The translations under genes and the position numbers were made by a program. The notes beneath the pieces are model-generated. The model had not been told where the DNA came from. It worked only from the letters and a program-made list of their open reading frames with translations, and searched no databases. A stretch of 64,000 nucleotides of DNA, from contig UQZH01000003.1 in NCBI GenBank assembly GCA_900545445.1, forward strand, positions 9,638-73,637, written 5' to 3'. How positions within the stretch are numbered: the stretch's first letter is position 1; each line of letters opens with the position of its first letter. Shown one piece after another: positions 1 through 64,000 of the stretch. The stretch comes from an uncultured Collinsella sp. (GTDB taxonomy: Bacteria; Actinomycetota; Coriobacteriia; Coriobacteriales; Coriobacteriaceae).

Positions 1-223
1 GCTCATTCGTCGACGTCTAAATGCAAATCCGTCAAGCTTTTGGCAAGGTTGCCGCTCAACTGACCAAAAGCTGACCATGCACTTGCCCATTTGCTTGACG
101 GCACGCCCCCGCCAAAATGCTCCGCGACTTCTCGGGCGGTCGAAGCGCTCGTTTAGCGACCACACACCCGCCGCTGGGGTATCCTTGGAGCACATGCACC
201 GCAAGCCACACAAAGGAGCCGCC

Positions 224-922
224 ATGCGCACCGAGCTCGATGTTCCCTTTTCGCACAAAGACGAGGCCAAGGCCCTGGGCGCCAAGTGGGACCGGGTCAA
301 GAAGATCTGGTACGTGCCCGATGGCGTCAACCCCGAGCCCTTTGCCGCGTGGCTGCCCGGCGTGGATCGCTCCGACCCCAGCGCGCCCTACATCTACCTG
401 GTGCTGGGCAAGCGCGAATGTTGGAAGTGTCACGAGCAGACGACGGTCGCGGCCTTTGGCATTCCGTATTGGGCGGCCGAGGACTCGGGCAGCAAGGCTA
501 CGCCCAGCGCTGCGCCCGCCATGGACGACGCGGGCCACATCGTGATCGACACCGCCCGCGCCAACGCCATAGCCATCGTTCCCGCGCTGGGCTGCGTGCC
601 GGCCGAGATCCGCGACTACCTGCGCGAGCGCTGCGGCTACAAGCCCGTAACGTCGCGCACCACCAAGGCCGTATCGCTCGCCAGCACCTGCACCGGCTGC
701 GGCGCGCTGCAAGGCAGCCATTACCTGTTCGAGGAGCCCACGTCGCCGTTTGCGCTCACGGCCATCAACAAGCTGCCCGCGCTGGAGTTCGTGCGCGTGG
801 AAGTCGCTGGCGTCTATGGCATCCCCGCCACCAAAGGCGACTTTGACCAGGCACTCTTCACCTGGGCATGCGGCCACCACACCCAGTTCCACAAGACCCT
901 GTTCGAGGGGATTTACCTGTAG
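224..922 (+). CDS. DUF5710-like domain hypothetical protein
   Basis: N-terminal block MRTELDVPFSHKDEAKALGAKWD...KIWYVPDG resembles DUF5710. AAAGGAG RBS precedes the ATG at 224. The ORF track extends to 77 but has no RBS there. The overlapping antisense ORF 56..997 is judged spurious. Confidence 0.5.
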   Translation: MRTELDVPFSHKDEAKALGAKWDRVKKIWYVPDGVNPEPFAAWLPGVDRSDPSAPYIYLVLGKRECWKCHEQTTVAAFGIPYWAAEDSGSKATPSAAPAMDDAGHIVIDTARANAIAIVPALGCVPAEIRDYLRERCGYKPVTSRTTKAVSLASTCTGCGALQGSHYLFEEPTSPFALTAINKLPALEFVRVEVAGVYGIPATKGDFDQALFTWACGHHTQFHKTLFEGIYL

Positions 923-929
923 GGCAAAG

Positions 930-998
930 CTCGAAAATCGAGTCCAGATTTCCTCGAAAATCGAGTGTGAAAATCCTCGTAAATCGAGTATGCGCAAG
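930..998. repeat. Three exact-period tandem 23-bp repeats, each starting with palindrome CTCGAAAATCGAG (third copy CTCGTAAATCGAG)
   Basis: Seen directly: units begin at 930, 953 and 976, immediately 3' of the DUF5710 ORF stop. Confidence 0.7.
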
Positions 999-1160
999 TA
1001 GCCGAATTGCCAACTCGAAGGCTACAGCCCCAGAATGTGCTCCAGATAGCCCTTATTGAACCAGAACGACTGCCTGGTCATGTCACCGGCGTACCCCACC
1101 GCATCGGCGAGGCCATGGTTGCGGTGTACGGGCTATAGCCGAACCAATATTGATATAAAC

Positions 1161-1205
1161 AAGACGAGGGCCAGTTCAAACCTGAACTGGCCCTCGTCTT
1201 TTATC
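1161..1205. terminator. Bidirectional rho-independent terminator (18-bp stem AAGACGAGGGCCAGTTCA/TGAACTGGCCCTCGTCTT, followed by T-run)
   Basis: Perfect inverted repeat with a 4-nt loop and flanking A/T runs, between convergent genes 224..922 and 1228..2178. Confidence 0.7.
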
Positions 1206-1227
1206 AAAGTTGCTAGCAGCGTTTACA

Positions 1228-2178
1228 CTACTTTGAATCAGCTACGATGCCAACCAAGCTGACCGTTACGTCAAAGGTCGGGCTTCCTTCGCCCACATCG
1301 AGGCCAGACATATTCTGACAATCGCTGTCGGTGCCTTCCATCCAAACGACAACTTTCATGTTCGTGCCGTTGTAATCGACGTTCGAAGCGACCTTTTGCG
1401 CGTTGCCGCTCGGCCTAATGTAGCCTTCGCCCGCTTTCGTGGCACCCCAGTTATTGCCGTTTTGATCGAGCGAATCGGTGCCAGAAAGATGCAAATACGT
1501 AGGGGCAACAACCTCGTTCAGAGATTCAGAGTTGACACACGACCAACCTGCAACGGTAGTCACATCGTTGCCCGTATCGGCTGTCGAGGGAGCAGCTGGC
1601 GCATAGACAACGCGCAGCTCGCCGTTAATTACAATGCCCACGCGCAGGCTGTCTTTGATTTTGTCGAACCATTTCTGCGTGCCGCCATGCTGCGTAATCG
1701 TTATGAGCGAGCCGTTGCTCGCATCCAAATACACGTCGGCAACGCCGGTGTTCGCCACGGTATACAGCGTGTAATTCGCAACGGTGAATGCATAGTAATC
1801 GTTGCCTTGAATAGTGTACTTGCCGGGATTCTCACCCGAAATGGATGTGTCGACCTTTTGATAGGTGCTCACATTAACGCCCTGCCAGCCTTGGGGAACG
1901 CACCAGTTTTTGGCATCATTCGTCGATGACGGGCTAATCTCGTGACCGGTTGCGGAAGCGACCGTGGAGGTGTCGGAGCCGTGGTCGGGCATGTCGCCCT
2001 CAACGATTTGGAGTACCATGCCATTCGCTTGAGCGGAAATGGTGCTCGTAGTTGCATGAACCCTACTATTGGAGACAAACCAAGCGTAGGTGGTTGCAGA
2101 GAGCGCCACCGCCGAGACGACGACGGTCAATGCCGCCCCAATGAGCTGGATCTTGAGCTTCTTTACCGAATCATGCAT
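1228..2178 (-). CDS. Secreted protein with SipW/TasA-type signal peptide (TasA/camelysin-like), paralog 1
   Basis: GAAGGGAGG RBS. N-terminal K-rich region, hydrophobic helix, then ATTYAWFVSN (compare GGTFAFFSD of TasA/CalY signal peptides). Shares TISAQ.N, LRV...Y and VW.EG.D..C blocks with 2267..3031 and 3989..5116. Confidence 0.55.
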   Translation of the reverse strand: MHDSVKKLKIQLIGAALTVVVSAVALSATTYAWFVSNSRVHATTSTISAQANGMVLQIVEGDMPDHGSDTSTVASATGHEISPSSTNDAKNWCVPQGWQGVNVSTYQKVDTSISGENPGKYTIQGNDYYAFTVANYTLYTVANTGVADVYLDASNGSLITITQHGGTQKWFDKIKDSLRVGIVINGELRVVYAPAAPSTADTGNDVTTVAGWSCVNSESLNEVVAPTYLHLSGTDSLDQNGNNWGATKAGEGYIRPSGNAQKVASNVDYNGTNMKVVVWMEGTDSDCQNMSGLDVGEGSPTFDVTVSLVGIVADSK

Positions 2179-2266
2179 AACCGTCGCCTCCCTTCGTTAA
2201 GAAATAGGGCAGAATCCCGGACTGGGAGCCTGCCCTCATTTTCAACCTAACGCAATCAATCCAATG

Positions 2267-3031
2267 CTACTTGTTCTGGGCATCAGCCGTAAACTGAACA
2301 GTGATGTTCTTCGTGGACGTGAGCTGCTTCAGATTGTTCGTATAAATCTGGTCGTCCGAGCCCTCGTAGAAGAGATAAAGATCAACTTCCGTATTCACAT
2401 CATGGGTAACATCTTCGGCCAAAACTCCCGCAGCCGCTCCAGAGCCATACTTGAAGGTGCCGTTAACGTCGTAAACCTCCCAATGAGTCTCATCGACATA
2501 GACAAGGACACGAAGGGCAGAATTGAGCTTGGAATCAGAAGTGGTCTTTCCAGCCGTAACGCTGTGAACCTGCAGGTTCTTAAGATCTTGGCCGCGAGAA
2601 GAAATATTAAATACTTCTTTCACCGCATACTCGCCCGCGACGGCATCATCCAACGAGCCTGTACCGTTTACAAGCTGAAGACCATCCGAATTCACCATGT
2701 AACCATCAGCGGTTACCTTCTGACCATACCCGTACGCAAACTTGCCCTTAGGCGCAGCTTCAGTTGGATTCTCGCCAAAAGTTGCCGGATAAAGGCCCTT
2801 TTGTGCGTCATCAGTTGCCGTGTCTTCGGTGCTGTTAACGCCCACGGCAGAGTCCTTGTACTTAATCGTCATAAATGCGGCGTTTGACTGAGCGGAAATA
2901 GTGTTCGTGTTCGCCGTGACGGTATTGTTCGTCACAAACCATGCGAACGTGGCGGAGCCGAGGGCTACGGCTGCCACGAGGACCATGGCGATGGCGGCGC
3001 CCATCTGCTTCTTTAATGCTTTGGTATCCAT
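2267..3031 (-). CDS. Secreted protein with SipW/TasA-type signal peptide (TasA/camelysin-like), paralog 2
   Basis: Start at MDTKALKK with an AAAGG RBS; the ORF track has a longer N-terminus without RBS. Signal region ...ALGSATFAWFVTNNTVTANTNTISAQ. Paralogous to 1228..2178. Confidence 0.55.
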   Translation of the reverse strand: MDTKALKKQMGAAIAMVLVAAVALGSATFAWFVTNNTVTANTNTISAQSNAAFMTIKYKDSAVGVNSTEDTATDDAQKGLYPATFGENPTEAAPKGKFAYGYGQKVTADGYMVNSDGLQLVNGTGSLDDAVAGEYAVKEVFNISSRGQDLKNLQVHSVTAGKTTSDSKLNSALRVLVYVDETHWEVYDVNGTFKYGSGAAAGVLAEDVTHDVNTEVDLYLFYEGSDDQIYTNNLKQLTSTKNITVQFTADAQNK

Positions 3032-3427
3032 GCGGACCCCTTTCTTTCCCCATTCATCCCAGATGACCCTCGAGAAGCCCGGAAGGGGAGCCCGCGCTTT
3101 CGTGTTGGATGTTGCTTGCCCATCCTTTAGACATGGAATGAAGAATACCATAATTCTTACGATTTCCTTATGAGTTTTCGGCAGTCTACATTCCGGCAGA
3201 TTCATAGGTCTACCTCGGGTTATATGTGGTGCTTTGTGAACATCGTTTACCTTATTTGATCTCTCTCCCGCAAAGCCGTAAGTCCCTCTTAAGCCTTGCG
3301 ACCGCAGTGCTACGCCATCGCATACATTCACCCTCCGCCGAGCTTCGCTCTAGCCCTTTCCCACTGCTATATTGGTGTGGCACGTGTCATTTTTGCCTGC
3401 TAAACGGGCTATTTGTTGGGAGGGCCC

Positions 3428-3940
3428 ATGCCTGCCGTCAATCAACCCAAGGGAAGCGTTTCCACCGGATCGATCAAGCCGGTGACGCGCAAAGCCGTTC
3501 GCTGTCAGCGCGAAGTCGCCTGGCTGGTCACGCAGGCGGCCGGCAAGCTCGTCGCCACCACCGACGACGTCAACGCGCCCACGCCCAGCTTTGTGCTGGC
3601 GGCGGCATTGTCGTACACCCGCAAGCAGGAGCAGGCCGCTCAGGACAACGGACACGCGATTGACCACGAGGTCATCATGGGCCCCGACCTTGCGAGCTTT
3701 TGTCAGGCTGCGGGGCTGCCCGCAGCGCCCAACGCGCTTTCGGACGCGGGCTACATGTTCACGCTCTCGGGCGCGGACCTCATCCGCGACCTCTACGCCT
3801 ACTGTGGCGGCCTGGGCGAACGCATGGGAGACGCGGCGCAGGTCAAACCGGGCTACGCGATCAAACTCGCGCTGCGACTGTTCTTGCTGGACGCCGCCGC
3901 TGGCGACGTCACCTTCCCCAAAGACAACGCCTCCACATAA
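3428..3940 (+). CDS. Hypothetical protein (no recognisable domain)
   Basis: ATG at 3428 preceded by GGGAGGG. Protein-like composition, unlike the arginine-rich antisense ORF 3350..3943. Ends at a strong terminator. Confidence 0.45.
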   Translation: MPAVNQPKGSVSTGSIKPVTRKAVRCQREVAWLVTQAAGKLVATTDDVNAPTPSFVLAAALSYTRKQEQAAQDNGHAIDHEVIMGPDLASFCQAAGLPAAPNALSDAGYMFTLSGADLIRDLYAYCGGLGERMGDAAQVKPGYAIKLALRLFLLDAAAGDVTFPKDNAST

Positions 3941-3944
3941 CAAA

Positions 3945-3990
3945 AGCGCCGGGCCAGGAAATCAATCCTGGCCCGGCGCTTCTTCGTTCT
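3945..3990. terminator. Bidirectional terminator hairpin AGCGCCGGGCCAGG...CTGGCCCGGCGCT
   Basis: 13-14-bp GC stem with T-rich flanks, between convergent genes 3428..3940 and 3989..5116. Confidence 0.7.
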
Positions 3991-5116
3991 ACTTGTCCCC
4001 GTCCCCTGCGGGCGAGTTCTTTTGGTTGCGGCGATTACTCCAAGTCACGTTGTGTTCCTTGTAGTAATCGGGCGCCTCGTTGCCGCTCGCGCTAATGGGG
4101 TCGTTGCCGGTGAGGGTATCGGCAATATCCTGCACGAACTTAACGAACAGGCTCGAATCGTCGGTATCGGACGAATCGAAGTCAAAGCCGAACTCCACCG
4201 CGCCGCCGATGATCTTGTCCACGCACTCCGGGTCGTCGCCATCCAACCAAATGACCACAGTGTATTTGTCCACATCGCCCACGCGGAAGTTTTTGTGGCT
4301 GATAGTCGTCACCACGTCTTTGGACGCAAACGGCTCGGTGTTGGGCTCGGGGTTGCCGTCGGTCGCGGCAGCCGCGTAGGTGGTGGGCTCGCCATTGCGA
4401 TACACCCTCACGCGCGCGGCCTTCTCCACGCCCTTGCTAGCGCTGACCACCTTGAGCTTAGCACTGTAGCCCAGATCGGTCTTGCCGGCGTTGCGGATAT
4501 AGAAGGTGTACGCCACGTAGTTCTTGCCGTTGTGGCTGCCGTCGATATCGTCCAGATTGTCGGGCAGGTCCTCAGCGGCGATATTGGTGCCGTTGTCCAA
4601 GGCGTCGGCGGCCAGGCGCGCGGTGGCGTTGTTAAAGTCACCGTTGTCGGCAATGGCCACGCCGCGACGGAACAGCTCCAGGCGGTTGAGGTTGATGGTG
4701 AAGTTACCCATGTTTTCCTGCATAAACGACAGGGCGAACAGCACGCCAAAGGCAAGCGTCAGCACCACGAGGGCCTTTTGCAGCTTGTCCATGCGCAGCA
4801 GCGCCGCGCCGATGCGCTCCATGCGGCGCTTGGGCATATACATGGATACGACCGCGTCGGGGTCGATGTCATCGAGGTCCTGGTCGGCCAGCGCCTGCTC
4901 CAACTCCTCGATGCGCACCACACCGCGGAGGTTGCGTTTGGGCTTGGGCTTGCCGAAGCGCTTGCGGGAGGCGGGAGCCTGCTCGGGCGCGGAATCCTCG
5001 CCGGGCGTGTCCTCGGCATTGGCGCCGGGTGCGTCCTGCGACGCGTCCTCTGCCTGGCCCTCGGCCAAATCCTCGGCAGCTTGATCTTTGTTGTCGTTAC
5101 GCTTGAACAGAGCCAT
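3989..5116 (-). CDS. Membrane-anchored TasA-like protein, paralog 3, with a ~110-aa acidic/basic cytoplasmic N-terminal tail
   Basis: N-terminal D/E/P/A-rich low-complexity region plus a KRR patch, then TM segment KALVVLTLAFGVLFALSF, then an ectodomain sharing ARVRVYRNGE and YTVVIWLDGDDPEC blocks with paralogs 1/2. The ATG lies 5 nt after the TGA stop of the PilZ gene. Confidence 0.6.
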   Translation of the reverse strand: MALFKRNDNKDQAAEDLAEGQAEDASQDAPGANAEDTPGEDSAPEQAPASRKRFGKPKPKRNLRGVVRIEELEQALADQDLDDIDPDAVVSMYMPKRRMERIGAALLRMDKLQKALVVLTLAFGVLFALSFMQENMGNFTINLNRLELFRRGVAIADNGDFNNATARLAADALDNGTNIAAEDLPDNLDDIDGSHNGKNYVAYTFYIRNAGKTDLGYSAKLKVVSASKGVEKAARVRVYRNGEPTTYAAAATDGNPEPNTEPFASKDVVTTISHKNFRVGDVDKYTVVIWLDGDDPECVDKIIGGAVEFGFDFDSSDTDDSSLFVKFVQDIADTLTGNDPISASGNEAPDYYKEHNVTWSNRRNQKNSPAGDGDK

Positions 5117-5121
5117 GGCGA

Positions 5122-5787
5122 TCAGATCTTATATTTCGTGCGGATGTAGCCGACGTATTCTTTGACGAGCTCGCGTTCCATGTCGTCGGCGTAGCGGAAC
5201 TGCAGGCCGCAGACGTTGCGATACAGGCTGCCCTTGGGCGCGCGGCGCACCCAGCACACAATGCCCAGCTGCTCGGGCAGCTCGTGGCGCTCGCCCTGCA
5301 GACGGATCGTGGGCATTTGCACGGCCAGGGCCTCGCCCACGTCGGGGTAATCGTTGAGGTAAATAGCCAGACCGCCGGCCGAGACGTCGATGGTCATGGC
5401 GTCCTCGGGCTCGGGGGTCGGCGCGTTGTCGCGCTGGTAGTTCAGGCGCATGGCGACCTTAAAACGCTCGTCGCGGCGCTTAACGAAGGTGCGCTGCTCG
5501 GCGACTTTGCGCATTTTCCAGTAGGTGCGGATACCCTTTTTCTCGACTGCCTCGGGATAGCCGGCGAGCACGAACGTCTCCTCGCCCACTTTGTATTGCA
5601 GCAGGAGCTTTTGGTTTTCGTCCATGATGAGCGGCTTGCCGGCGAGCATGGGAGCGCTCATAAGAAAGTACGCCTCGTCCAGGTTCTCTTTGAACGTGGA
5701 GAGCATGTTGAAGTCGGTTTTTTGCCCCATGGGCACGTCGAATGCCACCTGAAGCTTAGTCCCCGGCGTTATCTGTTGCTCTGCCAT
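5122..5787 (-). CDS. YcgR/MotI-like c-di-GMP receptor (PilZN + PilZ domains)
   Basis: RxxxR motif (KRRDERFK) followed ~30 aa later by DVSAGGLAI (D.S.GG), the PilZ signature. The N-terminal half is YcgR-N-like. AGGGGAG RBS before MAEQQ. Confidence 0.75.
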   Translation of the reverse strand: MAEQQITPGTKLQVAFDVPMGQKTDFNMLSTFKENLDEAYFLMSAPMLAGKPLIMDENQKLLLQYKVGEETFVLAGYPEAVEKKGIRTYWKMRKVAEQRTFVKRRDERFKVAMRLNYQRDNAPTPEPEDAMTIDVSAGGLAIYLNDYPDVGEALAVQMPTIRLQGERHELPEQLGIVCWVRRAPKGSLYRNVCGLQFRYADDMERELVKEYVGYIRTKYKI

Positions 5788-5915
5788 GTATTCTCCCCTA
5801 GTCGCGGGCGCCGATATCATCGTCGTGCGCGATGCACATTGGGCTATTGTAACTGCTTTGCCGCAGGTTTCGATGTGCGGTGCGCGAAATGGCGGGATGT
5901 GAGGCGCAGGGGCCG

Positions 5916-7397
5916 CTAGTGCAGCTGCTTTGCGCGCTCCGACAGTCGATATTTACGGTTGCGGCTTGTCGCCGACGCCGTAGGTTCAAGCTCGCCCTGC
6001 GCGATGAGCGTATTGACGCGCGTCCTAACCTGGGAGACGGTGAGTCCCGTGCATTCTGCCAGTTCGCGCGTTCCCAACTCGTCATAGCGCTTGAGGGCCG
6101 CCATGATCAGGTCCCCGCCATGATCGACCTGCTCAACCTTCGCTCGGTAAAGGACAACCTTAAACCGGTCGAAACCCGGGCAAAACAACGGCTCGGCCAG
6201 ACCTTGCGCACGCATGGCATCGAGCATCATTGGAATGCCCGACCCGTTGCCTTCGGCAGAAGAGCCCGCGCCGTCGGGCAATGGGACAAGCGACATGAGC
6301 TTCACAAGCGTCGCATTGCGACATCGGGAGCTGCCGTCAAACAGGTTCTCGCGAGTCTTTCCTCCGTATAGGCCGCCGGGGTTCGTCACTTCGATACGGT
6401 CATCAAAGACGTCAACAGCGATCGACTGCCCACAGAACCGGTCTCCGTATTCTCGGTGGATTACGGCGTTGGCAATTGCCTCGCGCAGGACCTCCTCGGG
6501 AATCTCCAGCGAGTCGACACGCGAGACGCCTTTGATCATCGAGGTTCGTCGCAAATTCTTGGCGACCGCCGCGACGGCATCCGAGATCATTTCACCCAAC
6601 GTCCCCTCGCAGATCGTACGGTCCATGAACCTCAACGACCCCGCCGCGCCCTTCTGCGTTCCGGCATAGACCGCCACATCGATAAAGAGCTTGGGGTAGA
6701 ACTGCTGAGGATAGGCGCCCGCAACCAGGAGTCCGGCCTTAGTCACGTTGCCTTGGGAGTCGAGGAAATTCAGACGCTCCATCTTTGTCTTCTTGTCCGT
6801 CGCACCGTGCATCGCTCGAGGCGTCAACGAATAAGCACGCTCTATCGTGCGGTCGACCAGCGACTCGTCGAGATCGCCCACGCTCGCGCAGGACACCGCA
6901 TCGCGATCGCTAGGGCTCGTCCGTTCGTATGACGACAGCGCCAAAACCTCGGTCGACGAAAGCGGCACGTCTTTGTCATCGATGCGCTTGTAGCTACCGC
7001 CCTGGGCGCCCCGCTCTATGACATAACAAGGCTTGCTCGACGGGTCGAGCTCCTCGATCGTGATGACGAGAACAACGGTACCCCGAAGCTCCACGCGCTC
7101 AATGGTGTATTTGGGCGGATTGGCCAGCTTTCCGCGACCGCCGGCATCACCCATGCCCGCTACGAATTGGTTGAGCACCTTCTCGGTCTCAAAGTTCTCA
7201 ACCGGGACAAAGCCCGCGCGCTCGCTCACGCCGAGCACGATAATTCCGCCGGCAGTATTCGCGAATGCGCTAACCGTTTCCCATACGTCGCGAGAAAGCG
7301 TCGTGGCGCTCTCCTTGACCTCGACGTTAAGATCGTCCGAGCCCATGCGCCTTAAAGACTCGAGCAGACCGGTCAGCTCGTTTTCGTTCATCTGCAT
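5916..7397 (-). CDS. AlbA_2 (Schlafen-like) + HATPase_c_4 + C-terminal wHTH putative ATP-binding transcriptional regulator
   Basis: N-terminal divergent-AAA/AlbA_2 block (AFANTAGGIIVLGV), central GHKL-like block (NAVIHREYG...EVTNPGGL), C-terminal HTH (LAECTGLTVSQVRTRVNTL). GAAAGGA RBS. Confidence 0.75.
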   Translation of the reverse strand: MQMNENELTGLLESLRRMGSDDLNVEVKESATTLSRDVWETVSAFANTAGGIIVLGVSERAGFVPVENFETEKVLNQFVAGMGDAGGRGKLANPPKYTIERVELRGTVVLVITIEELDPSSKPCYVIERGAQGGSYKRIDDKDVPLSSTEVLALSSYERTSPSDRDAVSCASVGDLDESLVDRTIERAYSLTPRAMHGATDKKTKMERLNFLDSQGNVTKAGLLVAGAYPQQFYPKLFIDVAVYAGTQKGAAGSLRFMDRTICEGTLGEMISDAVAAVAKNLRRTSMIKGVSRVDSLEIPEEVLREAIANAVIHREYGDRFCGQSIAVDVFDDRIEVTNPGGLYGGKTRENLFDGSSRCRNATLVKLMSLVPLPDGAGSSAEGNGSGIPMMLDAMRAQGLAEPLFCPGFDRFKVVLYRAKVEQVDHGGDLIMAALKRYDELGTRELAECTGLTVSQVRTRVNTLIAQGELEPTASATSRNRKYRLSERAKQLH

Positions 7398-7435
7398 GTC
7401 CTTTCACTCGGCCCGGCGGAGAATGCCGCGAATAG

Positions 7436-7690
7436 ATTTCCTTCGTCTCTCAGTTATCTCTCGTAATTATCTCTCATCTTACTGCTATCTCTCATATTAG
7501 AGATAATTGAGAGATGAAAGATAAGATGTCTGCCATCTGTTTCATGTAAACATGTTTTTGCTGGCAGAACAATCAGTATTGAGACAATACCATGATTGCT
7601 TGTCTCTTTGCTGCTCAGTTATCTCTCATATTTATCTCTCATCTTTCTGTTATCTCTCGTATTAGTGACGAATGAGAGATGAGAGATACG
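7436..7690. repeat. Two ~85-bp tandem elements, each with three direct TTATCTCTCRT boxes followed by inverted GAGAGATGA boxes (iteron-like array)
   Basis: Seen directly: unit 1 at ~7436-7527 and unit 2 at ~7604-7690, separated by ~80 bp. They sit in the promoter region of 5916..7397. Related motifs (CTCTTTGCTG, TCTATCTCTCATCT) recur at 17911-17962. Confidence 0.7.
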
Positions 7691-7821
7691 TGAGTGATGC
7701 ATGGGCGTGGATTTTTGGACGGTCGGAAAATCCCTCAAACAAAAAACGGGGCCGGCCTTACGCCGAGCCCCGTTTTCAAACGGTCAGTTAGTTATCCGAC
7801 GCGCGAGCATAGCAGTCAACA

Positions 7822-8478
7822 TTACGCCGCTGCGAACACTCCCAAGCCCGTTCCGATGATGCAAATCGCAAAGATGCCCAAGATGATCCAAATGGTCTTG
7901 ACGCCCTTTTTGTACAGGGCGACGCAGGCAAAGGTTGCCAGCAAGGGCAGCAGACCGGGGAAGATCGAATCGAACAGATCCTGCAGGACAATCTCCGAAC
8001 CACCCACGTCAAAGGTCAAAGCAGTGGACAGCGAGACCTGTGCCGCAATCATGGCGCCGATAACGGTCATTCCGAGGACACCGGCAGCATGCGTCATGCG
8101 AGACATAAGGTTGTTCTCTTCGGACTGCTGCAGGAACTTGGTTCCCAGGTCGTAACCCAGATGGGCTGCGACGATACGCGTTGCAAAGTTAATCACGGAG
8201 TAGAGAAGGAAGACGGAGACGGGAGGGACGAGCGCGACGGCAGTTGCCGTGCCCGTACCCGTAATGACGGCAAACGCGCAGCCAAGCACGCCGGAGGCAT
8301 AGACCTCGGGAGGAACCGCCGCGCCGACCATGATGGCGCCCATGAACATGGACTCCAAAGCAGCGCCGACGATAACGCCCTGCTGGACATCGCCAAGGAT
8401 CAAGCCGACAAACAGGCTCGTAAACAGCGGACGACCAAGCATCGTAATGCCAAATGCTTGCTCGTCCATAGACGCCAT
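7822..8478 (-). pseudogene. Orphan, N-terminally truncated PTS mannose-family IIC remnant
   Basis: Aligns to the IIC proteins at 12510..13295 and 36126..36920 but lacks ~12-15 N-terminal residues (first half-TM) and the acidic C-terminal tail. No RBS (CCTCCT antisense motif upstream) and no IID/IIA/IIB partners. It follows a terminator hairpin. Confidence 0.5.
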
Positions 8479-8537
8479 AATGCGACCAGCGCAACTAGGA
8501 GGTACTGGGCAACTATTCTGATTAACCCCAGAAATAA

Positions 8538-8576
8538 GCCTGCAGGCGAGACGTTCGGAACAGCTCGCCTGCAGGC
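8538..8576. terminator. Hairpin GCCTGCAGGCGAG-N13-CTCGCCTGCAGGC
   Basis: Perfect 13-bp stem immediately 3' of SIS gene copy 1 (minus strand). Confidence 0.6.
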
Positions 8577-8597
8577 AACAGCAGCAATTTGAGAGGA

Positions 8598-9632
8598 TTA
8601 GTAGTTCATCTGGTGATAGTAGCGACGCGTGGTGAGCGGGTGGTTGCGGACGTGCTCGAGATGGCAGCTCAGGCGCTCGGTGATGGTGTAGGTGACCATC
8701 GGGGAGACGATCTTGCGGAACTCGGGGTCGCTGAACGGCAGCTCGACCTCGGCGGTGTCGAACTTGTTCACGCGGACATGGACGCCCTTCTCGTCGGCGA
8801 GCATGTGGGTGAAGTTGTCCACGCGGTCCATGAGCTTGCGGGTGTCATCCTCGCCGTAGAGCATGATGAGGCTCGTGCCCTCCTCGCACAGCTCGATGGT
8901 GCCGTGGAAGAACTCGGCGGCGTGGATGGACTTGGTCTTGATCCACTGCATCTCCTCGAGGATGCACATGGCGTAGTCGTAGGCCTCGCCCCAGAGCATG
9001 CCGGAGCCGATCACCATGTGGTAGTCGGTGTCCTTGAAGTCCTCGGCCATGGCGGCGCAGCGCTCGTCCTGGGCGTCCTTGGCCTTGATGAGGTACGGGG
9101 CGATGTTGCCGAACTCCTCCATGAAGGTGTCGTACTTGGGGAAGGCGCCGGCGTTCTTGAGGAAGCGGGCGACCAGCGTGATCTGGTAGGTGTAGATGGC
9201 CTCGCACAGGACGTCGTCCTCGGCGAAGCTGAAGAACTTGTAGTCGGCGTACTCGGTGGCCGGGGTGTTGTCGTTGGAGACGTACATCAGCGTGCGGGCG
9301 CCCTGCTCCTGGCAGAACTTGGCGGCCTCGATGATCTCGGGGGTGGTGCCGGTACGGGTGGAGAAGACGCAGACCGAGTCCTTGTTGAAGGCCTTGGGCG
9401 GGCATGCGAGGAACTCGGCGGCGATCTCGCAGTGGACGTCGACGTCGGCCGTGGTGGTCTCGACCCAGTACTTCATCGGGAGCGTGTGGGCCCAGGTGCC
9501 GCCGCAGCCGATGAAGAAGATGTTGGAATAGCCCTGCTCGCAGACCTTGTCCACGGCAGCCTCAATCTGAGGACGGAGAGCGAGGGCATCGCTCACAACC
9601 TTCTCGTAACGAGGCTCATCGAAATTGAACAT
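8598..9632 (-). CDS. Double-SIS domain sugar-phosphate isomerase/deglycase (FrlB/AgaS/GlmS-C-like), copy 1
   Basis: Two SIS domains (FFIGCGGTWA..., MVIGSGMLWG...). 344 aa from MFNFDEP with a GAAGGGA RBS. Nucleotide-identical (1 mismatch) to 16303..17337. Confidence 0.8.
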   Translation of the reverse strand: MFNFDEPRYEKVVSDALALRPQIEAAVDKVCEQGYSNIFFIGCGGTWAHTLPMKYWVETTTADVDVHCEIAAEFLACPPKAFNKDSVCVFSTRTGTTPEIIEAAKFCQEQGARTLMYVSNDNTPATEYADYKFFSFAEDDVLCEAIYTYQITLVARFLKNAGAFPKYDTFMEEFGNIAPYLIKAKDAQDERCAAMAEDFKDTDYHMVIGSGMLWGEAYDYAMCILEEMQWIKTKSIHAAEFFHGTIELCEEGTSLIMLYGEDDTRKLMDRVDNFTHMLADEKGVHVRVNKFDTAEVELPFSDPEFRKIVSPMVTYTITERLSCHLEHVRNHPLTTRRYYHQMNY

Positions 9633-9730
9633 ATCTAATATCCCTTCGTTTAATAGAGTGAAATTCGTTTCAATTGACAACTTGTCATTTCACTACGTAT
9701 TAATACTTAATGACCTAAAAAAATACCTTT

Positions 9731-10633
9731 CTAGGAAATGGAAGCTTGGCCGTCTTTCATCTCGGCGAGTTTATGCTCGAATCCAAAGCCGCCGGGTTTA
9801 AGGCAATTCTTAGCTGAATAGTCAGCAGCGAATTCCATTGCATCCCGAATGATCTCCGCATCGAGCGGTTGCTTTTTACTCCAGCCATGCGAGAGACAGC
9901 TCACAACAAACGCAGTGATATACGAATCTCCCGCGCCCATGGTGTCAAGCGCATCTACGGGTCTTATATTTCCCTGGTACCATCGGGAACCGTCAAAGAA
10001 CACAGGCCCTGCAGATCCCCGTGTAGCAATCGTGTAGCGACAACCATGCTCTATGGCCCTCTTCAATAGAACTTGAATCTGTTGATCGCTCTCGCCGGAA
10101 CAGGAAAACAGACCAAGGGTTGTAGCAGGGCAAACAAGATCGAAATATGCGTCGGTTCGATACTTATCTTTAACGGAAAAGTCGTAAACCACCACAGCGG
10201 GAAGATCTTGAACTAGGTGCACATCATCCTGCAGCTTTGCATTGACGCTGGTAAAAACCGCATCGAATCCCTGAAGAAACTTGACATCAGAATCGTTGAT
10301 ATGGGTTTTGTGCGCCCAGCAAGCCCCCGTATCGTAACCAACTTCGACACGTTCACCGTTGTAAACATTTACATCGCAAGTCTTGGTTGTTGCTTTTTCA
10401 GGCATGCATGATTGCGAAAGGTCAACGTTCAGCGAAGAAAGGGCATCGGTGATTATTCGCCCTCCCAGGTCGTTGCCGATCTCCCCAATATACGCAGCCT
10501 GTGCGCCAAGCATGCTTGCATGGGCAGCGACGTTTACGGCATTGCCACCAGGATACATAACGCCTTTGTTGAGATAGCGATCAATAACGTTGTCACCAAT
10601 TGCTGCGATTTTCACCTCAACGCCTCCCATCAC
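9731..10633 (-). CDS. PfkB-family carbohydrate kinase (fructoselysine-6-kinase/ribokinase-like)
   Basis: GG...NVA N-terminal motif and DTMGAGDSY C-terminal motif typical of the PfkB/ribokinase family. Exact start (GTG 10633 or ATG 10630) uncertain. Confidence 0.8.
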   Translation of the reverse strand: MMGGVEVKIAAIGDNVIDRYLNKGVMYPGGNAVNVAAHASMLGAQAAYIGEIGNDLGGRIITDALSSLNVDLSQSCMPEKATTKTCDVNVYNGERVEVGYDTGACWAHKTHINDSDVKFLQGFDAVFTSVNAKLQDDVHLVQDLPAVVVYDFSVKDKYRTDAYFDLVCPATTLGLFSCSGESDQQIQVLLKRAIEHGCRYTIATRGSAGPVFFDGSRWYQGNIRPVDALDTMGAGDSYITAFVVSCLSHGWSKKQPLDAEIIRDAMEFAADYSAKNCLKPGGFGFEHKLAEMKDGQASIS

Positions 10634-10645
10634 GTACGGTCTTTA

Positions 10646-11644
10646 TTAGTACTCGACCTTGCGGTAATAACGGCGGATGTCGAGCGAATGGTCACGAATT
10701 TCCTCGAAATTCTTGCTCACACGCGAGAGAATGGCATTGAGCACCACCGGAGAAAGCATCCAGCGGAATTCGTCACTGATACCCGGCAACTCATAATCAT
10801 GTGTATCGAATACGGTGAAATCATCCGCATATTGCTTACAGAAGCGTGCAACGCGCTCATCAAGAGGCCTAGTCTGCGCCTCCGTCATTGCGAGCGCGAC
10901 GCAAACGCCCGGCTCAACAAGTTCGATAGTGCCATGGAAGAACTCAGGCGATGTAACGGATTTGGTGCGCAGCCATTGGGACTCCTCGAGCACACACATG
11001 GCAAACGAATACGTGGGGCCCCACAGATTGCCAGAACCAATCCAAATCTGATACGGATCGTCCTTGTGCTTCAGAGCATATGCGCGAGCCATCTCGTCAG
11101 CGTTCTTGCCGACGGAAACGAGAGCAGCGGGGAGATTCACAAGCTCATCAGCGAAGCGATCGTAGTCATCGAAAAAGCCCCTGTTCTTGAGAATCTTTCC
11201 AATCAGAAGGTACAGCACGAGCTCCATAGGACGGCCCTGCTTATAAATCACTCCATAATCGGAAAGTTCACCAAGCGGTGAACCGTCCACGCCAAGCGTA
11301 GAGACAATGGTGCAGCCTGCGTCTTTTGCCGCCTTTGCCGCCGCGACCGTCTCTTTGGTGTCGCCCGACTTGGACGCCATGAACGCCAAGGTCCCCTTAC
11401 CGATGCGCCGATTGCCAACCGTGAGGAAATCTGCCGAAACTTGGGACTGGACGGGAATATCGGACATAACAGAAACCATATAGTCAAACGGCTGCATCAT
11501 CGCAAGCGAGCCACCTGACGAGGTGAAGAAAATCGAATCGAAACCCTTTTCGCAAATTTCGTCAGCAATGCGTTCAATTTCGGCACGTTGATTGTAGATA
11601 TAAGCACCGTTATCGAGAATTGCCTGTTCATCAAATGAAACCAT
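10646..11644 (-). CDS. Double-SIS domain FrlB-like deglycase
   Basis: SIS motifs FFTSSGGS and IWIGSGNLWG; C-terminal RRYYRKVEY shared with the other SIS paralogs. Confidence 0.8.
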   Translation of the reverse strand: MVSFDEQAILDNGAYIYNQRAEIERIADEICEKGFDSIFFTSSGGSLAMMQPFDYMVSVMSDIPVQSQVSADFLTVGNRRIGKGTLAFMASKSGDTKETVAAAKAAKDAGCTIVSTLGVDGSPLGELSDYGVIYKQGRPMELVLYLLIGKILKNRGFFDDYDRFADELVNLPAALVSVGKNADEMARAYALKHKDDPYQIWIGSGNLWGPTYSFAMCVLEESQWLRTKSVTSPEFFHGTIELVEPGVCVALAMTEAQTRPLDERVARFCKQYADDFTVFDTHDYELPGISDEFRWMLSPVVLNAILSRVSKNFEEIRDHSLDIRRYYRKVEY

Positions 11645-11692
11645 GAGATATACCTTTCTAATTCAATTGGGCCAGACGGCGAAATCAACCAT

Positions 11693-12523
11693 TTAGATTG
11701 CAAACACTCCGAAGAAGGAGCCGACGATACCAACCGCCATGAGAATAACGAGAATCCAAGCAATCTTGACCTTGTGCTGGACGAGTTCGTAAACTCCAAG
11801 TGTCACAAGCAGCGGCAGCAGGCTCGGCATGATACCGTCGATGATGCTTTGGATAGTCTGCGCACTGTCGCCGGTACCGAGAGAACCAGCCACGCTGACC
11901 GATACAAGGTTGGGCACCATAGCGCCGATAACCATAAGACCGAGAATTGCAGCCCCCATAGTAAGCTTTGGCATAAGACCAGATTTCTCGATCTTGCTCA
12001 AGAAACTGGTTCCGAATCCATAGCCCCATTTAAGGCAGAACCAACGAATCAGATAATGCGGAACATTGAATACGACAAGGAAGAGAAGCGGGCCGAGAAT
12101 GTTACCCTGCATAGCAAGCGACACACCCAAGCCAGTGGCGATGACACGCAACGTTCCCCAGAACAGAGAGTCACCGATGCCGGCCAGCGGGCTCATAAGA
12201 GCGGCCTTTACGCTGTTGATGGAGGATTCGTCAAAATCCTCTTCGTTAGCGTTTGCCTCTTCCATCGCTGCCGAAATGCCCAGAATTAATGTTGAGACAT
12301 AAGGAGTGGTGTTGAAGAACTCCATGTGACGCTTAGCAGCAGCAGCCTGGTCATCCTTATTCTTATACACGCGACGAATGATGGGAAGCATGGAGAAGCA
12401 GTATCCCATGTGCTGCTGGCGCTCGTAGTTCCAGGAGTACTCCATCGTAAGCGAACGGAAAAATACCGATTTTAGATCACGCTTTGTAATCTTGTTGGAA
12501 CTGGTGTCATTAGAAGTCGTCAT
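11693..12523 (-). CDS. PTS mannose/fructose/sorbose family IID component
   Basis: IID hallmark WNYERQQHMGY and a membrane C-terminus. Start ATG overlaps the last codons of IIC (GATGACGAC), with a GGAAGGGAG RBS. Confidence 0.85.
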   Translation of the reverse strand: MTTSNDTSSNKITKRDLKSVFFRSLTMEYSWNYERQQHMGYCFSMLPIIRRVYKNKDDQAAAAKRHMEFFNTTPYVSTLILGISAAMEEANANEEDFDESSINSVKAALMSPLAGIGDSLFWGTLRVIATGLGVSLAMQGNILGPLLFLVVFNVPHYLIRWFCLKWGYGFGTSFLSKIEKSGLMPKLTMGAAILGLMVIGAMVPNLVSVSVAGSLGTGDSAQTIQSIIDGIMPSLLPLLVTLGVYELVQHKVKIAWILVILMAVGIVGSFFGVFAI

Positions 12524-13295
12524 CGTCGAAGCTCCCTTCCGAACTAAGCTGTGGCGTCTGAGCAATGAAGTTTGGCTGGACCACCACGAGGATTACTGCG
12601 AGGCAAAGCCCAATGATGGCAATACCAAGGATTGGAATGCTCATGTAGGCACAGAGCGCAAACCCGAGCACGAAGAAAATAGCAGTCTGCTTGTTGACAA
12701 TCATTGAAGCGAGCAGTGCAATGCCGAGCGCAGGGATGAATCCACCCGCAATAACCAGGCCGTTACTTACAAACTCGGGAATTGCGTTAAGCACCGCGTT
12801 CATAACCGGCGTTCCGAGATAGAAAGCAAGGGAGCACACGAAAAAGCGAGGAAGCGATTTGACGATGAATCCACCAAGCAGATGCATCCGCTCCATACCT
12901 TTGAGGTCGCCCTTTGCCACACAGTCGTCCGCTTTATGGACGAAAAACGGCATCACGATCAGCGTAAGCGCGTTATCAATGATGAGATAAAGCGACGCAA
13001 TCGGGAAAGCGAGCGTCAGCGCAACTTCAGCGCCTTGACCCGTCGAAATTGCAAAGGCAGTGCCCAAAATACCACCGGTGATAACGTCAGGCGGAACGGC
13101 CGCCCCGATGGTAACCGATCCAATGAACACCATTTCAAGCGTGGCGCCGACAATAATGCCCGTCTGCAAATCACCCATCACAAGACCGATGAGGACGCCC
13201 GTGACAATCGGGCGAGAAGCAAGGCAAGTGCCAAGTGCCCACTCAAATGTCACGCACATTGCGACGAGGCCGATAAGGATCGCTTGAGTCAACAT
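12510..13295 (-). CDS. PTS mannose-family IIC component
   Basis: 261-aa polytopic membrane protein with the IIC core GDLQTGIIVGATLEMVFIG...AAVPPDV. Confidence 0.85.
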   Translation of the reverse strand: MLTQAILIGLVAMCVTFEWALGTCLASRPIVTGVLIGLVMGDLQTGIIVGATLEMVFIGSVTIGAAVPPDVITGGILGTAFAISTGQGAEVALTLAFPIASLYLIIDNALTLIVMPFFVHKADDCVAKGDLKGMERMHLLGGFIVKSLPRFFVCSLAFYLGTPVMNAVLNAIPEFVSNGLVIAGGFIPALGIALLASMIVNKQTAIFFVLGFALCAYMSIPILGIAIIGLCLAVILVVVQPNFIAQTPQLSSEGSFDDDDF

Positions 13296-13322
13296 GAGGG
13301 ATCCCCTTTCTATTGTATGTGC

Positions 13323-13784
13323 TTAAATCAAAATCTTCTCGTCTCTAGGTACCTGCCTGATCTCCACCTCGATTCCGGCATCACTGAGCTCATGTAGAAG
13401 CTCCACGTCGCGATCGGTAGCGAAAACCGTTGAAGATAGGCGTACATCTGCACCCTCACGCGGCTTCGTTCCTCCAATGTTGATATGCTCGATTTCGCTG
13501 TAGCCCTTTGCCAGGCGGTAAGCATCTTCGATGCTTTCAACGACAATGAACAAACGGTACTTATCGGTCACACCGCTCCTAAGAGCCTCGATAGAATCAT
13601 CGACCGATTTGATAACCAATTTGACGCCTGCCGGACGTGCCAGCTTAAGCGTCGTCTTGCGCACGTCATCTTTCACAACCGCATCGCAGGCAATCAAAAT
13701 GCAATTGGTGTCAAGCTCTTGCGTCCAAGTCATGGCAACCTGACCATGAAGCAAGCGATGGTCAACTCTCAACAGCTTAATCAT
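13323..13784 (-). CDS. PTS mannose-family IIB component
   Basis: MIKLLRVDHRLLHGQVA (phospho-His region of IIB-Man). GAAAGGAAC RBS; the ORF track gives a longer N-terminus. Confidence 0.8.
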   Translation of the reverse strand: MIKLLRVDHRLLHGQVAMTWTQELDTNCILIACDAVVKDDVRKTTLKLARPAGVKLVIKSVDDSIEALRSGVTDKYRLFIVVESIEDAYRLAKGYSEIEHINIGGTKPREGADVRLSSTVFATDRDVELLHELSDAGIEVEIRQVPRDEKILI

Positions 13785-13797
13785 CTTTGTTCCTTTC

Positions 13798-14214
13798 TCA
13801 AAAATCCTCGTCTTCTTCTGCCGAATTTGGCAGCGAACATAGGCATGTGCCCTTTTGGCGGACACTTGAAACCAATGCAGCGAGCTCGGCGTCATCAAGT
13901 GTGCTCAATTTCGAAAACACTTCGAGCACTAGTGGTAGCGACATGCCGGCAATGAGTCTTAGAGAATCGTCACCCAACCTTTCCATAAAAGCGTTATTCA
14001 CTGACCCACCATAGACATCAGTGATGACAATCCACTGGTCTGCTGGGTCGCGAGAACGGTCCCAAAAATCTATCAACTCGTTTACATCCATCGTGTCCTC
14101 ATCGACATATGCGCATAGCACCTTAACGCGAGGATCTTCACCGCAAAATAGCTGGAGCGTTTCACGCATCGCTCTAGCAAGTGGCCCATGGCTGGCCAAG
14201 AGCAACTTCCTCAT
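13798..14214 (-). CDS. PTS mannose-family IIA component
   Basis: MRKLLLASHGPLA... IIA-Man fold signature. First gene of the operon. Confidence 0.8.
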   Translation of the reverse strand: MRKLLLASHGPLARAMRETLQLFCGEDPRVKVLCAYVDEDTMDVNELIDFWDRSRDPADQWIVITDVYGGSVNNAFMERLGDDSLRLIAGMSLPLVLEVFSKLSTLDDAELAALVSSVRQKGTCLCSLPNSAEEDEDF

Positions 14215-14351
14215 TTATCTCCCAATCTCAGTCAATCATCTGTTAATAGAACGTTATATTTTGTATTGTTATCTACAGTATCCTCGAAACTTTCGCTTTG
14301 TCAAGACAGATCAATCAAGCTTCCTAAGCGGTAATAATTCGCCCGTAAACG

Positions 14352-14386
14352 GCAAAAAAACGCCCCTTTGTCGGGGCGTTTTCAAT
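14352..14386. terminator. Rho-independent terminator AAACGCCCC-TTTGT-CGGGGCGTTTT
   Basis: A-run/hairpin/T-run between the GntR gene (ends 14429) and the PTS IIA start (14214). Confidence 0.7.
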
Positions 14387-14428
14387 CTCTTGTTATTCGG
14401 TTAAGAAAGATCCGGGGTTTGGCTTTCG

Positions 14429-15133
14429 CTAGAGATAAAACTTTAAGCGCTCAGTGCAGTACACCTGCCGCGAAATAAACAATGGCACTCCCTGCGCGCT
14501 GCAACGCTTATCTACAAATAATAAAAGGGCAGATCCCGGCTTTACATTCAAATGTTCTGCCTCGTAAGCACTTGCAAAGCACACCTGCAACGTTCGCTCG
14601 TTATTGCCAAGTTCGATATGGCGTCTTCCCAGCACCTCAAGTAGAGAACCCGATAAATCTTCATGTTCCAAAAAGGCCAGAGAAGGAGTGTAGCTATTGG
14701 TTTCCAACATCGTTGGCACGCCATCGACTAAGCGCAAACGTCTAGTCTGAAGAATATTCTCGTCCTCCTGGACCTGAAGAAAACGCACGTCGCGCAGCGT
14801 AGGATAAATCCAAGCTACTTCGAGCACTACGGTAGAAGGCTTTTTATTTTCTTGAATGCAGGAATGGGTGAAGCTTTCCTGGTCATCGGCTGCATAGGCA
14901 TTGCGTGTCGTGGTAACAAAAGTCCCTTTCCCTCGCGTGCGCTCAACGATATCGGCGTCCTCTAGTTCCTTGATTGCCGATCGAACGGTAATACGACTAA
15001 CGCCATATTCCTCCATAAGCTCCGTCTCAGTAGGAAGCTTATCCCCTTCGCTATATACGCCACTTTCTATTCGACTCACAAGATCGTGAACGATCTGCTT
15101 ATACAATGGAACAGCGCTCTCCACTTTAACCAT
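14429..15133 (-). CDS. GntR/HutC-family transcriptional regulator (HTH + UTRA)
   Basis: N-terminal PLYKQI...LPTETELMEEYGVSRITVRSAIKEL GntR HTH; C-terminal UTRA-like region. Confidence 0.8.
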   Translation of the reverse strand: MVKVESAVPLYKQIVHDLVSRIESGVYSEGDKLPTETELMEEYGVSRITVRSAIKELEDADIVERTRGKGTFVTTTRNAYAADDQESFTHSCIQENKKPSTVVLEVAWIYPTLRDVRFLQVQEDENILQTRRLRLVDGVPTMLETNSYTPSLAFLEHEDLSGSLLEVLGRRHIELGNNERTLQVCFASAYEAEHLNVKPGSALLLFVDKRCSAQGVPLFISRQVYCTERLKFYL

Positions 15134-15141
15134 TATTCAAC

Positions 15142-15930
15142 CTATTGCTTTCTGCACTCAACGGCTTCAAGTCCCTGCCAGTTGATGCCGAGTTGATTAG
15201 CCTTAATCGAAAAGAAGTATTTGAAATAGTCACCCAACATCACCTGCTTAGTAAAGTGCACTGGCTTACCAGTGCTCATATAAACGGTCTCACTCAATAT
15301 AAACATCGCAGCTTCTCCTGCGATGTTAAGGATGCGCTTCTCCTCATCCGTAGCAAGCCCTGCTTCAAGCACAATAGACGGGAAACAATTATCCTCTAGT
15401 CGCAGCCCCGTCTCTCTCTCAATCGTTTCATAAAGTGATGCGTTCTCCATATCGACACCCAGTAAAAACCCGAAGTTCTTTACTGGAAGATAAATATGTT
15501 CAATCATTGCATTTATGTGATTAATTGACCTCACGCGTTTGAGGTAAACCGCAGATTCATTCTCTTCCATTCGCAAATGACGACGGACGGCAACGGGCGG
15601 CTCGACCTCCTGAAGAGCGAGAACACGAGACGAGGTTTCGATATTATTTTCATGGCAAAAATAAGTGAAACCCTTAAACGTGCTCAAGCTCGAGACGATT
15701 TTAGGCTGCCGGATAAATGTGCCTTTGCCATGACGCGTATCAAGCACGTCGTCATCCACAAGAGTTTGAATTGCCTTCCGTATCGTCGCACGGCTAACCT
15801 CGTATTCTTCGCAAAAACCATTTTCGCTAGGCAACACGCCACTTTCGGAAAACTCGCCCATCTCAATACGGCGGCGCAAATCATCAGCTACTTGTACATA
15901 TAGCGGCACAGCACTAGTCGGGTTAATCAT
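15142..15930 (-). CDS. GntR/HutC-family transcriptional regulator
   Basis: PLYVQVADDL...LPSENGFCEEYEVSRATIRKAIQTL. Tandem with 14429..15133. Confidence 0.8.
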   Translation of the reverse strand: MINPTSAVPLYVQVADDLRRRIEMGEFSESGVLPSENGFCEEYEVSRATIRKAIQTLVDDDVLDTRHGKGTFIRQPKIVSSLSTFKGFTYFCHENNIETSSRVLALQEVEPPVAVRRHLRMEENESAVYLKRVRSINHINAMIEHIYLPVKNFGFLLGVDMENASLYETIERETGLRLEDNCFPSIVLEAGLATDEEKRILNIAGEAAMFILSETVYMSTGKPVHFTKQVMLGDYFKYFFSIKANQLGINWQGLEAVECRKQ

Positions 15931-16302
15931 AACGTTCTCCGTATAACATTCTATGAAACTTCTATACGTTATAAGATAACCTATTACGTATTATTTTGAA
16001 AGAAATAGACGGTTCAATCTTATTTTTGAACCGTCTACAATATCAAACACTCCATATGAAGGTGTCGAATGCCACTTGTGGCGCAAACAAGAGGGGCATT
16101 TGGCAAAAATGCCCCATTTCGCCTTGAAGTCACTACCGTGAAATGCCAACGAGCCGCATGGTCGAGTCCAAGCAAATACGACCTCAAGCGGCCAGCTACG
16201 GCATGGCTCCCTAGAACGAGACTGCGACATTTGTTTGCATTGTTTTACGAACGCAACATAACGAATTATTTCCGAGCAAAATAACGACCGCTGAAAGCTG
16301 CT

Positions 16303-17337
16303 TTAGTAGTTCATCTGGTGGTAGTAGCGACGCGTGGTGAGCGGGTGGTTGCGGACGTGCTCGAGATGGCAGCTCAGGCGCTCGGTGATGGTGTAGGTGA
16401 CCATCGGGGAGACGATCTTGCGGAACTCGGGGTCGCTGAACGGCAGCTCGACCTCGGCGGTGTCGAACTTGTTCACGCGGACATGGACGCCCTTCTCGTC
16501 GGCGAGCATGTGGGTGAAGTTGTCCACGCGGTCCATGAGCTTGCGGGTGTCATCCTCGCCGTAGAGCATGATGAGGCTCGTGCCCTCCTCGCACAGCTCG
16601 ATGGTGCCGTGGAAGAACTCGGCGGCGTGGATGGACTTGGTCTTGATCCACTGCATCTCCTCGAGGATGCACATGGCGTAGTCGTAGGCCTCGCCCCAGA
16701 GCATGCCGGAGCCGATCACCATGTGGTAGTCGGTGTCCTTGAAGTCCTCGGCCATGGCGGCGCAGCGCTCGTCCTGGGCGTCCTTGGCCTTGATGAGGTA
16801 CGGGGCGATGTTGCCGAACTCCTCCATGAAGGTGTCGTACTTGGGGAAGGCGCCGGCGTTCTTGAGGAAGCGGGCGACCAGCGTGATCTGGTAGGTGTAG
16901 ATGGCCTCGCACAGGACGTCGTCCTCGGCGAAGCTGAAGAACTTGTAGTCGGCGTACTCGGTGGCCGGGGTGTTGTCGTTGGAGACGTACATCAGCGTGC
17001 GGGCGCCCTGCTCCTGGCAGAACTTGGCGGCCTCGATGATCTCGGGGGTGGTGCCGGTACGGGTGGAGAAGACGCAGACCGAGTCCTTGTTGAAGGCCTT
17101 GGGCGGGCATGCGAGGAACTCGGCGGCGATCTCGCAGTGGACGTCGACGTCGGCCGTGGTGGTCTCGACCCAGTACTTCATCGGGAGCGTGTGGGCCCAG
17201 GTGCCGCCGCAGCCGATGAAGAAGATGTTGGAATAGCCCTGCTCGCAGACCTTGTCCACGGCAGCCTCAATCTGAGGACGGAGAGCGAGGGCATCGCTCA
17301 CAACCTTCTCGTAACGAGGCTCATCGAAATTGAACAT
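16303..17337 (-). CDS. Double-SIS domain FrlB/AgaS-like protein, copy 2 (identical to 8598..9632)
   Basis: Identical protein. AGGAGTAAGGG RBS. Followed 3' by a hairpin/T-run at ~16011-16050. Confidence 0.8.
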   Translation of the reverse strand: MFNFDEPRYEKVVSDALALRPQIEAAVDKVCEQGYSNIFFIGCGGTWAHTLPMKYWVETTTADVDVHCEIAAEFLACPPKAFNKDSVCVFSTRTGTTPEIIEAAKFCQEQGARTLMYVSNDNTPATEYADYKFFSFAEDDVLCEAIYTYQITLVARFLKNAGAFPKYDTFMEEFGNIAPYLIKAKDAQDERCAAMAEDFKDTDYHMVIGSGMLWGEAYDYAMCILEEMQWIKTKSIHAAEFFHGTIELCEEGTSLIMLYGEDDTRKLMDRVDNFTHMLADEKGVHVRVNKFDTAEVELPFSDPEFRKIVSPMVTYTITERLSCHLEHVRNHPLTTRRYYHQMNY

Positions 17338-18188
17338 CCCTTACTCCTAACTCACTTAGATGAACCCTTCATTCATCCCATAACGTTATAATACTTTATA
17401 TAACTAACTATGCAAGTATTATTTTGATTCTGCTCTTTCATCAAGCCCCTTAAAACAACAATCGGCATTGTTGGACACAGCGTGCAAGTTCATTGAACGA
17501 TTCAATATGCATCGTCCCTAGTTAAATGACGTCTTATGCAAATACCTTTAATCCGCTTGGGGCCGACGAATCTTTTGACTGTCCGCAGAAGCTTTCCCGG
17601 AATTCCCCATGGATAGACGCACCGGCAATCGCTTTGTTATCTGGCTTATTGCGCATTGCCGGACCGTCTGGGAGAAAGTGCAATCTACCGCGTGGTCAAC
17701 TAGCGTTTCATCGGAATCGACCGCATCCGCGCCAAATACTAAATCGCAATCGTTGTAACTCGCCCGATCATATGACGGCAATTTCTCGCCTTAAAAATGA
17801 GCACGAAATAAGGGGGCAGCTGTTTGCAATTTGCTTTATTCGTAAGTGTTTTTACTGAAAAAACAATCACCAACCAAACAGCACTATTAACAGCACTATT
17901 AATTGTTTGGCTCTTTGCTGTACAGCCATCTTTCGTATACGCCTCTCGTCTATCTCTCATCTCACGGTTGGAGACGAAAGGTGTGCGGGAGTGGATAATT
18001 GGACGGCATTTGGGCCTGCGACGGATTATTTCGTCCGAAAATCCACGCTCATTTGGCGGGACACGCGGGGCCTATGCCCAATCCGCTGGCATCGTCTTCA
18101 GTTCGCCGCAGAGCCGCGGCCCCATATGGGTATACTCTCGGAGATTCGACTCGATTCGCCCCCGCTGGGGCGTCAAAGGAGACTGTAT

Positions 18189-21100
18189 ATGCCCACCACC
18201 TCAACCGACCCGCGCGCCGCTGCTGCCGCACTGCTGGTGCCCGGTACCATCTGCCACGGTTTTGCCGTCGAGCGCCGCGAGACCGTGCCCGAGCTCGACT
18301 CGGACGCCTACGTGCTGCGCCACACCGCATCGGGCGCTCGCCTGCTGTACCTGGCGTGCGACGACGAAAACAAGGCTTTTGCCATTGGCTTTAAGACGCC
18401 GCCGGCCGATTCCACCGGCGTGTTCCATATTCTTGAGCACTCGGTGCTGTGCGGATCGGCCAAGTTCCCCGTCAAGGAGCCGTTTGTCGACCTGATCAAG
18501 AGCTCCATGCAGACGTTCCTCAACGCCATGACCTACCCCGACAAGACCATCTACCCCGTTGCCACCACCAACGAGCAGGATCTGTACAACCTGATGGACG
18601 TGTACCTGGACGCGGTGTTCAACCCGGCCATCTATACCAAGCCCACCATTTTTGAGCAGGAGGGCTGGCACTACGAGTTGGACCTGCCGGAGGACGAGAG
18701 CTGCGAGGGCGACGCCCGCCCCCAGAACCTGCACGCGGGCACGCTGCGCTACAACGGCGTGGTGTTCAACGAGATGAAGGGCGCGCTGTCCGACCCCATG
18801 AGCGTGCTGGACGATGCCGTCAACGCCGCGCTCTACCCCGACACCGCCTATGCGCACGAAAGCGGCGGCGACCCGCGCGCGATTCCTGCGCTCACCTACG
18901 AGCAGTTCCTGGACACGCACGCACGTCACTACAATCCTTCCAACTCTTATATAACGCTCTACGGCGACCTGGATGTGGAGCGCGCGCTGGCGTTTTTGGA
19001 CGAGCGCTATCTGTCGCAGTCGAGCGCCGCGAGCCGCCGCATGGACGCCGCCGTTGCCGCCGGCGAGGATCCGTCCGCGCTGGCACCCAATCCGCTGGAC
19101 GTGCAGGCACCCGTGACCTGCGAGTATGAGCGCGTCGAGATGGCCACCACGCCCGAGAACGCCCTGGTGGGCCTGGGTCTTGTGCTGGGCAGCGCACTCG
19201 ACCGCAAGCGCACGATCGCGGCGGATATCCTGTTCGAGGCGCTGCTGGGCTCCAACGAAGCGCCGATTAAGAAGGCCATTCTGGCCGCCGGCCTGGGCGG
19301 CAACGTGGTGAGCTACACCGCGGCCGAGTGCCTGCAGCCCTACGAGCTCATCATGCTGCAAAACGCGCAGCCCGGCGTGGCGCGCGAGCTGCGCCGCGTG
19401 TTCCAGGACGCCTGCCGCGACCTGTGTGAGCACGGCGTTCCGCGCGAGCGCTTGGAAGCCATCATCAGCAGCAACGAGTACGATCTGCGCCAGCGCGACT
19501 ACGGTATCGCCGACGGCGTGGCCATTGCGTGCGACGCGCTGAGCACGTGGCTCTACGATGACGACGCCGCGACGCTGGCGCTCAAGTACGGCCCGGTGTA
19601 CGAGGAGCTGCGTGACGAGCTGGACGGCAGCTACTTTGAGGACCTGCTGCGCGAGCTGGTGCTGGAAAACGACCACATGGCGCTGGTCGAGCTGGTTCCG
19701 GTAGACGCCGCCGAGGGTGCGGAGGGTGCCGAAGCTGCCGAGCTGGCTGCCAAGCGCGACGCCATGACCGATGCCGAGCTGGCCGATGTGGTCGAGCGCA
19801 CGGCCGTACTGCGTGCCGCGCAGGAGGCGGAGGACACGCCCGAGGACAAGGCCACGCTACCGCGTCTGCGCGTGTCCGACATTGGCGAGGCGCGCCCCGA
19901 GCCGCCGCTGGTCGTGGACACGACCGCGCCCATCCCCTGTCTGCACCACGACATTCCCACCAACCGCCTGGCCTACGCCATGCAGTACTTCGACCTGAGC
20001 TGCGTCGCATTTGAGGACCTGCCCTATGTGACGCTGCTCTGCCGCCTGCTCAAGCAGCTGCCCACGCGCGAGCATTCGGCCGAGGAACTCGACAACCTGC
20101 TCGCCGGCAAGCTGGGCTTTTTGAGCTTTACGACCGAGGTCATGACGCAGCCCGACGTGGACGGCGTGCGCCCCTACCTGCTGGTGAGTGCCGGCGCCCT
20201 GTCCGAAAAGATCGACGCGCTGGCGAGCCTGCCGCGCGAGGTGTGGTCGAGCACGCTGTTGCTCGATGCCGACGCCGACCGCGTGCGCGACGTGCTCACG
20301 CAGATTCGCATTGGGCTTGAGCAAGGCTTTATCAACAACGGCCACTCGGCGGCGCTCGGTCGCGCGATGAGCTACAGCTCGCCTTCGGCCGTGGTTCGCG
20401 AGCAGCTTTCGGGCGTGGACTTCTACCTGTTCCTGCGCGATCTGCTCGAGCACTTTGACGAGCGCCTGGACGGCCTGCGCGCCAAGCTTGCCGAGCTGGC
20501 AGACCGCATCTTTGTGGCCGATGGCTGCCTGGCGAGCTTTACCGGCAGCGATGAGGACTTTGACGCGTACTGGGACGCCGCGGGCGACCTGGGGCTGGGC
20601 GCTGGCGACGGCGCTGGCAGCGGCACGCTCGTGGTGCCGACGCCGTGCGACCGTCACGAGGCGTTCGTCATCCCCAGCGACATCTGCTTTGCGGCGCGCG
20701 CGTGCGACCCGCGCCGCCTGGGCATCGACGTGACGGGCGCCTGGGCCGTGGCTGCCAACGCGCTCTCCTACGACTACCTGTGGAACGAGATCCGCGTGAA
20801 GGGCGGTGCGTACGGCTGCGGATTCCGCGCAGCCGGCGAGCGCCAGACGGCGTTCTACACCTACCGCGACCCGGCGGTCGATCCTTCGATTGAGCGCGTG
20901 GAACGCGCGGGCGCATGGCTCGGCAGCTTTGAGCCCGACGAGGCCGCCTTCGAGGGCTTTATCGTGAGCTGCGTGAGCGGCATGGACGCACCGGTGAAGC
21001 CGTACGCGCTCACCAAGCGCCGCAATACGACCTACCTGGCTGGGCTCGATCCGCACGCGCGCGAGGAGCGTCGCGCCCAGATGCTCGCCGCCACACCCGC

Positions 21101-21227
21101 TGAGCTGCGCTCGCTCGGCGCCGATGTGACGCGCATCGCAGCCGCATCGCCCATCTGCGTCTTTGGCGGCCGCGACGTCGTCGCCAAGAGCAACGCCGGC
21201 TTTAACGTCGTCGAACTGATGGGCTAA
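18189..21227 (+). CDS. M16-family (insulinase/PreP-like) zinc metallopeptidase
   Basis: HILEH inverted zinc-binding motif; ~1000-aa PreP-like length. AAGGAG RBS before the ATG at 18189; the ORF-track N-extension from 17907 overlaps repeats and has no RBS. Confidence 0.8.
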   Translation: MPTTSTDPRAAAAALLVPGTICHGFAVERRETVPELDSDAYVLRHTASGARLLYLACDDENKAFAIGFKTPPADSTGVFHILEHSVLCGSAKFPVKEPFVDLIKSSMQTFLNAMTYPDKTIYPVATTNEQDLYNLMDVYLDAVFNPAIYTKPTIFEQEGWHYELDLPEDESCEGDARPQNLHAGTLRYNGVVFNEMKGALSDPMSVLDDAVNAALYPDTAYAHESGGDPRAIPALTYEQFLDTHARHYNPSNSYITLYGDLDVERALAFLDERYLSQSSAASRRMDAAVAAGEDPSALAPNPLDVQAPVTCEYERVEMATTPENALVGLGLVLGSALDRKRTIAADILFEALLGSNEAPIKKAILAAGLGGNVVSYTAAECLQPYELIMLQNAQPGVARELRRVFQDACRDLCEHGVPRERLEAIISSNEYDLRQRDYGIADGVAIACDALSTWLYDDDAATLALKYGPVYEELRDELDGSYFEDLLRELVLENDHMALVELVPVDAAEGAEGAEAAELAAKRDAMTDAELADVVERTAVLRAAQEAEDTPEDKATLPRLRVSDIGEARPEPPLVVDTTAPIPCLHHDIPTNRLAYAMQYFDLSCVAFEDLPYVTLLCRLLKQLPTREHSAEELDNLLAGKLGFLSFTTEVMTQPDVDGVRPYLLVSAGALSEKIDALASLPREVWSSTLLLDADADRVRDVLTQIRIGLEQGFINNGHSAALGRAMSYSSPSAVVREQLSGVDFYLFLRDLLEHFDERLDGLRAKLAELADRIFVADGCLASFTGSDEDFDAYWDAAGDLGLGAGDGAGSGTLVVPTPCDRHEAFVIPSDICFAARACDPRRLGIDVTGAWAVAANALSYDYLWNEIRVKGGAYGCGFRAAGERQTAFYTYRDPAVDPSIERVERAGAWLGSFEPDEAAFEGFIVSCVSGMDAPVKPYALTKRRNTTYLAGLDPHAREERRAQMLAATPAELRSLGADVTRIAAASPICVFGGRDVVAKSNAGFNVVELMG

Positions 21228-21236
21228 CGCACAGCA

Positions 21237-21280
21237 AAGGTAGATTTTTGGGACATGCCTAAAAATCTACCTTTTCTTTT
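21237..21280. terminator. Terminator hairpin AAGGTAGATTTTT-GGGACATGCCT-AAAAATCTACCTT plus T-run
   Basis: Perfect 13-bp stem 10 nt after the peptidase stop. The core AGGCATGTCCCAAAAATCTAC recurs (rev-comp) at 25543-25573. Confidence 0.65.
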
Positions 21281-21296
21281 GCCGCAGTCTGCCGGT

Positions 21297-21439
21297 TTGT
21301 CTCGATCTGTAACGCTAGGACGGCAATATTGGCTCCAGATGTTACAAATCGAGACGTTTTCGGATGACGCCGGCCCTTTGTCTCAATCTGTAACATCTAA
21401 GTCCAATTTTGCCGAGTTACTGTTACAGATCGAGACAAA
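21297..21439. repeat. Four copies of the 17-bp box TTGTCTCGATCTGTAAC in alternating orientation (two consecutive 17-bp-arm inverted repeats)
   Basis: Boxes at 21297-21313 (+), 21341-21356 (-), 21377-21394 (+) and 21422-21439 (-), upstream of hicAB. Confidence 0.7.
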
Positions 21440-21563
21440 CCGCCGCAGACACCCGCCCCACCAGCAAAACCCCCACGAAGGGGCAGGTGCCTTTGCGTTG
21501 GTTCGAACACTTGTTCTATACGTACACATGTTCTATAGTAGGGGTGCTTGCATCGGACTTAAA

Positions 21564-21586
21564 TTGCAACTAAGATATAGTTGCAG
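21564..21586. promoter_or_regulatory. Palindrome TTGCAACT-N7-AGTTGCA in the hicA promoter region (candidate HicB operator)
   Basis: Seen directly ~15-35 nt upstream of the hicA ATG. A GTTCTATA direct repeat lies nearby. Confidence 0.45.
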
Positions 21587-21599
21587 AATGTGAGGCGGG

Positions 21600-21863
21600 A
21601 TGACTCGGACCGATAAACTCATCGCCCAGCTGCTTAGCTGCCCTTCGACGTATCGGTATACCGATTTTTTAAAAGTCATGGCTTCATATGGCTTTGAAAT
21701 GGACAACAAAGGCAAGACATCCGGATCGCGCGTTCGCCTCTACAGGCCATCGGATGGCAGGATGTTCGTAATGCACGCGCCACATCCATCTGACGAATTG
21801 ACAGCGGGGACCATTCGAAACATCGTTCGATTTCTGCAAGATGTCGGAGGTAGTCATGAGTAA
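21600..21863 (+). CDS. hicA: Type II toxin-antitoxin system HicA-family toxin
   Basis: YcfA/HicA pattern ...KGKTSGSRVRLYRPSDGRMFVMHAPHPSDELTAGTIRNIVRFL. Followed by an overlapping hicB. Confidence 0.75.
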   Translation: MTRTDKLIAQLLSCPSTYRYTDFLKVMASYGFEMDNKGKTSGSRVRLYRPSDGRMFVMHAPHPSDELTAGTIRNIVRFLQDVGGSHE

Positions 21864-22185
21864 CGTTTTGGCATACAAGGGTTATTTCGCCCCAGTCGAG
21901 TTCGATGCCGAACAGCATGTGCTCACAGGTATGGTCACCGGCATTAGGGACGCAATCGTATTTGAAGGCTCCACGGTTGAAGAAGTGGAGCAATGCTTCC
22001 ACGACGCCGTCGACGATTACCTTGAGTTTTGCGCCGAGAAGGGCAAGGAACCCGAGCGAGCTTTTAAGGGCTCGTTCAACGTAAGAACGGGCTCTGAGCT
22101 CCACAAGCAAGCAGCGCTGGCAGCGGTAAAGAAGGGTGAGTCACTCAATAAGTTTGTGACTGAAGCAATCGCTGCGGCGTTATAG
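21856..22185 (+). CDS. hicB: Type II TA system HicB-family antitoxin
   Basis: Classic HicB blocks YKGYFAPVEFD...GSTVEEVEQCFHDAVDDYLEFCAEKGKEPE...SLNKFVTEAI. The ATG overlaps the hicA stop (ATGAGTAA). Confidence 0.8.
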   Translation: MSNVLAYKGYFAPVEFDAEQHVLTGMVTGIRDAIVFEGSTVEEVEQCFHDAVDDYLEFCAEKGKEPERAFKGSFNVRTGSELHKQAALAAVKKGESLNKFVTEAIAAAL

Positions 22186-22264
22186 CATTAACGCATAGGC
22201 CCAAACAACCACAAAGGGCGCAGTTCACAGGCATATTTGCGGTGGCTTTACTGCCCATATCGCG

Positions 22265-22316
22265 TTTGCCCAGATAAAACCTGCCAAAATAAACCTGTCC
22301 CTTTTTGGCAGGTTTG
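22265..22316. repeat. REP-like ~50-bp palindromic intergenic repeat, copy 1 (TTTGCCCAGATAAAACCTGCCAAAATAAACCTGTCCCTTTTTGGCAGG)
   Basis: Same element at 31998-32048 (rev), 33955-33998 (rev) and 41298-41333 (partial). It generates the spurious GQVYFGRFYLG peptides in the ORF track. Confidence 0.6.
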
Positions 22317-22331
22317 CTAGAGGAGGCTGGG

Positions 22332-22928
22332 ATGGACAAGGCTGAGTTGCGACGGGCGATGATTGCTCGGCGCGATGCTCTTGATTTAGATGTGCGGGCG
22401 GCGAAGTCTGCCGTTATCTGTGCGCGGCTGGTTGAGCTGTTGGATCGCTCGGATGCCGCGGCGCCGCACACCGTTGCCGTCTATGCCGCGATGGGTTCCG
22501 AAGTCGATCCTGCCGCGTTTGCCGCAGCGGCCGCCAAACGCGGCTGGCGCGTGGCCTATCCGTGCATGTTCTCGGCAATTGATGCCGCAGCTTGTGGCCA
22601 GCGCATGTGCATGCGGGCAGTTGCCGCCGACGATGCGTCCGCGGCACCGTTTATCGCCCACCCCACGCGGGTCTTTGCGGCCGTGGACATCGACAACGAC
22701 CGCTTCCCTATCGTGCCTGCCGAAGCTCTCGACATGGTCGTCGTGCCGCTCGTAGCCTTCGACCGCGCCGGCGCGCGCCTGGGCTACGGCGGCGGCTGCT
22801 ATGATCGCTACCTGCCCACGCTCTCGCCCGCATGTCAAATCATCGGCATCGCCTTTGACGAGCAGCGTGTCGACCACGTTCCCACCGACGCCCACGACCT
22901 GCCGCTACTCCACATCATCAGCGCCTGA
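22332..22928 (+). CDS. 5-formyltetrahydrofolate cyclo-ligase
   Basis: C-terminal GYGGGCYDRYL motif and ~200-aa size typical of the 5-FCL/MTHFS family. GAGGAGG RBS. Confidence 0.8.
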   Translation: MDKAELRRAMIARRDALDLDVRAAKSAVICARLVELLDRSDAAAPHTVAVYAAMGSEVDPAAFAAAAAKRGWRVAYPCMFSAIDAAACGQRMCMRAVAADDASAAPFIAHPTRVFAAVDIDNDRFPIVPAEALDMVVVPLVAFDRAGARLGYGGGCYDRYLPTLSPACQIIGIAFDEQRVDHVPTDAHDLPLLHIISA

Positions 22929-22952
22929 TCGCCGCCGTATCGCACCCGCAAG

Positions 22953-23072
22953 ATGAGCGTGGAAAATCTCCCACTTTGAGCCCCTTACGAGCCAAAAGTG
23001 GGAGATTATCCACGCTCAACCATTGCGCGTCCAGATTTCCACGCTCGTCCGTCCGGATTTCCACGCTCGTGC
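22953..23072. repeat. Direct repeat DR-A (~120 bp): 24-bp-arm palindrome GAGCGTGGAWAATCTCCC..TTTG/CAAAAGTGGGAGATTATCCACGCTC followed by 2x GTCCRRAWWTCCACGCTCGT
   Basis: Seen directly. ~85% identical to DR-B at 24353-24472, same orientation. The TCCACGCTC box occurs four times (1 inverted, 3 direct). Confidence 0.7.
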
Positions 23073-23094
23073 GGCTCAACGTCCTGCAACCGCC

Positions 23095-24057
23095 TCAACA
23101 CGCACGCGGCACGCCGGCGACCCTGAGCTTGCGATCGAGCTTTGTCGGATCCCTTAGATCATCCCAGCACAAGCGCACGATCTTGCAGTTATCAAGCAGC
23201 GAAAGCCTCGACTCGCGCTGGCGCTCATCAAACTGCGCCTTCGCGAGCTTGCCCTCCTCCGCCGCCTTCTCGCTTTTAACGAATCCGTCGAACTCCCCGA
23301 TAATCAGCCGGTCGCCCACACGCCACAAGTAGTCAACGCGATACGGCCGCCCCGGCTCAACCGGGTCGAACAGCTCAACTTGCAGCTCCGGCGTCTGCCA
23401 GCCGCGCTCGATCATCAGGGCGCGCGCCTTGGACTCGCCGCCGCTTTCTGACAGGCCATCGGCATACCGCGCAACACTTCGCGCCGTCACAACACCGCGA
23501 CGATTTAAGCCAAGCTTGTTGATTGCCTCAACGAGATGCTCCTTCGACAACAGCTGCTCATGAAGCGCCGAGTCCGCAATGATCAGTCCCTCGACAAACG
23601 ACGCATCGACCAGGCAATCCGTAATCGTTTGATCGATATCGGTCACGGCAATATCCATCTGGATTGCCCGTGTTTGACGAGCATAACGATGGCGAATCAC
23701 CTGAGAGCCGGGCGTCGTCGATTGCGCCGGCGCCGCGGCGATATGGATGTGCGTCAAATTGGCATGCGAAACCGAAAGACCATAGATAACAGCCGCCGTA
23801 TAGGAGCAAAACGTCCAGTCGGGATGCTTTTGCGCAAGGGCCCGCACCCGATGCAGATAACGCTGCCGAAACTTGAGCTCGGACCAATAATCCGGACGCG
23901 CATACAGCCCCGGCATGACCGCCTCTAGACTTCCCGCCGCCACCCGCCGCTCAATCTGCTTTGCCTCCGCCGTCGTGCGTGCGTACACGCAGCTCATCTG
24001 CTGTTCGCATGCTTTAATGTGACTTGTAAGCCTTTGATTCGCCGTCATGTTTCCCAT
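23095..24057 (-). CDS. AbiEi_4-like wHTH + DUF559 (Vsr-like endonuclease fold) domain protein
   Basis: N-terminal ...CVYARTTAEAKQIERRVAAGSLEAVMPGLYARPDYW pattern of AbiEi-type HTH. C-terminal VDYLWRV...IIGEFDGFVKSE...VRLCWDDL matches the DUF559/Vsr-like fold. GGGAGG RBS at MGNMTANQ. Confidence 0.65.
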   Translation of the reverse strand: MGNMTANQRLTSHIKACEQQMSCVYARTTAEAKQIERRVAAGSLEAVMPGLYARPDYWSELKFRQRYLHRVRALAQKHPDWTFCSYTAAVIYGLSVSHANLTHIHIAAAPAQSTTPGSQVIRHRYARQTRAIQMDIAVTDIDQTITDCLVDASFVEGLIIADSALHEQLLSKEHLVEAINKLGLNRRGVVTARSVARYADGLSESGGESKARALMIERGWQTPELQVELFDPVEPGRPYRVDYLWRVGDRLIIGEFDGFVKSEKAAEEGKLAKAQFDERQRESRLSLLDNCKIVRLCWDDLRDPTKLDRKLRVAGVPRAC

Positions 24058-24352
24058 GTCGCCTCCCAACTCTTGGAACGGCGCAAACGTACCAGACGGT
24101 TTCATGCGAAGTCTGACCAAATGCTGTCCAGGCGCTGACCAAATGCTTGACGGCTTTGGACGTTTTAGACTGATGACTTATATCTGCAGGTAGGGTGGTT
24201 GTCGAGAGGTCCCCGTCTCCATAATTTGGCGCCTTGGTCCATCGGATTATCAGAAAGAAAAACCCGTCGAGATTCAAGACCACGCCAAATGCGACTTTGC
24301 CTCTGCACGCACCGTCTCTTAGCCGAGCCATCGGCATCTACATGCCTAAAAA

Positions 24353-24472
24353 ATGAGCGTGGATAATCTCCCGTTTTGAGCCTAGTTTCAAGCCAAAAGT
24401 GGGAGATTATCCACGCTCGATTTGTAAACGTCCGAAAATCCACGCTCGTGTGTCCGAAAATCCACGCTCGTC
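24353..24472. repeat. Direct repeat DR-B (partner of DR-A)
   Basis: Same palindrome + triple-box architecture; lies between the DUF559 gene start and the metA stop. Confidence 0.7.
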
Positions 24473-24512
24473 ATGCCGTGAGCACAGCCACAGTCGCAGC
24501 CACGGCCGCAGC

Positions 24513-25439
24513 CTAGTGCTCCTCGCCGGCGCGGGCCAGGTCGTAGGGCGTGGTCTGGTAGACGTAGTAGTTGAGCCAGTTGGTGTAGAGCAACTGAGCC
24601 TGGCTGCGCCAGACGTTGCGCGGCTCGACGGTGGGGTCGTCACCTGGGAAGTAATGCGCCGGCACCTGAGGGTTGAGCCCGCGCTTCACGTCGCGCTCGT
24701 ACTCCAGACGCAGCGTGTCGGTATCGTACTCGGGATGGCCAAAGACAAAGAAGCGGCGGCTGTCGGTCGACTTGACGATGTACAGGCCCACCTCGTCGGA
24801 CACGGCCACGACCTCAAGCTGAGGCTCGGCCTCCACGTCCTCGCGGCGCACATCGGTGTTGCGCGAATGCACGGCATAGAAACGGTCGTCGAAGCCGCGA
24901 ACCAGCGGGCTTTGCGGCTTCACCAGATGATGCTCGAACACGCCGCTCGCCTTTGTCGACAGGTCGTACTTCTGAATACCGTAGTGGTGATACAGGCCCG
25001 CCTGCGCGCCCCAACAAATGTGCAGCGTAGAGTGCACGTGCGTGGTGGACCAATCCATGATCTGGCAGAGCTCGGGCCAGTAGTCAACCTCCTCGAACGG
25101 CATCTGCTCCACCGGCGCGCCCGTGATGATCAGGCCGTCGTAGTGGATGTCGCGGATGTCGTCGAACGTGCGGTAGAACGTCTCCAGGTGGCCAGCGCTC
25201 ACGTGCGTGGCCTCGTGCGTCTTGGTGCGCAGCAGGTCCACCTCCACCTGTAGCGGCGTGTTGGAGAGCTTGCGCATGATCTGCGTCTCGGTGGCGATCT
25301 TGGTGGGCATGAGGTTGAGGATGAGCACGCGCAGCGGGCGGATGTCCTGGTGCAGCGCGCGGTACTCGGTCATGACAAAGATGTTCTCGCTCTCGAGCTG
25401 CGCGGCGGCAGGGAGGGCGTCGGGAATGCGAATGGGCAT
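24513..25439 (-). CDS. metA: Homoserine O-acyltransferase (MetA family)
   Basis: Full-length similarity to MetA/HTS (ILNLMP, ITGAPVE, CWGAQA, FGHPEYD blocks). Confidence 0.85.
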
Positions 25440-25650
25440 GGATGCTCCTTACGAGTCAGTTGCAGCTATGGTACAACGAGCAGCCCTATCCGCGCGAGCA
25501 CATCGCCCAGCGATGCCGTCAGCGGCCCAAATCACTCCAAAAGTAGAGATTAAGGCATGTCCCAAAAATCTACGGCGCTTTAGTCTAGCAAAGTGACGGC
25601 AGGACGCTACAATGGTTCGACGCAAAAAACTCGGCCGGAAGGATACTCGT

Positions 25651-26628
25651 ATGTACCAGACGCGTAAGATCGGTGTGGTCGGCCAGGGCCACGTAGGAGC
25701 ACATGTCGCCAACAGCCTGCTCATGCAGGGCATTGCCGACGAGCTGTACCTGTGCGATATCAACGAGGCCAAGGTGACTTCCGAGGTCCAGGACCTGCGC
25801 GACTCCCTTTCGTTTGTCCCGTACAACACCAAGATCGTCAACTGCTACGACCACTACGAGGAGCTGGCCTGTTGCGACGTCATCGTCAACGCTGCCGGTA
25901 AGGTCGCGCTGGCCGCCGGCAACCGCGACGGCGAGCTGTTCTTTACCACCGACGCCGCCCGCACCTTTGCCAAGCGCATCGTCGACGCCGGCTTCGACGG
26001 CATCTTTGTGAGCATCTCCAACCCCTGCGACGTCGTGTGCACCGAGCTGTGGCACCTGACCGGCTACGATCCCAAGAAGATCATCGGCTCGGGCTGCGGC
26101 CTGGACTCCGCCCGCCTGCGCACCGAGATCTCCAAGAAGGTCGGCGTGAGCCCCAAGTCCATCGACGCCTACATGATCGGCGAGCACGGCTTTAGCCAGC
26201 TGGCTGCCTTTAAGGCCGCGACCATCGCCGGCAAGAGCCTCAACGAGCTCCAGGCCGAGAACCCCGACAAGTACGCCTTTGACCACATGGAGGTCGAGGA
26301 GCTTGCACGCAAGGGCGGCTACGTAACCTACCAGGGCAAGCAGTGCACCGAGTACGCCGTCGCCAACTCCGCCGCGCGCGTCTGCGCTGCCATTCTGCAC
26401 AACGAGCACGCTGTGCTTTCGGCCTCTACGCTTATGACCGGCCAGTATGGCGAAGAGGGCATCTTCACGTCCTTACCGTGCGTGATCGGCGCCGAGGGCG
26501 TCGAGGAGGTCTACACGCTCGACCTGTCCGAGTACGAGCTCGAGGGCTTCCACAAGAGCTGCCAGCACATCCGCGACAACATCGCCCAGCTCGACTGGTG
26601 GGACGCCGAGGCCTACGACGCAAAGTAG
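25651..26628 (+). CDS. ldh: L-lactate/2-hydroxyacid dehydrogenase (LDH/MDH family)
   Basis: Rossmann motif KIGVVGQGHVGA and catalytic region IGEHG. GGAAGGA RBS. Confidence 0.8.
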   Translation: MYQTRKIGVVGQGHVGAHVANSLLMQGIADELYLCDINEAKVTSEVQDLRDSLSFVPYNTKIVNCYDHYEELACCDVIVNAAGKVALAAGNRDGELFFTTDAARTFAKRIVDAGFDGIFVSISNPCDVVCTELWHLTGYDPKKIIGSGCGLDSARLRTEISKKVGVSPKSIDAYMIGEHGFSQLAAFKAATIAGKSLNELQAENPDKYAFDHMEVEELARKGGYVTYQGKQCTEYAVANSAARVCAAILHNEHAVLSASTLMTGQYGEEGIFTSLPCVIGAEGVEEVYTLDLSEYELEGFHKSCQHIRDNIAQLDWWDAEAYDAK

Positions 26629-26670
26629 GCCGCTGGCTGCCGCAACCTTGCGAATCGAAGCGCGATACCA

Positions 26671-26711
26671 AGCGGACCGCGCCGGAAATCCCCGGCGCGG
26701 CCCGCTTTTTT
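26671..26711. terminator. Strong rho-independent terminator GCGGACCGCGCCGG-AAATCC-CCGGCGCGGCCCGC + TTTTTT
   Basis: 14-bp GC stem with a T6 run after the ldh stop. Confidence 0.75.
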
Positions 26712-26735
26712 GACTCACGCAGTGCCCTTGCGAAT

Positions 26736-26917
26736 CGAAGGTGAATACTTTTCCGCGAAGTGAACGAGTAAAAACGAGCCCCCGAAGCATCGACACTTTT
26801 CAGACGCCGTTTCCTGCGGTTTCGTCGAGTTTTTCCTGCGGTTTTGCCGCAAAAAAGCGTGGATGCTTCGGGGATCCAAAATAGGTCGTTCACTTCGCGG
26901 AAAAGTATTCACCTTCG
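26736..26917. repeat. Nested perfect inverted repeat: 32-bp arms CGAAGGTGAATACTTTTCCGCGAAGTGAACGA enclosing a 12-bp-stem inner hairpin and a TTCCTGCGGTTT direct repeat (MITE-like)
   Basis: Seen directly. Arms at 26736-26767 and 26886-26917. CCTTGCGAATCGAAG is also directly repeated at 26647 and 26727. Confidence 0.7.
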
Positions 26918-27006
26918 TTTTCGCGCAGACACGAATCCGGCCGCCACAACGCAAAACGGGGCCCGCGCACAGCGTAGACCCCGTCAAAAAAGATAATTCC
27001 CGGTAC

Positions 27007-27975
27007 CTAGTACTGCTCGACGCCCATGTAGCGACGAACCTCGGGGCTGTGGTCGAAGACCTTACCGCGGGCGGCGCGCAGCTCGCAGCTCATGTTGTAG
27101 AAGAAGATCGGCTCCAGGAACGAACGCACGCTGGCAGGCACTTCGCCCACGCCGTACTCGAGCGCATCGAGCACCATAATCGTATCGGTGTGCGTGTTGA
27201 GGAACGCAAGCGCGCGCTCCTCCATGGGGCGACACTCGCCCGCGCCAAGCTGCACAAAGTAGAACACGCCGGGCTCGGTAGCCTCGAAGGGGCCGTGGAA
27301 GTACTCGCCGGAGTGAATATAGCAGCAGTGCTGCCACTGCATCTCCATGAGCGAGCAAATTGCCATGGCGTAGGTCTGGCTAAAGTTGGGTCCGGAGCCC
27401 AGGATATAGAAGAACTTGTGCTGCTGGCAGAGCTCGGCAAAGCGATCGCCCAGCTCGGCGTTGACCTTCTCACGGGCAGCGGGCAGCAGCGCATCCATCT
27501 GCTTAAGGCCGGCGTACATGTCGGCGAGTGCCTCGTAGCCCTCCTGCTGGTCGAGCAGCTCGGCGGCGATCAGAGCGCCGATACCCTGAGGCACCTCGGC
27601 CTGCGGCACGCCTTCGCCCCACGGATAGACCCAGGTGGCCCACTTGCCGTTGTCGATCTTGGAGCCCTCGCAGTCGGTCATGGCGACGACCTCGGCGCCG
27701 GCAGCCAACGCCATCTCGCAGCCGTCGACGACCTCCTGCGTGTTGCCGCTGTGGCTGCATGCAATAACGAGAGACTTCTCGCCAAGGCTCTTGGGGGCCA
27801 TCAGGCAAAACTCGCGTGCCGTGTAGACCGTCGAGGAAAACGTGGTGGCCTCGCGCTTGAGCAGCTCGTTGGCCGGCATCAGGTCGATCATCGAACCGCC
27901 GCAGGCGATCCAAAAGACGTTCTCGATCTTGCCCTTGCGCTCGATGATTTCCTGAACCAGATCATGTGCGTTCAT
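27007..27975 (-). CDS. Double-SIS domain FrlB/AgaS-like protein
   Basis: SIS motifs FWIACGGS and FYILGSGPNF; conserved C-terminal RRYMGVEQY. Confidence 0.8.
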   Translation of the reverse strand: MNAHDLVQEIIERKGKIENVFWIACGGSMIDLMPANELLKREATTFSSTVYTAREFCLMAPKSLGEKSLVIACSHSGNTQEVVDGCEMALAAGAEVVAMTDCEGSKIDNGKWATWVYPWGEGVPQAEVPQGIGALIAAELLDQQEGYEALADMYAGLKQMDALLPAAREKVNAELGDRFAELCQQHKFFYILGSGPNFSQTYAMAICSLMEMQWQHCCYIHSGEYFHGPFEATEPGVFYFVQLGAGECRPMEERALAFLNTHTDTIMVLDALEYGVGEVPASVRSFLEPIFFYNMSCELRAARGKVFDHSPEVRRYMGVEQY

Positions 27976-28119
27976 CCTGATGTTCCTCCTTGTGGGGCAG
28001 CTTTGAGCGACGGCAGCTCGTACCTGCTGTCGTTCTATGTTGTCCTATTTATAACACGTGTAACAACGCCCGTGAAGTCATCCCGGCAAATTTGTTCTAT
28101 GTTGTTCTATCTGTGGACG

Positions 28120-28875
28120 TTAGATGTCGAAGACGTAGCGCGAGCCCACAATCTTTTGGCGACCGAGCAACAGAGGGTGCCCACCGGCGTCGGTAAAGTA
28201 GGCCTCCATATAGAAGAGCGGCTCACCGACCGGCACTTCCAGCAGCGGGGCCGTTTGGGCATCGGCAAGCGCAATCTCCACGGTGCAGGGGTCGGACTTG
28301 AGCGGCGCGCGACCCGAATGCTCGGCAACGAGCGCAAAGATGGAATTGTCCGTGAGGTTCTTGTCGGCAAGCGTCTGCAGATAGGGATGGTCGGCGAGCA
28401 CAAAGGCGTTGTTCTCAAGCATGACAGGGATGCCGTCGGCTGTGCGCACGCGTTCGACCACGATAAGCTCGCAGCCGGGCTCCACGCCAAAGAACGCCGC
28501 ATCCTCGTGCGTCGCTGCGACCACCGTGCGCGACACCAGACGCGCACCCGGCACCATGTCGTTGGCAGCACAACCCTCAGTAAAGCTCTGGACGTCACCC
28601 TTCTGGCGAATCTTGCGCTTGAGCTTGGGAGCGCACACAAAGGTGCCCCTCCCCTGCTGGCGGTTGAGATACCCCGCACGCGACAGCTCCTCGATGGCGC
28701 GACGCACGGTGACGCGCCCCACGCCGTAGGACTTCGCGAGCTCCATCTCGGAAGGAATGCGCGAGCCGGCAGCGTACACGCCGCGCGCGATCTCGCCCTT
28801 TAGGTCGTCCATGACCTGCTGGTACAGCGGCACGGCGGACACGTCAGTACGGTCGGTCTTGCTATCGAAAGCCAT
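28120..28875 (-). CDS. GntR/HutC-family transcriptional regulator
   Basis: PLYQQVMDDL...IPSEMELAKSYGVGRVTVRRAIEEL HTH plus a UTRA C-terminus. GTTCTATGTTGTYCTAT direct repeats lie in the 27976-28119 intergenic region. Confidence 0.8.
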   Translation of the reverse strand: MAFDSKTDRTDVSAVPLYQQVMDDLKGEIARGVYAAGSRIPSEMELAKSYGVGRVTVRRAIEELSRAGYLNRQQGRGTFVCAPKLKRKIRQKGDVQSFTEGCAANDMVPGARLVSRTVVAATHEDAAFFGVEPGCELIVVERVRTADGIPVMLENNAFVLADHPYLQTLADKNLTDNSIFALVAEHSGRAPLKSDPCTVEIALADAQTAPLLEVPVGEPLFYMEAYFTDAGGHPLLLGRQKIVGSRYVFDI

Positions 28876-28877
28876 CG

Positions 28878-30854
28878 TTACGCTCCATCCCGCGCATGCT
28901 CGGACTCAAACTCTTCAATCGCCGCCATAAACTGCTCGCCAAAGGCGTCGGCTTTTTTCTCGCCAATGCCGTTGACCTGGATCAGCTCGTCGCGCGTCTG
29001 CGGGCGCAGGCGGCACAGGCCGCGCAGGGCCTTGTCGGAGAAGACCATGTACGGCGCCATCTCCAGCTCCGTCGAGATCTCCTTGCGGAGGGCACGCAGG
29101 CGCTCGAACAGCTCGGCATCGTCGCCCACGCGCGGGCGTTGATCCAGCTCGGCCTCCTCGCGCAGCAGATCCACCGCACGGCGGGCGCGGGCCGAGGCCT
29201 TGCGCTTGGACGCGCGACGCTTAACGGTAAAGGCAAACGCCTCATCCTCGACCTCGCCGGCACGCGGACCCAGCCCCACGACCGGGTACTGCCCCTGCGA
29301 GGTGGCCAAATAACCACGGCCGCACAGCTGGCCGATAATGTCCTTGATGCGCCCGACCGATTCGCTCGACAGCTCACCGTAGCCGCGGTCCTCGTCCAGA
29401 TGCATCTGGCGAATGCGCTCGGTGTTGCCGCCGTGGAGCACATCGGCGATCAGCGACTTGCCAAAGCGCATGGGACGCGTGGCCACATAGCGCACAGCGG
29501 CGCGGGCCATATCGGTGACGTCCTCGACCTCGAACTGCGTGAGACAGTTGCTGCAGTTGCCGCAGCCCTCGGCGTCGTCTGCCGTGCCGCCCGCGGCGGC
29601 TGCCGCATGCTCGGCCGCAGCCTCGTCGCCAAAGTAGCGCAGCATGTATTCGCGCAGGCAGCCGGTGGTATTGCAGTAGCCCTCCATCTGGCTGAGCAGA
29701 CGATATCGGTTCTGGAGCGCCCACGCGCGCTGCTCGTCGTCGAGCGCCTCGTCGGCAGCATCGCCGCGATCGATCAGAAAGCGGCGCATGCGAAAATCGT
29801 TGCCGTTCCACAGCAGGTGGCAGCTGGCCGGGTCGCCATCGCGGCCGGCGCGGCCCGCTTCCTGGTAGTATGCCTCGATGCTCTCGGGCACGTTGTTGTG
29901 GATCACGTAGCGCACGTTGGGCTTGTCGATGCCCATGCCAAAAGCGTTGGTGGCAACCATCACCTGAATGTCATCGTCGATAAAGGCACGCTGGCTCTGG
30001 CGGCGGGCGTCGTTGCCCATGCCGGCATGGTAGCGGCCCACGCGAATGCCGCTGGGGTCCAGTGCCTCGGCAAGCTCCGCGGCCAGCGCGTCGACCGTCT
30101 TGCGGGTCGAGCAATACACGATGCCGCTCTCGCCCGAATGCGCGATCACATAGTCGCGCACCCACGCGGTCTTGGCCTTGTCGCCCATCTCTTCGCAACC
30201 AAAGTAGAGGTTCTTGCGATCGAAGCCCGTCACCACGGTCGCCGGGTTTTGTAGGCCGAGCATTTGCTGAATGTCCGCACGCACACGCTCGGTCGCCGTA
30301 GCGGTAAAGGCCGCCACGATGGGGCGCTGCGGCAGGGAATCGATGAACTCGCGAATCTGCAGGTAAGCAGGGCGAAAATCCTGGCCCCATTGGCTTACGC
30401 AGTGGGCCTCGTCAATGGCCACGAGCGGAACGCCAATGCCACCTTCGGCCGCGGCTTCCTGCGCAAAGGCTAAAAAGCGCGGCTCGAGCAGGCGCTCGGG
30501 CGCCACGTACATAAGCTGGTAGCGGCCCTCGCGCGCCCGCTTGAGCACGGTATTTTGCTGAGCCGGCGTAAGACTGGAGTTGAGATAGCTGGGTCGCGCA
30601 CCCGCCGCGAGCAGCGCGCGGGTCTGGTCCTCCATAAGCGACAGCAACGGGCTCACCACAAAGGTAATGCCAGGCAGCATAAGCGCAGGCACCTGGTAGC
30701 AAATGGACTTGCCGGCGCCCGTGGGCATGACACCCAGCGCATCGCGACCGGCAAGAATCGCATCGACCATGCGGTCCTGTCCCGGGCGAAACGAGGTGTA
30801 GCCAAAATAGGCGCCGAGCGTGTCGAGCGCCATCTGCTGCATGCTATCGGTCAT
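28878..30854 (-). CDS. recQ: ATP-dependent DNA helicase RecQ
   Basis: Helicase motifs (MPTGAGKSICYQ, DEAH, RQC Zn-finger cysteines) and a C-terminal HRDC-like region. Confidence 0.85.
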   Translation of the reverse strand: MTDSMQQMALDTLGAYFGYTSFRPGQDRMVDAILAGRDALGVMPTGAGKSICYQVPALMLPGITFVVSPLLSLMEDQTRALLAAGARPSYLNSSLTPAQQNTVLKRAREGRYQLMYVAPERLLEPRFLAFAQEAAAEGGIGVPLVAIDEAHCVSQWGQDFRPAYLQIREFIDSLPQRPIVAAFTATATERVRADIQQMLGLQNPATVVTGFDRKNLYFGCEEMGDKAKTAWVRDYVIAHSGESGIVYCSTRKTVDALAAELAEALDPSGIRVGRYHAGMGNDARRQSQRAFIDDDIQVMVATNAFGMGIDKPNVRYVIHNNVPESIEAYYQEAGRAGRDGDPASCHLLWNGNDFRMRRFLIDRGDAADEALDDEQRAWALQNRYRLLSQMEGYCNTTGCLREYMLRYFGDEAAAEHAAAAAGGTADDAEGCGNCSNCLTQFEVEDVTDMARAAVRYVATRPMRFGKSLIADVLHGGNTERIRQMHLDEDRGYGELSSESVGRIKDIIGQLCGRGYLATSQGQYPVVGLGPRAGEVEDEAFAFTVKRRASKRKASARARRAVDLLREEAELDQRPRVGDDAELFERLRALRKEISTELEMAPYMVFSDKALRGLCRLRPQTRDELIQVNGIGEKKADAFGEQFMAAIEEFESEHARDGA

Positions 30855-30949
30855 GGTTTCCTAACGTCAGAATCATCTGCCGCCGATTATACGCCGCCAC
30901 GCGGACCGGTGCCGCACGGCTATCAGCCACGCTCATTCTGCGGGTAGTC

Positions 30950-30994
30950 ATTGGGGACGTTCTTGAATGACCAGTCGTTTAAGAACGTCCCCAA
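30950..30994. other. Hairpin TTGGGGACGTTCTTGAA-N11-TTAAGAACGTCCCCAA in the recQ upstream region
   Basis: 16-bp near-perfect inverted repeat, seen directly. Confidence 0.5.
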
Positions 30995-31028
30995 CGACTA
31001 GTCTCTTGACAAGCGCGGAAATCCCGCA

Positions 31029-31163
31029 GGTTGAGCAAAAGTCAGCGAAAACGCCCCTAAGCGAGCAAGGTGACGTGAAAGAGGAGGGAAGCGTACTTTG
31101 GTACGCGACCGACGATTGAACGTCAGATTGCCGCTTAGGGGCGTTTGCAGCGTCGAGCCGTTA
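31029..31163. repeat. 135-bp repeated 3' element R1 (outer stem GCGAAAACGCCCCTAAGCG/CGCTTAGGGGCGTTTGC enclosing GAGGAGGGAAGCGTAC...)
   Basis: ~85% identical to 44006-44140 (R2). Each lies immediately 3' of a minus-strand gene stop (GntR, mfd). Confidence 0.65.
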
Positions 31164-31187
31164 CGCGGTTTGGCAAAACCGCGTAAC

Positions 31188-31907
31188 TTACATCACCATA
31201 ACGTAGCGCGATCCCACGTAGTACTGCTTACCCATCAGGACCGGCTCGCCATTGGGGCCGATAAAGCCGGCACGCAGGTTGAGCAGTGGATCGTGCGGAG
31301 CAATGCCCAACTCGGCCGCCTGCTCGGTATTGGCACGAACGGCCTCGACCGTGCGGTAACCAACCGAGACAATCGGCGTTCCGCCAACACGCTCGACCTC
31401 GGCAAAAATCGACTTGTCCTCAAGATCGGCCGTCAACAGCTCACGGTAGGCGTCAAACGGCACAAAGATGTTCTCCTCAAAAATGGGCTCGCCGTCGGCC
31501 GTACGCACGCGCTTGATGTGCAGCAGCAGCGCGTCCTTCTGCAGGCCAAAGAACTCCATCTCGTTTTGACGTGCCGGCACAATCTGGCGATCGACCACAT
31601 GCGCGCCCGCCTTCATGTCATTATCGGCACACAGCGCGGTAAACGTCTGCAGCGTCGAAGCGTGGAACTGGCGGTTGATGTGCGGCGTGGAGACAAAGGT
31701 GCCACGGCCCTGCTGCTTAACCAGGTAGCCATCGGAGCACAGCTCCTCGACGGCGCGGCGCACCGTAATGCGGCTCACGTCGTACTGCTCGGCTAGCTCA
31801 AGCTCGGACGGAATACGCTCCTTGGGTGCATAAACACCTTTCTCGATCGCGTCCTTGATTTCGTCATAAATCTGCTGGTAAAGCGGTGCATTTTTGGGCG
31901 TAGGCAT
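31188..31907 (-). CDS. GntR/HutC-family transcriptional regulator
   Basis: PLYQQIYDEI...IPSELELAEQYDVSRITVRRAVEEL. Confidence 0.8.
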   Translation of the reverse strand: MPTPKNAPLYQQIYDEIKDAIEKGVYAPKERIPSELELAEQYDVSRITVRRAVEELCSDGYLVKQQGRGTFVSTPHINRQFHASTLQTFTALCADNDMKAGAHVVDRQIVPARQNEMEFFGLQKDALLLHIKRVRTADGEPIFEENIFVPFDAYRELLTADLEDKSIFAEVERVGGTPIVSVGYRTVEAVRANTEQAAELGIAPHDPLLNLRAGFIGPNGEPVLMGKQYYVGSRYVMVM

Positions 31908-31997
31908 ATCTAATCACTCTTATTGGAATATCGAAATAACTAATACGTATATAACGTCTAGTTTCATGTTACCTCATATTGATAAAACGATACACCC

Positions 31998-32048
31998 TCC
32001 CTACCAAAAAGCGACAGCTTCATTTTGGTAGGTTTTATCTGGGCAAAC
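31998..32048. repeat. REP-like palindromic repeat, copy 2 (reverse orientation)
   Basis: Rev-comp matches TTTGCCCAGATAAAACCTACCAAAATGAAGCTGTCGCTTTTTGGTAGGG. Confidence 0.6.
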
Positions 32049-32053
32049 GAAGG

Positions 32054-32083
32054 CCTCCCGAAAGCAGCGAGGCTTTCGGGAGG
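32054..32083. terminator. Hairpin CCTCCCGAAAGC-AGCGAG-GCTTTCGGGAGG
   Basis: Perfect 12-bp stem 3' of the YitT-family gene (minus strand). Confidence 0.6.
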
Positions 32084-32127
32084 CTCAAGCGGACAGGATT
32101 GCGCCAGGCCGGCAAAATGCCGGTACC

Positions 32128-33135
32128 CTACTTGCCGTCGTCCTGCTGCAGGCTGTCCTGCTCGCTGAGGCGCGCCTGCCTGCTGGCCATGCGCGCGGGC
32201 TTGTCGGGATCGGGTACGGCCGTGGGCATGGGCTCGTCGACATGACCGCCCCACCAGCCGCCCACAAAGTTGAGCGTGTGGAACACATTGATCACGGCGC
32301 CGGGATCAATGTCACACACCAGCTTGATAATGTCCTGACTCTCGTAGGTCGAAACAACGGCGTGCAGCAGATACATCTTTTCGCGGCTGTATCCGCCGAT
32401 GACCTCGGCACAGCTAATGCCATGCTGAAAATGGTCAACATAGGCGGTCATGACCTCGTCTGCCTTACGCGTCGTGATCTGCAGCGTCACGCGGTCGTAA
32501 CGACGATAGAAACTGTCGATGGTCTTGGTCGAAATAAACTGGAACACGATGGAGTACGCCGCCTTGTCCCAGCCAAACATAAAGCCAAAGATCGCCAGGA
32601 TAAAGCAGTTGAAACCAAAGATGACGCCCCAGATGGTCTTGCCCGTGTGGTTGGAAACCCACAGCGCGATAAAGTCGGTGCCGCCAGTGGATGCGCCGGA
32701 TTTAAGCGCGATGGCAGCGCCCAGACCCGAGACCACGCCGCCAAAAATGATGAGCATGATCTTGTCGCCCAAAAACGGGGCAAAGTGAAAGATGTTGAGG
32801 AACAGCGACGAGAGCACGACCTGCATCATCGAGAAGATGACGAAGCGCTTGCTAATGCCGCTCCAGCATAGGAGCGCCACGGGAATGTTGAGCGCGAGCA
32901 TACCGAGCGAGATGTCGATGTGAACGCCGCCGAGCGAGGTAACGCGATCGAGCAGGACCGCGACGCCGGTGAGGCCGCTCGGAAGCAGGTCGGCGGGCTG
33001 AATGAATGCCTGGATCAGAAATGTCTGGAGAACGGCGGAAATTGTGACCGCCACTGCAGTAATGGCGCGGCGGACGATGGTGAGACGGCCGAGCATGAGC
33101 ACGCGGTCCGTGAGCTGATCGATGGCGTTCGCCAC
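32128..33135 (-). CDS. YitT-family (DUF161/DUF2179) membrane protein
   Basis: Polytopic N-terminal region plus a C-terminal DUF2179-like domain (GGYSREKMYLLHAVVSTYE). GTG start with a GAAAGGAG RBS; the longer ORF-track N-terminus overlaps palindromic repeats. Confidence 0.7.
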   Translation of the reverse strand: MANAIDQLTDRVLMLGRLTIVRRAITAVAVTISAVLQTFLIQAFIQPADLLPSGLTGVAVLLDRVTSLGGVHIDISLGMLALNIPVALLCWSGISKRFVIFSMMQVVLSSLFLNIFHFAPFLGDKIMLIIFGGVVSGLGAAIALKSGASTGGTDFIALWVSNHTGKTIWGVIFGFNCFILAIFGFMFGWDKAAYSIVFQFISTKTIDSFYRRYDRVTLQITTRKADEVMTAYVDHFQHGISCAEVIGGYSREKMYLLHAVVSTYESQDIIKLVCDIDPGAVINVFHTLNFVGGWWGGHVDEPMPTAVPDPDKPARMASRQARLSEQDSLQQDDGK

Positions 33136-33193
33136 GCGGGCTCCTTTCGAAGGCAGATGTAGTTGTGAGGCATGCCCGCGATTGTAGCATGGA

Positions 33194-33302
33194 CCACCAC
33201 AAAGGGGACAGGCACCTTCGTGGTGGTTTTGGCGTCGACTGCCTTCAAAAAACGTCGCCCCAATAAAAACCACCACAAAGGTGCCTGTCCCCTTTGTGGT
33301 GG
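33194..33302. repeat. Two copies of a 33-bp palindromic element in opposite orientation (stems CCACCACAAAGG/CCTTTGTGGTGG, loops GGACAGGCA vs TGCCTGTCC)
   Basis: Seen directly at 33194-33226 and 33270-33302. Confidence 0.65.
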
Positions 33303-33309
33303 TTTGCTG

Positions 33310-33945
33310 CTAGATGGCAGATAGGATGTCAGTCAGATTATCGATAACGGCATCGGCTCGCGATTGATCGAGGTTGACGCCCTCGTGCGGACGCAGCGCC
33401 AGGACTCGGGCGCCGGAGCGCTTGCCAGCCTCGATCCCCAAAGGCGAATCCTCGATAACCAGGCACTCGGCAGACTCCACCCCCAGCACCTCCATGGCAC
33501 GCAGGTAGATCTCGGGGTCGGGCTTAAACGCACTGCACTCGTGACCGCTGATGGTGTAGTCCAGCACGTCGGCGATACCGGCGATCTCCACCAGCTCGTC
33601 GATCAGCTCGCGATAGGACGAGCTCGCGATGGCGCACATCACGCCGCGCTCGTGCAGCTCACGCATCACCGGCTCCGTCTGCTCGTTGAGCAGCTCGGCA
33701 TACGGAACGGGATGGTCCGGGCTGTAGACCTGCTTGTACTCCACGCGCAGACGCTCGCGCAGCTCAACATCGTCGGGCACCAGCGCCTCCCAAATGGCAG
33801 GCTCGTTAGACCCCGAAAGATCGGGGATCTCGTCAAAGTGGAACCCTTTCTCTTCCATAAACGCCACGCGACGACGGTTGTAGAACCACTCGGTATCGAC
33901 CAGCACGCCGTCCATATCAAACAGCACCGCTTTGATCATACGCAT
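33310..33945 (-). CDS. HAD-superfamily hydrolase (beta-phosphoglucomutase-like subfamily IA)
   Basis: Motif I FDMDGVLVDTE, motif II/III region, and C-terminal ...EDSPLGIEAGKRSGA. GGGAGGAG RBS. Confidence 0.75.
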   Translation of the reverse strand: MRMIKAVLFDMDGVLVDTEWFYNRRRVAFMEEKGFHFDEIPDLSGSNEPAIWEALVPDDVELRERLRVEYKQVYSPDHPVPYAELLNEQTEPVMRELHERGVMCAIASSSYRELIDELVEIAGIADVLDYTISGHECSAFKPDPEIYLRAMEVLGVESAECLVIEDSPLGIEAGKRSGARVLALRPHEGVNLDQSRADAVIDNLTDILSAI

Positions 33946-33954
33946 CTCCTCCCA

Positions 33955-33998
33955 CCTGCCAAAAAGGGACAGGTTTATTTTGGTAGGTTTTATCTGGG
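33955..33998. repeat. REP-like palindromic repeat, copy 3 (terminator-like orientation with T-run)
   Basis: CCTGCCAAAAAGGGACAGGTTTATTTTGGTAGGTTTTATCTGGG. Confidence 0.6.
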
Positions 33999-34095
33999 GT
34001 TTTGCGGCGCGACAGACACGCCCCCAAAGCAAAAAGGGGACGGGGCACAAACCCCATCCCCTCTCAATCAACCCGTAAGGTCTACTTACTTGTGA

Positions 34096-35079
34096 TTAGT
34101 AGGAAAGCTTCCACATGTAGCGACGCATGGTCAGCGGGTGCTGGCGGGCCTCGGCGATCTGGTTGCCGTACTCACGCATAACGGCGAGGTGCAGCAGCGG
34201 GTTGAAGTAGGTGAGGACGCTAGCCGGCACAGCGTCGGCCAGGCCGTAGTCCTTGGAGTCAATCAGAGCGACCTTGGCACCCATACGCTGCAGGAAGGTG
34301 AGGGCACGAGCGTCCATCGGACGGGTAGCACCGTCGGACATGAGGAAGACGTAGGGCTTACCCTCGGTGGAAACCTCGAACGGGCCGTGGAAGTACTCGC
34401 CGGTGTTGTAGGAAGCAGCGTCGATCCACTGCATCTCGGTGAACAGGAAGGCGGCGTTAGAATAAGCCATCTTCTCGGAGGCACCGGAGGCCATGAAGTA
34501 GATCATCTTGTCGTCCTTGAAGTCCTGAGCGAACTGCTTGGCCAGGCCCTTGGCAGACTGAGCAGCGTTCTCGATCAGCTCGAAGATGTTGTTGAGGCCG
34601 GTGATCATGTCCTCGTAGTGATCATAGCCCTCGGTCTGCTGAAGGATCTCGAGAGCAAGAGCGATGGCGTAGGCGGGCTTCTCGGCCTTGGCAGCATAGT
34701 TGGCATGGAAGCCGTGGACGATGACGTAGTCAGCGTCGACGGTCAGAGCGGAGCCAGCCTTGTTGGTGAGGGAGACGACCGGGCAGTTGTGCTTCTTGGC
34801 GGTCTTGTTGGCCTCGACGGTCTCGGGCGTGGAGCCACCGAGGGAGCAGGTGATCACGAAGGTGTGCTCGTTGACCCAGGAAGGCGTGTCGTAGTTGAAC
34901 TCGTTAGCGGTGAAGATCTGAACGTTCAGCTTGTCCGTGTTGTTGGCCAGGAAGTACTTGGCGGGGTAAAGGTCGGACATGGAGGCACCGCAGCCGACGA
35001 AGGCGACGCTGTGGATCTCGTGGTTGGACAGGACGTCAGCGACGATCTGCTTAGGGAGGTTAAGGTCGATCTCGTACAT
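34096..35079 (-). CDS. Double-SIS domain FrlB/AgaS-like protein
   Basis: SIS motifs AFVGCGAS and IYFMASGAS; C-terminal RRYMWKLSY. Start at MYEID (RBS AAAGGA). Confidence 0.8.
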   Translation of the reverse strand: MYEIDLNLPKQIVADVLSNHEIHSVAFVGCGASMSDLYPAKYFLANNTDKLNVQIFTANEFNYDTPSWVNEHTFVITCSLGGSTPETVEANKTAKKHNCPVVSLTNKAGSALTVDADYVIVHGFHANYAAKAEKPAYAIALALEILQQTEGYDHYEDMITGLNNIFELIENAAQSAKGLAKQFAQDFKDDKMIYFMASGASEKMAYSNAAFLFTEMQWIDAASYNTGEYFHGPFEVSTEGKPYVFLMSDGATRPMDARALTFLQRMGAKVALIDSKDYGLADAVPASVLTYFNPLLHLAVMREYGNQIAEARQHPLTMRRYMWKLSY

Positions 35080-35172
35080 CTGACACATTCCTTTCAATTA
35101 TTTGCGGCGCCACATTGCCGGGCGCTCGCAGGGTTACCGTGATTTGGACCGAGTCGCCGGTCCGTTGAGGAT

Positions 35173-35245
35173 GTGTCAAAGGAACTGTCCCTTTGACACA
35201 TTTAGGGATGGAAGCCTGCCTGGGGTATGGGATGCCAGGCAGGCC
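35173..35245. terminator. Tandem hairpins GTGTCAAAGG-AACTGTC-CCTTTGACAC and GCCTGCCTGG-N11-CCAGGCAGGC
   Basis: Two perfect 10-bp stems between the IID stop (35279) and the SIS start (35079). Confidence 0.6.
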
Positions 35246-35278
35246 CCCGGGGGAAAGCGGTTAGGCGCTTAGTCGCGA

Positions 35279-36112
35279 CTAGGCAAGGATGCCGACCGCG
35301 GAGAGGGCGATGCCGCCCACAATGGCGATCACGAGAAGCCAACCGGTGTTGACGTTCTTCTTGATGAGCCAGTACATAAGGCCGGTGAGGCCAAGGGAGA
35401 TCATCTGGGGCATCATGCTGTCCAGGATGTCCTGGATCACGACGGTGCCGTCAGCGAACTGCAGCGGGGTGGTGGCGCCGATCAGCGTGGCGATCATGCC
35501 GCCCACGGACATAAGACCCACGATGCCGCAGACATACATGAGCTTCTCCATGAGGTCGCCGCCCTGAAGCTTGCTCAGGTACTCGTGGCCGCCCTGATAT
35601 CCCATCTTGGCTGCGAACCAAGTAATCAGCACGGAGGGGACGATGGAGATGAGAAGGGCCAGGATCGGGCCCATGATGGAGCCCTGCTGAGCCAGCTGAA
35701 CGCCCAAGCCAAAGGCGATAACGCGGATGGTGCCCTGGAAGAAGGAGTCACCGATGCCGGAAAGCGGGCCCATAAGGGAGGTCTTGACCGCGTTAATCGA
35801 ATCGGGGTTGAAGTTCTCGGGATCCTTGGCGTACTCCTCCTCCATGGAGGCGGCGAGGCCCAGGATGAAAGCACTCGTCTGCGGGGTGCAGTTGTAGAAC
35901 GCCATGTGACGGTGGTAAGCCTCTTTCTTAGCAGCAAGCTGCTTGGGGTCGGACTCGTCCGGATAGAGGCGATCGAGCGTGGGAACCATGCCGTAGAGGA
36001 AGCCCATGTTCATCTGACGCTCGTAGTTCCAAGAGGCCTGGATGGCCCAGGAGCGCCAGAAGAACTGGCTGACCTTCTTGTTCAGGGACACGTCCTTGGT
36101 TGCGGTTGCCAT
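35279..36112 (-). CDS. PTS mannose-family IID component
   Basis: WNYERQMNMGF hallmark. TAAGGAGG RBS at MATATKD; the ORF-track N-extension overlaps IIC. Confidence 0.85.
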   Translation of the reverse strand: MATATKDVSLNKKVSQFFWRSWAIQASWNYERQMNMGFLYGMVPTLDRLYPDESDPKQLAAKKEAYHRHMAFYNCTPQTSAFILGLAASMEEEYAKDPENFNPDSINAVKTSLMGPLSGIGDSFFQGTIRVIAFGLGVQLAQQGSIMGPILALLISIVPSVLITWFAAKMGYQGGHEYLSKLQGGDLMEKLMYVCGIVGLMSVGGMIATLIGATTPLQFADGTVVIQDILDSMMPQMISLGLTGLMYWLIKKNVNTGWLLVIAIVGGIALSAVGILA

Positions 36113-36125
36113 AGTGTGTTCCTCC

Positions 36126-36920
36126 TTAGTCTTCGTCGTCTTCGAGCGGATCGTAGTCGGAATCGACACCGGCGGCTGCATGGGAACCGTTGAACTTGAA
36201 GCCCATGAAGACGACAGCCAGGCACACACCGATCAGAGCGACCGCGATGACGGACAGGTTGAGGTAAGCGGCGAGCAGGAAACCGATGAACAGGAACGGA
36301 GTCATACCCTTCTTGATCATCATGGTGAGCAGCAGAGCCAAGCCGTAGGCGGTCATGATCTTGGTCGAAACGTTAAGACCAGTGGACAGCCACTCGGGAA
36401 CCATGTTGACGATGGCCTGAACCAGGTCGGTGCCAACAAAGACGGCGAGGAAAATCGGCAGGAAGTACATGATGGCGTACAAACCGGAGCCGGCGCAGAT
36501 GTGCATACGGTAGGCGGTCTTGAACTTTCCGTTATCGATCGCGTTATCTGCCACATGGGTGAGGACGGCGATGATGGAACGGAACACGATGCCGAGGAGC
36601 TGACCCAGGACGGCGACCGGGATGGCGATCGTCATGGCGGTCTCGGCGGAAGCATCGGTCAGGCACGCAAAGGCAGCGGCCACGATGCCGCCCAGGACCA
36701 TATCGGGCGGAACGGCGGCGCCGACCTGCACCAGGCCCATGGACACGAGCTCGACGGCGGCACCGACGGCAAGGCCAGTGGGCACATCGCCCAGCAGCAA
36801 ACCGACGAGCGTAGCGCCAACGAGGGGCTGCTCGAAGTTAAGACGACCGAGCAGGCGGGAGTCCCACATGCAGAACACGCCGACGAGGCCGACGAGCACC
36901 GCACTGATGAACGTATTCAT
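36126..36920 (-). CDS. PTS mannose-family IIC component
   Basis: 264-aa polytopic protein with GDVPTGLAVGAAVELVSMG...AAVPPDM core and an acidic C-terminal tail. Confidence 0.85.
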   Translation of the reverse strand: MNTFISAVLVGLVGVFCMWDSRLLGRLNFEQPLVGATLVGLLLGDVPTGLAVGAAVELVSMGLVQVGAAVPPDMVLGGIVAAAFACLTDASAETAMTIAIPVAVLGQLLGIVFRSIIAVLTHVADNAIDNGKFKTAYRMHICAGSGLYAIMYFLPIFLAVFVGTDLVQAIVNMVPEWLSTGLNVSTKIMTAYGLALLLTMMIKKGMTPFLFIGFLLAAYLNLSVIAVALIGVCLAVVFMGFKFNGSHAAAGVDSDYDPLEDDED

Positions 36921-36956
36921 ACCCTTCTCCTTTCAGTCAGGCAAAAGCCTGGTTGA

Positions 36957-37880
36957 TTACAGCTTGGCGTCGATGTCGACGCTCTGATACGTAGGGGTCT
37001 GCTGGACGTAGAGCTTAATGCCCATGTCGAGCAGCTGGTTGACGTCGGCCTTCTGGTTGGCGTCGAGGAAGACGGAGCTGTCCTTGCCTCCGACCTGATC
37101 GGCACCGTCGTGGTTGGCGGTGGCGCCCAGGTTGATGGCATCGAGCTTGTAGCCCTGGCAGAACTGCAGCATCTCGGCCGTGTTGCCAAAGACGAACATG
37201 ACGCGCTCGCCGAGGGTGTTGAGCTTGTCCATCTTGGCGAGGGCACGCTCGACGGTGAAGACGTTCAGGCGCACGCCCTGGGGCTTGGCCAGCTTAAGAG
37301 CGCCCTTCTTGATGTCATCGTTGGCGGCAGCGTTGTCGACGACGATGATGCGCTCGGCCTGAACCTTGGTGGTCCAGGTAAAGACAACCTGGCCGTGCAG
37401 CAGACGGTAGTCAAGACGTGCGAGGACGATCTTGGCGGGACCGGAGCTGTGACGGGGCGCCTTGGCCTTCTTGGCGGGAGCCGCGGCAGCCTCGACCGGT
37501 GCGTTGGGGTTGGTCAGACCGGTACGGGCCTCGTTGATGAGGGCCGCGAGCTCGGCGCCCTTGACGGGGACGGGGCTCATAGCGAGCGTCAGTGCCAGCG
37601 GGATGTTGAAACCGCTGACAACCGTGAACTTCGTGCCGTTCTTGGAAAGCTCGACCATGCTGTTGTTGACCGAGCTGCCGAGCATATCGGTCAGCACATA
37701 GACGGTGTCGTCCGCGTTGAACGTGGCGATCATGGCGTCCACCTTATCGGTGATGGGCTCCTTGTCGTCACGAGCAAGCGACACGACGTGGACGTTCGAC
37801 ACGTCGCCGAGAACCATCTCGAGCGTGTCTTTGGCGCCTGCGGCCAGGCCGCCATGAGATGCGAGAATGATCTGATTCAT
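36957..37880 (-). CDS. PTS mannose-family IIA-IIB fusion (ManX-like IIAB)
   Basis: N-terminal IIA (ILASHGGLAAGA) plus an Ala/Pro/Lys linker plus a C-terminal IIB (LARLDYRLLHGQV). Confidence 0.8.
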   Translation of the reverse strand: MNQIILASHGGLAAGAKDTLEMVLGDVSNVHVVSLARDDKEPITDKVDAMIATFNADDTVYVLTDMLGSSVNNSMVELSKNGTKFTVVSGFNIPLALTLAMSPVPVKGAELAALINEARTGLTNPNAPVEAAAAPAKKAKAPRHSSGPAKIVLARLDYRLLHGQVVFTWTTKVQAERIIVVDNAAANDDIKKGALKLAKPQGVRLNVFTVERALAKMDKLNTLGERVMFVFGNTAEMLQFCQGYKLDAINLGATANHDGADQVGGKDSSVFLDANQKADVNQLLDMGIKLYVQQTPTYQSVDIDAKL

Positions 37881-38062
37881 CTTGCCTCCTCCTTTTCGTT
37901 ATGGTCATTATAACGTCTTATACGTTGCTTATATTGCTAATTAGTATAAAGACCGTTCGCGGGTGATAATCGACCGTTGACGGGTTTAACGTATTTGAAA
38001 CGTTGGGGCTGGGTAGGCCGCGCTGGCTGGATAACCCGAGGTCAGACCCTGCGCGCAATCCT

Positions 38063-39145
38063 CTATCGCACAAAGTACCAGGGGCTTTCCTGCACGGTGG
38101 GCTCCAGCGCGATGCCGGTGCGCTCCTTAAACAGATCCATGTCCTGCGATTTCTCCGTCCACCACGCGTTGGGCTTAAAGGTCATGCTCTCAACAACATG
38201 ACCGACAAACACACTGTTGCGCAGCTTGGAGAAGTCGGTGTTCATGATCAGGATGGACGCGAGCACCAGCACGATGCCCAGAACCTTGATCGCGCCGGCG
38301 GGCTCAGCGTAGATGCCAATGCCCACCAGTACGGTGACGACCGTCTCGAAAGACATTACGACGGGAACTTTCGACGTCTCGAGCCCCATGGACAGACCTT
38401 GCATATATAAGATGTAAGCCACGGCTGTGGGGATGAGTCCAAAGCCAAGGAACAGCAGCAGCAGCCGTGGCGACATTGCCGCGGCGACATCCGGCCACGG
38501 AGCCGCGATAGCCGCCATAACCGCACCGCCAAAAACAAAGCCCCAAAACGTGACAGCCAGCGGGTGGACTGTCTTGGTTGCTATCCGGCTAAACACCGCG
38601 AGCGACGCACCGCAAAGGCCTGCAATCACGCCCGACGTGACGCCCCAAACCGAAAAATGAAAACCGGAAAGGTCGCCATTGGTCACCGCAAGCACGCAGC
38701 CAACGATGTTAAAGACAATGGCAACGAGCTTGTTGGGGGTCACGTCCTCGCGATAAAGCACGCGGCCGAGCATGACGCCAAACACCGGCGAGGTGTAGAG
38801 CAGCACCGAGGCCGTGGACATGCCCACCTCGCCCATGCACTCGTAATAGCAGGTGTTGGCGGCGGCCAGACCGACGATACCGACAAGCGCGCAGGGAACA
38901 AGCTCTTTAGGGCTTGCCTTGAACAGGGCCAGCGGGCCCTGAGCCACGGTAGACCCCTCACCCGGACGGCAGCCCATAAACATCAGGACCGGCGCCAAGA
39001 TAAGCGCTCCGACCAACAAGCGAAAGGCAGCCATGCTCTGGGACGAAACGCCCATGGCCGAGATGCCGTTTACAAAGATTCCGATGCTGCCCCACATAAG
39101 CGCGGCGATCAGCACCAGCACATAGCCCAGATTGCTCTTCTTCAA
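38063..39145 (-). CDS. DMT-superfamily (EamA-like) transporter
   Basis: 10-TM EamA-like repeats. TTG start with a GAGGAGG RBS. Confidence 0.75.
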   Translation of the reverse strand: MKKSNLGYVLVLIAALMWGSIGIFVNGISAMGVSSQSMAAFRLLVGALILAPVLMFMGCRPGEGSTVAQGPLALFKASPKELVPCALVGIVGLAAANTCYYECMGEVGMSTASVLLYTSPVFGVMLGRVLYREDVTPNKLVAIVFNIVGCVLAVTNGDLSGFHFSVWGVTSGVIAGLCGASLAVFSRIATKTVHPLAVTFWGFVFGGAVMAAIAAPWPDVAAAMSPRLLLLFLGFGLIPTAVAYILYMQGLSMGLETSKVPVVMSFETVVTVLVGIGIYAEPAGAIKVLGIVLVLASILIMNTDFSKLRNSVFVGHVVESMTFKPNAWWTEKSQDMDLFKERTGIALEPTVQESPWYFVR

Positions 39146-39275
39146 CGCAGCCTCCTCGGTATTGTTTCCAATATGTTTCGTACTACGTTATAGTCGTTAT
39201 ATACATTTTTCAAGACACAAATCGGCGAGCGGATAAGTGATCCGTTTTCCTCCGCCCCCAGCGGATTACTGGGCG

Positions 39276-39340
39276 GTTGCGGTGAAATAGTTCCTAAATA
39301 GAGGCTTCAAGCCCCCAAGCAGGAACTATTCCACCGCAAC
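39276..39340. terminator. 20-bp-stem hairpin GTTGCGGTGAAATAGTTCCT-N25-AGGAACTATTCCACCGCAAC
   Basis: One mismatch in 20 bp. Lies between the SIS stop (39377) and the DMT start (39145). Confidence 0.6.
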
Positions 39341-39376
39341 TTATGAGGACATCGAGCTGTTAGGCCGCTCTATCCC

Positions 39377-40369
39377 CTAGTAGTCCAGCTTCCACATGTA
39401 GCGTCGCGTCATGTAGTCCTTGTGGGTGACGGCAGAGAGCGCGCGCATGTACACGTTGTTGAGAATCGGGGCAAAGATCAGGTGGTTGAAGTATTCGCTC
39501 ACGCTGTCCTTGATGTCATTGAGGCCGAGCTCCTTGGCGTCGAGCTGATAGACGCGCTCGCCACCGTACTGGTTGACGAAGCGGATGCCGCGCTCGTCGT
39601 TGCAGCGGCTGCGGCCGACGCTGATGAGCTGGAACAGCGAGGTGCGCTTGTCCAGGATCTCGAAGGGGCCGTGGAAGAAGTCACAGGTGTTGATGGTGCA
39701 GGAGTCGATCTGCAGCATCTCCTGCACGTTGCAGATGCTAAAGACGTAGGCGGCACCAAAGAGCGGACCCTGAGCCATGACGTTGATGCAGGGCTTGTCG
39801 GCGTTCTGCTCGGCCCACTTGGCAGCGAGCGGACGGGTGTACTCGACGGCCTTGCGATAGATGGGGTCGACCAAGTCGAACGCGGCCATAGCGGTCTCGT
39901 ACTCGGCATAGCCCTCGGTCTGCTGCGTGAGCTCCATGGCGATCATGGTCACGACGGCGGAGTTGGTACGGCCCATGCAGGACTCGTCGACGGCCAGGCT
40001 GTCATACTGGATCTTGTAGTCGCAGACCTCGGTGAGGCCGGACTCGTCAACATAGATGGCGATGGTGCTGGCGCCGTGGTCCTTGGTGACCTGGGCGGCG
40101 ACGATGGTCTCCTTGGTGCCGCGCATGGACACGACGACGGCCAGGGTGTTCTCGTTGACGTAGGCCGGAGTGGCGTGCACGAACTCGTTGCTGGTGTAGC
40201 TGGAGCTCACGACCTGCGTGGCCTCGTGCTCCATAAAGTACTGGGCAGGATAGTTGCCGCCGTTGGATCCGCCAGCGCCAATCCACACGACGCGCTTGAT
40301 GCCGCCCTTGTCTGCCTTGTCAGCCAAAACCTGGGAGACGACATCCTTAACCTGTTCCTGAGTAGTCAT
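39377..40369 (-). CDS. Double-SIS domain FrlB/AgaS-like protein
   Basis: SIS motifs VWIGAGGSNGG and CINVMAQGPLFG; C-terminal RRYMWKLDY. Confidence 0.8.
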   Translation of the reverse strand: MTTQEQVKDVVSQVLADKADKGGIKRVVWIGAGGSNGGNYPAQYFMEHEATQVVSSSYTSNEFVHATPAYVNENTLAVVVSMRGTKETIVAAQVTKDHGASTIAIYVDESGLTEVCDYKIQYDSLAVDESCMGRTNSAVVTMIAMELTQQTEGYAEYETAMAAFDLVDPIYRKAVEYTRPLAAKWAEQNADKPCINVMAQGPLFGAAYVFSICNVQEMLQIDSCTINTCDFFHGPFEILDKRTSLFQLISVGRSRCNDERGIRFVNQYGGERVYQLDAKELGLNDIKDSVSEYFNHLIFAPILNNVYMRALSAVTHKDYMTRRYMWKLDY

Positions 40370-40574
40370 CGTGCATCAGCCTTTCTTCTCGTTTGATGCT
40401 CTCGATGGCATACAAGTTACATACATGTTTTGGTTATGTCGACTAGTTGTATGCTATATTTGTCTTAAAAATTTTGCTGATGCTGTTTTCGATAACTAGC
40501 TACCAGCGGTTTTGTTGTTGTATTGGATACATGCTTAATTAGATTCGCATACAGGTTAGATACAGGTTGATTGC

Positions 40575-41297
40575 ATGAATGCTTCGTCTAAAAAGAAACT
40601 GGCCCAATACGAGCGCTTGGCGGGCATGCTGCGCGACCGCATCGCCGCCGGCACCTACGCGCGCGGAGACAAGCTGCCGTCCGAGATGGAACTCATGGAC
40701 GAATCGGGTCTGTCGCGCAGCACCGTGCGCCACGCCCTTAAGGTGCTCGTTGATGAGGGCCTGGTGCGCACCGAGCGCGGGCGTGGCGCCTTTGTGGCCG
40801 ACACGCCCGCGCTCCACGAGAACAACCTGGTGTTTTCGAGCTATACCAAGCAGGTCGAAGGCCAGGGAATGAAGCCCACCACGCGCACGGTGGACTCGGG
40901 CTTTACCAAGGCGGGCGGCAGCATAGCTAAGTTCTTTGACGCCGCCGTGGGCAGCAAGCTCGTCAAACTTGTCCGTCTGCGTTATCTGGACGATGCGCCG
41001 CTGTGCCTGGAGACTACCTATCTACCACCGAGCTTTGAAGCACTCATCAATCGCGATATCAACGGTTCGCTCTACGCGACGCTGCGTCAAGAATTCCATC
41101 GCGCGCCGGCACGGGGGCACAAGACCTTTGAGGTGTGCTATGCCTCGCAAAACGAGGCGTTTTTGCTCAACGTCGAGCGCGGGCAGGCGCTGATCCTGAT
41201 CACCGACTACGTCTACGACACCGACGGCCGCCCGCTCCATGTCTCCAAGCGCATCCAGCGCACCGACCGTGCCAAATACACCGAGCCCATCGGCTAA
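40575..41297 (+). CDS. GntR/HutC-family transcriptional regulator
   Basis: LPSEMELMDESGLSRSTVRHALKVL HTH plus a UTRA domain. Divergent from the SIS gene 39377..40369. Confidence 0.8.
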   Translation: MNASSKKKLAQYERLAGMLRDRIAAGTYARGDKLPSEMELMDESGLSRSTVRHALKVLVDEGLVRTERGRGAFVADTPALHENNLVFSSYTKQVEGQGMKPTTRTVDSGFTKAGGSIAKFFDAAVGSKLVKLVRLRYLDDAPLCLETTYLPPSFEALINRDINGSLYATLRQEFHRAPARGHKTFEVCYASQNEAFLLNVERGQALILITDYVYDTDGRPLHVSKRIQRTDRAKYTEPIG

Positions 41298-41333
41298 CCT
41301 GCCAAAATAAACCTGTCCCTAAATGGTAGGTTT
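41298..41333. repeat. REP-like palindromic repeat, copy 4 (partial)
   Basis: CCTGCCAAAATAAACCTGTCCCTAAATGGTAGGTTT between convergent GntR and GNAT genes. Confidence 0.5.
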
Positions 41334-41909
41334 GGGGAGATCGGGGAACCAGGTTGGCTTGGGTTGGTTGGGCGTGCGCTCGGCTAGGACCAACTCCATC
41401 CAACACATGTCGTACCAGCGGCCGAACTTTTGGGCGCAGCGGTCAAAGGCGCCCACCAGGCGATATCCCATATGGGCATGGAAGTCCTGACTGTTGTGCG
41501 TCAGATACTCGTCGTCCTTGTCGTGCGGCACGGCGATGAGGGCGCACATGTTGGTGATGCCCATCGCAATCAGACATTGCTTGAGCGCATCGTGCAGCTT
41601 GCGGCCCAGCCCGCCGTGGCGCACGTCGCGCGCCAGGTAGATCGACGTCTCGACCGACCAGTCGTAGGCCTCGCGGCTGTTGAGCGGACTCACATAGGCA
41701 TAGCCTACCGGACGCCCGTCCAACTCCATCACCAGATACGGATAGCGCTTGAGCGTACGCTCGATGCGCCCGGCGAACTCCTCAACGCTCGGCACCTCGT
41801 ATTCGCAGGTAATCGCCGTCTGGCGCACATACGGCTCATAGATGGCAAGCAACGCCGGCGCATCATCGGGCGTCGCCAGGCGAATCGTCGGCTCGGACAT
41901 CTCGGTCAT
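41319..41909 (-). CDS. GNAT-family N-acetyltransferase (phosphinothricin/L-amino-acid acetyltransferase-like)
   Basis: GNAT fold motifs (VGYAYVSP...RHGGLGRKLHDAL). GAGAAGGG RBS. Confidence 0.75.
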   Translation of the reverse strand: MTEMSEPTIRLATPDDAPALLAIYEPYVRQTAITCEYEVPSVEEFAGRIERTLKRYPYLVMELDGRPVGYAYVSPLNSREAYDWSVETSIYLARDVRHGGLGRKLHDALKQCLIAMGITNMCALIAVPHDKDDEYLTHNSQDFHAHMGYRLVGAFDRCAQKFGRWYDMCWMELVLAERTPNQPKPTWFPDLPKPTI

Positions 41910-41933
41910 ACAACCCTTCTCCCCAAAAGCAAA

Positions 41934-41968
41934 GGCCGCCCTGCGCCAAGCTCAGGCGCAGGGCGGCC
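41934..41968. terminator. Hairpin GGCCGCCCTGCGCC-AAGCTC-AGGCGCAGGGCGGCC
   Basis: Perfect 14-15-bp GC stem 3' of the aldolase gene. Confidence 0.7.
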
Positions 41969-41986
41969 CCTTGTCATTACATCAGG

Positions 41987-43012
41987 CTACAGGACAGCCG
42001 CCAACGCGTCGATATCCTCCTGCGTCGTGGCCCAGCTGGTGCAAAAACGCACCACCGTGTGGGTCTCGTCGTACTTTTCCCAGTACTCGATCGCCGCATG
42101 CTCGCGAATGCGGGCCATAACCTCGTTGGGCAGAATCACGAACTGCTGGTTGGTCGGCGTCTCCAAGAAGAACTGGTAGCCGCGCTCGTGTAGCACACGA
42201 CGAAGTGCCTGCGCGGTTTCGATCGCCTGTCGACCAATCTCAAAATACAGGCCATCGGTAAAGAGCGCCTCAAACTGGACGCCCGTCAGGCGGCCCTTGG
42301 CGAGCAGTGCGCCATGCTGCTTAATGCGCGGAATGGGATGCGCCGGAGCGTGCATGCCACAAAACACCACGGCCTCGCCGCAGAGCGCGCCGCACTTGGT
42401 GCCGCCGATGTAGAACACGTCGCACAGCTGCGCCAGCTCGGGCAGGGTAATGTCGCACTCATCGGCCGCCAGCGCATAGGCCAGGCGGGCGCCATCCACA
42501 AACAGCGGAATCTCACGCTTCTGGCACACCGCATGAATCGCCGCGAGCTCGGCCTTGGAATACAGCGTGCCGTACTCGGTCGACAGGCTCACGTACACGG
42601 CGCCCGGGAACACCGTGTGCTCGTAGCTCTCGTTTTCGTAGAACACCTGGATATAGTTCTCGAGGTCCTCGGCGTGCATCTTGCCCTCGTAGCCGGGGAT
42701 GGTGAGCACCTTGTGGCCGCCAAACTCGATGGCGCCCGCCTCGTGACAGGCGACGTGGCCAGTCTCGGCGGCAACGACGCCCTCGTAGGGCGCAAGCAGC
42801 ATGTCGATCACCGTCGCGTTGGCCTGCGTGCCGCCCACCAGAAAAAACACGTCGGCATCGGGGGCCTGACAGGCCTCGCGGATAAGCTGCTTGGCACGCT
42901 CGGTGTGCGCATCGGTACCGTAGCCGGGCTGCGGTTCCATGTTGGTGTCGACGAGCGCTTGCAGCACTGCCGGATGTGCACCGTGGGAATAGTCGTTGTT
43001 AAACGCGAGCAT
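41987..43012 (-). CDS. ltaE: Low-specificity L-threonine aldolase (PLP-dependent beta-eliminating lyase family)
   Basis: Full-length similarity to LtaE (FNNDYSHGAHP..., FLVGGTQAN, PLP-Lys region ...GGTKCGA...). Confidence 0.7.
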   Translation of the reverse strand: MLAFNNDYSHGAHPAVLQALVDTNMEPQPGYGTDAHTERAKQLIREACQAPDADVFFLVGGTQANATVIDMLLAPYEGVVAAETGHVACHEAGAIEFGGHKVLTIPGYEGKMHAEDLENYIQVFYENESYEHTVFPGAVYVSLSTEYGTLYSKAELAAIHAVCQKREIPLFVDGARLAYALAADECDITLPELAQLCDVFYIGGTKCGALCGEAVVFCGMHAPAHPIPRIKQHGALLAKGRLTGVQFEALFTDGLYFEIGRQAIETAQALRRVLHERGYQFFLETPTNQQFVILPNEVMARIREHAAIEYWEKYDETHTVVRFCTSWATTQEDIDALAAVL

Positions 43013-43057
43013 GGCAATCCTCTCTTACCGGGTATCGGTCAGATGATTCAAACTGAG

Positions 43058-43921
43058 CTATTGTACGCCGTTGGGATAGGCAATGCGCGCGGCAAGGCAC
43101 TCAAGCGCCAGCACCAGGGCAAAGCCGCAGCTCACGTCACTCAAAAAATGCGCTCCGATCACGATACGGCCAAAGGCGACGAGCGCCGCGACCGCAGCCG
43201 CCGTCCAAAAGGCTACGCGGCGGCGCGACGGTTTTTCCTTAAAGGCCGCCGCGGGAAGCCCGGCGAGCATAAGACCGATCGCCGCGTGCGCCGTGTGTCC
43301 GCTCGCAAACGACTTGAAGCCGTCCTTAATCACGCCGGCGGCAATAAAGGCCCACTTGTCGGGGTTGCCGATCACCCACCACGGCTGAAAATTGAGCCCC
43401 GGCGTGACCTCGATCACGCGCATGCGCGGGCGCGACCACAGCGGCTTGACGATCACGTTGAGGATAATGGCCTGAGCAACCCACACGGCAAGCACCATCA
43501 ACGCCCAGCGTGCGAGCTCGTCGGACTCGGTCGTGCGCGTGAGGCGATAGACGATAAGGTTGGCAGCGATGACCAGCACAAACGTCAGCACCAACTGAAC
43601 AGCGATGAGTTTGCCGCCAACCTTCAGGGACGAGACGATCTCGTAGCCGACCAGGCCAACGTTGACGAGGATGCCGAGCACGGCGAGCCATTTGCTCCCC
43701 CTGGAGTCGGGACGCACCGCGCGCACGAGCATAACGCCCGCGACGCTTGTCGTCAGCTCGAACGGCAGCTCGCCGGCAGCCTCGATAAAGCGGCCGTACA
43801 TGCTGCCGACGTTGAACAGCGCACTCGAGATCTGATAATCGAAGAAGCTGCCCACGCCCAGACAAAGGCACAGGACAACCGCGATAATGGCGACATCTTT
43901 CTTAAAGATGTATCCGAACAT
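43058..43921 (-). CDS. PAP2-superfamily membrane phosphatase
   Basis: PAP2 motifs SFASGHTAHAA and GAHFLSDV. GAAAGGAAAG RBS at MFGYIF. Confidence 0.7.
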   Translation of the reverse strand: MFGYIFKKDVAIIAVVLCLCLGVGSFFDYQISSALFNVGSMYGRFIEAAGELPFELTTSVAGVMLVRAVRPDSRGSKWLAVLGILVNVGLVGYEIVSSLKVGGKLIAVQLVLTFVLVIAANLIVYRLTRTTESDELARWALMVLAVWVAQAIILNVIVKPLWSRPRMRVIEVTPGLNFQPWWVIGNPDKWAFIAAGVIKDGFKSFASGHTAHAAIGLMLAGLPAAAFKEKPSRRRVAFWTAAAVAALVAFGRIVIGAHFLSDVSCGFALVLALECLAARIAYPNGVQ

Positions 43922-44005
43922 GCTTTCCTTTCGGTCGGTCGAAGGGCGGTCAGCCTGCAATGTAGGTGAGACGAAGATGGCTTTGTCCCGTAAATACCCT
44001 TACAG

Positions 44006-44140
44006 GTTGAGCATAAGTAAGCGAAAACGTTCCATTTGTGGCAAGGTGGCCCGAAGGAGGAGGGAAGCGTACTTGCGTACGCGACCGACGAGTGAGGGTC
44101 AGATTGCCCAAATGGGGCGTTTGCAGCGTCGACCCGTTAG
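44006..44140. repeat. 135-bp repeated 3' element R2 (partner of 31029-31163)
   Basis: GGTTGAGCATAAGTAAGCGAAAACG...GGGGCGTTTGCAGCGTCGACCCGTTAG; ends at the mfd stop codon. Confidence 0.65.
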
Positions 44141-47100
44141 TCGTCGTCGCTCGCGCCTAATTGTTGCAACAGCATGAGCGCCGCGGCCACCGGGCCGGTG
44201 CCGTCGTTGGCGTCGAGGCCGCGACCCAGGCCGCTGCCCGCGCCGGCGCCCGCCTTGTAGGGCACCGACAGCTTGCGGCTCTTGGGAAAGTTCACCGCAC
44301 CGTAGCGAGTCTTAAGCTCAAAGGCCACCTTCTTGGGCACGTCGACGCCCAAAAACGTGATGCGACCGCCGCTGAGCGTGACGCTCTCGAGTCCCAGGCG
44401 CTCGCCGCGAATGCGGATGCGTGCGCGATTGAACAGGTTGAGCCCCGCCAACGGCAGCTCACCGTACGCAGCCTCGGTCTCTTCCTGCACCTCGTCGATG
44501 CTCTCCAGGTCCTCGGCCGCCGCGAGCTTACGGTACACGAGCACGCGCTGATCCACCGCCGGCAGGTACTCCTCGGACAAGAAGTAATCGGCCGGCAGGT
44601 TAATGCCCACGCTCGCCGCCTCCACGCCGGCATCGTCATCGCCACGCGCCTCGGCCACTGCCTGGCCCAGCATCTGCGTAAACAGGTCAAAGCCCACGCT
44701 CGACAGGTTGCCGTGCTGCTCGGCGCCCATAAGCGAGCCGGCGCCGCGGATCTCCAGGTCGCGCATGGCAATGCGCATGCCGCTGCCCAGGTCCTGGAAC
44801 TCGGAAAGTGCAGTCAGGCGCGCCGTGGCCTCCTCGGTGAGCGGCAGCTCGCCCGGGAACATAAAGTACGCGTAGGCCTGCGTGGCAGAACGGCCCACAC
44901 GGCCCTTGAGCTGGTAGAGCTGCGCCAGGCCCAGGCGCTGCGAGTCCTCGATGATGAGCGTGTTGGCGGTCGCGTTGTCGATGCCGCTCTCCACGATGGT
45001 CGTGGCGATGAGCACGTCGATCTTTTTGGTCGCGAACTCGATCATCACGTCTTCGACCTCGCGCGGGCTCATCTTGCCGTGCGCCACGCCCACGCGCGCC
45101 TCGGGCGCGGCCTCGTGTACGCGCGCCACGGCGTCGTCGATGGTCTTGACGCGGTTGGACACGTAATACACCTGACCGCCGCGGCCCACCTCCAGGCGAA
45201 TCGCCGCACTCACCACGTCGGGGTCGTACTCCCCCACGTGCACGATCACGGGACGACGCCCGGTGGGCGGCGTGGTAATCAGGCTCATGTCGCGCACGCC
45301 GCTCGTGGCCATCTGCATGGTTCGCGGAATCGGCGTTGCCGAAAGCGTGAGCACGTCGATTTGCTCGCGCAGGTTTTTGAGCTGCTCCTTGTGCTGCACG
45401 CCAAAGCGCTGTTCCTCGTCGATGATCACCAAGCCCAGGTTCTTGGGGTTCACATCGGCCGAAAGCAGGCGGTGCGTGCCGATAAGCACGTCGATCGTGC
45501 CCTCGGCAAACGCCTTAAGCGCGCGCCTCTGCTGCGCCGGCGTGCGGAAGCGGCTGAGCACCTCGACCTCGAGGCCAAACGGGGCAAAGCGCTCAAAGAA
45601 CGTCTCGTAGTGCTGCTGGGCCAGAATGGTCGTGGGGCAGAGCACCATGACCTGGCGGCCGGAGTCCACGCACTTAAACGCCGCGCGCAGGGCAACCTCG
45701 GTCTTGCCAAAGCCCACGTCGCCGCACAGCAGGCGGTCCATGGGCTTGGGCGCCTCCATGTCGGCCTTAATGTCGGCGATGGCCTCCAGCTGGTCGCGCG
45801 TCTCGTCGTAGGGGAAGCTCTCCTCCATCTCGATCTGCTCGGGTGTGTCGGGCGGACAGGCGACACCGGTAATCGACGAGCGGCGCGTATACAGGTCGAC
45901 CAAGTCAAACGCCAGCTTTTTGGCGTTCTTGCGTGCCTTGTTGGTGGCACGCGTCCAGTCGGCGGTATTGAGCCTGGTCAGGCGCGGCTTGTCGCCGTCG
46001 GGGCCAACATAGCGTGTGATGCGGTCGACCTGCTCAAGCGGCACGTAGAGCTTGTCGCCGTCGGCATATTCCAGCAAAAAGTAGTCGCGCTCCTTGCCGC
46101 CCACTTCCTGGCGCGCGATCTCGCTAAAGAGTGCGATGCCGTGGGTAGCGTGCACCACGTAGTCGCCCGGCTTAAACGGGAACGTGATCTGCGTAATGTC
46201 CACCTTGCGGCGGCTGCGCGCGCGGTTGGCATCCATGCGGGCGTTGAGGTCGGCGATCGAGAACACGGCCAGGTTGGCATCGGGCACCACCACGCCCTGC
46301 GGCAGAGCGGCATCGACAAAGGTCACGCGTCCGCGCGAGATGGTGGGCACGGCGGCGCCGGCGGCAGCCTGGGCGGCACCCGCCTCGAGCGAGCGGGCGT
46401 TAAGCGCGTCGGCCTTGCGCTCGCGAATGGAAGCATGGGCCTCCTGGCGTGCGGCACGATCGGCAGAATCTGCCGCCGCCACGCGTACGCGCTCGCCAAT
46501 GACGCCGGCGTTTTCGGGCGCTGCCGTCAGCGACTCCTCAAAGGTAATGCCCTCGTCGCCAAAGGTGAGCTCCATCGACTCGCGCGCACCGCGGTCGGGA
46601 ATGGCAAACACGCAGGCATAGCGCTTGCCTACGACTTCCTGAATGCGCGTCATAAAGCGATTGTCCGAGCCCGCGATGGCCGGCTGCTCAATCTTGAGCT
46701 CCGCCGTCACCGCGCCGCCGGCGCGAATCAGGCTCACATAGTTCAGGCGCTGCTGAGCACCAAAATCGAGCTGCTGGGCACGTACATACAGACCATCCAG
46801 TCGGTCAATCCCCGCCTCGCCGGCACGCGCCTCGATATCCTCGTAGGCGCGCAGGCAGTCGTCGAACAGCGAGCGCGGCTCGGACAGAACCACGAGTGCC
46901 TTGCCGCTCACGTGCGCCAACGGGCTTACGGTCTGGCCGTACATCACCGGCAAAAAGCGGTCGAGCTCGGGCGTGACGATACGCGCATCCACCATCTCGA
47001 GCAGCGCCGCCAGCTTGCTATCGTCTTGGCTTGCGCGGTAGAGCGCCACGTGCATGTTGTGAACGGCATCATCGGTAAGCGCCAGCTCACGGCAGGGGAA

Positions 47101-47769
47101 GATCTCGATACTGTCCTCGTTGCCGATGGTTTGGCCCGTGGAGCTCACCATGCGGCGGATGCGGTCAATCTCGTCGCCAAAGAACTCGATGCGCACGGGC
47201 GCCTTTTCCTGTGCGGGGAACACCTCGACGGTGTCGCCGTGCACGCGGAACAGACCGGGCGCGTCGGCGGCGCCGGCATTGGTGTAGCCCATGCCCACCA
47301 GGCGCTGCGGCACCTCGTCAAAAGGAATCTCCTCGCCCACCGCAAAAGTGGTGGACTCCCAATAGTGACTCTCGACCGGCGGCACGCAGCGCAGCAGTGC
47401 ACGGGCCGAGGCAACCATGATGCAGTTGTCCCCGCGCACGATGCGCCCCAGAGCCTCGCAGCGCTGCGCCACCACGGCGTCGTCGGGCACCTGCTCGCGC
47501 CACGGATAGTCCTTGCGCTCGGGGAAGCGGCACACGTGCGCCAGGCCCACGTAGGCGGCAAGGCTGCGCGCGGCGCGATCGGCCGCGTCCTCGCCGCTCA
47601 CAATGTAGACTGTGGGGCGCGGACGGCGCGCAAACTGGGCTGCCGCCATAAGCGTGCGGCCCGACTGCGACACAGCCAGCGTCACGTCCTCGCCGGCATC
47701 GAGTCCGGCCTCGACGGTCTGCAAGGCCTCGGCAGTGTAGAGCTGCGCGGCTATACGGTGAATGAGCAT
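44137..47769 (-). CDS. mfd: Transcription-repair coupling factor Mfd
   Basis: ~1200 aa with UvrB-like N-terminus, CarD/RNAP-interacting domain, superfamily-2 helicase motifs (GDVGFGKTEVA, DEEQRFG) and a TRCF C-terminal domain. GGAGGAAC RBS. Confidence 0.9.
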   Translation of the reverse strand: MLIHRIAAQLYTAEALQTVEAGLDAGEDVTLAVSQSGRTLMAAAQFARRPRPTVYIVSGEDAADRAARSLAAYVGLAHVCRFPERKDYPWREQVPDDAVVAQRCEALGRIVRGDNCIMVASARALLRCVPPVESHYWESTTFAVGEEIPFDEVPQRLVGMGYTNAGAADAPGLFRVHGDTVEVFPAQEKAPVRIEFFGDEIDRIRRMVSSTGQTIGNEDSIEIFPCRELALTDDAVHNMHVALYRASQDDSKLAALLEMVDARIVTPELDRFLPVMYGQTVSPLAHVSGKALVVLSEPRSLFDDCLRAYEDIEARAGEAGIDRLDGLYVRAQQLDFGAQQRLNYVSLIRAGGAVTAELKIEQPAIAGSDNRFMTRIQEVVGKRYACVFAIPDRGARESMELTFGDEGITFEESLTAAPENAGVIGERVRVAAADSADRAARQEAHASIRERKADALNARSLEAGAAQAAAGAAVPTISRGRVTFVDAALPQGVVVPDANLAVFSIADLNARMDANRARSRRKVDITQITFPFKPGDYVVHATHGIALFSEIARQEVGGKERDYFLLEYADGDKLYVPLEQVDRITRYVGPDGDKPRLTRLNTADWTRATNKARKNAKKLAFDLVDLYTRRSSITGVACPPDTPEQIEMEESFPYDETRDQLEAIADIKADMEAPKPMDRLLCGDVGFGKTEVALRAAFKCVDSGRQVMVLCPTTILAQQHYETFFERFAPFGLEVEVLSRFRTPAQQRRALKAFAEGTIDVLIGTHRLLSADVNPKNLGLVIIDEEQRFGVQHKEQLKNLREQIDVLTLSATPIPRTMQMATSGVRDMSLITTPPTGRRPVIVHVGEYDPDVVSAAIRLEVGRGGQVYYVSNRVKTIDDAVARVHEAAPEARVGVAHGKMSPREVEDVMIEFATKKIDVLIATTIVESGIDNATANTLIIEDSQRLGLAQLYQLKGRVGRSATQAYAYFMFPGELPLTEEATARLTALSEFQDLGSGMRIAMRDLEIRGAGSLMGAEQHGNLSSVGFDLFTQMLGQAVAEARGDDDAGVEAASVGINLPADYFLSEEYLPAVDQRVLVYRKLAAAEDLESIDEVQEETEAAYGELPLAGLNLFNRARIRIRGERLGLESVTLSGGRITFLGVDVPKKVAFELKTRYGAVNFPKSRKLSVPYKAGAGAGSGLGRGLDANDGTGPVAAALMLLQQLGASDDD

Positions 47770-47926
47770 GCTGTTCCTCCGGCATTGCAACGCCAAAAGC
47801 CCGCCGGGGCAAGCTCGGCGGGTCGTACGTCAAATACATTGTCTGTCATGGTAACGCATGGAGAGGACTCCGGCTCAAGGGCAAACCCAGCCCCGCAAAA
47901 AACGCCAGACGAAAATGCGTTCCGCC

Positions 47927-48592
47927 CTACCCCGCCACGCGCACGCTGGGACACAAATCCGCCAGCGGACACTCGTCGCACTTAGGCTTGCGGGCGTCGC
48001 AGACCTCGCGGCCAAAGGTGATCCACTGGTGGTTGACCGACTCCCAATACTCGTGCGGCAGAATCTTGAGCAGATCTTGCTCAGTCTTGAGCGGCTCTTT
48101 GGCATGCGTCTTGGGACTCAGCATCAGGCGGTGCGCGATGCGGTTGACGTGCGTATCGACCGCGATGCCCTCGACAATGCCAAACCCCACGTTGAGCACG
48201 ATGTTCGCCGTTTTGCGCCCCACACCCGGCAGCTTGACGAGCTCCTTCATGTCGGCCGGTACCTCGCCGCCGTAATCGGTGACGATCATCTGCGCGGCCT
48301 CCACGGCGTGCTTGGCCTTGCTCTTATAAAAGCCGAGCGACTTAATGGTATCGGCCACATCGGCCACGCTCGCCCCCGCCATGGCCTCGGGCGTGGGCCA
48401 CTGGGCAAACAGCTTCGGCGTCACCTTGTTGACCTGCGCGTCGGTCGTCTGCGCCGAGAGCAGTACCGCGATGAGCAGCCTAAAGGGATTCTCGTGATCC
48501 AAAAAACACTCGACCGGGCCATAGCGACGGTTGAGGCGCTCGCACACCTCAACGGCGCGCTCGCGTTTGGCGGCATTGGTCTCGCGTGGCAT
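47927..48592 (-). CDS. nth: Endonuclease III (Nth)
   Basis: HhH-GPD motif LPGVGRKTANIVL and a C-terminal 4Fe-4S cluster loop C.{6}C..C.{5}C. Confidence 0.85.
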   Translation of the reverse strand: MPRETNAAKRERAVEVCERLNRRYGPVECFLDHENPFRLLIAVLLSAQTTDAQVNKVTPKLFAQWPTPEAMAGASVADVADTIKSLGFYKSKAKHAVEAAQMIVTDYGGEVPADMKELVKLPGVGRKTANIVLNVGFGIVEGIAVDTHVNRIAHRLMLSPKTHAKEPLKTEQDLLKILPHEYWESVNHQWITFGREVCDARKPKCDECPLADLCPSVRVAG

Positions 48593-48655
48593 AACGACTC
48601 CTCGGCTCAGCGGCATAACAAATCTATGGGCACGATTGTCCCACGTATGGGGTCT

Positions 48656-50458
48656 TTACGCCTCCAAAAATGCGCCAGTCTGGCGGCCCCACAGGCTCGC
48701 ATACTCGCCGCCCGCCTCGACAAGCTGCGCATGCGTACCGTCCTCGACAATCTCGCCGTCCGCCAGCACCACGATGCGGTCGAGCGCCGCCACGGTGGAC
48801 AGGCGATGTGCCACCACGATGGAGGTGCGCCCGCGCATCAGGTTCTCGAGCGCCTCCTGCACCAGCGCCTCGGACTCGCTGTCCAGGGCAGACGTCGCCT
48901 CGTCGAGCACCAGAATCGGCGCGTCGGTCAGGATAGCGCGGGCGATGGCCACGCGCTGGCGTTGGCCGCCCGAAAGCTTAACGCCGCGCTCGCCCACCAT
49001 GGTGTCAAAGCCACGGGGCAGGCGGTCGATAAACTCCAGGGCATTTGCCAGACGCGCGGCCTCGCGGATCTGCTCGTCGGTGGCATCGGGACGGCCGTAG
49101 GCGATATTCTCGCGAATGGAGCGATGGAACAGCAGCGCCTCCTGCGGCACGTAGGCAACCTGGCGGCGCAGGCTCTGCTGCGTGCAGCGCGAGACGTCTT
49201 GGCCGTCCACGAGCACGCGGCCGCCCTGTACGTCGTCCAGGCGCAGCAACAGCTTGGTGAGCGTCGTCTTGCCCGAGCCCGATTTGCCCACCAGGCCCAC
49301 GCGCTGGCCCGCCGCCACATGGAGCGTCAGGTCGTCGAACACGCTCTCGCCCGCCGCGGCATCACGGTATGCAAAGCTCAGGTGCTCAAAATCAATCGCA
49401 CCCTCGCCCACCTTGAGCTCGGGGGCATTCTCGTCGTCTGCCACCAGACGCGGCTCGTCCAGCACGCGCGTCATCTCGGCCGCATCGCCCAGCGCGCGGT
49501 TGATGCGTTGCATCATGGAGCTCACGTAGTTCAGACGCATGGTGAGGTTGTACGTATAGGTAAAGATCATGACGAGCGCGCCGGCCGAGATGCCAAACCA
49601 CGCGTTGCCACCCGCGACGAACACACTCACCACGGCCATGGTGATGACGATAAGGCCCGAGGTCGTAAAGTTGCGCTGCATCATGGCGTGCATCGAAACC
49701 GTTTCAGCATCGCGCGCGGCGCGGTCGGCGGTATCGAACAGGTCGCGCTCAAAGTCCTCGCGCCCACAGGTCTTGACGGCCAGGATATTCGTGACCGCGT
49801 CGGACAGCACGCCCGACAGTTTGTTCTGAGCGGCGGACGTCGCGGCCGAAAGCGGCATGATGCGCTTGTACATAAGCCAGACAAACGCAATGTAGACGAC
49901 CATGATGCCCACCAGGATCACGGTAAACGTCGGCACCACCGGAGCGAGCGCCGCCACCGTGCAGACAACCGAGGTGATGGTGGGAATGAGCGAATACACC
50001 GTCACGTCGACCAAGCCCGTGTAGCCACTCATAAAACGACTCGTCTGGCTCACAAGCGATCCGCCAAAGCGGCTGGTGTGAAATGTCATGGATTGATTGG
50101 AGAGCGTGTCAAAGCACAGGCGCGCCAGGTGATAGTTGCCCGCAATCTCGAGCTTGTAGACGGTGTAGTCCTGCAGCTTGGAGAGGATCTGGCCCACTAG
50201 GTTAACGAACACGAGCGCCAGAATATAGGGACCAAAGACCTCAAACACCTGGTCGCCCGCCACGGGGCCGGCCTGGACGCGGTCGACGATAAGGGCCATC
50301 ACGTAGGTGTTGGCAAACGTGAGCAAAAAGATGTAGCCTGCCGACGAGAACACCGAGAGAAAGACGATCAGCGGCTGTGTGCGCGTGACGTCCCAAAAAC
50401 GCTGTAGCGTGCGGCGCACGGTGGAGCGTTTGAGCGGACTGGTGTTTCTCTGAGACAT
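48656..50458 (-). CDS. ABC transporter permease/ATP-binding fusion (MsbA-like exporter)
   Basis: N-terminal 6-TM domain plus Walker A GKSGSGKTT, signature LSGGQRQR and Walker B ILVLDEATS. GAAAGGAAG RBS. Confidence 0.8.
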   Translation of the reverse strand: MSQRNTSPLKRSTVRRTLQRFWDVTRTQPLIVFLSVFSSAGYIFLLTFANTYVMALIVDRVQAGPVAGDQVFEVFGPYILALVFVNLVGQILSKLQDYTVYKLEIAGNYHLARLCFDTLSNQSMTFHTSRFGGSLVSQTSRFMSGYTGLVDVTVYSLIPTITSVVCTVAALAPVVPTFTVILVGIMVVYIAFVWLMYKRIMPLSAATSAAQNKLSGVLSDAVTNILAVKTCGREDFERDLFDTADRAARDAETVSMHAMMQRNFTTSGLIVITMAVVSVFVAGGNAWFGISAGALVMIFTYTYNLTMRLNYVSSMMQRINRALGDAAEMTRVLDEPRLVADDENAPELKVGEGAIDFEHLSFAYRDAAAGESVFDDLTLHVAAGQRVGLVGKSGSGKTTLTKLLLRLDDVQGGRVLVDGQDVSRCTQQSLRRQVAYVPQEALLFHRSIRENIAYGRPDATDEQIREAARLANALEFIDRLPRGFDTMVGERGVKLSGGQRQRVAIARAILTDAPILVLDEATSALDSESEALVQEALENLMRGRTSIVVAHRLSTVAALDRIVVLADGEIVEDGTHAQLVEAGGEYASLWGRQTGAFLEA

Positions 50459-50581
50459 GGGCTTCCTTTCGCGTCTGATAGGGCGAAACGCCATTGTTGC
50501 ACACTAAAGCGCACTTCAGGCAAGCACGATGCGAAAAGCGCCCGCGCCGTGCTTGTGCAGGCACCCCGCCGTCAGATGCAG

Positions 50582-51937
50582 CTAGTCTTCGTCTTTTTGG
50601 TCTGCGAGCAAGCCTGCGGACTCCAAGCCCAAAATCTCGTCGGCCTCCCGCGCGTCTTCCAGCGCGTCGATATCCTTGAGCTTGCGCTCCATAACGTTGG
50701 TGCGCGTGGTGATGATGCCCTCGACCGTTTTACCCGCGGTCTCGATCTGCTGCTGGGCACGACGCAGCGCCGCCTGATAGCGCGGCAGCTCGGCCTTGAC
50801 GGCAGAGAGCACACGCAGCACGTCGTCGGTGCGCTTTTGCAGCCTAAACGTCTGGTAGCTCATCTGCAGGCTGTTGAGGATGGCCGCCATGGTGCTGGGG
50901 CCGGCAACGTTAACGTGATAGTCGCGGCCCAGGGTCTCGATAAGCCCGGGGCGGCTGACGACCTCGGCGTACAGGCCCTCAAACGGCACGAACATAATGC
51001 CAAAATTGGTGGTCGCGGGCACGCTCAGGTACTTTTCGCAGATGTCCTTTGCCTCGCGTTTCACCATAGCATCGAGTGTCTTGCGCGCGGTGGCCACAGC
51101 TTCGGCATCACCCGACTCTTGCGCGTCGAGCAGATGCTCGTACGCGTCGCCCGGGAATTTGGAGTCGATCGGCAGCAGCACGGGATCGCCCTCGTCCACC
51201 GGCAGCTTGACGGCAAACTCAACGCGCTCCGAGGCGCCGGGCTTGGTGGCGACGTTTTCCAGATACTGGTCGGGCGTAAGGATGTCCGCCAGGATCGCAC
51301 CCAGCTGTACCTCGCCCAAAATGCCGCGCGCTTTTACATTGCCCAGCACGCGCTTGAGGTCGCCTACGCCGGTGGCAATGGACTGCATATCGCCCAAACC
51401 CTTGTACACAGCCTCGAGCTGGTCGCTCACCTGCTTAAACGATGCGGACAGGCGATCGTTGAGCGTACGGGAGAGTTTCTCGTCCACCGTCGCGCGCATC
51501 TGATCGAGCTGCACGTTGTTGTCCTTGCGGATGGCGCTCAGCTGGGCATCGACCGTCTCGCGAACCTTGTCCAGGCGGTGCTCGATACCCTCGCGGTTGG
51601 CGCCAAGCTGTTGGGCTGTCTCGCGGCGCAGGTCATCCATACGGTCGCCGGCCTGCGAGAACTCACGCGCGATGGTCAGGTAGCGCTGCTGTTCTACGGC
51701 CGCATCGGTCGTCTGCTGCTGCGCGATGGCATTTGCCGTGCGGCGGGTTTCGGCCAAAGCGACGTTCAGGGTGTCGAGCGCATTGTTGGCCTGCTCGAGC
51801 GCAGCCAGCATCTTTGCCCCGCTATCGCCGCGCTCCTGCAGCTCGACGCGAAGGCCCTTGAGCTGCAGGGCACAAGCCACAGCAACCCCCACCGCCACCA
51901 AGGCGGTCACAACAAGCACGATATCAATAGCAGACAT
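50582..51937 (-). CDS. rmuC: DNA recombination protein RmuC
   Basis: N-terminal TM plus a long coiled-coil plus a C-terminal RmuC nuclease-like domain (VEFAVKLP...LLPIDSKFP). Confidence 0.8.
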   Translation of the reverse strand: MSAIDIVLVVTALVAVGVAVACALQLKGLRVELQERGDSGAKMLAALEQANNALDTLNVALAETRRTANAIAQQQTTDAAVEQQRYLTIAREFSQAGDRMDDLRRETAQQLGANREGIEHRLDKVRETVDAQLSAIRKDNNVQLDQMRATVDEKLSRTLNDRLSASFKQVSDQLEAVYKGLGDMQSIATGVGDLKRVLGNVKARGILGEVQLGAILADILTPDQYLENVATKPGASERVEFAVKLPVDEGDPVLLPIDSKFPGDAYEHLLDAQESGDAEAVATARKTLDAMVKREAKDICEKYLSVPATTNFGIMFVPFEGLYAEVVSRPGLIETLGRDYHVNVAGPSTMAAILNSLQMSYQTFRLQKRTDDVLRVLSAVKAELPRYQAALRRAQQQIETAGKTVEGIITTRTNVMERKLKDIDALEDAREADEILGLESAGLLADQKDED

Positions 51938-52060
51938 AGACTCCGCCCAACAAACTCAATCGATCATCAATCAAAACCGCGATCAATCTTACCCCGCCAC
52001 ACGCACCGGGCGTCACATGGCAATCGGACAAATGGATTTTGGGCCACAGGTACTAAAACG

Positions 52061-52483
52061 CTAACTCTCCCAGCCGGCGCGGATGGTTGCTACGACATCG
52101 CTTAGGCGCTGGCCGAGAACCGCCAAGTGCTCAAGCACCTCGCTGGGCGAGGCGCCGTTGAGAATGCACGTGAGGGCATATGAGGCCAAGAAGATTGCCG
52201 CGAGCCCCAACGGAATCAGCACGATCATCGCCAGCGTACGCAGGCGCTGGGCCCAGCGACGGCGACGCGCACGACGCTTGTCGAACGCAAGCTCCTGCGC
52301 ATATGAATCTTGCTGTACGGAATAGGCTCCTGGGTCCACCTCATCCGCAGACGATACCGCGGGCGCGGCGTTTTGCACAGGAGGCTGGACGGCCGCCCCT
52401 TGCATTTGCATCTCCATAAGCCGTTGCTGCTGGCGCAACATGCGCTCGGCTTGTTGCCGCGGGGTCTCAAGAAACAGATCCAT
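52061..52483 (-). CDS. Hypothetical small membrane protein
   Basis: Q/R-rich N-terminus and one predicted TM (LAMIVLIPLGLAAIFLASYALTCIL). No family recognised. Confidence 0.4.
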   Translation of the reverse strand: MDLFLETPRQQAERMLRQQQRLMEMQMQGAAVQPPVQNAAPAVSSADEVDPGAYSVQQDSYAQELAFDKRRARRRRWAQRLRTLAMIVLIPLGLAAIFLASYALTCILNGASPSEVLEHLAVLGQRLSDVVATIRAGWES

Positions 52484-52742
52484 GTTGGCCTCCTCAATCG
52501 GAGCATTCGACGCTTACGCCCAGCATCACGCACCATCGCGGCCGCGGCAACGAAATCCGCGGCAATAGCCGCAAAGATTCTATAGTCAGAAAACTGTCGA
52601 AAACCTCAACAACTCCCCTACCAGCACTTTCTTTGAGCTTTTTTCGCCAGCAATCTTTTGGCCCTCCGCCCTTGTGCCAACCGACCAAAACCTAACCAAA
52701 AGCTTGACGAAAATTGTGAAGACAGGGACCCCACACAAAAAC

Positions 52743-52766
52743 GTGCCGCCCCAAAAGGGGCGGCAC
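52743..52766. terminator. Hairpin GTGCCGCCCC-AAAA-GGGGCGGCAC (T-run on the minus strand)
   Basis: Perfect 10-bp stem, seen directly. Confidence 0.5.
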
Positions 52767-52815
52767 ACAAATTTCTAATCAGCTTTTCAGTAACGAGCAC
52801 GCGACGACCCGAAGC

Positions 52816-52901
52816 GGGCCGGGAGGGCCGGACTACCTTCCCTCAACGCGACCCTGCGAAGCCGTGAGCGAGGAGGGAAGGTAGTCCGGCCCTCCCGGCC
52901 C
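52816..52901. repeat. Long perfect palindrome: 29-bp arms GGGCCGGGAGGGCCGGACTACCTTCCCTC around a 25-nt spacer
   Basis: Immediately 3' of the rubrerythrin gene. Contains a GAGGAGGGAAG motif also present in R1/R2. Confidence 0.65.
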
Positions 52902-52922
52902 AGCTCACGCTAGCACCACGCG

Positions 52923-53462
52923 CTAGTAGTTCACCACCTGTTCCTCAAAGTACGCCTTCGGGTGGTTGCACACCGGGCACACCTCGGGCGCCTCGGCACC
53001 AACATGCAGGTGCCCGCAGTTCAGGCACTTCCACACCTTTACGCCCTCGCGCTCAAACACCTCGCCCGACTCAATGCGCTCGACGAGCTTGTTGTAGCGC
53101 TCCTCGTGAGCCTTCTCGACAGCGGCGACACCACGGAACTTCTCGGCGATCTCGGCAAAGCCCTCCTCCTCGGCGGTCTTGGCAAACTCGTCATACATCG
53201 TGGTCCACTCGTAGTTCTCGCCCGCGGCGGCGTCGCGCAGGTTGTCCAGAGTGCCCGGAACGGCGCCGTCGTGCAGGTACTTAAACCACAGCTTGGCATG
53301 CTCGGACTCGTTGCCCGCCGTCTCGGCAAAGATGTTCGAGATCTGAACGTAGCCGTCCTTTTTGGCCTTGGATGCATAGTAGCGATACTTGGTGTGTGCC
53401 TGGGACTCACCGGCAAAAGCGGTCTCGAGGTTCTTCTTGGTCTGAGAGTTCTCAAAATCCAT
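52923..53462 (-). CDS. Rubrerythrin
   Basis: Ferritin-like diiron E..H motifs plus a C-terminal rubredoxin-like CLNCGH...[20 protein letters not shown] at MDFENSQ. Confidence 0.85.
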
Positions 53463-53576
53463 AGGTGTACTTCCCTTCAACACGTGCCGCCCATAGGCTT
53501 TGAGCGGCCCTGTCTTTAGGATGCCCCCATGCCGAGAATTTAAACCTTATAATCCTGTTCTTCAGATTCGAGCGAG

Positions 53577-54482
53577 CTATACACTCAGCCAACGATCGCC
53601 CTCGGAGCGGCAAAAGCCCTCGCACTCCAGATCGGCAAGGATGCTTGCGACCAGCTCGCGCTCGACCGGCTCTCGGCCGGCTGCCGTCTCCATCTCGTTA
53701 ACGCCTGCAACAGCTTCATCAAGCGTAATACCTGCCGGCTGCCCATCGCGCGCTGCCAGCAGCATGCGCACAATGTGGGCGCGCTTTTGGCGGCGCGAGC
53801 CCTCAAACTTGGACTGACGACTATAGCCCGCCGACCGCCTGGACGGATTGGGCAGCGTCTTTTTAAGATACGCGCCGTAATCCAGCAACGCGTAATACCA
53901 CGCGCGCGGCGTGTCGGCATCGTCTTGAGGCGCGGCAAAGGGCGCAATCTCATCCGCCGCCGCACCGGGGGCCGCCGGACAGGCAGCTTGAATCAGCGGC
54001 ACCAGCTCGCGATCGGGAACGGCCGGCACATCGGGAAAGAAATGATGCAAAAAGACCGTGCGCACGTTGGTCTCCAGATACACGCCCGGAAGATCGAATG
54101 CAAACGAACGGATGCCCTGCGCCGTTGCCGGGCCAATGCCGGGCAACGCGACCAGATCGTGCATCTCACGCGGAAACTCCCCATCCCAGTCCTCCACAAC
54201 GCACTGTGCAGCCCTGTGAAGCGCCAGGGCGCGGCGATTGTAGCCCATCCCCTGCCACGCATCCAAGACATCGGAAGGGGCGGCCTGAGCAAGCGCCCGG
54301 ACAGTCGGAAAGCGATCGAGCCACGCCGGCATGCGCGTCTCCACGCGCGGCACCTGCGTCTGCTGCAGCATGACCTCGGAAAGCCAGATGATATACGGGT
54401 CGCGCGTGCGGCGCCACGGAAGGTCGCGATAACGCAGGACCCCTTCCGAACGAATCATCGAACGAAAGGGGTCCTGAATCAT
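53577..54482 (-). CDS. HhH-GPD DNA glycosylase, MutY-like (no Fe-S cluster cysteines, no NUDIX domain)
   Basis: DPYIIWLSEVMLQQTQV plus HhH (LPGIGPATAQGI). Only ~300 aa with a single Cys in the cluster region. AAGGAG RBS. Confidence 0.7.
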   Translation of the reverse strand: MIQDPFRSMIRSEGVLRYRDLPWRRTRDPYIIWLSEVMLQQTQVPRVETRMPAWLDRFPTVRALAQAAPSDVLDAWQGMGYNRRALALHRAAQCVVEDWDGEFPREMHDLVALPGIGPATAQGIRSFAFDLPGVYLETNVRTVFLHHFFPDVPAVPDRELVPLIQAACPAAPGAAADEIAPFAAPQDDADTPRAWYYALLDYGAYLKKTLPNPSRRSAGYSRQSKFEGSRRQKRAHIVRMLLAARDGQPAGITLDEAVAGVNEMETAAGREPVERELVASILADLECEGFCRSEGDRWLSV

Positions 54483-54503
54483 GACAATGCTCCTTATGCG
54501 GCG

Positions 54504-54989
54504 CTATTCCTCCCGGCAAGCATACGCGCAGGCGGCGTACTCGGGAAACGCATCGCGGTCGGCGAACTTGGGATCGACAGCCGGAAACTGGCGATGGGCG
54601 ACGATATCGCCGAGCGAAACGGAATCGAGATAGTCGCGCATCAGCGCCTGGGCTCCGGCCCACAGGGGATGATAGCAGCACGTGCCCATGCGCGCACAGT
54701 CGCCATCGGGCGCGGTGCAATCGTTCATAACCATGGGGCCCTGAACGGCCTCTACGACCTGACGGATCGTGACATCGTCGGGGCTCACCTTAAGGCGCAT
54801 GCCGCCATGAACACCACGCAGGCTCTCCACAATGCCGGCCTGAACCAAGCCGTGCTGAATCGAACGGGCAAACGAATACGGAACATTGACCTCTTCGGCA
54901 GCAGTGCGAACAGAAAGCAACCGCTCCGGCTCCTCGGCAAGCATCGCAAGCATGCGAAGGGCATAATCAGTCTTCCTCGATATGTCCAT
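54504..54989 (-). CDS. Rrf2-family transcriptional regulator (IscR/NsrR-like, Cys-containing)
   Basis: N-terminal Rrf2 wHTH (TDYALRMLAMLA...) and clustered cysteines (CTAPDGDC...TCC). GAAAGGGG RBS at MDISRK. Confidence 0.8.
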   Translation of the reverse strand: MDISRKTDYALRMLAMLAEEPERLLSVRTAAEEVNVPYSFARSIQHGLVQAGIVESLRGVHGGMRLKVSPDDVTIRQVVEAVQGPMVMNDCTAPDGDCARMGTCCYHPLWAGAQALMRDYLDSVSLGDIVAHRQFPAVDPKFADRDAFPEYAACAYACREE

Positions 54990-55295
54990 GTTTCCCCTTT
55001 CAAGGAATACGAACAGCTCGAACGAGCTCCGGGGCCGAGCTTGTGTCGAGACGCCAAATGACCGCCTGAACAACCAAATTATAAAATGGGTGTTCACTGA
55101 ATGCCGCACTTGAAGACTAGCTGAGTCAGGTACGGCCTAAAGTGCAATTTAGTATAACCGAACCCCCTGCTTCATTGAACAGATGTTGCGCAACAAACCC
55201 CCTGTTTGAACACATATATCAGTAGAGGCCGGCTCGCTCGTTGCGAATGCGGTGATTTGGATAAAGAGGCATATAAGATCGAGGGCCTATTAAAC

Positions 55296-55326
55296 GCAAA
55301 AAGCCACGTCCGAAGACGTGGCTTTA
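55296..55326. terminator. Terminator hairpin AAAAAGCCACGTC-CGAA-GACGTGGCTTT
   Basis: On the minus strand the hairpin is followed by TTTTGCGTTT. Lies 3' of tRNA-Asp. Confidence 0.65.
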
Positions 55327-55333
55327 ATTGCGT

Positions 55334-55411
<78 letters not shown>

Positions 55412-55519
55412 AGGCAGTCGTTCGCGTTTGTTTCCGCTCGCGTGCGCTGCGGGGATTAGTATACACAGAAGTCTGTCCGCCGCGCAACAACTTTTTTGAA
55501 AAAGTTTTTCGGTCCCTCC

Positions 55520-55664
55520 GGGAGGGTCTCCGGGGCCGGCTGGCGCGGGTTGAGTTTGCTGCTCTACAGTCCTGCGCAAGACGGAAAGCACATTAAGTGC
55601 TTTCCTTTGCGTGCGGAACTCGCGACAAACTCAACCCGCGCCAGCCGGCCCCGGAGACCCTCCC
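55520..55664. repeat. Perfect 39-bp inverted repeat (GGGAGGGTCTCCGGGGCCGGCTGGCGCGGGTTGAGTTTG) enclosing an inner 9-bp-stem hairpin GGAAAGCAC-ATTAA-GTGCTTTCC
   Basis: Seen directly. Arms at 55520-55558 and 55626-55664. Lies between the phosphoesterase gene and tRNA-Asp. Confidence 0.7.
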
Positions 55665-55777
55665 TGCCGTCACTTGCTTCAAAGACTTTGTTCCTCGCCG
55701 CTTCCGCGGCTCGAGGTCCCCGTTCTCCTCGGCGAGGTTGTCTAAGATTGTTGTTGAACTTCGGCCTTTGGCTCAAA

Positions 55778-55815
55778 GAAAAACGGGAGATGCGATCTGC
55801 ATCCCCCGTTTTTGT
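55778..55815. terminator. Hairpin AAAAACGGGAGATGCGATCTGCATCCCCCGTTTTTG (bidirectional)
   Basis: A-run/stem/T-run 3' of the phosphoesterase gene. Confidence 0.65.
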
Positions 55816-55820
55816 TGCAC

Positions 55821-56288
55821 CTACTCTAGGTCAATAAATTTGATGCTCAGAATCTTGCCGTCCTTGACGAGCATTCTGGCCATGGTGGGGCCTCGGGTGC
55901 CTCTTGGATAGCTGGCGCTGCCTGGGTTGAGGACCAAGCAGCGGCCCACTTGGGCTTCTTTGGTTACGTGGGTGTGGCCGTTGATGGCTACGTCTACAGA
56001 TCCCACCGGGAGGTCTTCACGGTAGTGGGCTACGGCAAACTTGAGGCCTTCGTAGGTAAAGAGTGCCAAGCGGTCCACATCGGGGCCGTAGTCGCGGCAG
56101 TAATCGTTATTGCCCAGCACCGCTCGCACGGGGGCGATGGTGCGCAGGTGCTCGTAATCCATCTCCGACGTAAGGTCACCGGCGTGGATAATCAGATCCG
56201 CACCCTTAAGCTCGTCCAAGAGCGCAGGCGAAAGATAGCCGTGGGTGTCCGAGATAATGTCGATACGCTTGGCGCTTGCACTGTTCAT
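55821..56288 (-). CDS. YfcE/MJ0936-family metallophosphoesterase
   Basis: Motifs DTHG, GD..., GNND, GHTH of the calcineurin-like phosphoesterase family; ~155 aa. GGAAGGG RBS. Confidence 0.75.
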   Translation of the reverse strand: MNSASAKRIDIISDTHGYLSPALLDELKGADLIIHAGDLTSEMDYEHLRTIAPVRAVLGNNDYCRDYGPDVDRLALFTYEGLKFAVAHYREDLPVGSVDVAINGHTHVTKEAQVGRCLVLNPGSASYPRGTRGPTMARMLVKDGKILSIKFIDLE

Positions 56289-56382
56289 GGGATCCCTTCC
56301 GCAAAAAGATTTGGTGCATTCATGCAAAAAGCCCCACGGCTCCGCAGACGATTTTGGTCTACAGGGCTGCGGGGCCGGTGTA

Positions 56383-57099
56383 CTAGAGGCTCAGGGCCTT
56401 TTTGAGCGGTACGACGCGACGGCGCGAAACCGGTACGCGTTCGTCGACGCCCGTAATGCCCAGCTGGATAGCGCCCGAGGGAACCGTCTCGACGTCGGTG
56501 ACACACGCCAAGTTGACGATATAGCGGCGGTGAACGCGGAAGAAGCCAAAGTCGCAGAGCTTGGCCTCGAACTGTGCCAGCGAGGTCGTGGACAAAAAGC
56601 GGTCATCGACCGTATAAATACAGGAGTAATCGTCCTTGGCCATAATAAAGCGAATGTCGTCCACGGGGATGAGGACCTTGCGGCCGCCCTTTTCCACCGG
56701 GATGCGCTCGATGGTCACCTTGCTGTCCATGACAGGCTTGGCGCGTTGCATAACCTTATCGATCGCTCGATCCAGGCGAGCCTCCTCGACCGGCTTCATC
56801 AGATAGTCGACGGCATCCACATCAAACGCCTCGACCGCATGATCGCTGTACGCGGTTACGAATACGATCGCCGGCGGATTCTTGAGCTTATGCAGTGCCT
56901 CGGCAAGTTGCAGACCCGAAGCGCCAGGCATCGAGATATCGAGGAACACAACATCGACGCGGCTCTCCATAAGCATCTCGATAGCGGAGCGAACGCTCGA
57001 CGCTTCTGTGATCGTGCCGATCTTGCCCGTCTGCTCGAGCAAGAAGCGAAGTTCCGAACGGGCCGGGGCCTCATCATCCACAATCATCGCACGCAGCAT
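56383..57099 (-). CDS. LytR/AlgR-family response regulator (REC + LytTR)
   Basis: REC (MIVDDE...DVVFLDISMPG) plus a C-terminal LytTR domain (FFRVHRRYIVNL). Start ATG 57099 or TTG 57120. Confidence 0.8.
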   Translation of the reverse strand: MLRAMIVDDEAPARSELRFLLEQTGKIGTITEASSVRSAIEMLMESRVDVVFLDISMPGASGLQLAEALHKLKNPPAIVFVTAYSDHAVEAFDVDAVDYLMKPVEEARLDRAIDKVMQRAKPVMDSKVTIERIPVEKGGRKVLIPVDDIRFIMAKDDYSCIYTVDDRFLSTTSLAQFEAKLCDFGFFRVHRRYIVNLACVTDVETVPSGAIQLGITGVDERVPVSRRRVVPLKKALSL

Positions 57100-57171
57100 A
57101 GGGATAAAACCTTTCGTCAACTAACTACGTCGGGCATCCGCCAACTAGCGTTAAACCCGCAACCTATCATT

Positions 57172-58515
57172 CTACTCTTGAATGTCGAAGAGGCTCTCCG
57201 ACAAATCGAGATGCAGGAGCACTTTAGTGCCCTTGCCCGGGGCCGATTCGACGCGCGTATAGGAGTGCGGTCCATAAAAGCGATGGATGCGCTCCGAAAT
57301 ATTGTGCATGGCCACACCGGCGCCGCCGCCCTGCGGGGAGCTGGCGTCGGGACGGGCGGAGCGTTCGTCAAACAGTCTGGCAGCGGTGCCTTCGTCCATG
57401 CCCACGCCGTTATCGGCGACCACAATCAAAATCGCATCTTCGCCATCCCTGTGGACCGACACGTCGATCCTCAGTGCATCGTCGTCGCCCATACCGTGGC
57501 GCACGGCATTCTCGACGATTGGCTGAATTACAAATGCCGGCACCAGCGTGTCCTCGACGTCCTCGGACACGTCGAAGGTCGCCAGCACGCGATCCTCGCC
57601 AAAGCGCGCCTTCTCAAACGTCAGGTAGCGCTTGGTCTGCGCGACCTCGCGCGACACGGGAATGAGCGAGCCCGAATTGTCGAGTGTAGCGCGATAGAAC
57701 GAGGAGAACTCGCGCAGCAGCTCGCGGGCGCGCAGCGGATCGGTACGCGTAAACGACGCGATGGTGTTGAGCGTGTTGAACAGAAAATGCGGGTTGATCT
57801 GCGCCTGCAGGGCACGCACCTCGGCACGGGCCGTGAGCTCCTTTTGCACCTCGAGCTCGTGGATGGCGAGCTGCGTGGACAGGATCTCGGCAAAACCCGA
57901 GGCAAGCGCGTACTGAGTGCGGTCGACGGCACGCGGGGTCTTGTAGTAGAACTTGAGCGTACCGACGGTGCGGTCGCCCACCTTGATAGGAGCGATGATA
58001 CCGGCAGGAACATAGTTGTGCGAGCCATCCGAACCCACCACGTCCACCACACGGTTGAACGACTGGACGATACCGTGCTCGATGACGTAGCGCGTGGCAA
58101 GTGTGTGGATGGGCGAATCGGGCAGCAGCTTTTCCTCAAACTCGCCCGCGCAGGCCAGCACGTTGCTCTCGTCGGTGATGGCAACCGTCATGGCACGCGT
58201 CTCGGGCAAAATGCGCTGGCACACCAGACGCGCCGACTCCTGCGTCAGACCGCCTTTGATGTCCTCGAGCATGGCAGAGGCCACCGAGAGCGTCTCTTCG
58301 GTGTACTGCGAACGCACCGAATCGGGATTGAGCGTCAAATAGATAAAAATGCACAGAAAGATGCACAGCAGTGCGCAGGCGACCACGGTCGCGATCGGCT
58401 CGATTCCAGTCGCCAGGGCAAAAATAAAGTACACCAGCACGCAAATGGCGCAGACAACGGCAATCACGCGAAAGATTGATATTGAATTATCGCGCTGGGC
58501 GCGGCGGTCGATCAT
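57172..58515 (-). CDS. LytS/YehU-type sensor histidine kinase (His_kinase + HATPase_c)
   Basis: Two N-terminal TM segments, the H-box INPHFLFNTLNTI of the pfam06580 family, and GHKL ATPase motifs. The ATG overlaps the TGA of the upstream GT2 gene (ATGA). Confidence 0.8.
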   Translation of the reverse strand: MIDRRAQRDNSISIFRVIAVVCAICVLVYFIFALATGIEPIATVVACALLCIFLCIFIYLTLNPDSVRSQYTEETLSVASAMLEDIKGGLTQESARLVCQRILPETRAMTVAITDESNVLACAGEFEEKLLPDSPIHTLATRYVIEHGIVQSFNRVVDVVGSDGSHNYVPAGIIAPIKVGDRTVGTLKFYYKTPRAVDRTQYALASGFAEILSTQLAIHELEVQKELTARAEVRALQAQINPHFLFNTLNTIASFTRTDPLRARELLREFSSFYRATLDNSGSLIPVSREVAQTKRYLTFEKARFGEDRVLATFDVSEDVEDTLVPAFVIQPIVENAVRHGMGDDDALRIDVSVHRDGEDAILIVVADNGVGMDEGTAARLFDERSARPDASSPQGGGAGVAMHNISERIHRFYGPHSYTRVESAPGKGTKVLLHLDLSESLFDIQE

Positions 58516-59699
58516 TCAGTCCCCTCCAGGATGCTGGTCAGTTGTGCGTCGCGCCAGAGCCCGTCCATGATCTTGGGCCAGAAGCTCTGGAAACGCAGGT
58601 AGCTTGCGGCGTTTTGGCGCGCGTAGGTCTTGGCCTCGTCAATACCGTGACGCCAAATGCGCAGGTATCCCTCGTGCTCGCGGGTAAACATGCTGCGGAC
58701 CATGGCGGTCTTGCGCACGCGGTCGTCGAGCTCGCGCGAAATCCACGGGCCCGGATAGGGCATGAGTGACGCGGCCGTGACGGGAACGAGCTCCTGCTGG
58801 TGCGCGGCAAATGTCAGCTTGGCACGCTCGTAGTACCAACGGTACACGTCCTGCATAAAGCGCGGCGAGCGCTTCTCGGACTCGGGCGGCAGGTGACGAA
58901 CGACCCACTCGTTGTCAAACCACACGTCGTAGCCAAACATGCGCATGTTAAAGAGGTAATCTAGGTCCTCGCCTCGGGTGATAAACGGGTCAAACGCCAC
59001 ACGGGTAAAGGCGCGGGCATGAAGCGCCACAAGGCCGCCGCACACGTAGTTTGAACGAGAGATACGGGTGCCCGAGAGCGCCTTTTTCATCCAGCGATTA
59101 AACTCGATGCGTTTGGTCCACCAACGATGGCAAATGCCCACCTTGTCTGTGGGCGCCAACGGCGATCCGTCTCGATCGTAAAAGTAACCGCTCTTAACCA
59201 AAATCGGCAGGCCTTGACGCGTCTGCTGGCCCAGTGCATAGGTCGCGCGCTTCATAAAGTCGGCATCGATAACGGTCTCGTCGTCATCCAAAAAGACAAC
59301 GGCATCGTGGCCGAGCACCGCAGCGCAGGCAAGCCCCATATTGCGAATGGCGCCGTATCCGCGCAGACTCACGCACTCGCCCGAGCCCTTGGGAGCAATC
59401 TGCGCCACACGGTCGGCGATACGCGATGCCTGGGTGTTGGTAACCACGGTGACCTTGAGCGTAGGGTGCGCGTCGACGATTTCGTGGACACGCTTCGACA
59501 CATCAGCCGTGGCCGAGATGGGACAGACCACCAAAAGGATAATCCTCGGAATGTCGCGCACCTGCTCGAGCGAGGCCAGGCAGCGGTCGAGCTCGGGATT
59601 GGTGGCGTTGAGCTTCGTCGAGTGGTCATAGACGCCGGGAGCGTTTGCATGGGCCTCGTCGTCTGCCCAATATGTTGGAATCACAACCGTGGCGTTCAT
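58512..59699 (-). CDS. Family-2-like glycosyltransferase
   Basis: N-terminal GT-A fold signature (VVIPTYW...; FLDDDE DxD-like). GGGAGGGAAGG RBS at MNATVV. Confidence 0.65.
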   Translation of the reverse strand: MNATVVIPTYWADDEAHANAPGVYDHSTKLNATNPELDRCLASLEQVRDIPRIILLVVCPISATADVSKRVHEIVDAHPTLKVTVVTNTQASRIADRVAQIAPKGSGECVSLRGYGAIRNMGLACAAVLGHDAVVFLDDDETVIDADFMKRATYALGQQTRQGLPILVKSGYFYDRDGSPLAPTDKVGICHRWWTKRIEFNRWMKKALSGTRISRSNYVCGGLVALHARAFTRVAFDPFITRGEDLDYLFNMRMFGYDVWFDNEWVVRHLPPESEKRSPRFMQDVYRWYYERAKLTFAAHQQELVPVTAASLMPYPGPWISRELDDRVRKTAMVRSMFTREHEGYLRIWRHGIDEAKTYARQNAASYLRFQSFWPKIMDGLWRDAQLTSILEGTE

Positions 59700-59869
59700 G
59701 CCTTCCCTCCCTGCAACACAAAAACGGGGCGCCGCCAAACACAGGCGACGCCCCGCGACCTAGCTGATTCCATCATACCCACTTGGGCAAATCATTGCTC
59801 GCAAGTCGCAATGTTTATTGCGGATAACCCCAAAAGAGTACCGCGGACAGGCCCAATAGCCGCTCGCTC

Positions 59870-61129
59870 CTATGCGGTCTGCTCTGCCGCCTGAGTCATG
59901 CGGGACAGACGAACCAGCAGCATAAAGCCAACGATCAGCAGCACGCCAATGGAAAGGACGCCCAGCGACGGGTTGCCGGTCAGCGAGGTGACGACCGACA
60001 CCAGGAAGGTGCCCATGACGCTTGCATAACGACCAAAGATGTCAAAGAAGCCGTAGTACTCGTTGGACTTTTCCTTGGGGATAATGCGGCCAAAGTAGCT
60101 ACGGCTGAGCGCTTGCACGCCGCCTTGGAACAGGCCGACCATAATGGCAAGCACCCAAAATTCGAAGGCGGTCTTTAGGAAGAATGCGGCGAACAGCACA
60201 ATGCCCATGTAGGCGGCGACGGCCACCAGGATCATGTTGAGCGTGCCCACGCGTCCGGCGAGCTTGCCGTAGATGATAGCAGACGGAAAGGCCACAAACT
60301 GCGTAACGAGCAGCGCCAGCACCAGCTGGGTCGAGTCGATGCCTAAAGCCGAGCCGTAGCTGGTAGCCATGGAAATGACCGTGTGGACGCCATCGATATA
60401 GAAGAAGAACGCGATCATGTAGACCAGCACGGTCTTGTTGTGGGCGATCTCGCGCATGGTGTGTCCGACCTCGGAGAACACACCGCCCACGATGTGGCCG
60501 ATGGTGTCCTCGGGACCGCGCTCGCGACCGTACTTTTGCTTATAGGTGCGAATGAGCGGCAGGGTAAAGATGAGCCACCAGGCACCAGTGATGATAAACG
60601 ACAGACGCGTTGCCAGCATGGTGGGGACGCCAAGAGCGGGGCCACCCATGATGAGCGCCAGGCAGATGATGAACGGCACGGTGGAACCGATGTAGCCCCA
60701 GGCATAGCCCGAGCTGGACACGGCGTCCATGCGCTCGTCGGTGGTAATGTCGGGCAGCATGGCGTCGTAGAACGTCATAGAAGAGTTAAGGCCGATGGTG
60801 CACAGCACGTACACGGTCAAAAATGCCATGGCGGACATTGGGATAGCCTGCGCCAGGCAAAGAACCAGGCCCGTGAGGAAGAAGCCCAAGAAGAACTTGA
60901 TTTTGTTGCCGGCGTAATCGGCAAGCGCGCCCAGAATGGGCATGAGCATGGCAATGACCAGCGAAGCGATCGTCTGAGCGTTGCCCCAAGCGACCACCAG
61001 ATCTGCCGAGGAAGCACCAGTATTGATGGCGTTAAAGTAGATGGGCACCACCGAGGTATTGAGCAACACGAGGGCCGAATTGCCCACATCGTACATAACC
61101 CAGTTACGCTCGAGCTTGGTGTATTTCAT
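59870..61129 (-). CDS. MFS transporter
   Basis: 12 predicted TM helices with MFS-type loop motifs. Confidence 0.8.
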   Translation of the reverse strand: MKYTKLERNWVMYDVGNSALVLLNTSVVPIYFNAINTGASSADLVVAWGNAQTIASLVIAMLMPILGALADYAGNKIKFFLGFFLTGLVLCLAQAIPMSAMAFLTVYVLCTIGLNSSMTFYDAMLPDITTDERMDAVSSSGYAWGYIGSTVPFIICLALIMGGPALGVPTMLATRLSFIITGAWWLIFTLPLIRTYKQKYGRERGPEDTIGHIVGGVFSEVGHTMREIAHNKTVLVYMIAFFFYIDGVHTVISMATSYGSALGIDSTQLVLALLVTQFVAFPSAIIYGKLAGRVGTLNMILVAVAAYMGIVLFAAFFLKTAFEFWVLAIMVGLFQGGVQALSRSYFGRIIPKEKSNEYYGFFDIFGRYASVMGTFLVSVVTSLTGNPSLGVLSIGVLLIVGFMLLVRLSRMTQAAEQTA

Positions 61130-61230
61130 GGACAGGGCCCCTTCGTATTCGCCCGATATGCAGTTAGTTCATCGTACCCCAATTGCACAGAAGCGCTGGT
61201 AAGGATTCGGCAAAGGGGCACGCACGGGTC

Positions 61231-62175
61231 CTACTCCTCGCGGTCGAACTCCTCGTCGGCGTCGAGTACGCGACCGCTATAGTTGATATGGCCGGTCACG
61301 GCATCCATGTCACCAGTCTCGATAAAGCGGGCGACGGTGAGCTCGTAATCGAGCAGCGCGCGGTCAAAGACCTCGGGGAAGCTCTCGGTCGAGACCTCAT
61401 CGGTAAAGGGGTTCTTCCATGTCAGGTGGCCCAGGTTACCGGTGCGCTCGGGCAGTTCCGTCGTCACGCGATGAGCAAGGCCGTCGAGCAGCGAGTAGTC
61501 GTGCACCAAGCCCTCAACCAGGGCAATCGCGCGCGTCTTTACCGAGCCGGCAGGCTCAATGGTGCGATAGAGCATCTGCATGTCCGAGACGGCGCCGGCG
61601 TACTCCCCCGCCGGGATGTCGATGCCGTACACGAGCCCGGCAACGTAGCTCATCAGCACACCGGCCACGCGATTGATGCGGTCGGTAGTGACGATCTCGC
61701 CCGCCGGCGGATAATCCTCGACCGTGGCACCGTCGCGCTTGAGCTGTAGCATCAGCACGTCCAGGTCACTTTCGAGCACGGCATGTACCTGGCTGCCCGA
61801 AGCCTCGAGCTCGGGATCGGATTCGACAATGCCAAACTGCTGCTCGTAGACAAAGGGGTGGGCATTGCGGTCGAGCACATAGTGCGACAGCAGGCCCAAC
61901 GCAAAGGCACGACCTAGATTGGCATCGCGCGGCTGCAGGTGTGACACGCCGTCGCGCAGGCACGAGAACTGGCGCGACATGCGCGAGCGGTGCATGACCT
62001 GGGCAAGCAGCATGCAGTCGGAAATGCGCGGCGTGAGTATGTGGAAGAAAAACGGGTCGGGGCCCTGGTTGCCCAGGATAAAGGCGATGCGCTCCTCGTC
62101 GGACGTAATAACGCCCTGCGGAAGACGGTCGATGCTTTCCTCGCCAAACAGATGATGCGTAATGAGCGCGGGCAT
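61231..62175 (-). CDS. Zinc-dependent phospholipase C-like family protein
   Basis: N-terminal ITHHLFG and an H-rich block typical of the 'zinc dependent phospholipase C' superfamily. GAAAGGA RBS at MPALITH. Confidence 0.55.
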   Translation of the reverse strand: MPALITHHLFGEESIDRLPQGVITSDEERIAFILGNQGPDPFFFHILTPRISDCMLLAQVMHRSRMSRQFSCLRDGVSHLQPRDANLGRAFALGLLSHYVLDRNAHPFVYEQQFGIVESDPELEASGSQVHAVLESDLDVLMLQLKRDGATVEDYPPAGEIVTTDRINRVAGVLMSYVAGLVYGIDIPAGEYAGAVSDMQMLYRTIEPAGSVKTRAIALVEGLVHDYSLLDGLAHRVTTELPERTGNLGHLTWKNPFTDEVSTESFPEVFDRALLDYELTVARFIETGDMDAVTGHINYSGRVLDADEEFDREE

Positions 62176-62267
62176 AATGATCCTTTCGATTTCATTCGAT
62201 GTCACCCATTATGCCCACCGCACGGTCATGCCAAACCTGCGGTGGTAAACGATGGCATGCAGACCGC

Positions 62268-63002
62268 CTACGCAAGCCCCAGGTGCGCTTTAACCTCGGC
62301 AGCACGACGACGGGACACGGGCACCGTCGAGGTTACGCGATCGAGCCTGAGCTCCATAAGACCCGTAGAGCCGATCTCGACATTGTGCACGTCTTCCAAA
62401 TTGACCAGATAGCTGCGGTGGACACGGATAAACCCCTCGGAGGCCAGGCGCCGCTCGAGCGAGGAAATCGACTCATTGATCAGGTATGTCCCCTCGGCGC
62501 AGACGGCGTTGCAAAAATCGGCGCGCGCCTCAAAGTAGCAGACATCCGCCACGGGAATGAACACCCTTTTGCCCCCACGATCAACCGTCAGGCGCAAAGG
62601 CTGGCGCGGAGCATGAACGACACGGCGAGCGCCCAGGGCAGCCTCGATCTTGTCGAGTGCCTTTGACAAGCGGGCATCCTCGACCGGTTTGACAATGTAA
62701 TCGACAGCATCGAGGTTATAGGCATCAGCCGCATACTCGGCAAATGCCGTAACAAACACCACGACCGGCGGCGTCTTTAGGTTCTGCAGCGTCTCGGCAA
62801 GCTCAATTCCCGAGCGGCCGGGCATGGTAATGTCTAAAAACAGCACGTCGGGCTTGTTCGTCAGAATCGACTCCACGGCTTCGGTGACATTGCCCGCCTC
62901 GGCAATCTGACCCACACGCGCATCCTTTTCCAACAGATAGCGTAGCTCGGCCCTAATGGGAGGCTCGTCATCAACCACCAAGATGTTCCAGCCTTCGGAC
63001 AT
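62268..63002 (-). CDS. LytR/AlgR-family response regulator (REC + LytTR), paralog of 56383..57099
   Basis: ILVVDDEPPIRAEL...FLDITMPG and LytTR FIRVHRSYLVNL. Confidence 0.8.
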   Translation of the reverse strand: MSEGWNILVVDDEPPIRAELRYLLEKDARVGQIAEAGNVTEAVESILTNKPDVLFLDITMPGRSGIELAETLQNLKTPPVVVFVTAFAEYAADAYNLDAVDYIVKPVEDARLSKALDKIEAALGARRVVHAPRQPLRLTVDRGGKRVFIPVADVCYFEARADFCNAVCAEGTYLINESISSLERRLASEGFIRVHRSYLVNLEDVHNVEIGSTGLMELRLDRVTSTVPVSRRRAAEVKAHLGLA

Positions 63003-63040
63003 ATGCGCTTCCCCTCTTTTTCTCTCAATCCAACCGCGTG

Positions 63041-64000
63041 CTACACCGTTAGCGGCGCCGGCTCATGCGGCTCGCCGTTCAACTCTACGATGACCTGTGT
63101 TCCCACGCCCTCCTGGGACTTCACGCGCATGCCAGAATCTTCTCCGTAAAAGAAATGGATGCGCTGAAGCACGTTGAAGAGCGCCAGGCCGCAACCTCGT
63201 TTGATGGAGCCGTCGGCGGTAATGCTCTCGGGCTCCTCTCGGCGATGCTGCTCAAACAGATGCGCGCAGACTTCTTCGCCCATACCGATGCCGTCATCTT
63301 CGACGATGATCTCCAAGCCGTCATCGGTCTCAAAAGCCCTAACACGAATAGAAAGCGGCTCGGTCTCGCGCTGCGCATGCTTGATGCAGTTTTCGAGCAG
63401 CGGCTGCAAGATAAACGGCGGCACCAGGCTGTCGCGCACCTCAAAGTCGATGTCGACCGAAACGCGCAGACGGCCGTCGCCATACCGGGCCTGCATAAGA
63501 TTGATATAACGAGTGCCCTGTTCCACCTCGTGCTCGAGCGTGGTGAGCGTATCGGAATCAGAAAGCGTCTGACGATAGTAGTTGGAAAAGTCGATCAGCA
63601 GCGATCGTGCCTTGTCGGGCTCGGTTCGAACGAGCGACACGATCGTGCTAATGGTATTGAATAGAAAATGCGGATCGACCTGCGACTGCAGGGCGCGAAG
63701 CTCAACGCGGGCCGTGAGCTCGTCCTGGCGCTCGAGCTCAAAGCTGGCGAGCTGCGTGGAAATGAGGTCGGCAAAACCCGAGGCAAGGGCCGTCTGGCGC
63801 ATATCGATGCTGCTCAGGCGGGGGTAATACAGCTCGAGTGTGCCCACGCAATGCCCACGCACGGTAAGCGGCGCGACAATGCCGGCGCGCAGGCGGGGAA
63901 AATAGCCGCCCGTCTCATTGGAGGCGTCACGCGAAAACGCGCTCTGCTCGCCCGTCTCAATCACGTTAAGTGTGGTCTTGAGCACGACCGGGGTGCCGGC
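63041..64000 (-). CDS. LytS/YehU-type sensor histidine kinase, paralog (5' end beyond window)
   Basis: H-box VDPHFLFNTISTI and a GHKL domain. The reading frame remains open to the window edge. Confidence 0.75.
   Translation of the reverse strand, partial: AGTPVVLKTTLNVIETGEQSAFSRDASNETGGYFPRLRAGIVAPLTVRGHCVGTLELYYPRLSSIDMRQTALASGFADLISTQLASFELERQDELTARVELRALQSQVDPHFLFNTISTIVSLVRTEPDKARSLLIDFSNYYRQTLSDSDTLTTLEHEVEQGTRYINLMQARYGDGRLRVSVDIDFEVRDSLVPPFILQPLLENCIKHAQRETEPLSIRVRAFETDDGLEIIVEDDGIGMGEEVCAHLFEQHRREEPESITADGSIKRGCGLALFNVLQRIHFFYGEDSGMRVKSQEGVGTQVIVELNGEPHEPAPLTV

Follow-up and report, generated by a model that had tools for sequence, protein, structure and literature searches.

A start-to-stop duplicate of an FrlB-like gene in Collinsella, probably formed where two operon types recombined and since kept identical by gene conversion

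The duplicate EF-Tu genes tufA and tufB of Salmonella and E. coli evolve in concert by RecA-dependent gene conversion (Paulsson et al. 2017, PMC5485169). Long-lasting concerted evolution has been described for prokaryotic paralogs (Wang and Chen 2018, PMC6053082), and homogenisation for rRNA operons (PMC8022953). The gene pair analysed here, called R, lies in a 64-kb stretch of DNA (64,000 nucleotides, hereafter the window) from a Collinsella of the aerofaciens complex and is a clean natural example of this known process. As in tufA/tufB, two near-identical coding copies stand in unrelated flanks, with the identity confined to the CDS. However, the tuf copies are far apart, inverted, ancient and essential, whereas the R copies are direct repeats 6.7 kb apart around an accessory operon (Y), polymorphic for presence and absence and open to loop-out. 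Like the paralogs and rRNA operons mentioned, the R copies are closer within a genome than orthologs are between genomes, but on a time-scale within a species complex instead of hundreds of millions of years, and the product is an accessory catabolic enzyme, not a member of a core complex. The arrangement R-Y-R also resembles a Campbell-type integration (insertion-duplication), with the order flank-R-insert-R-flank, one native flank per copy and an R x R excision that restores the single copy. Unlike there, the homologous segment is a whole natural gene of two operon types and not a cloned fragment, and no vector, plasmid or circular intermediate was detected. In gene content the Y locus shares with the frl loci of E. 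coli, Salmonella and B. subtilis an FrlB-type SIS deglycase with catalytic Glu/His, an FrlD-like PfkB kinase and GntR (FrlR-like) regulators, although its FrlB and FrlD scores lie far under the NCBIfam equivalog cutoffs. With gfrABCDEF of Salmonella it has a mannose-family PTS and two SIS deglycases in common, but regulation is through GntR proteins and not sigma-54/GfrR, and the deglycase gene is present twice.

Self-comparison of the window showed that 8598-9632 and 16303-17337 are equal at 1034 of 1035 positions (offset 7705). The sole mismatch, A at 8616 versus G at 16321 (GGTGATAG versus GGTGGTAG), falls on CDS position 1017, a third codon position (TAT/TAC, Tyr), and is synonymous; both copies encode one and the same 344-aa protein. 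On the minus strand the identity runs from the A of ATG to the last A of TAA, the next base differs at each end, and the 150-nt flanks of the two copies match at random level only. An earlier note on this DNA had claimed the single-nucleotide difference, the exact limits with unrelated flanks, and the gene context, with copy 1 after the PfkB gene at the end of the PTS operon and copy 2 upstream of two GntR genes; all of this was borne out. R is the only long near-identical repeat within the window, and a repeat of 1035 bp cannot have arisen by chance. Three further SIS paralogs in the window show no homogenisation. GC content is 0.589 for the window, 0.62 for R and about 0.50 for the intervening 6.7 kb, and R has the highest GC3 among the ORFs of the window. 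The features of the locus are as follows.

7822..8478 (-): Z remnant, the N-terminus of EIIC fused to the C-terminus of EIID via a 926-bp deletion
8598..9632 (-): R copy 1, FrlB-like SIS deglycase gene, 344 aa; last in the Y-type operon, with the ancestral downstream flank (Z)
9633..9730 (-): Yb, AT-rich intergenic stretch of 98 bp that precedes copy 1 and includes the palindrome TGACAAGTTGTCA
9731..10630 (-): PfkB-family kinase, FrlD-like, under the equivalog cutoff
10646..11644 (-): SIS332, a second SIS deglycase-like gene that has diverged to about 36% aa identity with the R family
11693..12523 (-): PTS mannose-family EIID
12510..13295 (-): PTS mannose-family EIIC
13323..13784 (-): PTS mannose-family EIIB
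13798..14214 (-): PTS mannose-family EIIA
14429..15133 (-): GntR/UTRA regulator, 234 aa
15142..15930 (-): GntR/UTRA regulator, 262 aa (GntR262)
15931..16302 (-): Ya, 372-bp junction segment after the stop codon of copy 2
16303..17337 (-): R copy 2, with one synonymous difference at 16321 and 87 bp of ancestral upstream flank
17338..17424 (-): up87, the ancestral R upstream region, common to the single-copy forms A and B, with the palindrome ATAACGTTAT and an RBS
17425..18090 (no strand): U666, a composite non-coding segment in place of GntR237-EIIA-EIIB of form A

U666 combines an ancestral X-proximal piece with a dispersed 77-nt repeat (about 17902-17978) and unmatched sequence. Behind two terminator-like hairpins, Ya has a promoter region in which ATAACGT motifs precede GntR262, as expected where an operon end meets an operon start. 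Yb occurs in two haplogroups that are about 87% identical. All eight Y genes code for regulators, PTS components, SIS proteins or a kinase, with no recombinase or transposase with specific end sequences among them. No repeats were found at the R-Y-R junctions in the 64-kb window, and IS200 and IS3 turn up sporadically, inserted in individual contigs.

Comparison with related Collinsella, which the earlier note had suggested, found R-Y-R with the same junctions in 47 distinct assemblies from independent projects and many lineages, and single-copy forms coexist with it. Across all R copies, at about 150 loci, the upstream flank is either up87 or Yb and the downstream flank either Ya or Z. With the single-copy form L005 one alignment extends through the 87 bp that precede copy 2, and a separate one runs from copy 1 into EIIC; each direct repeat keeps one native flank, copy 2 the upstream 87 bp and copy 1 the downstream EIIC region. 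Form B, X-U666-up87-R-Z, is present in 6 contigs (L070, L080, L115, L122, L100 and L084) and is the predicted loop-out product, so a single-copy empty site and the excision state both exist. All four combinations of upstream context (G or U) with single R or R-Y-R are present. Deletion derivatives of the locus were also seen.

R has a native ortholog in each of two related operon types, GntR-EIIA-EIIB-R-EIIC-EIID (type 1) and GntR-GntR-EIIA-EIIB-EIIC-EIID-SIS332-PfkB-R (type 2). The order EIIA-EIIB-R-EIIC-EIID is found in L064; in L054 and L056, both Lachnospiraceae, PfkB is immediately followed by an R ortholog (72-73% aa), and L063 has the arrangement Y'-R'-Z' with R' at 92% aa. The Y insert together with copy 1 matches the canonical layout GntR-GntR-PTS EIIABCD-SIS-kinase-SIS of Lachnospiraceae and one divergent Coriobacteriia contig, and the Z remnant is all that survives, downstream of R, of the ancestral type-1 PTS operon. 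Since the two copies split the flanks of one ancestral gene and the insert with copy 1 forms a canonical operon, the locus probably goes back to two operon types that recombined within their shared FrlB-like gene. When lineages are compared, the alignments with copy 2 reach from the ATG to the stop codon and no further. The exact boundaries are therefore taken as the limits of homology between operon types and not those of a duplication event, the repeat running from ATG to stop codon because the parents were homologous in the CDS only.

A type-2 operon would thereby have joined a resident type-1 gene through homologous recombination inside R, most likely by single-crossover (Campbell-type) integration of a circularised type-2 operon, with up87-R-[terminators/promoter-Y]-R-EIIC/EIID as the expected product. 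This founding step and the circular intermediate are what we infer behind the observed repeat, flank structure, canonical layouts, population forms and concerted-evolution pattern. The plasmid and phage search matched no plasmid or phage carrying the R-Y unit. Nor did a donor turn up in which the 5' part of Ya comes after R in a non-circular setting, Ya occurring in its canonical position only, and the L063 lineage is not a simple donor because R' is followed there by Z-like sequence and not by a terminator. Yb-R-Ya is the order in five contigs, of which one measures 7702 bp compared with the 7705-bp unit; cycles in the assembly graph or IS insertions can account for them. Relative to orthologs of 83-87% nt identity, R has 6-9 differing sites in its first 50 nt, so an identity that extends to the ATG requires parents that were nearly identical or conversion that reaches the very edge. 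Ancient paralogs that converged were ruled out, as the copies divide the flanks of one ancestral gene. A circle-joint seam in Ya at about position 215 was likewise discarded, the breaks in L049 and L108 and the insert in L103 being due to an IS200/IS605 element that targets the terminator hairpin, and L138 was rejected as a circular or relocated R-Y unit because an IS3 insertion in Y at about 14370 and assembler walks through the repeats account for it. The allele mosaics of L118 and L152 are suggestive but no proof of crossover in R, since inter-strain metagenome chimeras look alike.

Among the 47 genomes R has 39 interior haplotypes, with a mean of 8.1 interior differences between genomes. 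A genome's own copies show no interior difference in 46 of 47 cases, compared with 1.8% of between-genome pairs, although 46/47 overstates the independent evidence because short-read loop resolution forces interior identity: most assemblies are short-read, and a de Bruijn loop X-R-Y-R-Z uses one collapsed R node, with only the edge SNPs phased. L152, with 15 interior differences between its copies, stands apart; all remaining within-genome differences lie at CDS positions ≤111 or ≥987. Firm support comes from about 7 long-contig or isolate genomes, whose megabase contigs, judged by their length, are probably long-read, and the same pattern is seen in each of them (the window, L003, L031, L151, L149, L050 and L010). 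Substitutions common to both copies were found, for example, in L003 at 228, 261, 645 and 987 and in L006 at 165, 210, 216, 333 and 390. With within-genome identity and lineage-specific substitutions in both copies, the R pair qualifies as concertedly evolving duplicate genes, and the comparison of copies within and between genomes supports the ongoing gene conversion confined to the CDS that the earlier note had considered. Homogenisation ends at the homology limits and is weaker near the edges, a pattern that short-read phasing also yields. Gene conversion of RecA type between the direct repeats would keep the copies identical, a new mutation in one copy being either erased or passed to the other; the tracts would stop at the homology ends, so that end-proximal sites would be homogenised least. 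Reciprocal recombination between the copies would loop out Y plus one copy. The enzymology (RecA, mismatch repair), like the substrate of the enzyme, is something we infer.

Misassembly is a well-known risk with near-identical 1-kb repeats, and some metagenome contigs do walk wrongly through R (the Yb-R-Ya contigs above), but it is hardly credible that R-Y-R is an artefact, a collapsed or chimeric repeat with a single genomic copy behind it. The arrangement recurs across independent projects and on contigs of 2.33, 2.26 and 2.21 Mb, the edge SNPs of R are phased to different flanks, and forms A and B, with a single copy each, give different assemblies and occur side by side in the population. 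Y contigs from short reads, 6.6-7.0 kb long, have both ends inside R, and contigs with SIS332 show a size peak at 5-10 kb (4,292 blocks). The duplication is real. A very recent, strain-specific duplication of the exact CDS, with too little time to diverge, would fit the one difference in 1035 bp, yet it is extremely improbable given that the same junctions occur in all 47 assemblies while the flanking core gene pepM16 is about 5% different. Moreover, strain-specific synonymous SNPs sit in both copies of each genome, the copies hold different halves of the ancestral flanks, and the 39 interior haplotypes show that the assemblies are not one clone. Of the readings offered by the earlier note gene conversion thus stood, recent duplication and assembly error fell, and the reason for the exact boundaries had been missed.

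A different objection accepts the duplication and holds that short-read collapse with consensus polishing mimics concerted evolution, so that the copies may differ internally. Loop resolution with one R node makes interiors identical, the differences all lie within about one k-mer length (≤111 nt) of an edge, and L152 with its 15 interior differences shows that such differences can exist. We nevertheless regard this as quite unlikely, as L003, L031, L151 (probably long-read), L149 and the window keep the pattern yet differ mutually at 1-10 interior sites, and L152 equally shows that pipelines are able to report interior differences. It is also doubtful that R-Y is a recombinase-free mobile cassette, in which a 7.7-kb circle would form via R x R, pass between strains and re-integrate at a resident R, and similarly doubtful that copy identity and low Y diversity reflect recent repeated re-integration and not long-term conversion. 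Diversity is 0.4-1.9% in R-Y-R and 4.5-5.4% in the flanks, rising abruptly at the stop codon of copy 1. This, the four context combinations and form B agree with such a cassette, as does copy 2 of L118, where A-type alleles give way to C-type ones between positions 534 and 561. However, re-integration would leave the copies different at about 8 incoming/resident allele sites, so conversion would still be required. L118 and L152 are metagenome contigs and possibly inter-strain chimeras, no circle or vehicle was found, and low diversity could also arise via recombination on R as a conserved arm or via selection. We favour recombination of two operon types within R, followed by gene conversion.

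Regarding base composition, GC3 is 0.938 +/- 0.010 in two-copy R alleles (n=98) and 0.889 +/- 0.011 in single-copy form A (n=40), with the loop-out form B intermediate (0.923). The majority alleles differ at 19 sites, 18 of which have A/T in the single-copy and G/C in the two-copy form. This contrast may reflect GC-biased gene conversion: if intragenomic conversion were GC-biased, GC-to-AT mutations would be purged in the two-copy state only. The asymmetry was dropped as firm evidence, since almost every synonymous mutation open to a gene with a GC3 of about 0.94 goes from GC to AT. When L063 and L064 serve to polarise the changes, 7 of the 8 that can be resolved are GC-to-AT on the form A branch, which relaxed codon selection or a long stem branch of form A would explain equally well. 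Only tentatively, then, might the locus be seen as a natural experiment for GC-biased conversion in bacteria, and R perhaps also as a recombinase-free attachment site for a 7.7-kb cassette between lineages.

The R protein matches Salmonella FrlB (8GLR) with E 1e-55 over residues 1-344, and the catalytic Glu224/His240 are conserved (Glu in ILEEMQW, His in EFFHG). Full-length homology and catalytic residues identify it as a putative FrlB-type deglycase with two SIS subdomains. It scores 67.6 bits against the NCBIfam FrlB equivalog cutoff of 430 bits (NF008481), which it fails, and the PfkB kinase reaches 145 of the 247 bits for FrlD. Judged by sequence, the R product is a relative of the FrlB family and not an equivalog, presumably fructosamine-6-phosphate deglycase-like, and the role of the Y operon is probably the uptake and deglycation of Amadori compounds.

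The population data indicate that a conserved catabolic gene common to two operon types can serve as a homology arm that stitches operons together, and that gene conversion then holds the repeats identical up to the limits of homology; CDS-exact duplicates are thereby explained without engineering or misassembly. With one-copy and two-copy states side by side, the locus is a tractable place to test for GC-biased conversion in bacteria. The R repeat breaks short-read Collinsella assemblies at this point and can make chimeric contigs, which affects pangenome and strain-level analyses. Collinsella is a very common gut bacterium, and presence or absence of the Y operon may add to strain differences in the use of processed-food compounds.

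Direct comparison of the two copies of R, the gene for a 344-aa FrlB-like SIS deglycase, showed that 8598-9632 and 16303-17337 are equal at 1034 of 1035 positions with an offset of 7705 bp. The sole mismatch (8616 A versus 16321 G) falls on CDS position 1017, a third codon position (TAT/TAC), and leaves the 344-aa products identical. As the bases directly outside the ends of R differ and the 150-nt flanks of the copies match at random level only, the identity begins exactly with the first base of the start codon ATG and ends with the final base of the stop codon TAA. The earlier note, which had described two copies one nucleotide apart, exact from ATG to TAA and with unrelated flanks, is thereby borne out. 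The pair is the sole long near-identical repeat in the 64-kb window. A 99-nt pair (31065-31163 and 44041-44139, 85% identical), an 86-nt pair with internal ATTTCCACGCTCGT sub-repeats (22985-23070 and 24386-24471, 78%) and a 63-nt inverted repeat (21293-21355 / 21380-21442, 81%) have no relation to it. The copies enclose a 6.7-kb operon insert, Y, and the locus reads as follows.

Features of the locus in minus-strand order
M16 peptidase gene, on the opposite strand
U666, 666-bp non-coding composite
up87, the 87 bp upstream of copy 2
16303-17337, minus strand: R copy 2
Ya, 372-bp junction segment of Y: two terminator-like hairpins, then a promoter region
GntR262 and GntR234
EIIA (13798-14214, ORF intact in the window), EIIB, EIIC and EIID
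SIS332, then the PfkB kinase
Yb, 98-bp junction segment of Y (9633-9730)
8598-9632, minus strand: R copy 1
Z, fused EIIC/EIID remnant (7822-8478)

Y has a GC content of about 0.50 (GC3 0.49-0.60; whole window GC 0.59), and the GC3 of R, 0.94, is the top value among the ORFs of the window. The full length of R matches Salmonella FrlB (PDB 8GLR, E 1e-55), and the Glu and His described as catalytic in that enzyme (PMC10285752) are conserved. Because its score lies far under the NCBIfam FrlB equivalog cutoff, we call R a putative FrlB-family deglycase with no substrate assigned. The locus resembles the frl and gfr fructosamine loci in its mannose-family PTS, two SIS genes, kinase and GntR regulators. 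The motif ATAMCGTW is enriched in the window (11 matches, 2.8 expected), and its placement upstream of copy 2, GntR262 and EIIA suggests that these form a single regulon. EIIA is annotated by gene callers in few public assemblies (L010/L148, L063, L064), which leaves an apparent 645-bp gap in most others. Yb falls into two haplogroups about 87% identical, one in L043-L050, L085, L105 and L137-L139 and the other in all remaining loci. With PfkB and R on either side 98-100% identical, Yb marks a sharp local divergence in the promoter or operator region upstream of copy 1.

The earlier note had allowed for assembly collapse or a chimera. The exact R protein is present in 5,610 blocks of the public collection, and the best contigs carrying it, from independent projects and including one of 2.33 Mb, have the same two-copy layout. 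A scan with the PfkB protein over one genome per GTDB species placed the source organism in Collinsella (aerofaciens complex) and found dozens of loci of the same structure, and a SIS332 look-up contributed further contigs (2.21 Mb and 216 kb). Among short-read assemblies, many contigs measure 6.6-7.0 kb and contain Y plus a few tens of bases of R at both ends, and contigs bearing SIS332 peak in the 5-10 kb class; both are the effect of a twofold repeat around Y on de Bruijn assembly. De-duplication left 47 distinct two-copy units. On these grounds, misassembly as the cause of the duplication is excluded. Another of the note's suggestions, a very recent gene-sized duplication, is also rejected.

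Regarding the origin of the pair, single-copy loci of form A (e.g. L005) carry the peptidase, GntR237-EIIA-EIIB, R and EIIC-EIID. Aligned to the window, R of L005 with the 87 bp upstream matches copy 2, and R with the downstream EIIC region matches copy 1. The flanks of one ancestral gene are therefore split between the two copies, giving the topology up-R-insert-R-down; old paralogs that had converged are ruled out by the same split. In Lachnospiraceae (L054, L056) a Y-like operon ends in an R ortholog (72-73% aa) directly after PfkB, and the divergent Coriobacteriia contig L063 reads Y'-R'-Z', with R' at 92% aa and 87% nt identity versus just about 70-73% for its Y genes. EIIA-EIIB-R-EIIC-EIID is likewise a natural layout (L064). 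From these layouts R is common to two operon types and unusually conserved: type 1, GntR-EIIA-EIIB-R-EIIC-EIID, and type 2, GntR-GntR-EIIA-EIIB-EIIC-EIID-SIS332-PfkB-R. Alignments to copy 2 between lineages begin at the ATG and end at the stop codon, and the exact boundaries at the two ends of the CDS mark where homology between these two types ceases. At the stop side, even orthologs with 83-87% nt identity share the final 21 nt of R without a mismatch, and almost any two homologs would thus give an exact boundary there. Over the first 50 nt the same orthologs differ at 6-9 sites, so that an identity reaching the ATG calls for near-identical parents or for conversion up to the very edge. In the simplest history, homologous recombination inside R would have joined a type-2 operon to a resident type-1 gene. 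A circularised operon entering by a single crossover would yield exactly the topology seen, and would also account for the anatomy of Ya, in which the operon end is joined to the operon start. No donor context for Ya turned up, nor did a plasmid or phage vehicle or a recombinase.

Surveys of genome and metagenome contigs gave the following forms.

Forms of the locus
Form A, G-up87-R-Z: about 40 contigs
Form B, U666-up87-R-Z: 6 contigs; the predicted R x R loop-out product, or an empty site
Form C, the R-Y-R form of the window: more than 40 contigs
Two-copy form in G context: one contig (L118)
Deletion derivatives retaining a PfkB 3' fragment, Yb, R and Z: several, independent (L060, L062, L099, L135)

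All R copies have up87 or Yb upstream and Ya or Z downstream. At least four independent deletions (L060, L062, L099, L135 and L061 listed) lose copy 2 and most of Y. In all those listed, R and Z survive along with either Yb or the 3' end of PfkB. On the right-hand side the breakpoints concentrate in Yb or no more than about 60 bp from PfkB, possibly since a promoter for copy 1 has to stay. A Yb-R-Ya junction, as a circle or tandem array would give, occurs in 5 contigs, one of them 7702 bp long (R-Y unit 7705 bp). These were not counted as evidence for a circle, as assembly-graph cycles would yield such contigs; in the longest, L138, an IS3 insertion and assembly walks through repeats explain the arrangement. 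Several odd contig ends are accounted for by scattered IS insertions within or beside the module (L103 11253-11997; L010 12042-12500; L138 1894-3303 and 11009-11261). These insertions comprise an IS200/IS605 element (Y1 transposase) just past the Ya terminator hairpin, another adjoining Z, and an IS3-family element in the GntR234-EIIA intergenic region. The EIIC/EIID fusion ORF in Z (7822-8478) arose through a 926-bp deletion whose breakpoints most two-copy genomes share; both genes are intact in L003, L016, L042, L045, L050, L051, L146 and L150. The fusion looks like decay of the type-1 PTS after loss of EIIA/EIIB.

Downstream of Z lie 75-nt direct repeats (7449-7523 and 7614-7688, 87% identical) rich in TATCTCTC/GAGAGATA, and U666 contains a related 77-nt element at about 17902-17978 (73%, same orientation), so that copies of a short dispersed repeat bracket the whole locus. 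Form A loci carry similar elements between the peptidase gene and GntR237; these repeats may be akin to REP or MITE elements. The region past Z (window about 1-7400; counterparts in L001-L010 and L143-L152) is hypervariable between strains, with a SLFN_AlbA_2/HATPase_c_4 gene at 5916-7397 followed by alternative gene sets (HNH_2; DNA methylase and MutH; PilZ and unknowns), and looks like a defence island.

Over 30 aligned two-copy genomes, pairwise divergence is 0.4-1.0% in the Y genes and 0.8% in R, versus 5.4% in the peptidase gene, 5.0% in U666 and 4.5% in Z, and a jump in diversity from some 1-2.7% to some 5% takes place no more than 50 bp from the stop codon of copy 1. This low R-Y-R and high flank diversity implies that the module was spread or exchanged among lineages far later than the flanks diverged. 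The recombination end-points of this exchange lie in or at R, which fits R as a conserved homology arm. A recombinase-free cassette that excises and re-integrates is compatible with the same low module diversity and the same jump at the copy 1 stop.

The 47 two-copy units carry 39 haplotypes in the interior of R (positions 112-986). Between genomes the mean is 8.1 interior differences and only 1.8% of pairs are identical; within genomes, 46 of 47 have zero interior differences between their own two copies, an identity that short-read collapse can force. Synonymous SNPs specific to a strain occur in both copies of its genome. Except in L152, within-genome differences are confined to positions 8-111 and 987-1035, chiefly 1011, 1017 and 1029, and which copy has which allele flips from genome to genome. 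Such edge-only differences are expected if conversion starts anywhere in the repeat and runs to the end of homology, a model fitted experimentally to the Salmonella tuf genes (PMC5485169). Short-read assemblers resolve the X-R-Y-R-Z loop through one collapsed R node, which gives identical interiors, phases only SNPs within about one k-mer of the edges and so mimics this pattern. The case for conversion therefore rests mainly on long contigs and isolates (the window, L003/L144 of 2.33 Mb, L031 of 2.26 Mb, L151 of 2.21 Mb, L149, L050 and L010/L148), the contigs being taken as long-read solely from their length. Here the copies of a genome show 0-3 differences, all at ≤111 or ≥987. Comparison between these genomes gives 1-10 interior differences, and both copies carry each change. 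With the short-read caveat, gene conversion between the copies, as proposed in the earlier note, is thus supported. In the lone exception, L152, the copies differ at 15 interior sites in a block (390-960) with form-A-type alleles on the upstream copy; this may reflect the import of a divergent allele that has so far been homogenised in part, or a strain-mixture artefact.

GC3 is 0.938 ± 0.010 in two-copy alleles (n=98), 0.889 ± 0.011 in form A (n=40), 0.923 in form B (n=6) and 0.78-0.79 in outgroups. The majority alleles of forms A and C differ at 19 sites, 18 of them A/T in form A and G/C in form C. Polarised by the two outgroups, 7 of 8 resolvable changes are GC-to-AT and fall on the form A branch. 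GC-biased conversion in the two-copy state would yield this contrast and is a possible, though less likely, source of it. The contrast would also follow from a long stem branch of form A, in a gene where nearly all possible synonymous changes are GC-to-AT, or from relaxed codon selection.

Three further SIS paralogs in the window (at about 27283, 34375 and 39659) have just about 70-72% identity to R, across a conserved stretch of 64 nt. Unlike the R pair they show no sign of homogenisation, and they provide a useful internal contrast to it. The R pair is a well-documented case of a known process, concerted evolution of duplicate genes on a Campbell-type insertion-duplication topology.

Follow-up and report, generated by a model that had tools for sequence, protein, structure and literature searches.

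A winged-helix nuclease gene bracketed by lineage-specific palindromic repeats in Collinsella, and its possible REPIN-RAYT-like partnership with them

Why does a single gene, lying between two housekeeping genes, carry a copy of the same palindromic repeat on either side? The question is raised by a 64-kb stretch of Collinsella DNA (the window; all coordinates are in window numbering), where a gene for a predicted winged-helix nuclease lies between the genes for 5-formyltetrahydrofolate cyclo-ligase (5-FCL) and MetA. The repeat families of Gram-positive, high-GC gut bacteria are, to our knowledge, poorly described, and the REPIN-RAYT systems are the sole well-understood bacterial partnership between a repeat and an enzyme that we know of.

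Anatomy of the module and its protein

The locus is made up of the following features.

22329..22928, plus strand: 5-FCL (TIGR02727, 7.6e-35), left boundary
22950..23072, minus strand: DR-A, downstream array, beginning 22 nt past the stop codon of the nuclease gene; palindrome arms about 22955-22978 and 22993-23017, units 23029-23048 and 23051-23070
23095..24057, minus strand: nuclease gene, 320 aa, predicted AbiEi-like winged helix plus Vsr/DUF559-like PD-(D/E)xK nuclease
24058..24349, minus strand: spacer or leader of ~290 nt, from the upstream array to the start codon of the nuclease gene
24350..24472, minus strand: DR-B, upstream array, ~300 nt 5' of the nuclease gene and just 3' of metA; palindrome arms 24355-24378 and 24394-24418, 20-nt units 24430-24449 and 24452-24471 at 22-nt spacing
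24513..25439, minus strand: metA, homoserine O-acetyltransferase type (NF047918, 2.6e-146), right boundary

The initial annotation had described a segment inserted between two housekeeping genes, each repeat consisting of a palindrome with 24-nt arms and two direct units. We indeed find a discrete repeat-gene-repeat unit between 5-FCL and metA, and all parts of the repeats could be located in both copies. 5-FCL and the nuclease gene converge, and DR-A occupies the interval between their 3' ends in the same orientation as DR-B, which reads unit, unit, hairpin on the gene strand. A repeat search aligned the two as direct copies in an 86-nt block (22985-23070 versus 24386-24471, 78% identical) and a 33-nt block (22950-22982 versus 24350-24382, 88% identical), one base out of register with each other (spacing of 1401 versus 1400). 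The direct orientation reported earlier thus stands, whereas the identity is ~81% and the earlier figure of ~85% was slightly high. The DR-A palindrome has 24-nt arms, aligned at 22954-22977 and 22995-23018, that are 96% complementary, and that of DR-B has 31-nt arms that are 84% complementary, with two mismatches being G.T pairs. The arm sequence is GTGGATAATCTCCCAC and the unit sequence GTCCGAAAATCCACGCTCGT; two GTCCRRAWWTCCACGCTCGT units can be read after the palindrome in each repeat. The box TCCACGCTC is found 9 times in the window (0.8 expected), and 0 of 100 shuffles reach that number; the four boxes per repeat noted earlier (one inverted, three direct) account for 8 of the 9. The 23-mer arm occurs at just four places in the 64 kb, all within the two repeats (0 expected), and single-strand folding of the repeats gives z = -6.4 to -7.3. 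The spacer contains a tandem 13-mer, CTGACCAAATGCT, at 24113-24125 and 24135-24147; in other lineages, the spacer from the upstream palindrome to the start codon measures ~50-500 nt, commonly ~300.

Translation of the enclosed gene starts at MGNMTANQ after a GGGAGG ribosome-binding site, which makes the real ORF shorter than the mechanical one (homologues are 320 aa). The predicted structure (pLDDT 90) matches DUF559, I-Bth0305I, Vsr and AbiEi in fold. By this prediction, the protein is an AbiEi-like winged-helix domain (about residues 1-200) joined to a Vsr/DUF559-like nuclease (about 200-320) with a restriction-endonuclease-like fold of the Vsr type. The designation of an AbiEi HTH fused to DUF559 therefore holds at the level of fold, and no Pfam model reaches threshold for the window protein, which has no Pfam match even at E<=1 (PF04480 and PF03852 do not reach gathering score). 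Among 26 homologues, AbiEi_4 was matched at 0.0055 in three and DUF559 at 0.0044 in one, while the PADLOC AbiEi models match the window protein at 3.5e-9. PDB sequence searches with the protein gave no match, and the Y1_Tnp Pfam model matched neither the window protein nor any of the 26 homologues. Invariant positions include ESGGES, R240-x-D242, G254-E255-x-D257-G258-x-x-K261 and E278-R-x-R281; the nuclease-motif residues D242, E255, D257, K261, E278 and R281, unchanged across the 26 homologues, form a putative active site by motif resemblance. The dN/dS of the gene is 0.13-0.26, and the protein family, clustered at 50% identity, numbers at least 1,492 clusters. An AbiEii (DUF1814) toxin gene is absent, the neighbours being metA and 5-FCL, and no other credible ORF lies between the repeats. 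A literature search found nothing that joins DUF559 with REP sequences or AbiEi.

Several other identities for the repeats were tried and rejected. TTATCCACG matches the E. coli DnaA box at 8 of 9 positions; a replication origin is rejected on the lack of a GC-skew switch, the convergence of genes on the site and the presence of the element at multiple loci. A known RNA family was dismissed after a gathering-score scan of the window found only a tRNA-Asp elsewhere, and a permissive scan yielded only sub-threshold miRNA-hairpin noise. A scan for canonical intrinsic terminators found none, only weak T-runs beside the hairpin, and a role of the hairpin as a general promoter is discounted by the inconsistent orientation of downstream genes. 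A phage or plasmid link was likewise rejected, the protein family being absent from IMG/VR and the arm occurring in just 3 viral contigs.

Lineage-specific repeats and their dispersed copies

Bracketing of the gene extends across the protein family. Clear arrays on both sides were found in 9 of 11 protein lineages at 70% identity or less (35-69%), namely the window group, L009, L221, L011, L014, L015, L214, L216 and L217; the arrays of L214, L216 and L217 are diverged and were seen by repeat search but missed by blastn-short. The misfits are L224, in which the gene belongs to a two-gene operon with a palindrome downstream only, and L223, whose contig ends on the downstream side. The genomic contexts of the bracketed genes are unrelated (metA/5-FCL, dnaE/znuABC, beside rpsF-ssb-rpsR-rplI-dnaB and beside an MMPL gene), and ~19 of 22 flanks are occupied by gene-table count, versus ~4 of ~75 other intergenic regions at the same loci by hand count. 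As read from these flanks, related proteins have related boxes, and from lineage to lineage the repeat sequence and the protein change together. GTAACG-N5-TGCGTA is common to L014 and L015, which are 69% identical, and TGAGGGGGCC to L009 and L221 (61%), while L007 (83%) has GAGAGTGGA or GAGCGAGGA boxes on both flanks. The L009/L221 boxes match the window arm GAGCGTGGATAATCTCCC at only ~11 of 18 positions, despite the same locus in all three. Since related genes in other bacteria are likewise flanked by palindromes peculiar to each lineage, protein and repeats appear to be matched to one another.

From this pattern, we propose that the repeats are the encoded protein's own putative binding sites, in a REP/REPIN-RAYT-like partnership with a non-HUH nuclease, and we regard the proposal as roughly an even call. 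The initial annotation had offered, as a fallback, that the protein's own HTH might bind the boxes; co-variation of protein and flanking repeats makes this the best-supported reading. Gene and repeats would then make up a single three-part module, the repeats being the cognate sites that the protein recognises on DNA. The AbiEi-like winged helix may read the TCCACGCTC-containing boxes symmetrically in the palindrome arms and as an array in the 22-nt-spaced direct units, and its binding would put the Vsr/DUF559-like C-terminal nuclease on the repeat elements. The upstream array probably doubles as an operator for AbiEi-style autorepression. Because Collinsella has the ~130-nt element at other intergenic sites too, a dozen or more of them, the gene could act in trans for a whole REP-like repeat family as its putatively single-copy and vertically inherited partner, following the logic of the REPIN-RAYT pair with a PD-(D/E)xK nuclease in place of the HUH/Y1 transposase. 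We infer that the protein binds the boxes, cuts or nicks there, and spreads or maintains the dispersed copies.

The dispersed copies themselves are lineage-specific. The exact 18-mer arm was found only in Collinsella-type genomes among the matches listed (185,579 species scanned), where it occupies at least 120 stretches in at least 24 flank-pair classes, or about 12 loci or more, with one genome carrying it at several loci. Lineage-specific palindromes of other sequence are similarly dispersed in L009, L011 and L015. Copy number in Collinsella looks low, with at least 5 per genome and about a dozen or more loci, and the window holds just two full copies, both flanking the gene, together with remnants that include the following.

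17985..18052, no strand assigned: third, degenerate member of the repeat family, with two GTCC..TCCAC(G)CTC units in inverted arrangement 5' of an M16 peptidase gene
30925..30940, no strand assigned: box-like remnant GCCACGCTCATTCTG at an intergenic site that holds a full ~130-nt hairpin element in other strains

The site orthologous to 17985..18052 is occupied at 4 of 27 loci, and boxes at the orthologous position lie ~5 kb from 5-FCL in L026, L027, L033, L040 and L069. The site at 30925..30940 is filled in L018, L031, L048, L057, L078, L079, L099, L141, L152, L157, L179, L190, L231 and L233; the alleles with and without the element differ across 5 nt of microhomology (CCACG), and the unfilled site looks like a microhomology deletion and not a naive target. 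No fresh insertion of the element was demonstrated among the alleles compared. L231 and L233 have no cassette at metA/5-FCL and keep an intact solo hairpin 7 kb away, so hairpin copies persist without a local gene.

Among non-orthologous copies, identity is 0.91 in the arm versus 0.51 in the loop, with 0.81 in the inner arm, which the search pattern did not cover; gathering the copies by the exact 18-mer inflates the conservation of the arm in part. Orthologous flanks are 0.88-0.90 identical. In the C. aerofaciens group, copies cluster by locus and not by genome, which indicates no recent spread, and concerted evolution of the two flanks was not seen there (identity of 0.84 within and 0.82 between genomes). 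When copies are oriented by their units, G.T outnumbers A.C among stem mismatches at two positions (42 versus 10 and 35 versus 14). Dispersed Collinsella hairpins are either solo or bracket a Fic gene: in L050, L081, L090, L097, L113 and L133, a hairpin pair of the same polarity encloses a Fic gene of low GC content, with pyrE on one side and the gene for a PTS EIIA on the other. The neighbours of solo copies are often accessory genes that vary and are low in GC3, DUF262-like and C5-methyltransferase genes among them. Gene content differs in the pyrE-EIIA and tuf-adjacent intervals, which have a hairpin at their edge.

Alternative readings and the history of the locus

The repeats could instead be regulatory only. 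The protein would be an AbiEi-type autorepressor with the arrays as its operators, and a repression loop could enclose the nuclease gene, whose product may be toxic. The dispersed hairpins would serve a small regulon as further operators or terminators, the nuclease would have other substrates (for example foreign DNA or mismatches), and nothing would be mobilised. The N-terminal half is AbiEi-like, and AbiEi proteins autoregulate via multiple inverted repeats (PMC7319586). DR-B contains a promoter-like TTGAAA-17-GATTAT on the minus strand (24391->24363, a consensus match only), the hairpin consensus is edged by AAAATG...CATTTT, and on the minus strand ATTTTTT follows the DR-B hairpin 3' of metA. 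The age and locus specificity of the Collinsella copies, the conservation of the arm at all loci and the survival of solo copies where the cassette is deleted are also consistent with operators. However, an array stands right after the stop codon in most lineages, unlike a simple operator, and the hairpin, often found at the 3' ends of genes, has no consistent orientation relative to its neighbours. Because whole 130-nt elements are present or absent between strains, and two palindrome families alternate at one site, the behaviour resembles that of a repeat element more than operator evolution. The dispersed sites also switch sequence family along with the protein, which is hard to reconcile with a fixed-site regulon, and we consider regulation as the whole explanation unlikely.

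A second alternative, which builds on the mobile cassette of the initial annotation, is that repeat, gene and repeat move as a unit, whether in trans, by the gene's own nuclease or by direct-repeat excision, leaving solo hairpins as footprints in the manner of solo LTRs. Some observations favour mobility: the unit is discrete, a hairpin pair in the same polarity also brackets the Fic gene, solo copies border variable accessory genes, and family members occur at different loci in different genera. The initial annotation had proposed comparing the locus in related genomes for filled and empty sites, and empty sites do exist (L225-L233, including the complete genome GCA_041330285.1); they came from a 5-FCL protein search, among the best 120 matches, all at least 89% identical. 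In these alleles, only 23 nt separate 5-FCL from metA, without gene or repeat.

The history of the locus, however, argues against recent mobility. The module is ancestral at metA/5-FCL in Collinsella and relatives, where it is found at the same locus down to 55-58% protein identity (L009, L221), and its divergence follows that of the neighbouring gene (dS of 1.42 for the nuclease gene versus 1.26 for the adjacent 5-FCL). Both repeats are present at 47 of 49 Collinsella metagenome loci, whereas within +/-10 kb all other element sites at Collinsella loci are polymorphic. The empty alleles are nested inside filled clades, every outgroup is filled, and the gap is slightly larger than the distance from repeat to repeat, with no solo repeat and no target duplication left behind; on these grounds, the empty sites look like one derived, imprecise deletion, not an unoccupied target. 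Excision by recombination between the repeats, as suggested earlier, does not fit an allele whose gap runs past the repeats. The traits of an insertion sequence or transposon, a target-site duplication and terminal inverted repeats, are likewise not seen: the ends are direct repeats, the filled/empty junction has no duplication, and the location is fixed within the genus. A second gene copy was not seen at the loci examined, and no recombinase was called in the 5-6 kb flanks of L001, L007, L009 and L221. Contigs of ~1.45-1.48 kb that encode the protein were considered as excised circles and rejected as assembly breaks at palindromes; contig L010 ends in exact 30-nt inverted termini equal to k-1, which identifies the short contigs as de Bruijn graph breaks. 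Movement of the cassette as a unit is therefore quite improbable.

Still less probable is that the hairpin is a recombination site that captures accessory genes, attC-like but without an integron, with the winged-helix nuclease breaking DNA and host recombination finishing the process. The hairpin-bracketed Fic cassette and the variable pyrE-EIIA and tuf-adjacent intervals point in this direction, and the G.T bias at two stem positions hints at one-strand folding as in attC. Yet Fic is the sole cargo seen bracketed on both sides, the tuf locus has a single hairpin and its variability could be explained by tRNA-type hot spots, and the G.T asymmetry could be inherited from a master copy. The hairpin sequence, when read through, shows neither RYYYAAC nor GTTRRRY cores of the attC kind, and the gene tables of L001, L007, L009 and L221 list no integrase.

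Finally, that ordinary REP-type terminator palindromes have come to flank an unrelated gene by chance is hardly credible: the element is a dispersed intergenic palindrome, often at gene 3' ends, and fills 4 of ~9 local intergenic regions in L009, but full copies occupy only 2 of the many intergenic regions of the 64-kb window, both flanks are occupied by lineage-specific sequences in 9 of 11 independent lineages, and both are filled at 47 of 49 Collinsella loci where other nearby sites are polymorphic. The initial annotation had foreseen that the repeat might be one copy of an abundant REP-type element, neutrally degenerating and unrelated to the gene; it does belong to a dispersed REP-like family, but it is neither decaying neutrally nor unrelated to the gene.

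Returning to the reading of the repeats as the protein's own sites, a wider version can be offered tentatively, as possible but doubtful. The family of winged-helix proteins with a Vsr/DUF559-like domain might constitute a second, non-HUH class of REP-associated enzymes, in which each lineage maintains and occasionally spreads its own palindromes, the gene's flanking arrays are vestigial ends of an ancestral element, and the hairpins might delimit captured accessory or defence genes such as Fic. If the partnership is real, the evolutionary logic of REPIN-RAYT, in which a single-copy gene passed on vertically is tied to palindromes specific to its lineage, would have emerged around another nuclease fold. 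The 'hypothetical' AbiEi-like/DUF559-like proteins, which make up a large family, would gain a testable function, each lineage being a predicted protein-DNA recognition pair whose box sequences can be read from its flanks. The hairpins also account for recurrent assembly breaks in Collinsella metagenomes.

Relation to known systems

The closest likeness is to REPIN-RAYT systems. RAYTs are single-copy, vertically inherited and flanked by their own REPs (PMC2817692, PMC3116915), and the Collinsella module shares with REPIN-RAYT a putatively single-copy gene, vertical inheritance, a fixed locus, flanking on both sides by a palindromic repeat that is also scattered intergenically, and a lineage-specific repeat that changes with the protein and often lies at gene 3' ends (PMC2817692, PMC3116915, PMC3337134). 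It differs in its enzyme, a predicted winged helix plus Vsr/DUF559-like PD-(D/E)xK nuclease instead of an IS200/IS605-type HUH/Y1 transposase, and in its flanking copies, which are direct, not inverted, and carry extra direct units at 22-nt spacing. Its copy number seems to be tens at most, with no recent duplication found, whereas classical REPINs reach hundreds of copies.

AbiEi antitoxins, which autoregulate by binding multiple inverted repeats (PMC7319586, PMC3985639), resemble the Collinsella system in having inverted repeats upstream of their own gene (S. agalactiae AbiEi, PDB 6y8q; M. tuberculosis Rv2827c, PDB 1zel). Unlike them, the Collinsella gene has no AbiEii (DUF1814) toxin gene beside it, the predicted C-terminal domain is a nuclease fold and not an antitoxin domain, and arrays flank the gene on either side and occur at other genomic sites as well. 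The motif D...E-x-D-G-x-x-K is shared with the Vsr/DUF559/I-Bth0305I group (PDB 1cw0, 3hrl, 3r3p; clade 58, PMC3424549), in which I-Bth0305I demonstrates that the same fold can serve a selfish, site-specific endonuclease. The Collinsella gene, however, is not beside a cytosine methyltransferase gene, as Vsr is, and lies outside any intron or intein, whereas I-Bth0305I is inside one; in its protein, which matches neither DUF559 nor Vsr in Pfam at threshold, the nuclease domain is joined to a DNA-binding half that resembles AbiEi.

The winged-helix Rep proteins that initiate replication of iteron plasmids recognise direct iterons and, at their own promoter, an inverted-repeat operator; similarly, one winged-helix family would here read the box both inverted, in the palindrome, and direct, in the 22-nt periodic units. 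The Collinsella module, unlike an iteron system, is chromosomal, with arrays on both sides, a predicted nuclease domain, no sign of a role in replication and no GC-skew feature. Integron attC cassettes provide a last parallel, in that imperfect palindromes of similar length bracket single accessory genes that look promoter-less (the nuclease gene, and Fic in L050). They differ in having an integrase and R'/R'' cores, neither of which was found here, and in being arrayed, whereas the Collinsella cassettes are dispersed and the main one is ancestral and immobile on the timescale examined.

The two repeats and the nuclease gene

The initial annotation described a gene held between two direct repeats, each a palindrome followed by two direct units, and a repeat search of the window bore this out. 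The features lie between the genes for 5-formyltetrahydrofolate cyclo-ligase (5-FCL) and a homoserine O-acetyltransferase (metA):

22950-23072: DR-A, the direct repeat downstream of the nuclease gene
23095-24057, minus strand: nuclease gene, 320 aa, start MGNMTANQ behind GGGAGG
24350-24472: DR-B, the direct repeat upstream of the nuclease gene

In this search DR-A and DR-B shared an 86-nt block (78% identical) and a 33-nt block (88%), with a one-base offset. Both contain a palindrome, whose arms in DR-A are 24 nt long and 96% complementary and whose two mismatches in DR-B are both G.T pairs, followed by two 20-nt units (GTCCRRAWWTCCACGCTCGT) at a spacing of 22 nt. The window contains nine instances of the motif TCCACGCTC (0.8 expected), eight of them inside the repeats, and the 23-nt arm is found within the 64 kb at these four places only. 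Each repeat, on either strand, folds far better than shuffled sequences (z = -6.4 to -7.3); an Rfam scan matched the repeats to no family, and a terminator scan called no canonical terminator.

Further repeats lie nearby. An exact tandem 13-mer (CTGACCAAATGCT, twice, 22 nt apart; 24113-24147) sits in the leader of about 290 nt from the upstream array to the start codon, and a microsatellite-like, GCN-periodic tract (GCAGCCACGGCCGCAGC...) separates the metA stop codon from the upstream array (window 24473-24512; related loci L001:5547-5587 and L221:4273-4445), varying in length among strains and strongly expanded in L221. Strains also differ in how many direct units the downstream array contains (L046:1842-2058, with up to six boxes; L001:6988-7155), so the 22- to 29-nt units expand and contract.

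The length of about 320 aa is that of nearly all homologues. The proposed AbiEi/DUF559 domain composition stood as a fold and fell short of curated profile thresholds: PADLOC AbiEi profiles match residues ~24-206 (best 3.5e-9) and the AlphaFold model is confident (pLDDT 89.9, pTM 0.85, from a 26-sequence alignment), while Pfam and NCBIfam return no match to the protein. Because the invariant columns of that alignment include ESGGES, R240-x-D242, G254-E255-x-D257-G258-x-x-K261 and E278-R-x-R281, a nuclease active site appears to be kept. The dN/dS between the window gene and its relatives is 0.13-0.26. The family comprises 1,492 clusters at 50% identity with E<=1e-30 (6,045 at 1e-10), and the viral contigs searched held no members.

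Flanking arrays across the protein family

Even at 35-46% identity to the window protein, homologues in unrelated contexts are each bracketed by a repeat of their own.

Arrays flanking the nuclease gene at loci from other genomes (coordinates local to each locus)
L014, between dnaE and znuABC: 87-nt palindromic repeats, 5864-5950 and 7044-7130
L015, adjoining rpsF-ssb-rpsR-rplI-dnaB: hairpins, 5771-5833 and 7111-7185
L011, adjoining an MMPL gene: arrays of 61-nt units, 5407-5610 and 7104-7336
L216: 87-nt palindromes, both sides
L217: 59-nt arms, both sides
L214: CCGCCAG/CTGGCGG unit arrays, both sides
L009 and L221, metA/5-FCL locus: quite different palindromes (GGGGGCCAAAAGTCCC and TGAGGGGGCCTTTTGCCCCT types), both flanks

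Clear arrays on both flanks were found in nine of 11 lineages. The downstream array typically begins 1-40 nt after the stop codon (up to ~160 nt in three lineages), and the upstream array is commonly located about 300 nt before the start codon (range ~50-500 nt). In L223 a palindrome lies upstream and the contig ends downstream. The exception is L224 (L224:1718-3543), a distant lineage (P0106). A 247-aa ORF without a Pfam match precedes the nuclease gene there, its end overlapping that gene, which suggests a two-gene operon; the sole palindrome, with a 61-nt arm, lies downstream.

GTAACG-N5-TGCGTA is common to L014 and L015 (proteins 69% identical) and TGAGGGGGCC to L009 and L221 (61%), while L007, whose protein is 83% identical to that of the window, carries on both flanks GAGAGTGGA or GAGCGAGGA where the window has GAGCGTGGA. 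Judging by these motifs, the boxes are related where the proteins are related. That the repeats are no incidental neighbours of the gene but make up one conserved three-part module with it is well supported, and so is the match between repeat sequence and protein lineage. Coincidence retains a smaller probability.

Residence at the locus and dispersed copies

The gene lies between metA and 5-FCL in L001, L007, L009 and L221, with protein identities to the window of 93%, 83%, 58% and 55%. Its synonymous divergence is close to that of the adjacent 5-FCL (L009: dS 1.42 vs 1.26), and in L009 the nuclease and 5-FCL proteins are both 58% identical to their window counterparts. The element stands on both flanks in 47 of the 49 metagenome loci with both sides assessable. 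These comparisons are evidence for a long stay of the gene at this site.

Comparing synteny from 5-FCL to metA, as had been proposed, did reveal empty sites, reached via 5-FCL proteins 89-90% identical to that of the window, where the two genes lie 23 nt apart with neither gene nor repeat between them (one of them in the complete genome GCA_041330285.1). Neighbour-joining trees built from metA+ldh, from the M16 peptidase gene and from 5-FCL place the empty alleles inside filled clades, with every deeper outgroup filled. Both groups of empty alleles have one common junction; the missing stretch (~22949-24501) extends slightly beyond repeat-to-repeat, and no solo repeat or target duplication is left. 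Most simply, the module is ancestral here and the empty alleles go back to a single derived deletion that recombination has spread, rather than to an unoccupied target or to the excision by recombination between the repeats that was suggested earlier. The many gene-only contigs of ~1.45 kb, with exact 30-nt inverted termini, proved to be assembly breaks at the palindromes. A truly mobile cassette, as first proposed, was mostly not borne out, given a locus fixed down to 55% identity, a dS like that of 5-FCL and apparently derived empty alleles, and it keeps a smaller probability.

Among the matches listed from a scan of 185,579 species genomes, the arm 18-mer occurred only in Collinsella-type assemblies. 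These matches comprise at least 143 hairpin sites in at least 120 genome stretches; about 30 of the 143 (~16 loci) are cassette flanks, the remainder represent 22 additional flank-pair classes, and the hairpin loci number at least roughly a dozen, cassette included. Single genomes hold several hairpin loci (QSUU01: L028, L135; CADFMD01: L031, L136), and cassette-deleted genomes retain an intact solo hairpin 7 kb away. The window itself holds a degenerate third copy (17985-18052) and a box remnant (30925-30940) that is a full 130-nt element in other strains; these alleles differ across a CCACG microhomology, and the remnant resembles the outcome of a deletion more than an untouched target. Other lineages likewise have their own palindromes at additional places (L009 7915-7987 and 11090-11162; L015 9687-9732; L011 12215-12309).

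Among non-orthologous copies the arms are 0.91 identical against 0.51 for the loops; the inner arm, which the search pattern does not cover, reaches 0.81. Copies of the C. aerofaciens group sort by locus, with between-genome identities of 0.90 (upstream) and 0.88 (downstream) against 0.84 for the two copies within one genome, so these copies are old, constrained and not recently spread. At stem positions 22-23 of 76 distinct copies (L018-L137 and the window, oriented by direct units), G.T/T.G pairs exceed A.C/C.A mismatches (42 vs 10 and 35 vs 14), which could reflect folding of one particular strand, as RNA or single-stranded DNA, or inheritance from a master copy. A second, unrelated palindrome family (GACTAGTCATTGGGGACGTTCTT...AAGAACGTCCCCAACGACTAGTC; window 30945-31003, L050:2596-2630, and L185 and L154 at the orthologous site) lies beside the window's hairpin remnant and, in L050, beside a hairpin; the two elements are alternative alleles of one intergenic site.

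Non-cassette hairpins stand at 3' ends of genes, often adjoining low-GC3 accessory genes. In the interval from pyrE to a PTS EIIA gene, a same-polarity pair encloses a Fic-family gene of low GC content that encodes 394 aa (motif HPFLDGNGRLGR; L050:2639-4177 in Collinsella sp. 4_8_47FAA, NZ_KN214134 160001-168000; also L081, L090, L097, L113 and L133), and other genomes have a single hairpin and different content there (an RpiR-like regulator with a large 866-aa ORF, or an XRE-like gene). Capture at attC-like sites would also explain a gene between hairpins, with a smaller probability. Elsewhere a hairpin ~680 nt from tuf marks the border of a variable segment (L038, L053, L087) whose low-GC3 genes differ per genome (a DUF262-like N-terminus in L053, an HTH-containing 428-aa protein in L038), and in L037 a hairpin adjoins a C5-methyltransferase-like gene. 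The segment from the M16 peptidase gene to 5-FCL is variable, since the window has a HicA/HicB toxin-antitoxin pair directly upstream of 5-FCL (21600-22185) where L001 has an RHS/YD-repeat protein gene and L007 HicB plus RHS. Probably an island for amino-sugar utilisation, a lower-GC block (9700-17400; 0.46-0.51 vs ~0.60), all minus strand, carries the genes of a mannose-family PTS (EIIB/EIIC/EIID), SIS-domain proteins, a PfkB kinase and two GntR/UTRA regulators. Some relatives (L231, L233) share the block, and L232 has other sequence in its place.

Interpretation and comparison with known systems

Most economically, the boxes, inverted and direct alike, would be read by the AbiEi-like winged-helix half, much as AbiEi antitoxins autoregulate by binding multiple inverted repeats (PMC7319586, PMC3985639), and this reading may tether or direct the Vsr-like nuclease. 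The main rival explanation is regulation alone, with the repeats as operators and terminators. Full-text literature searches returned no paper linking DUF559 or AbiEi-like nucleases to REP-type repeats, and a PD-(D/E)xK survey places DUF559 only with Vsr and I-Bth0305I (PMC3424549).

We place the module among repeat-enzyme partnerships on a strong comparative signal and with a mechanism that we infer; that signal may open the way to direct experiments on the protein-repeat pair. The module resembles REPIN-RAYT systems (PMC2817692, PMC3116915) in that a single vertically inherited gene is flanked by a scattered repeat family which changes along with the protein, but it differs in having another enzyme fold, direct rather than inverted flanks and fewer repeat copies.
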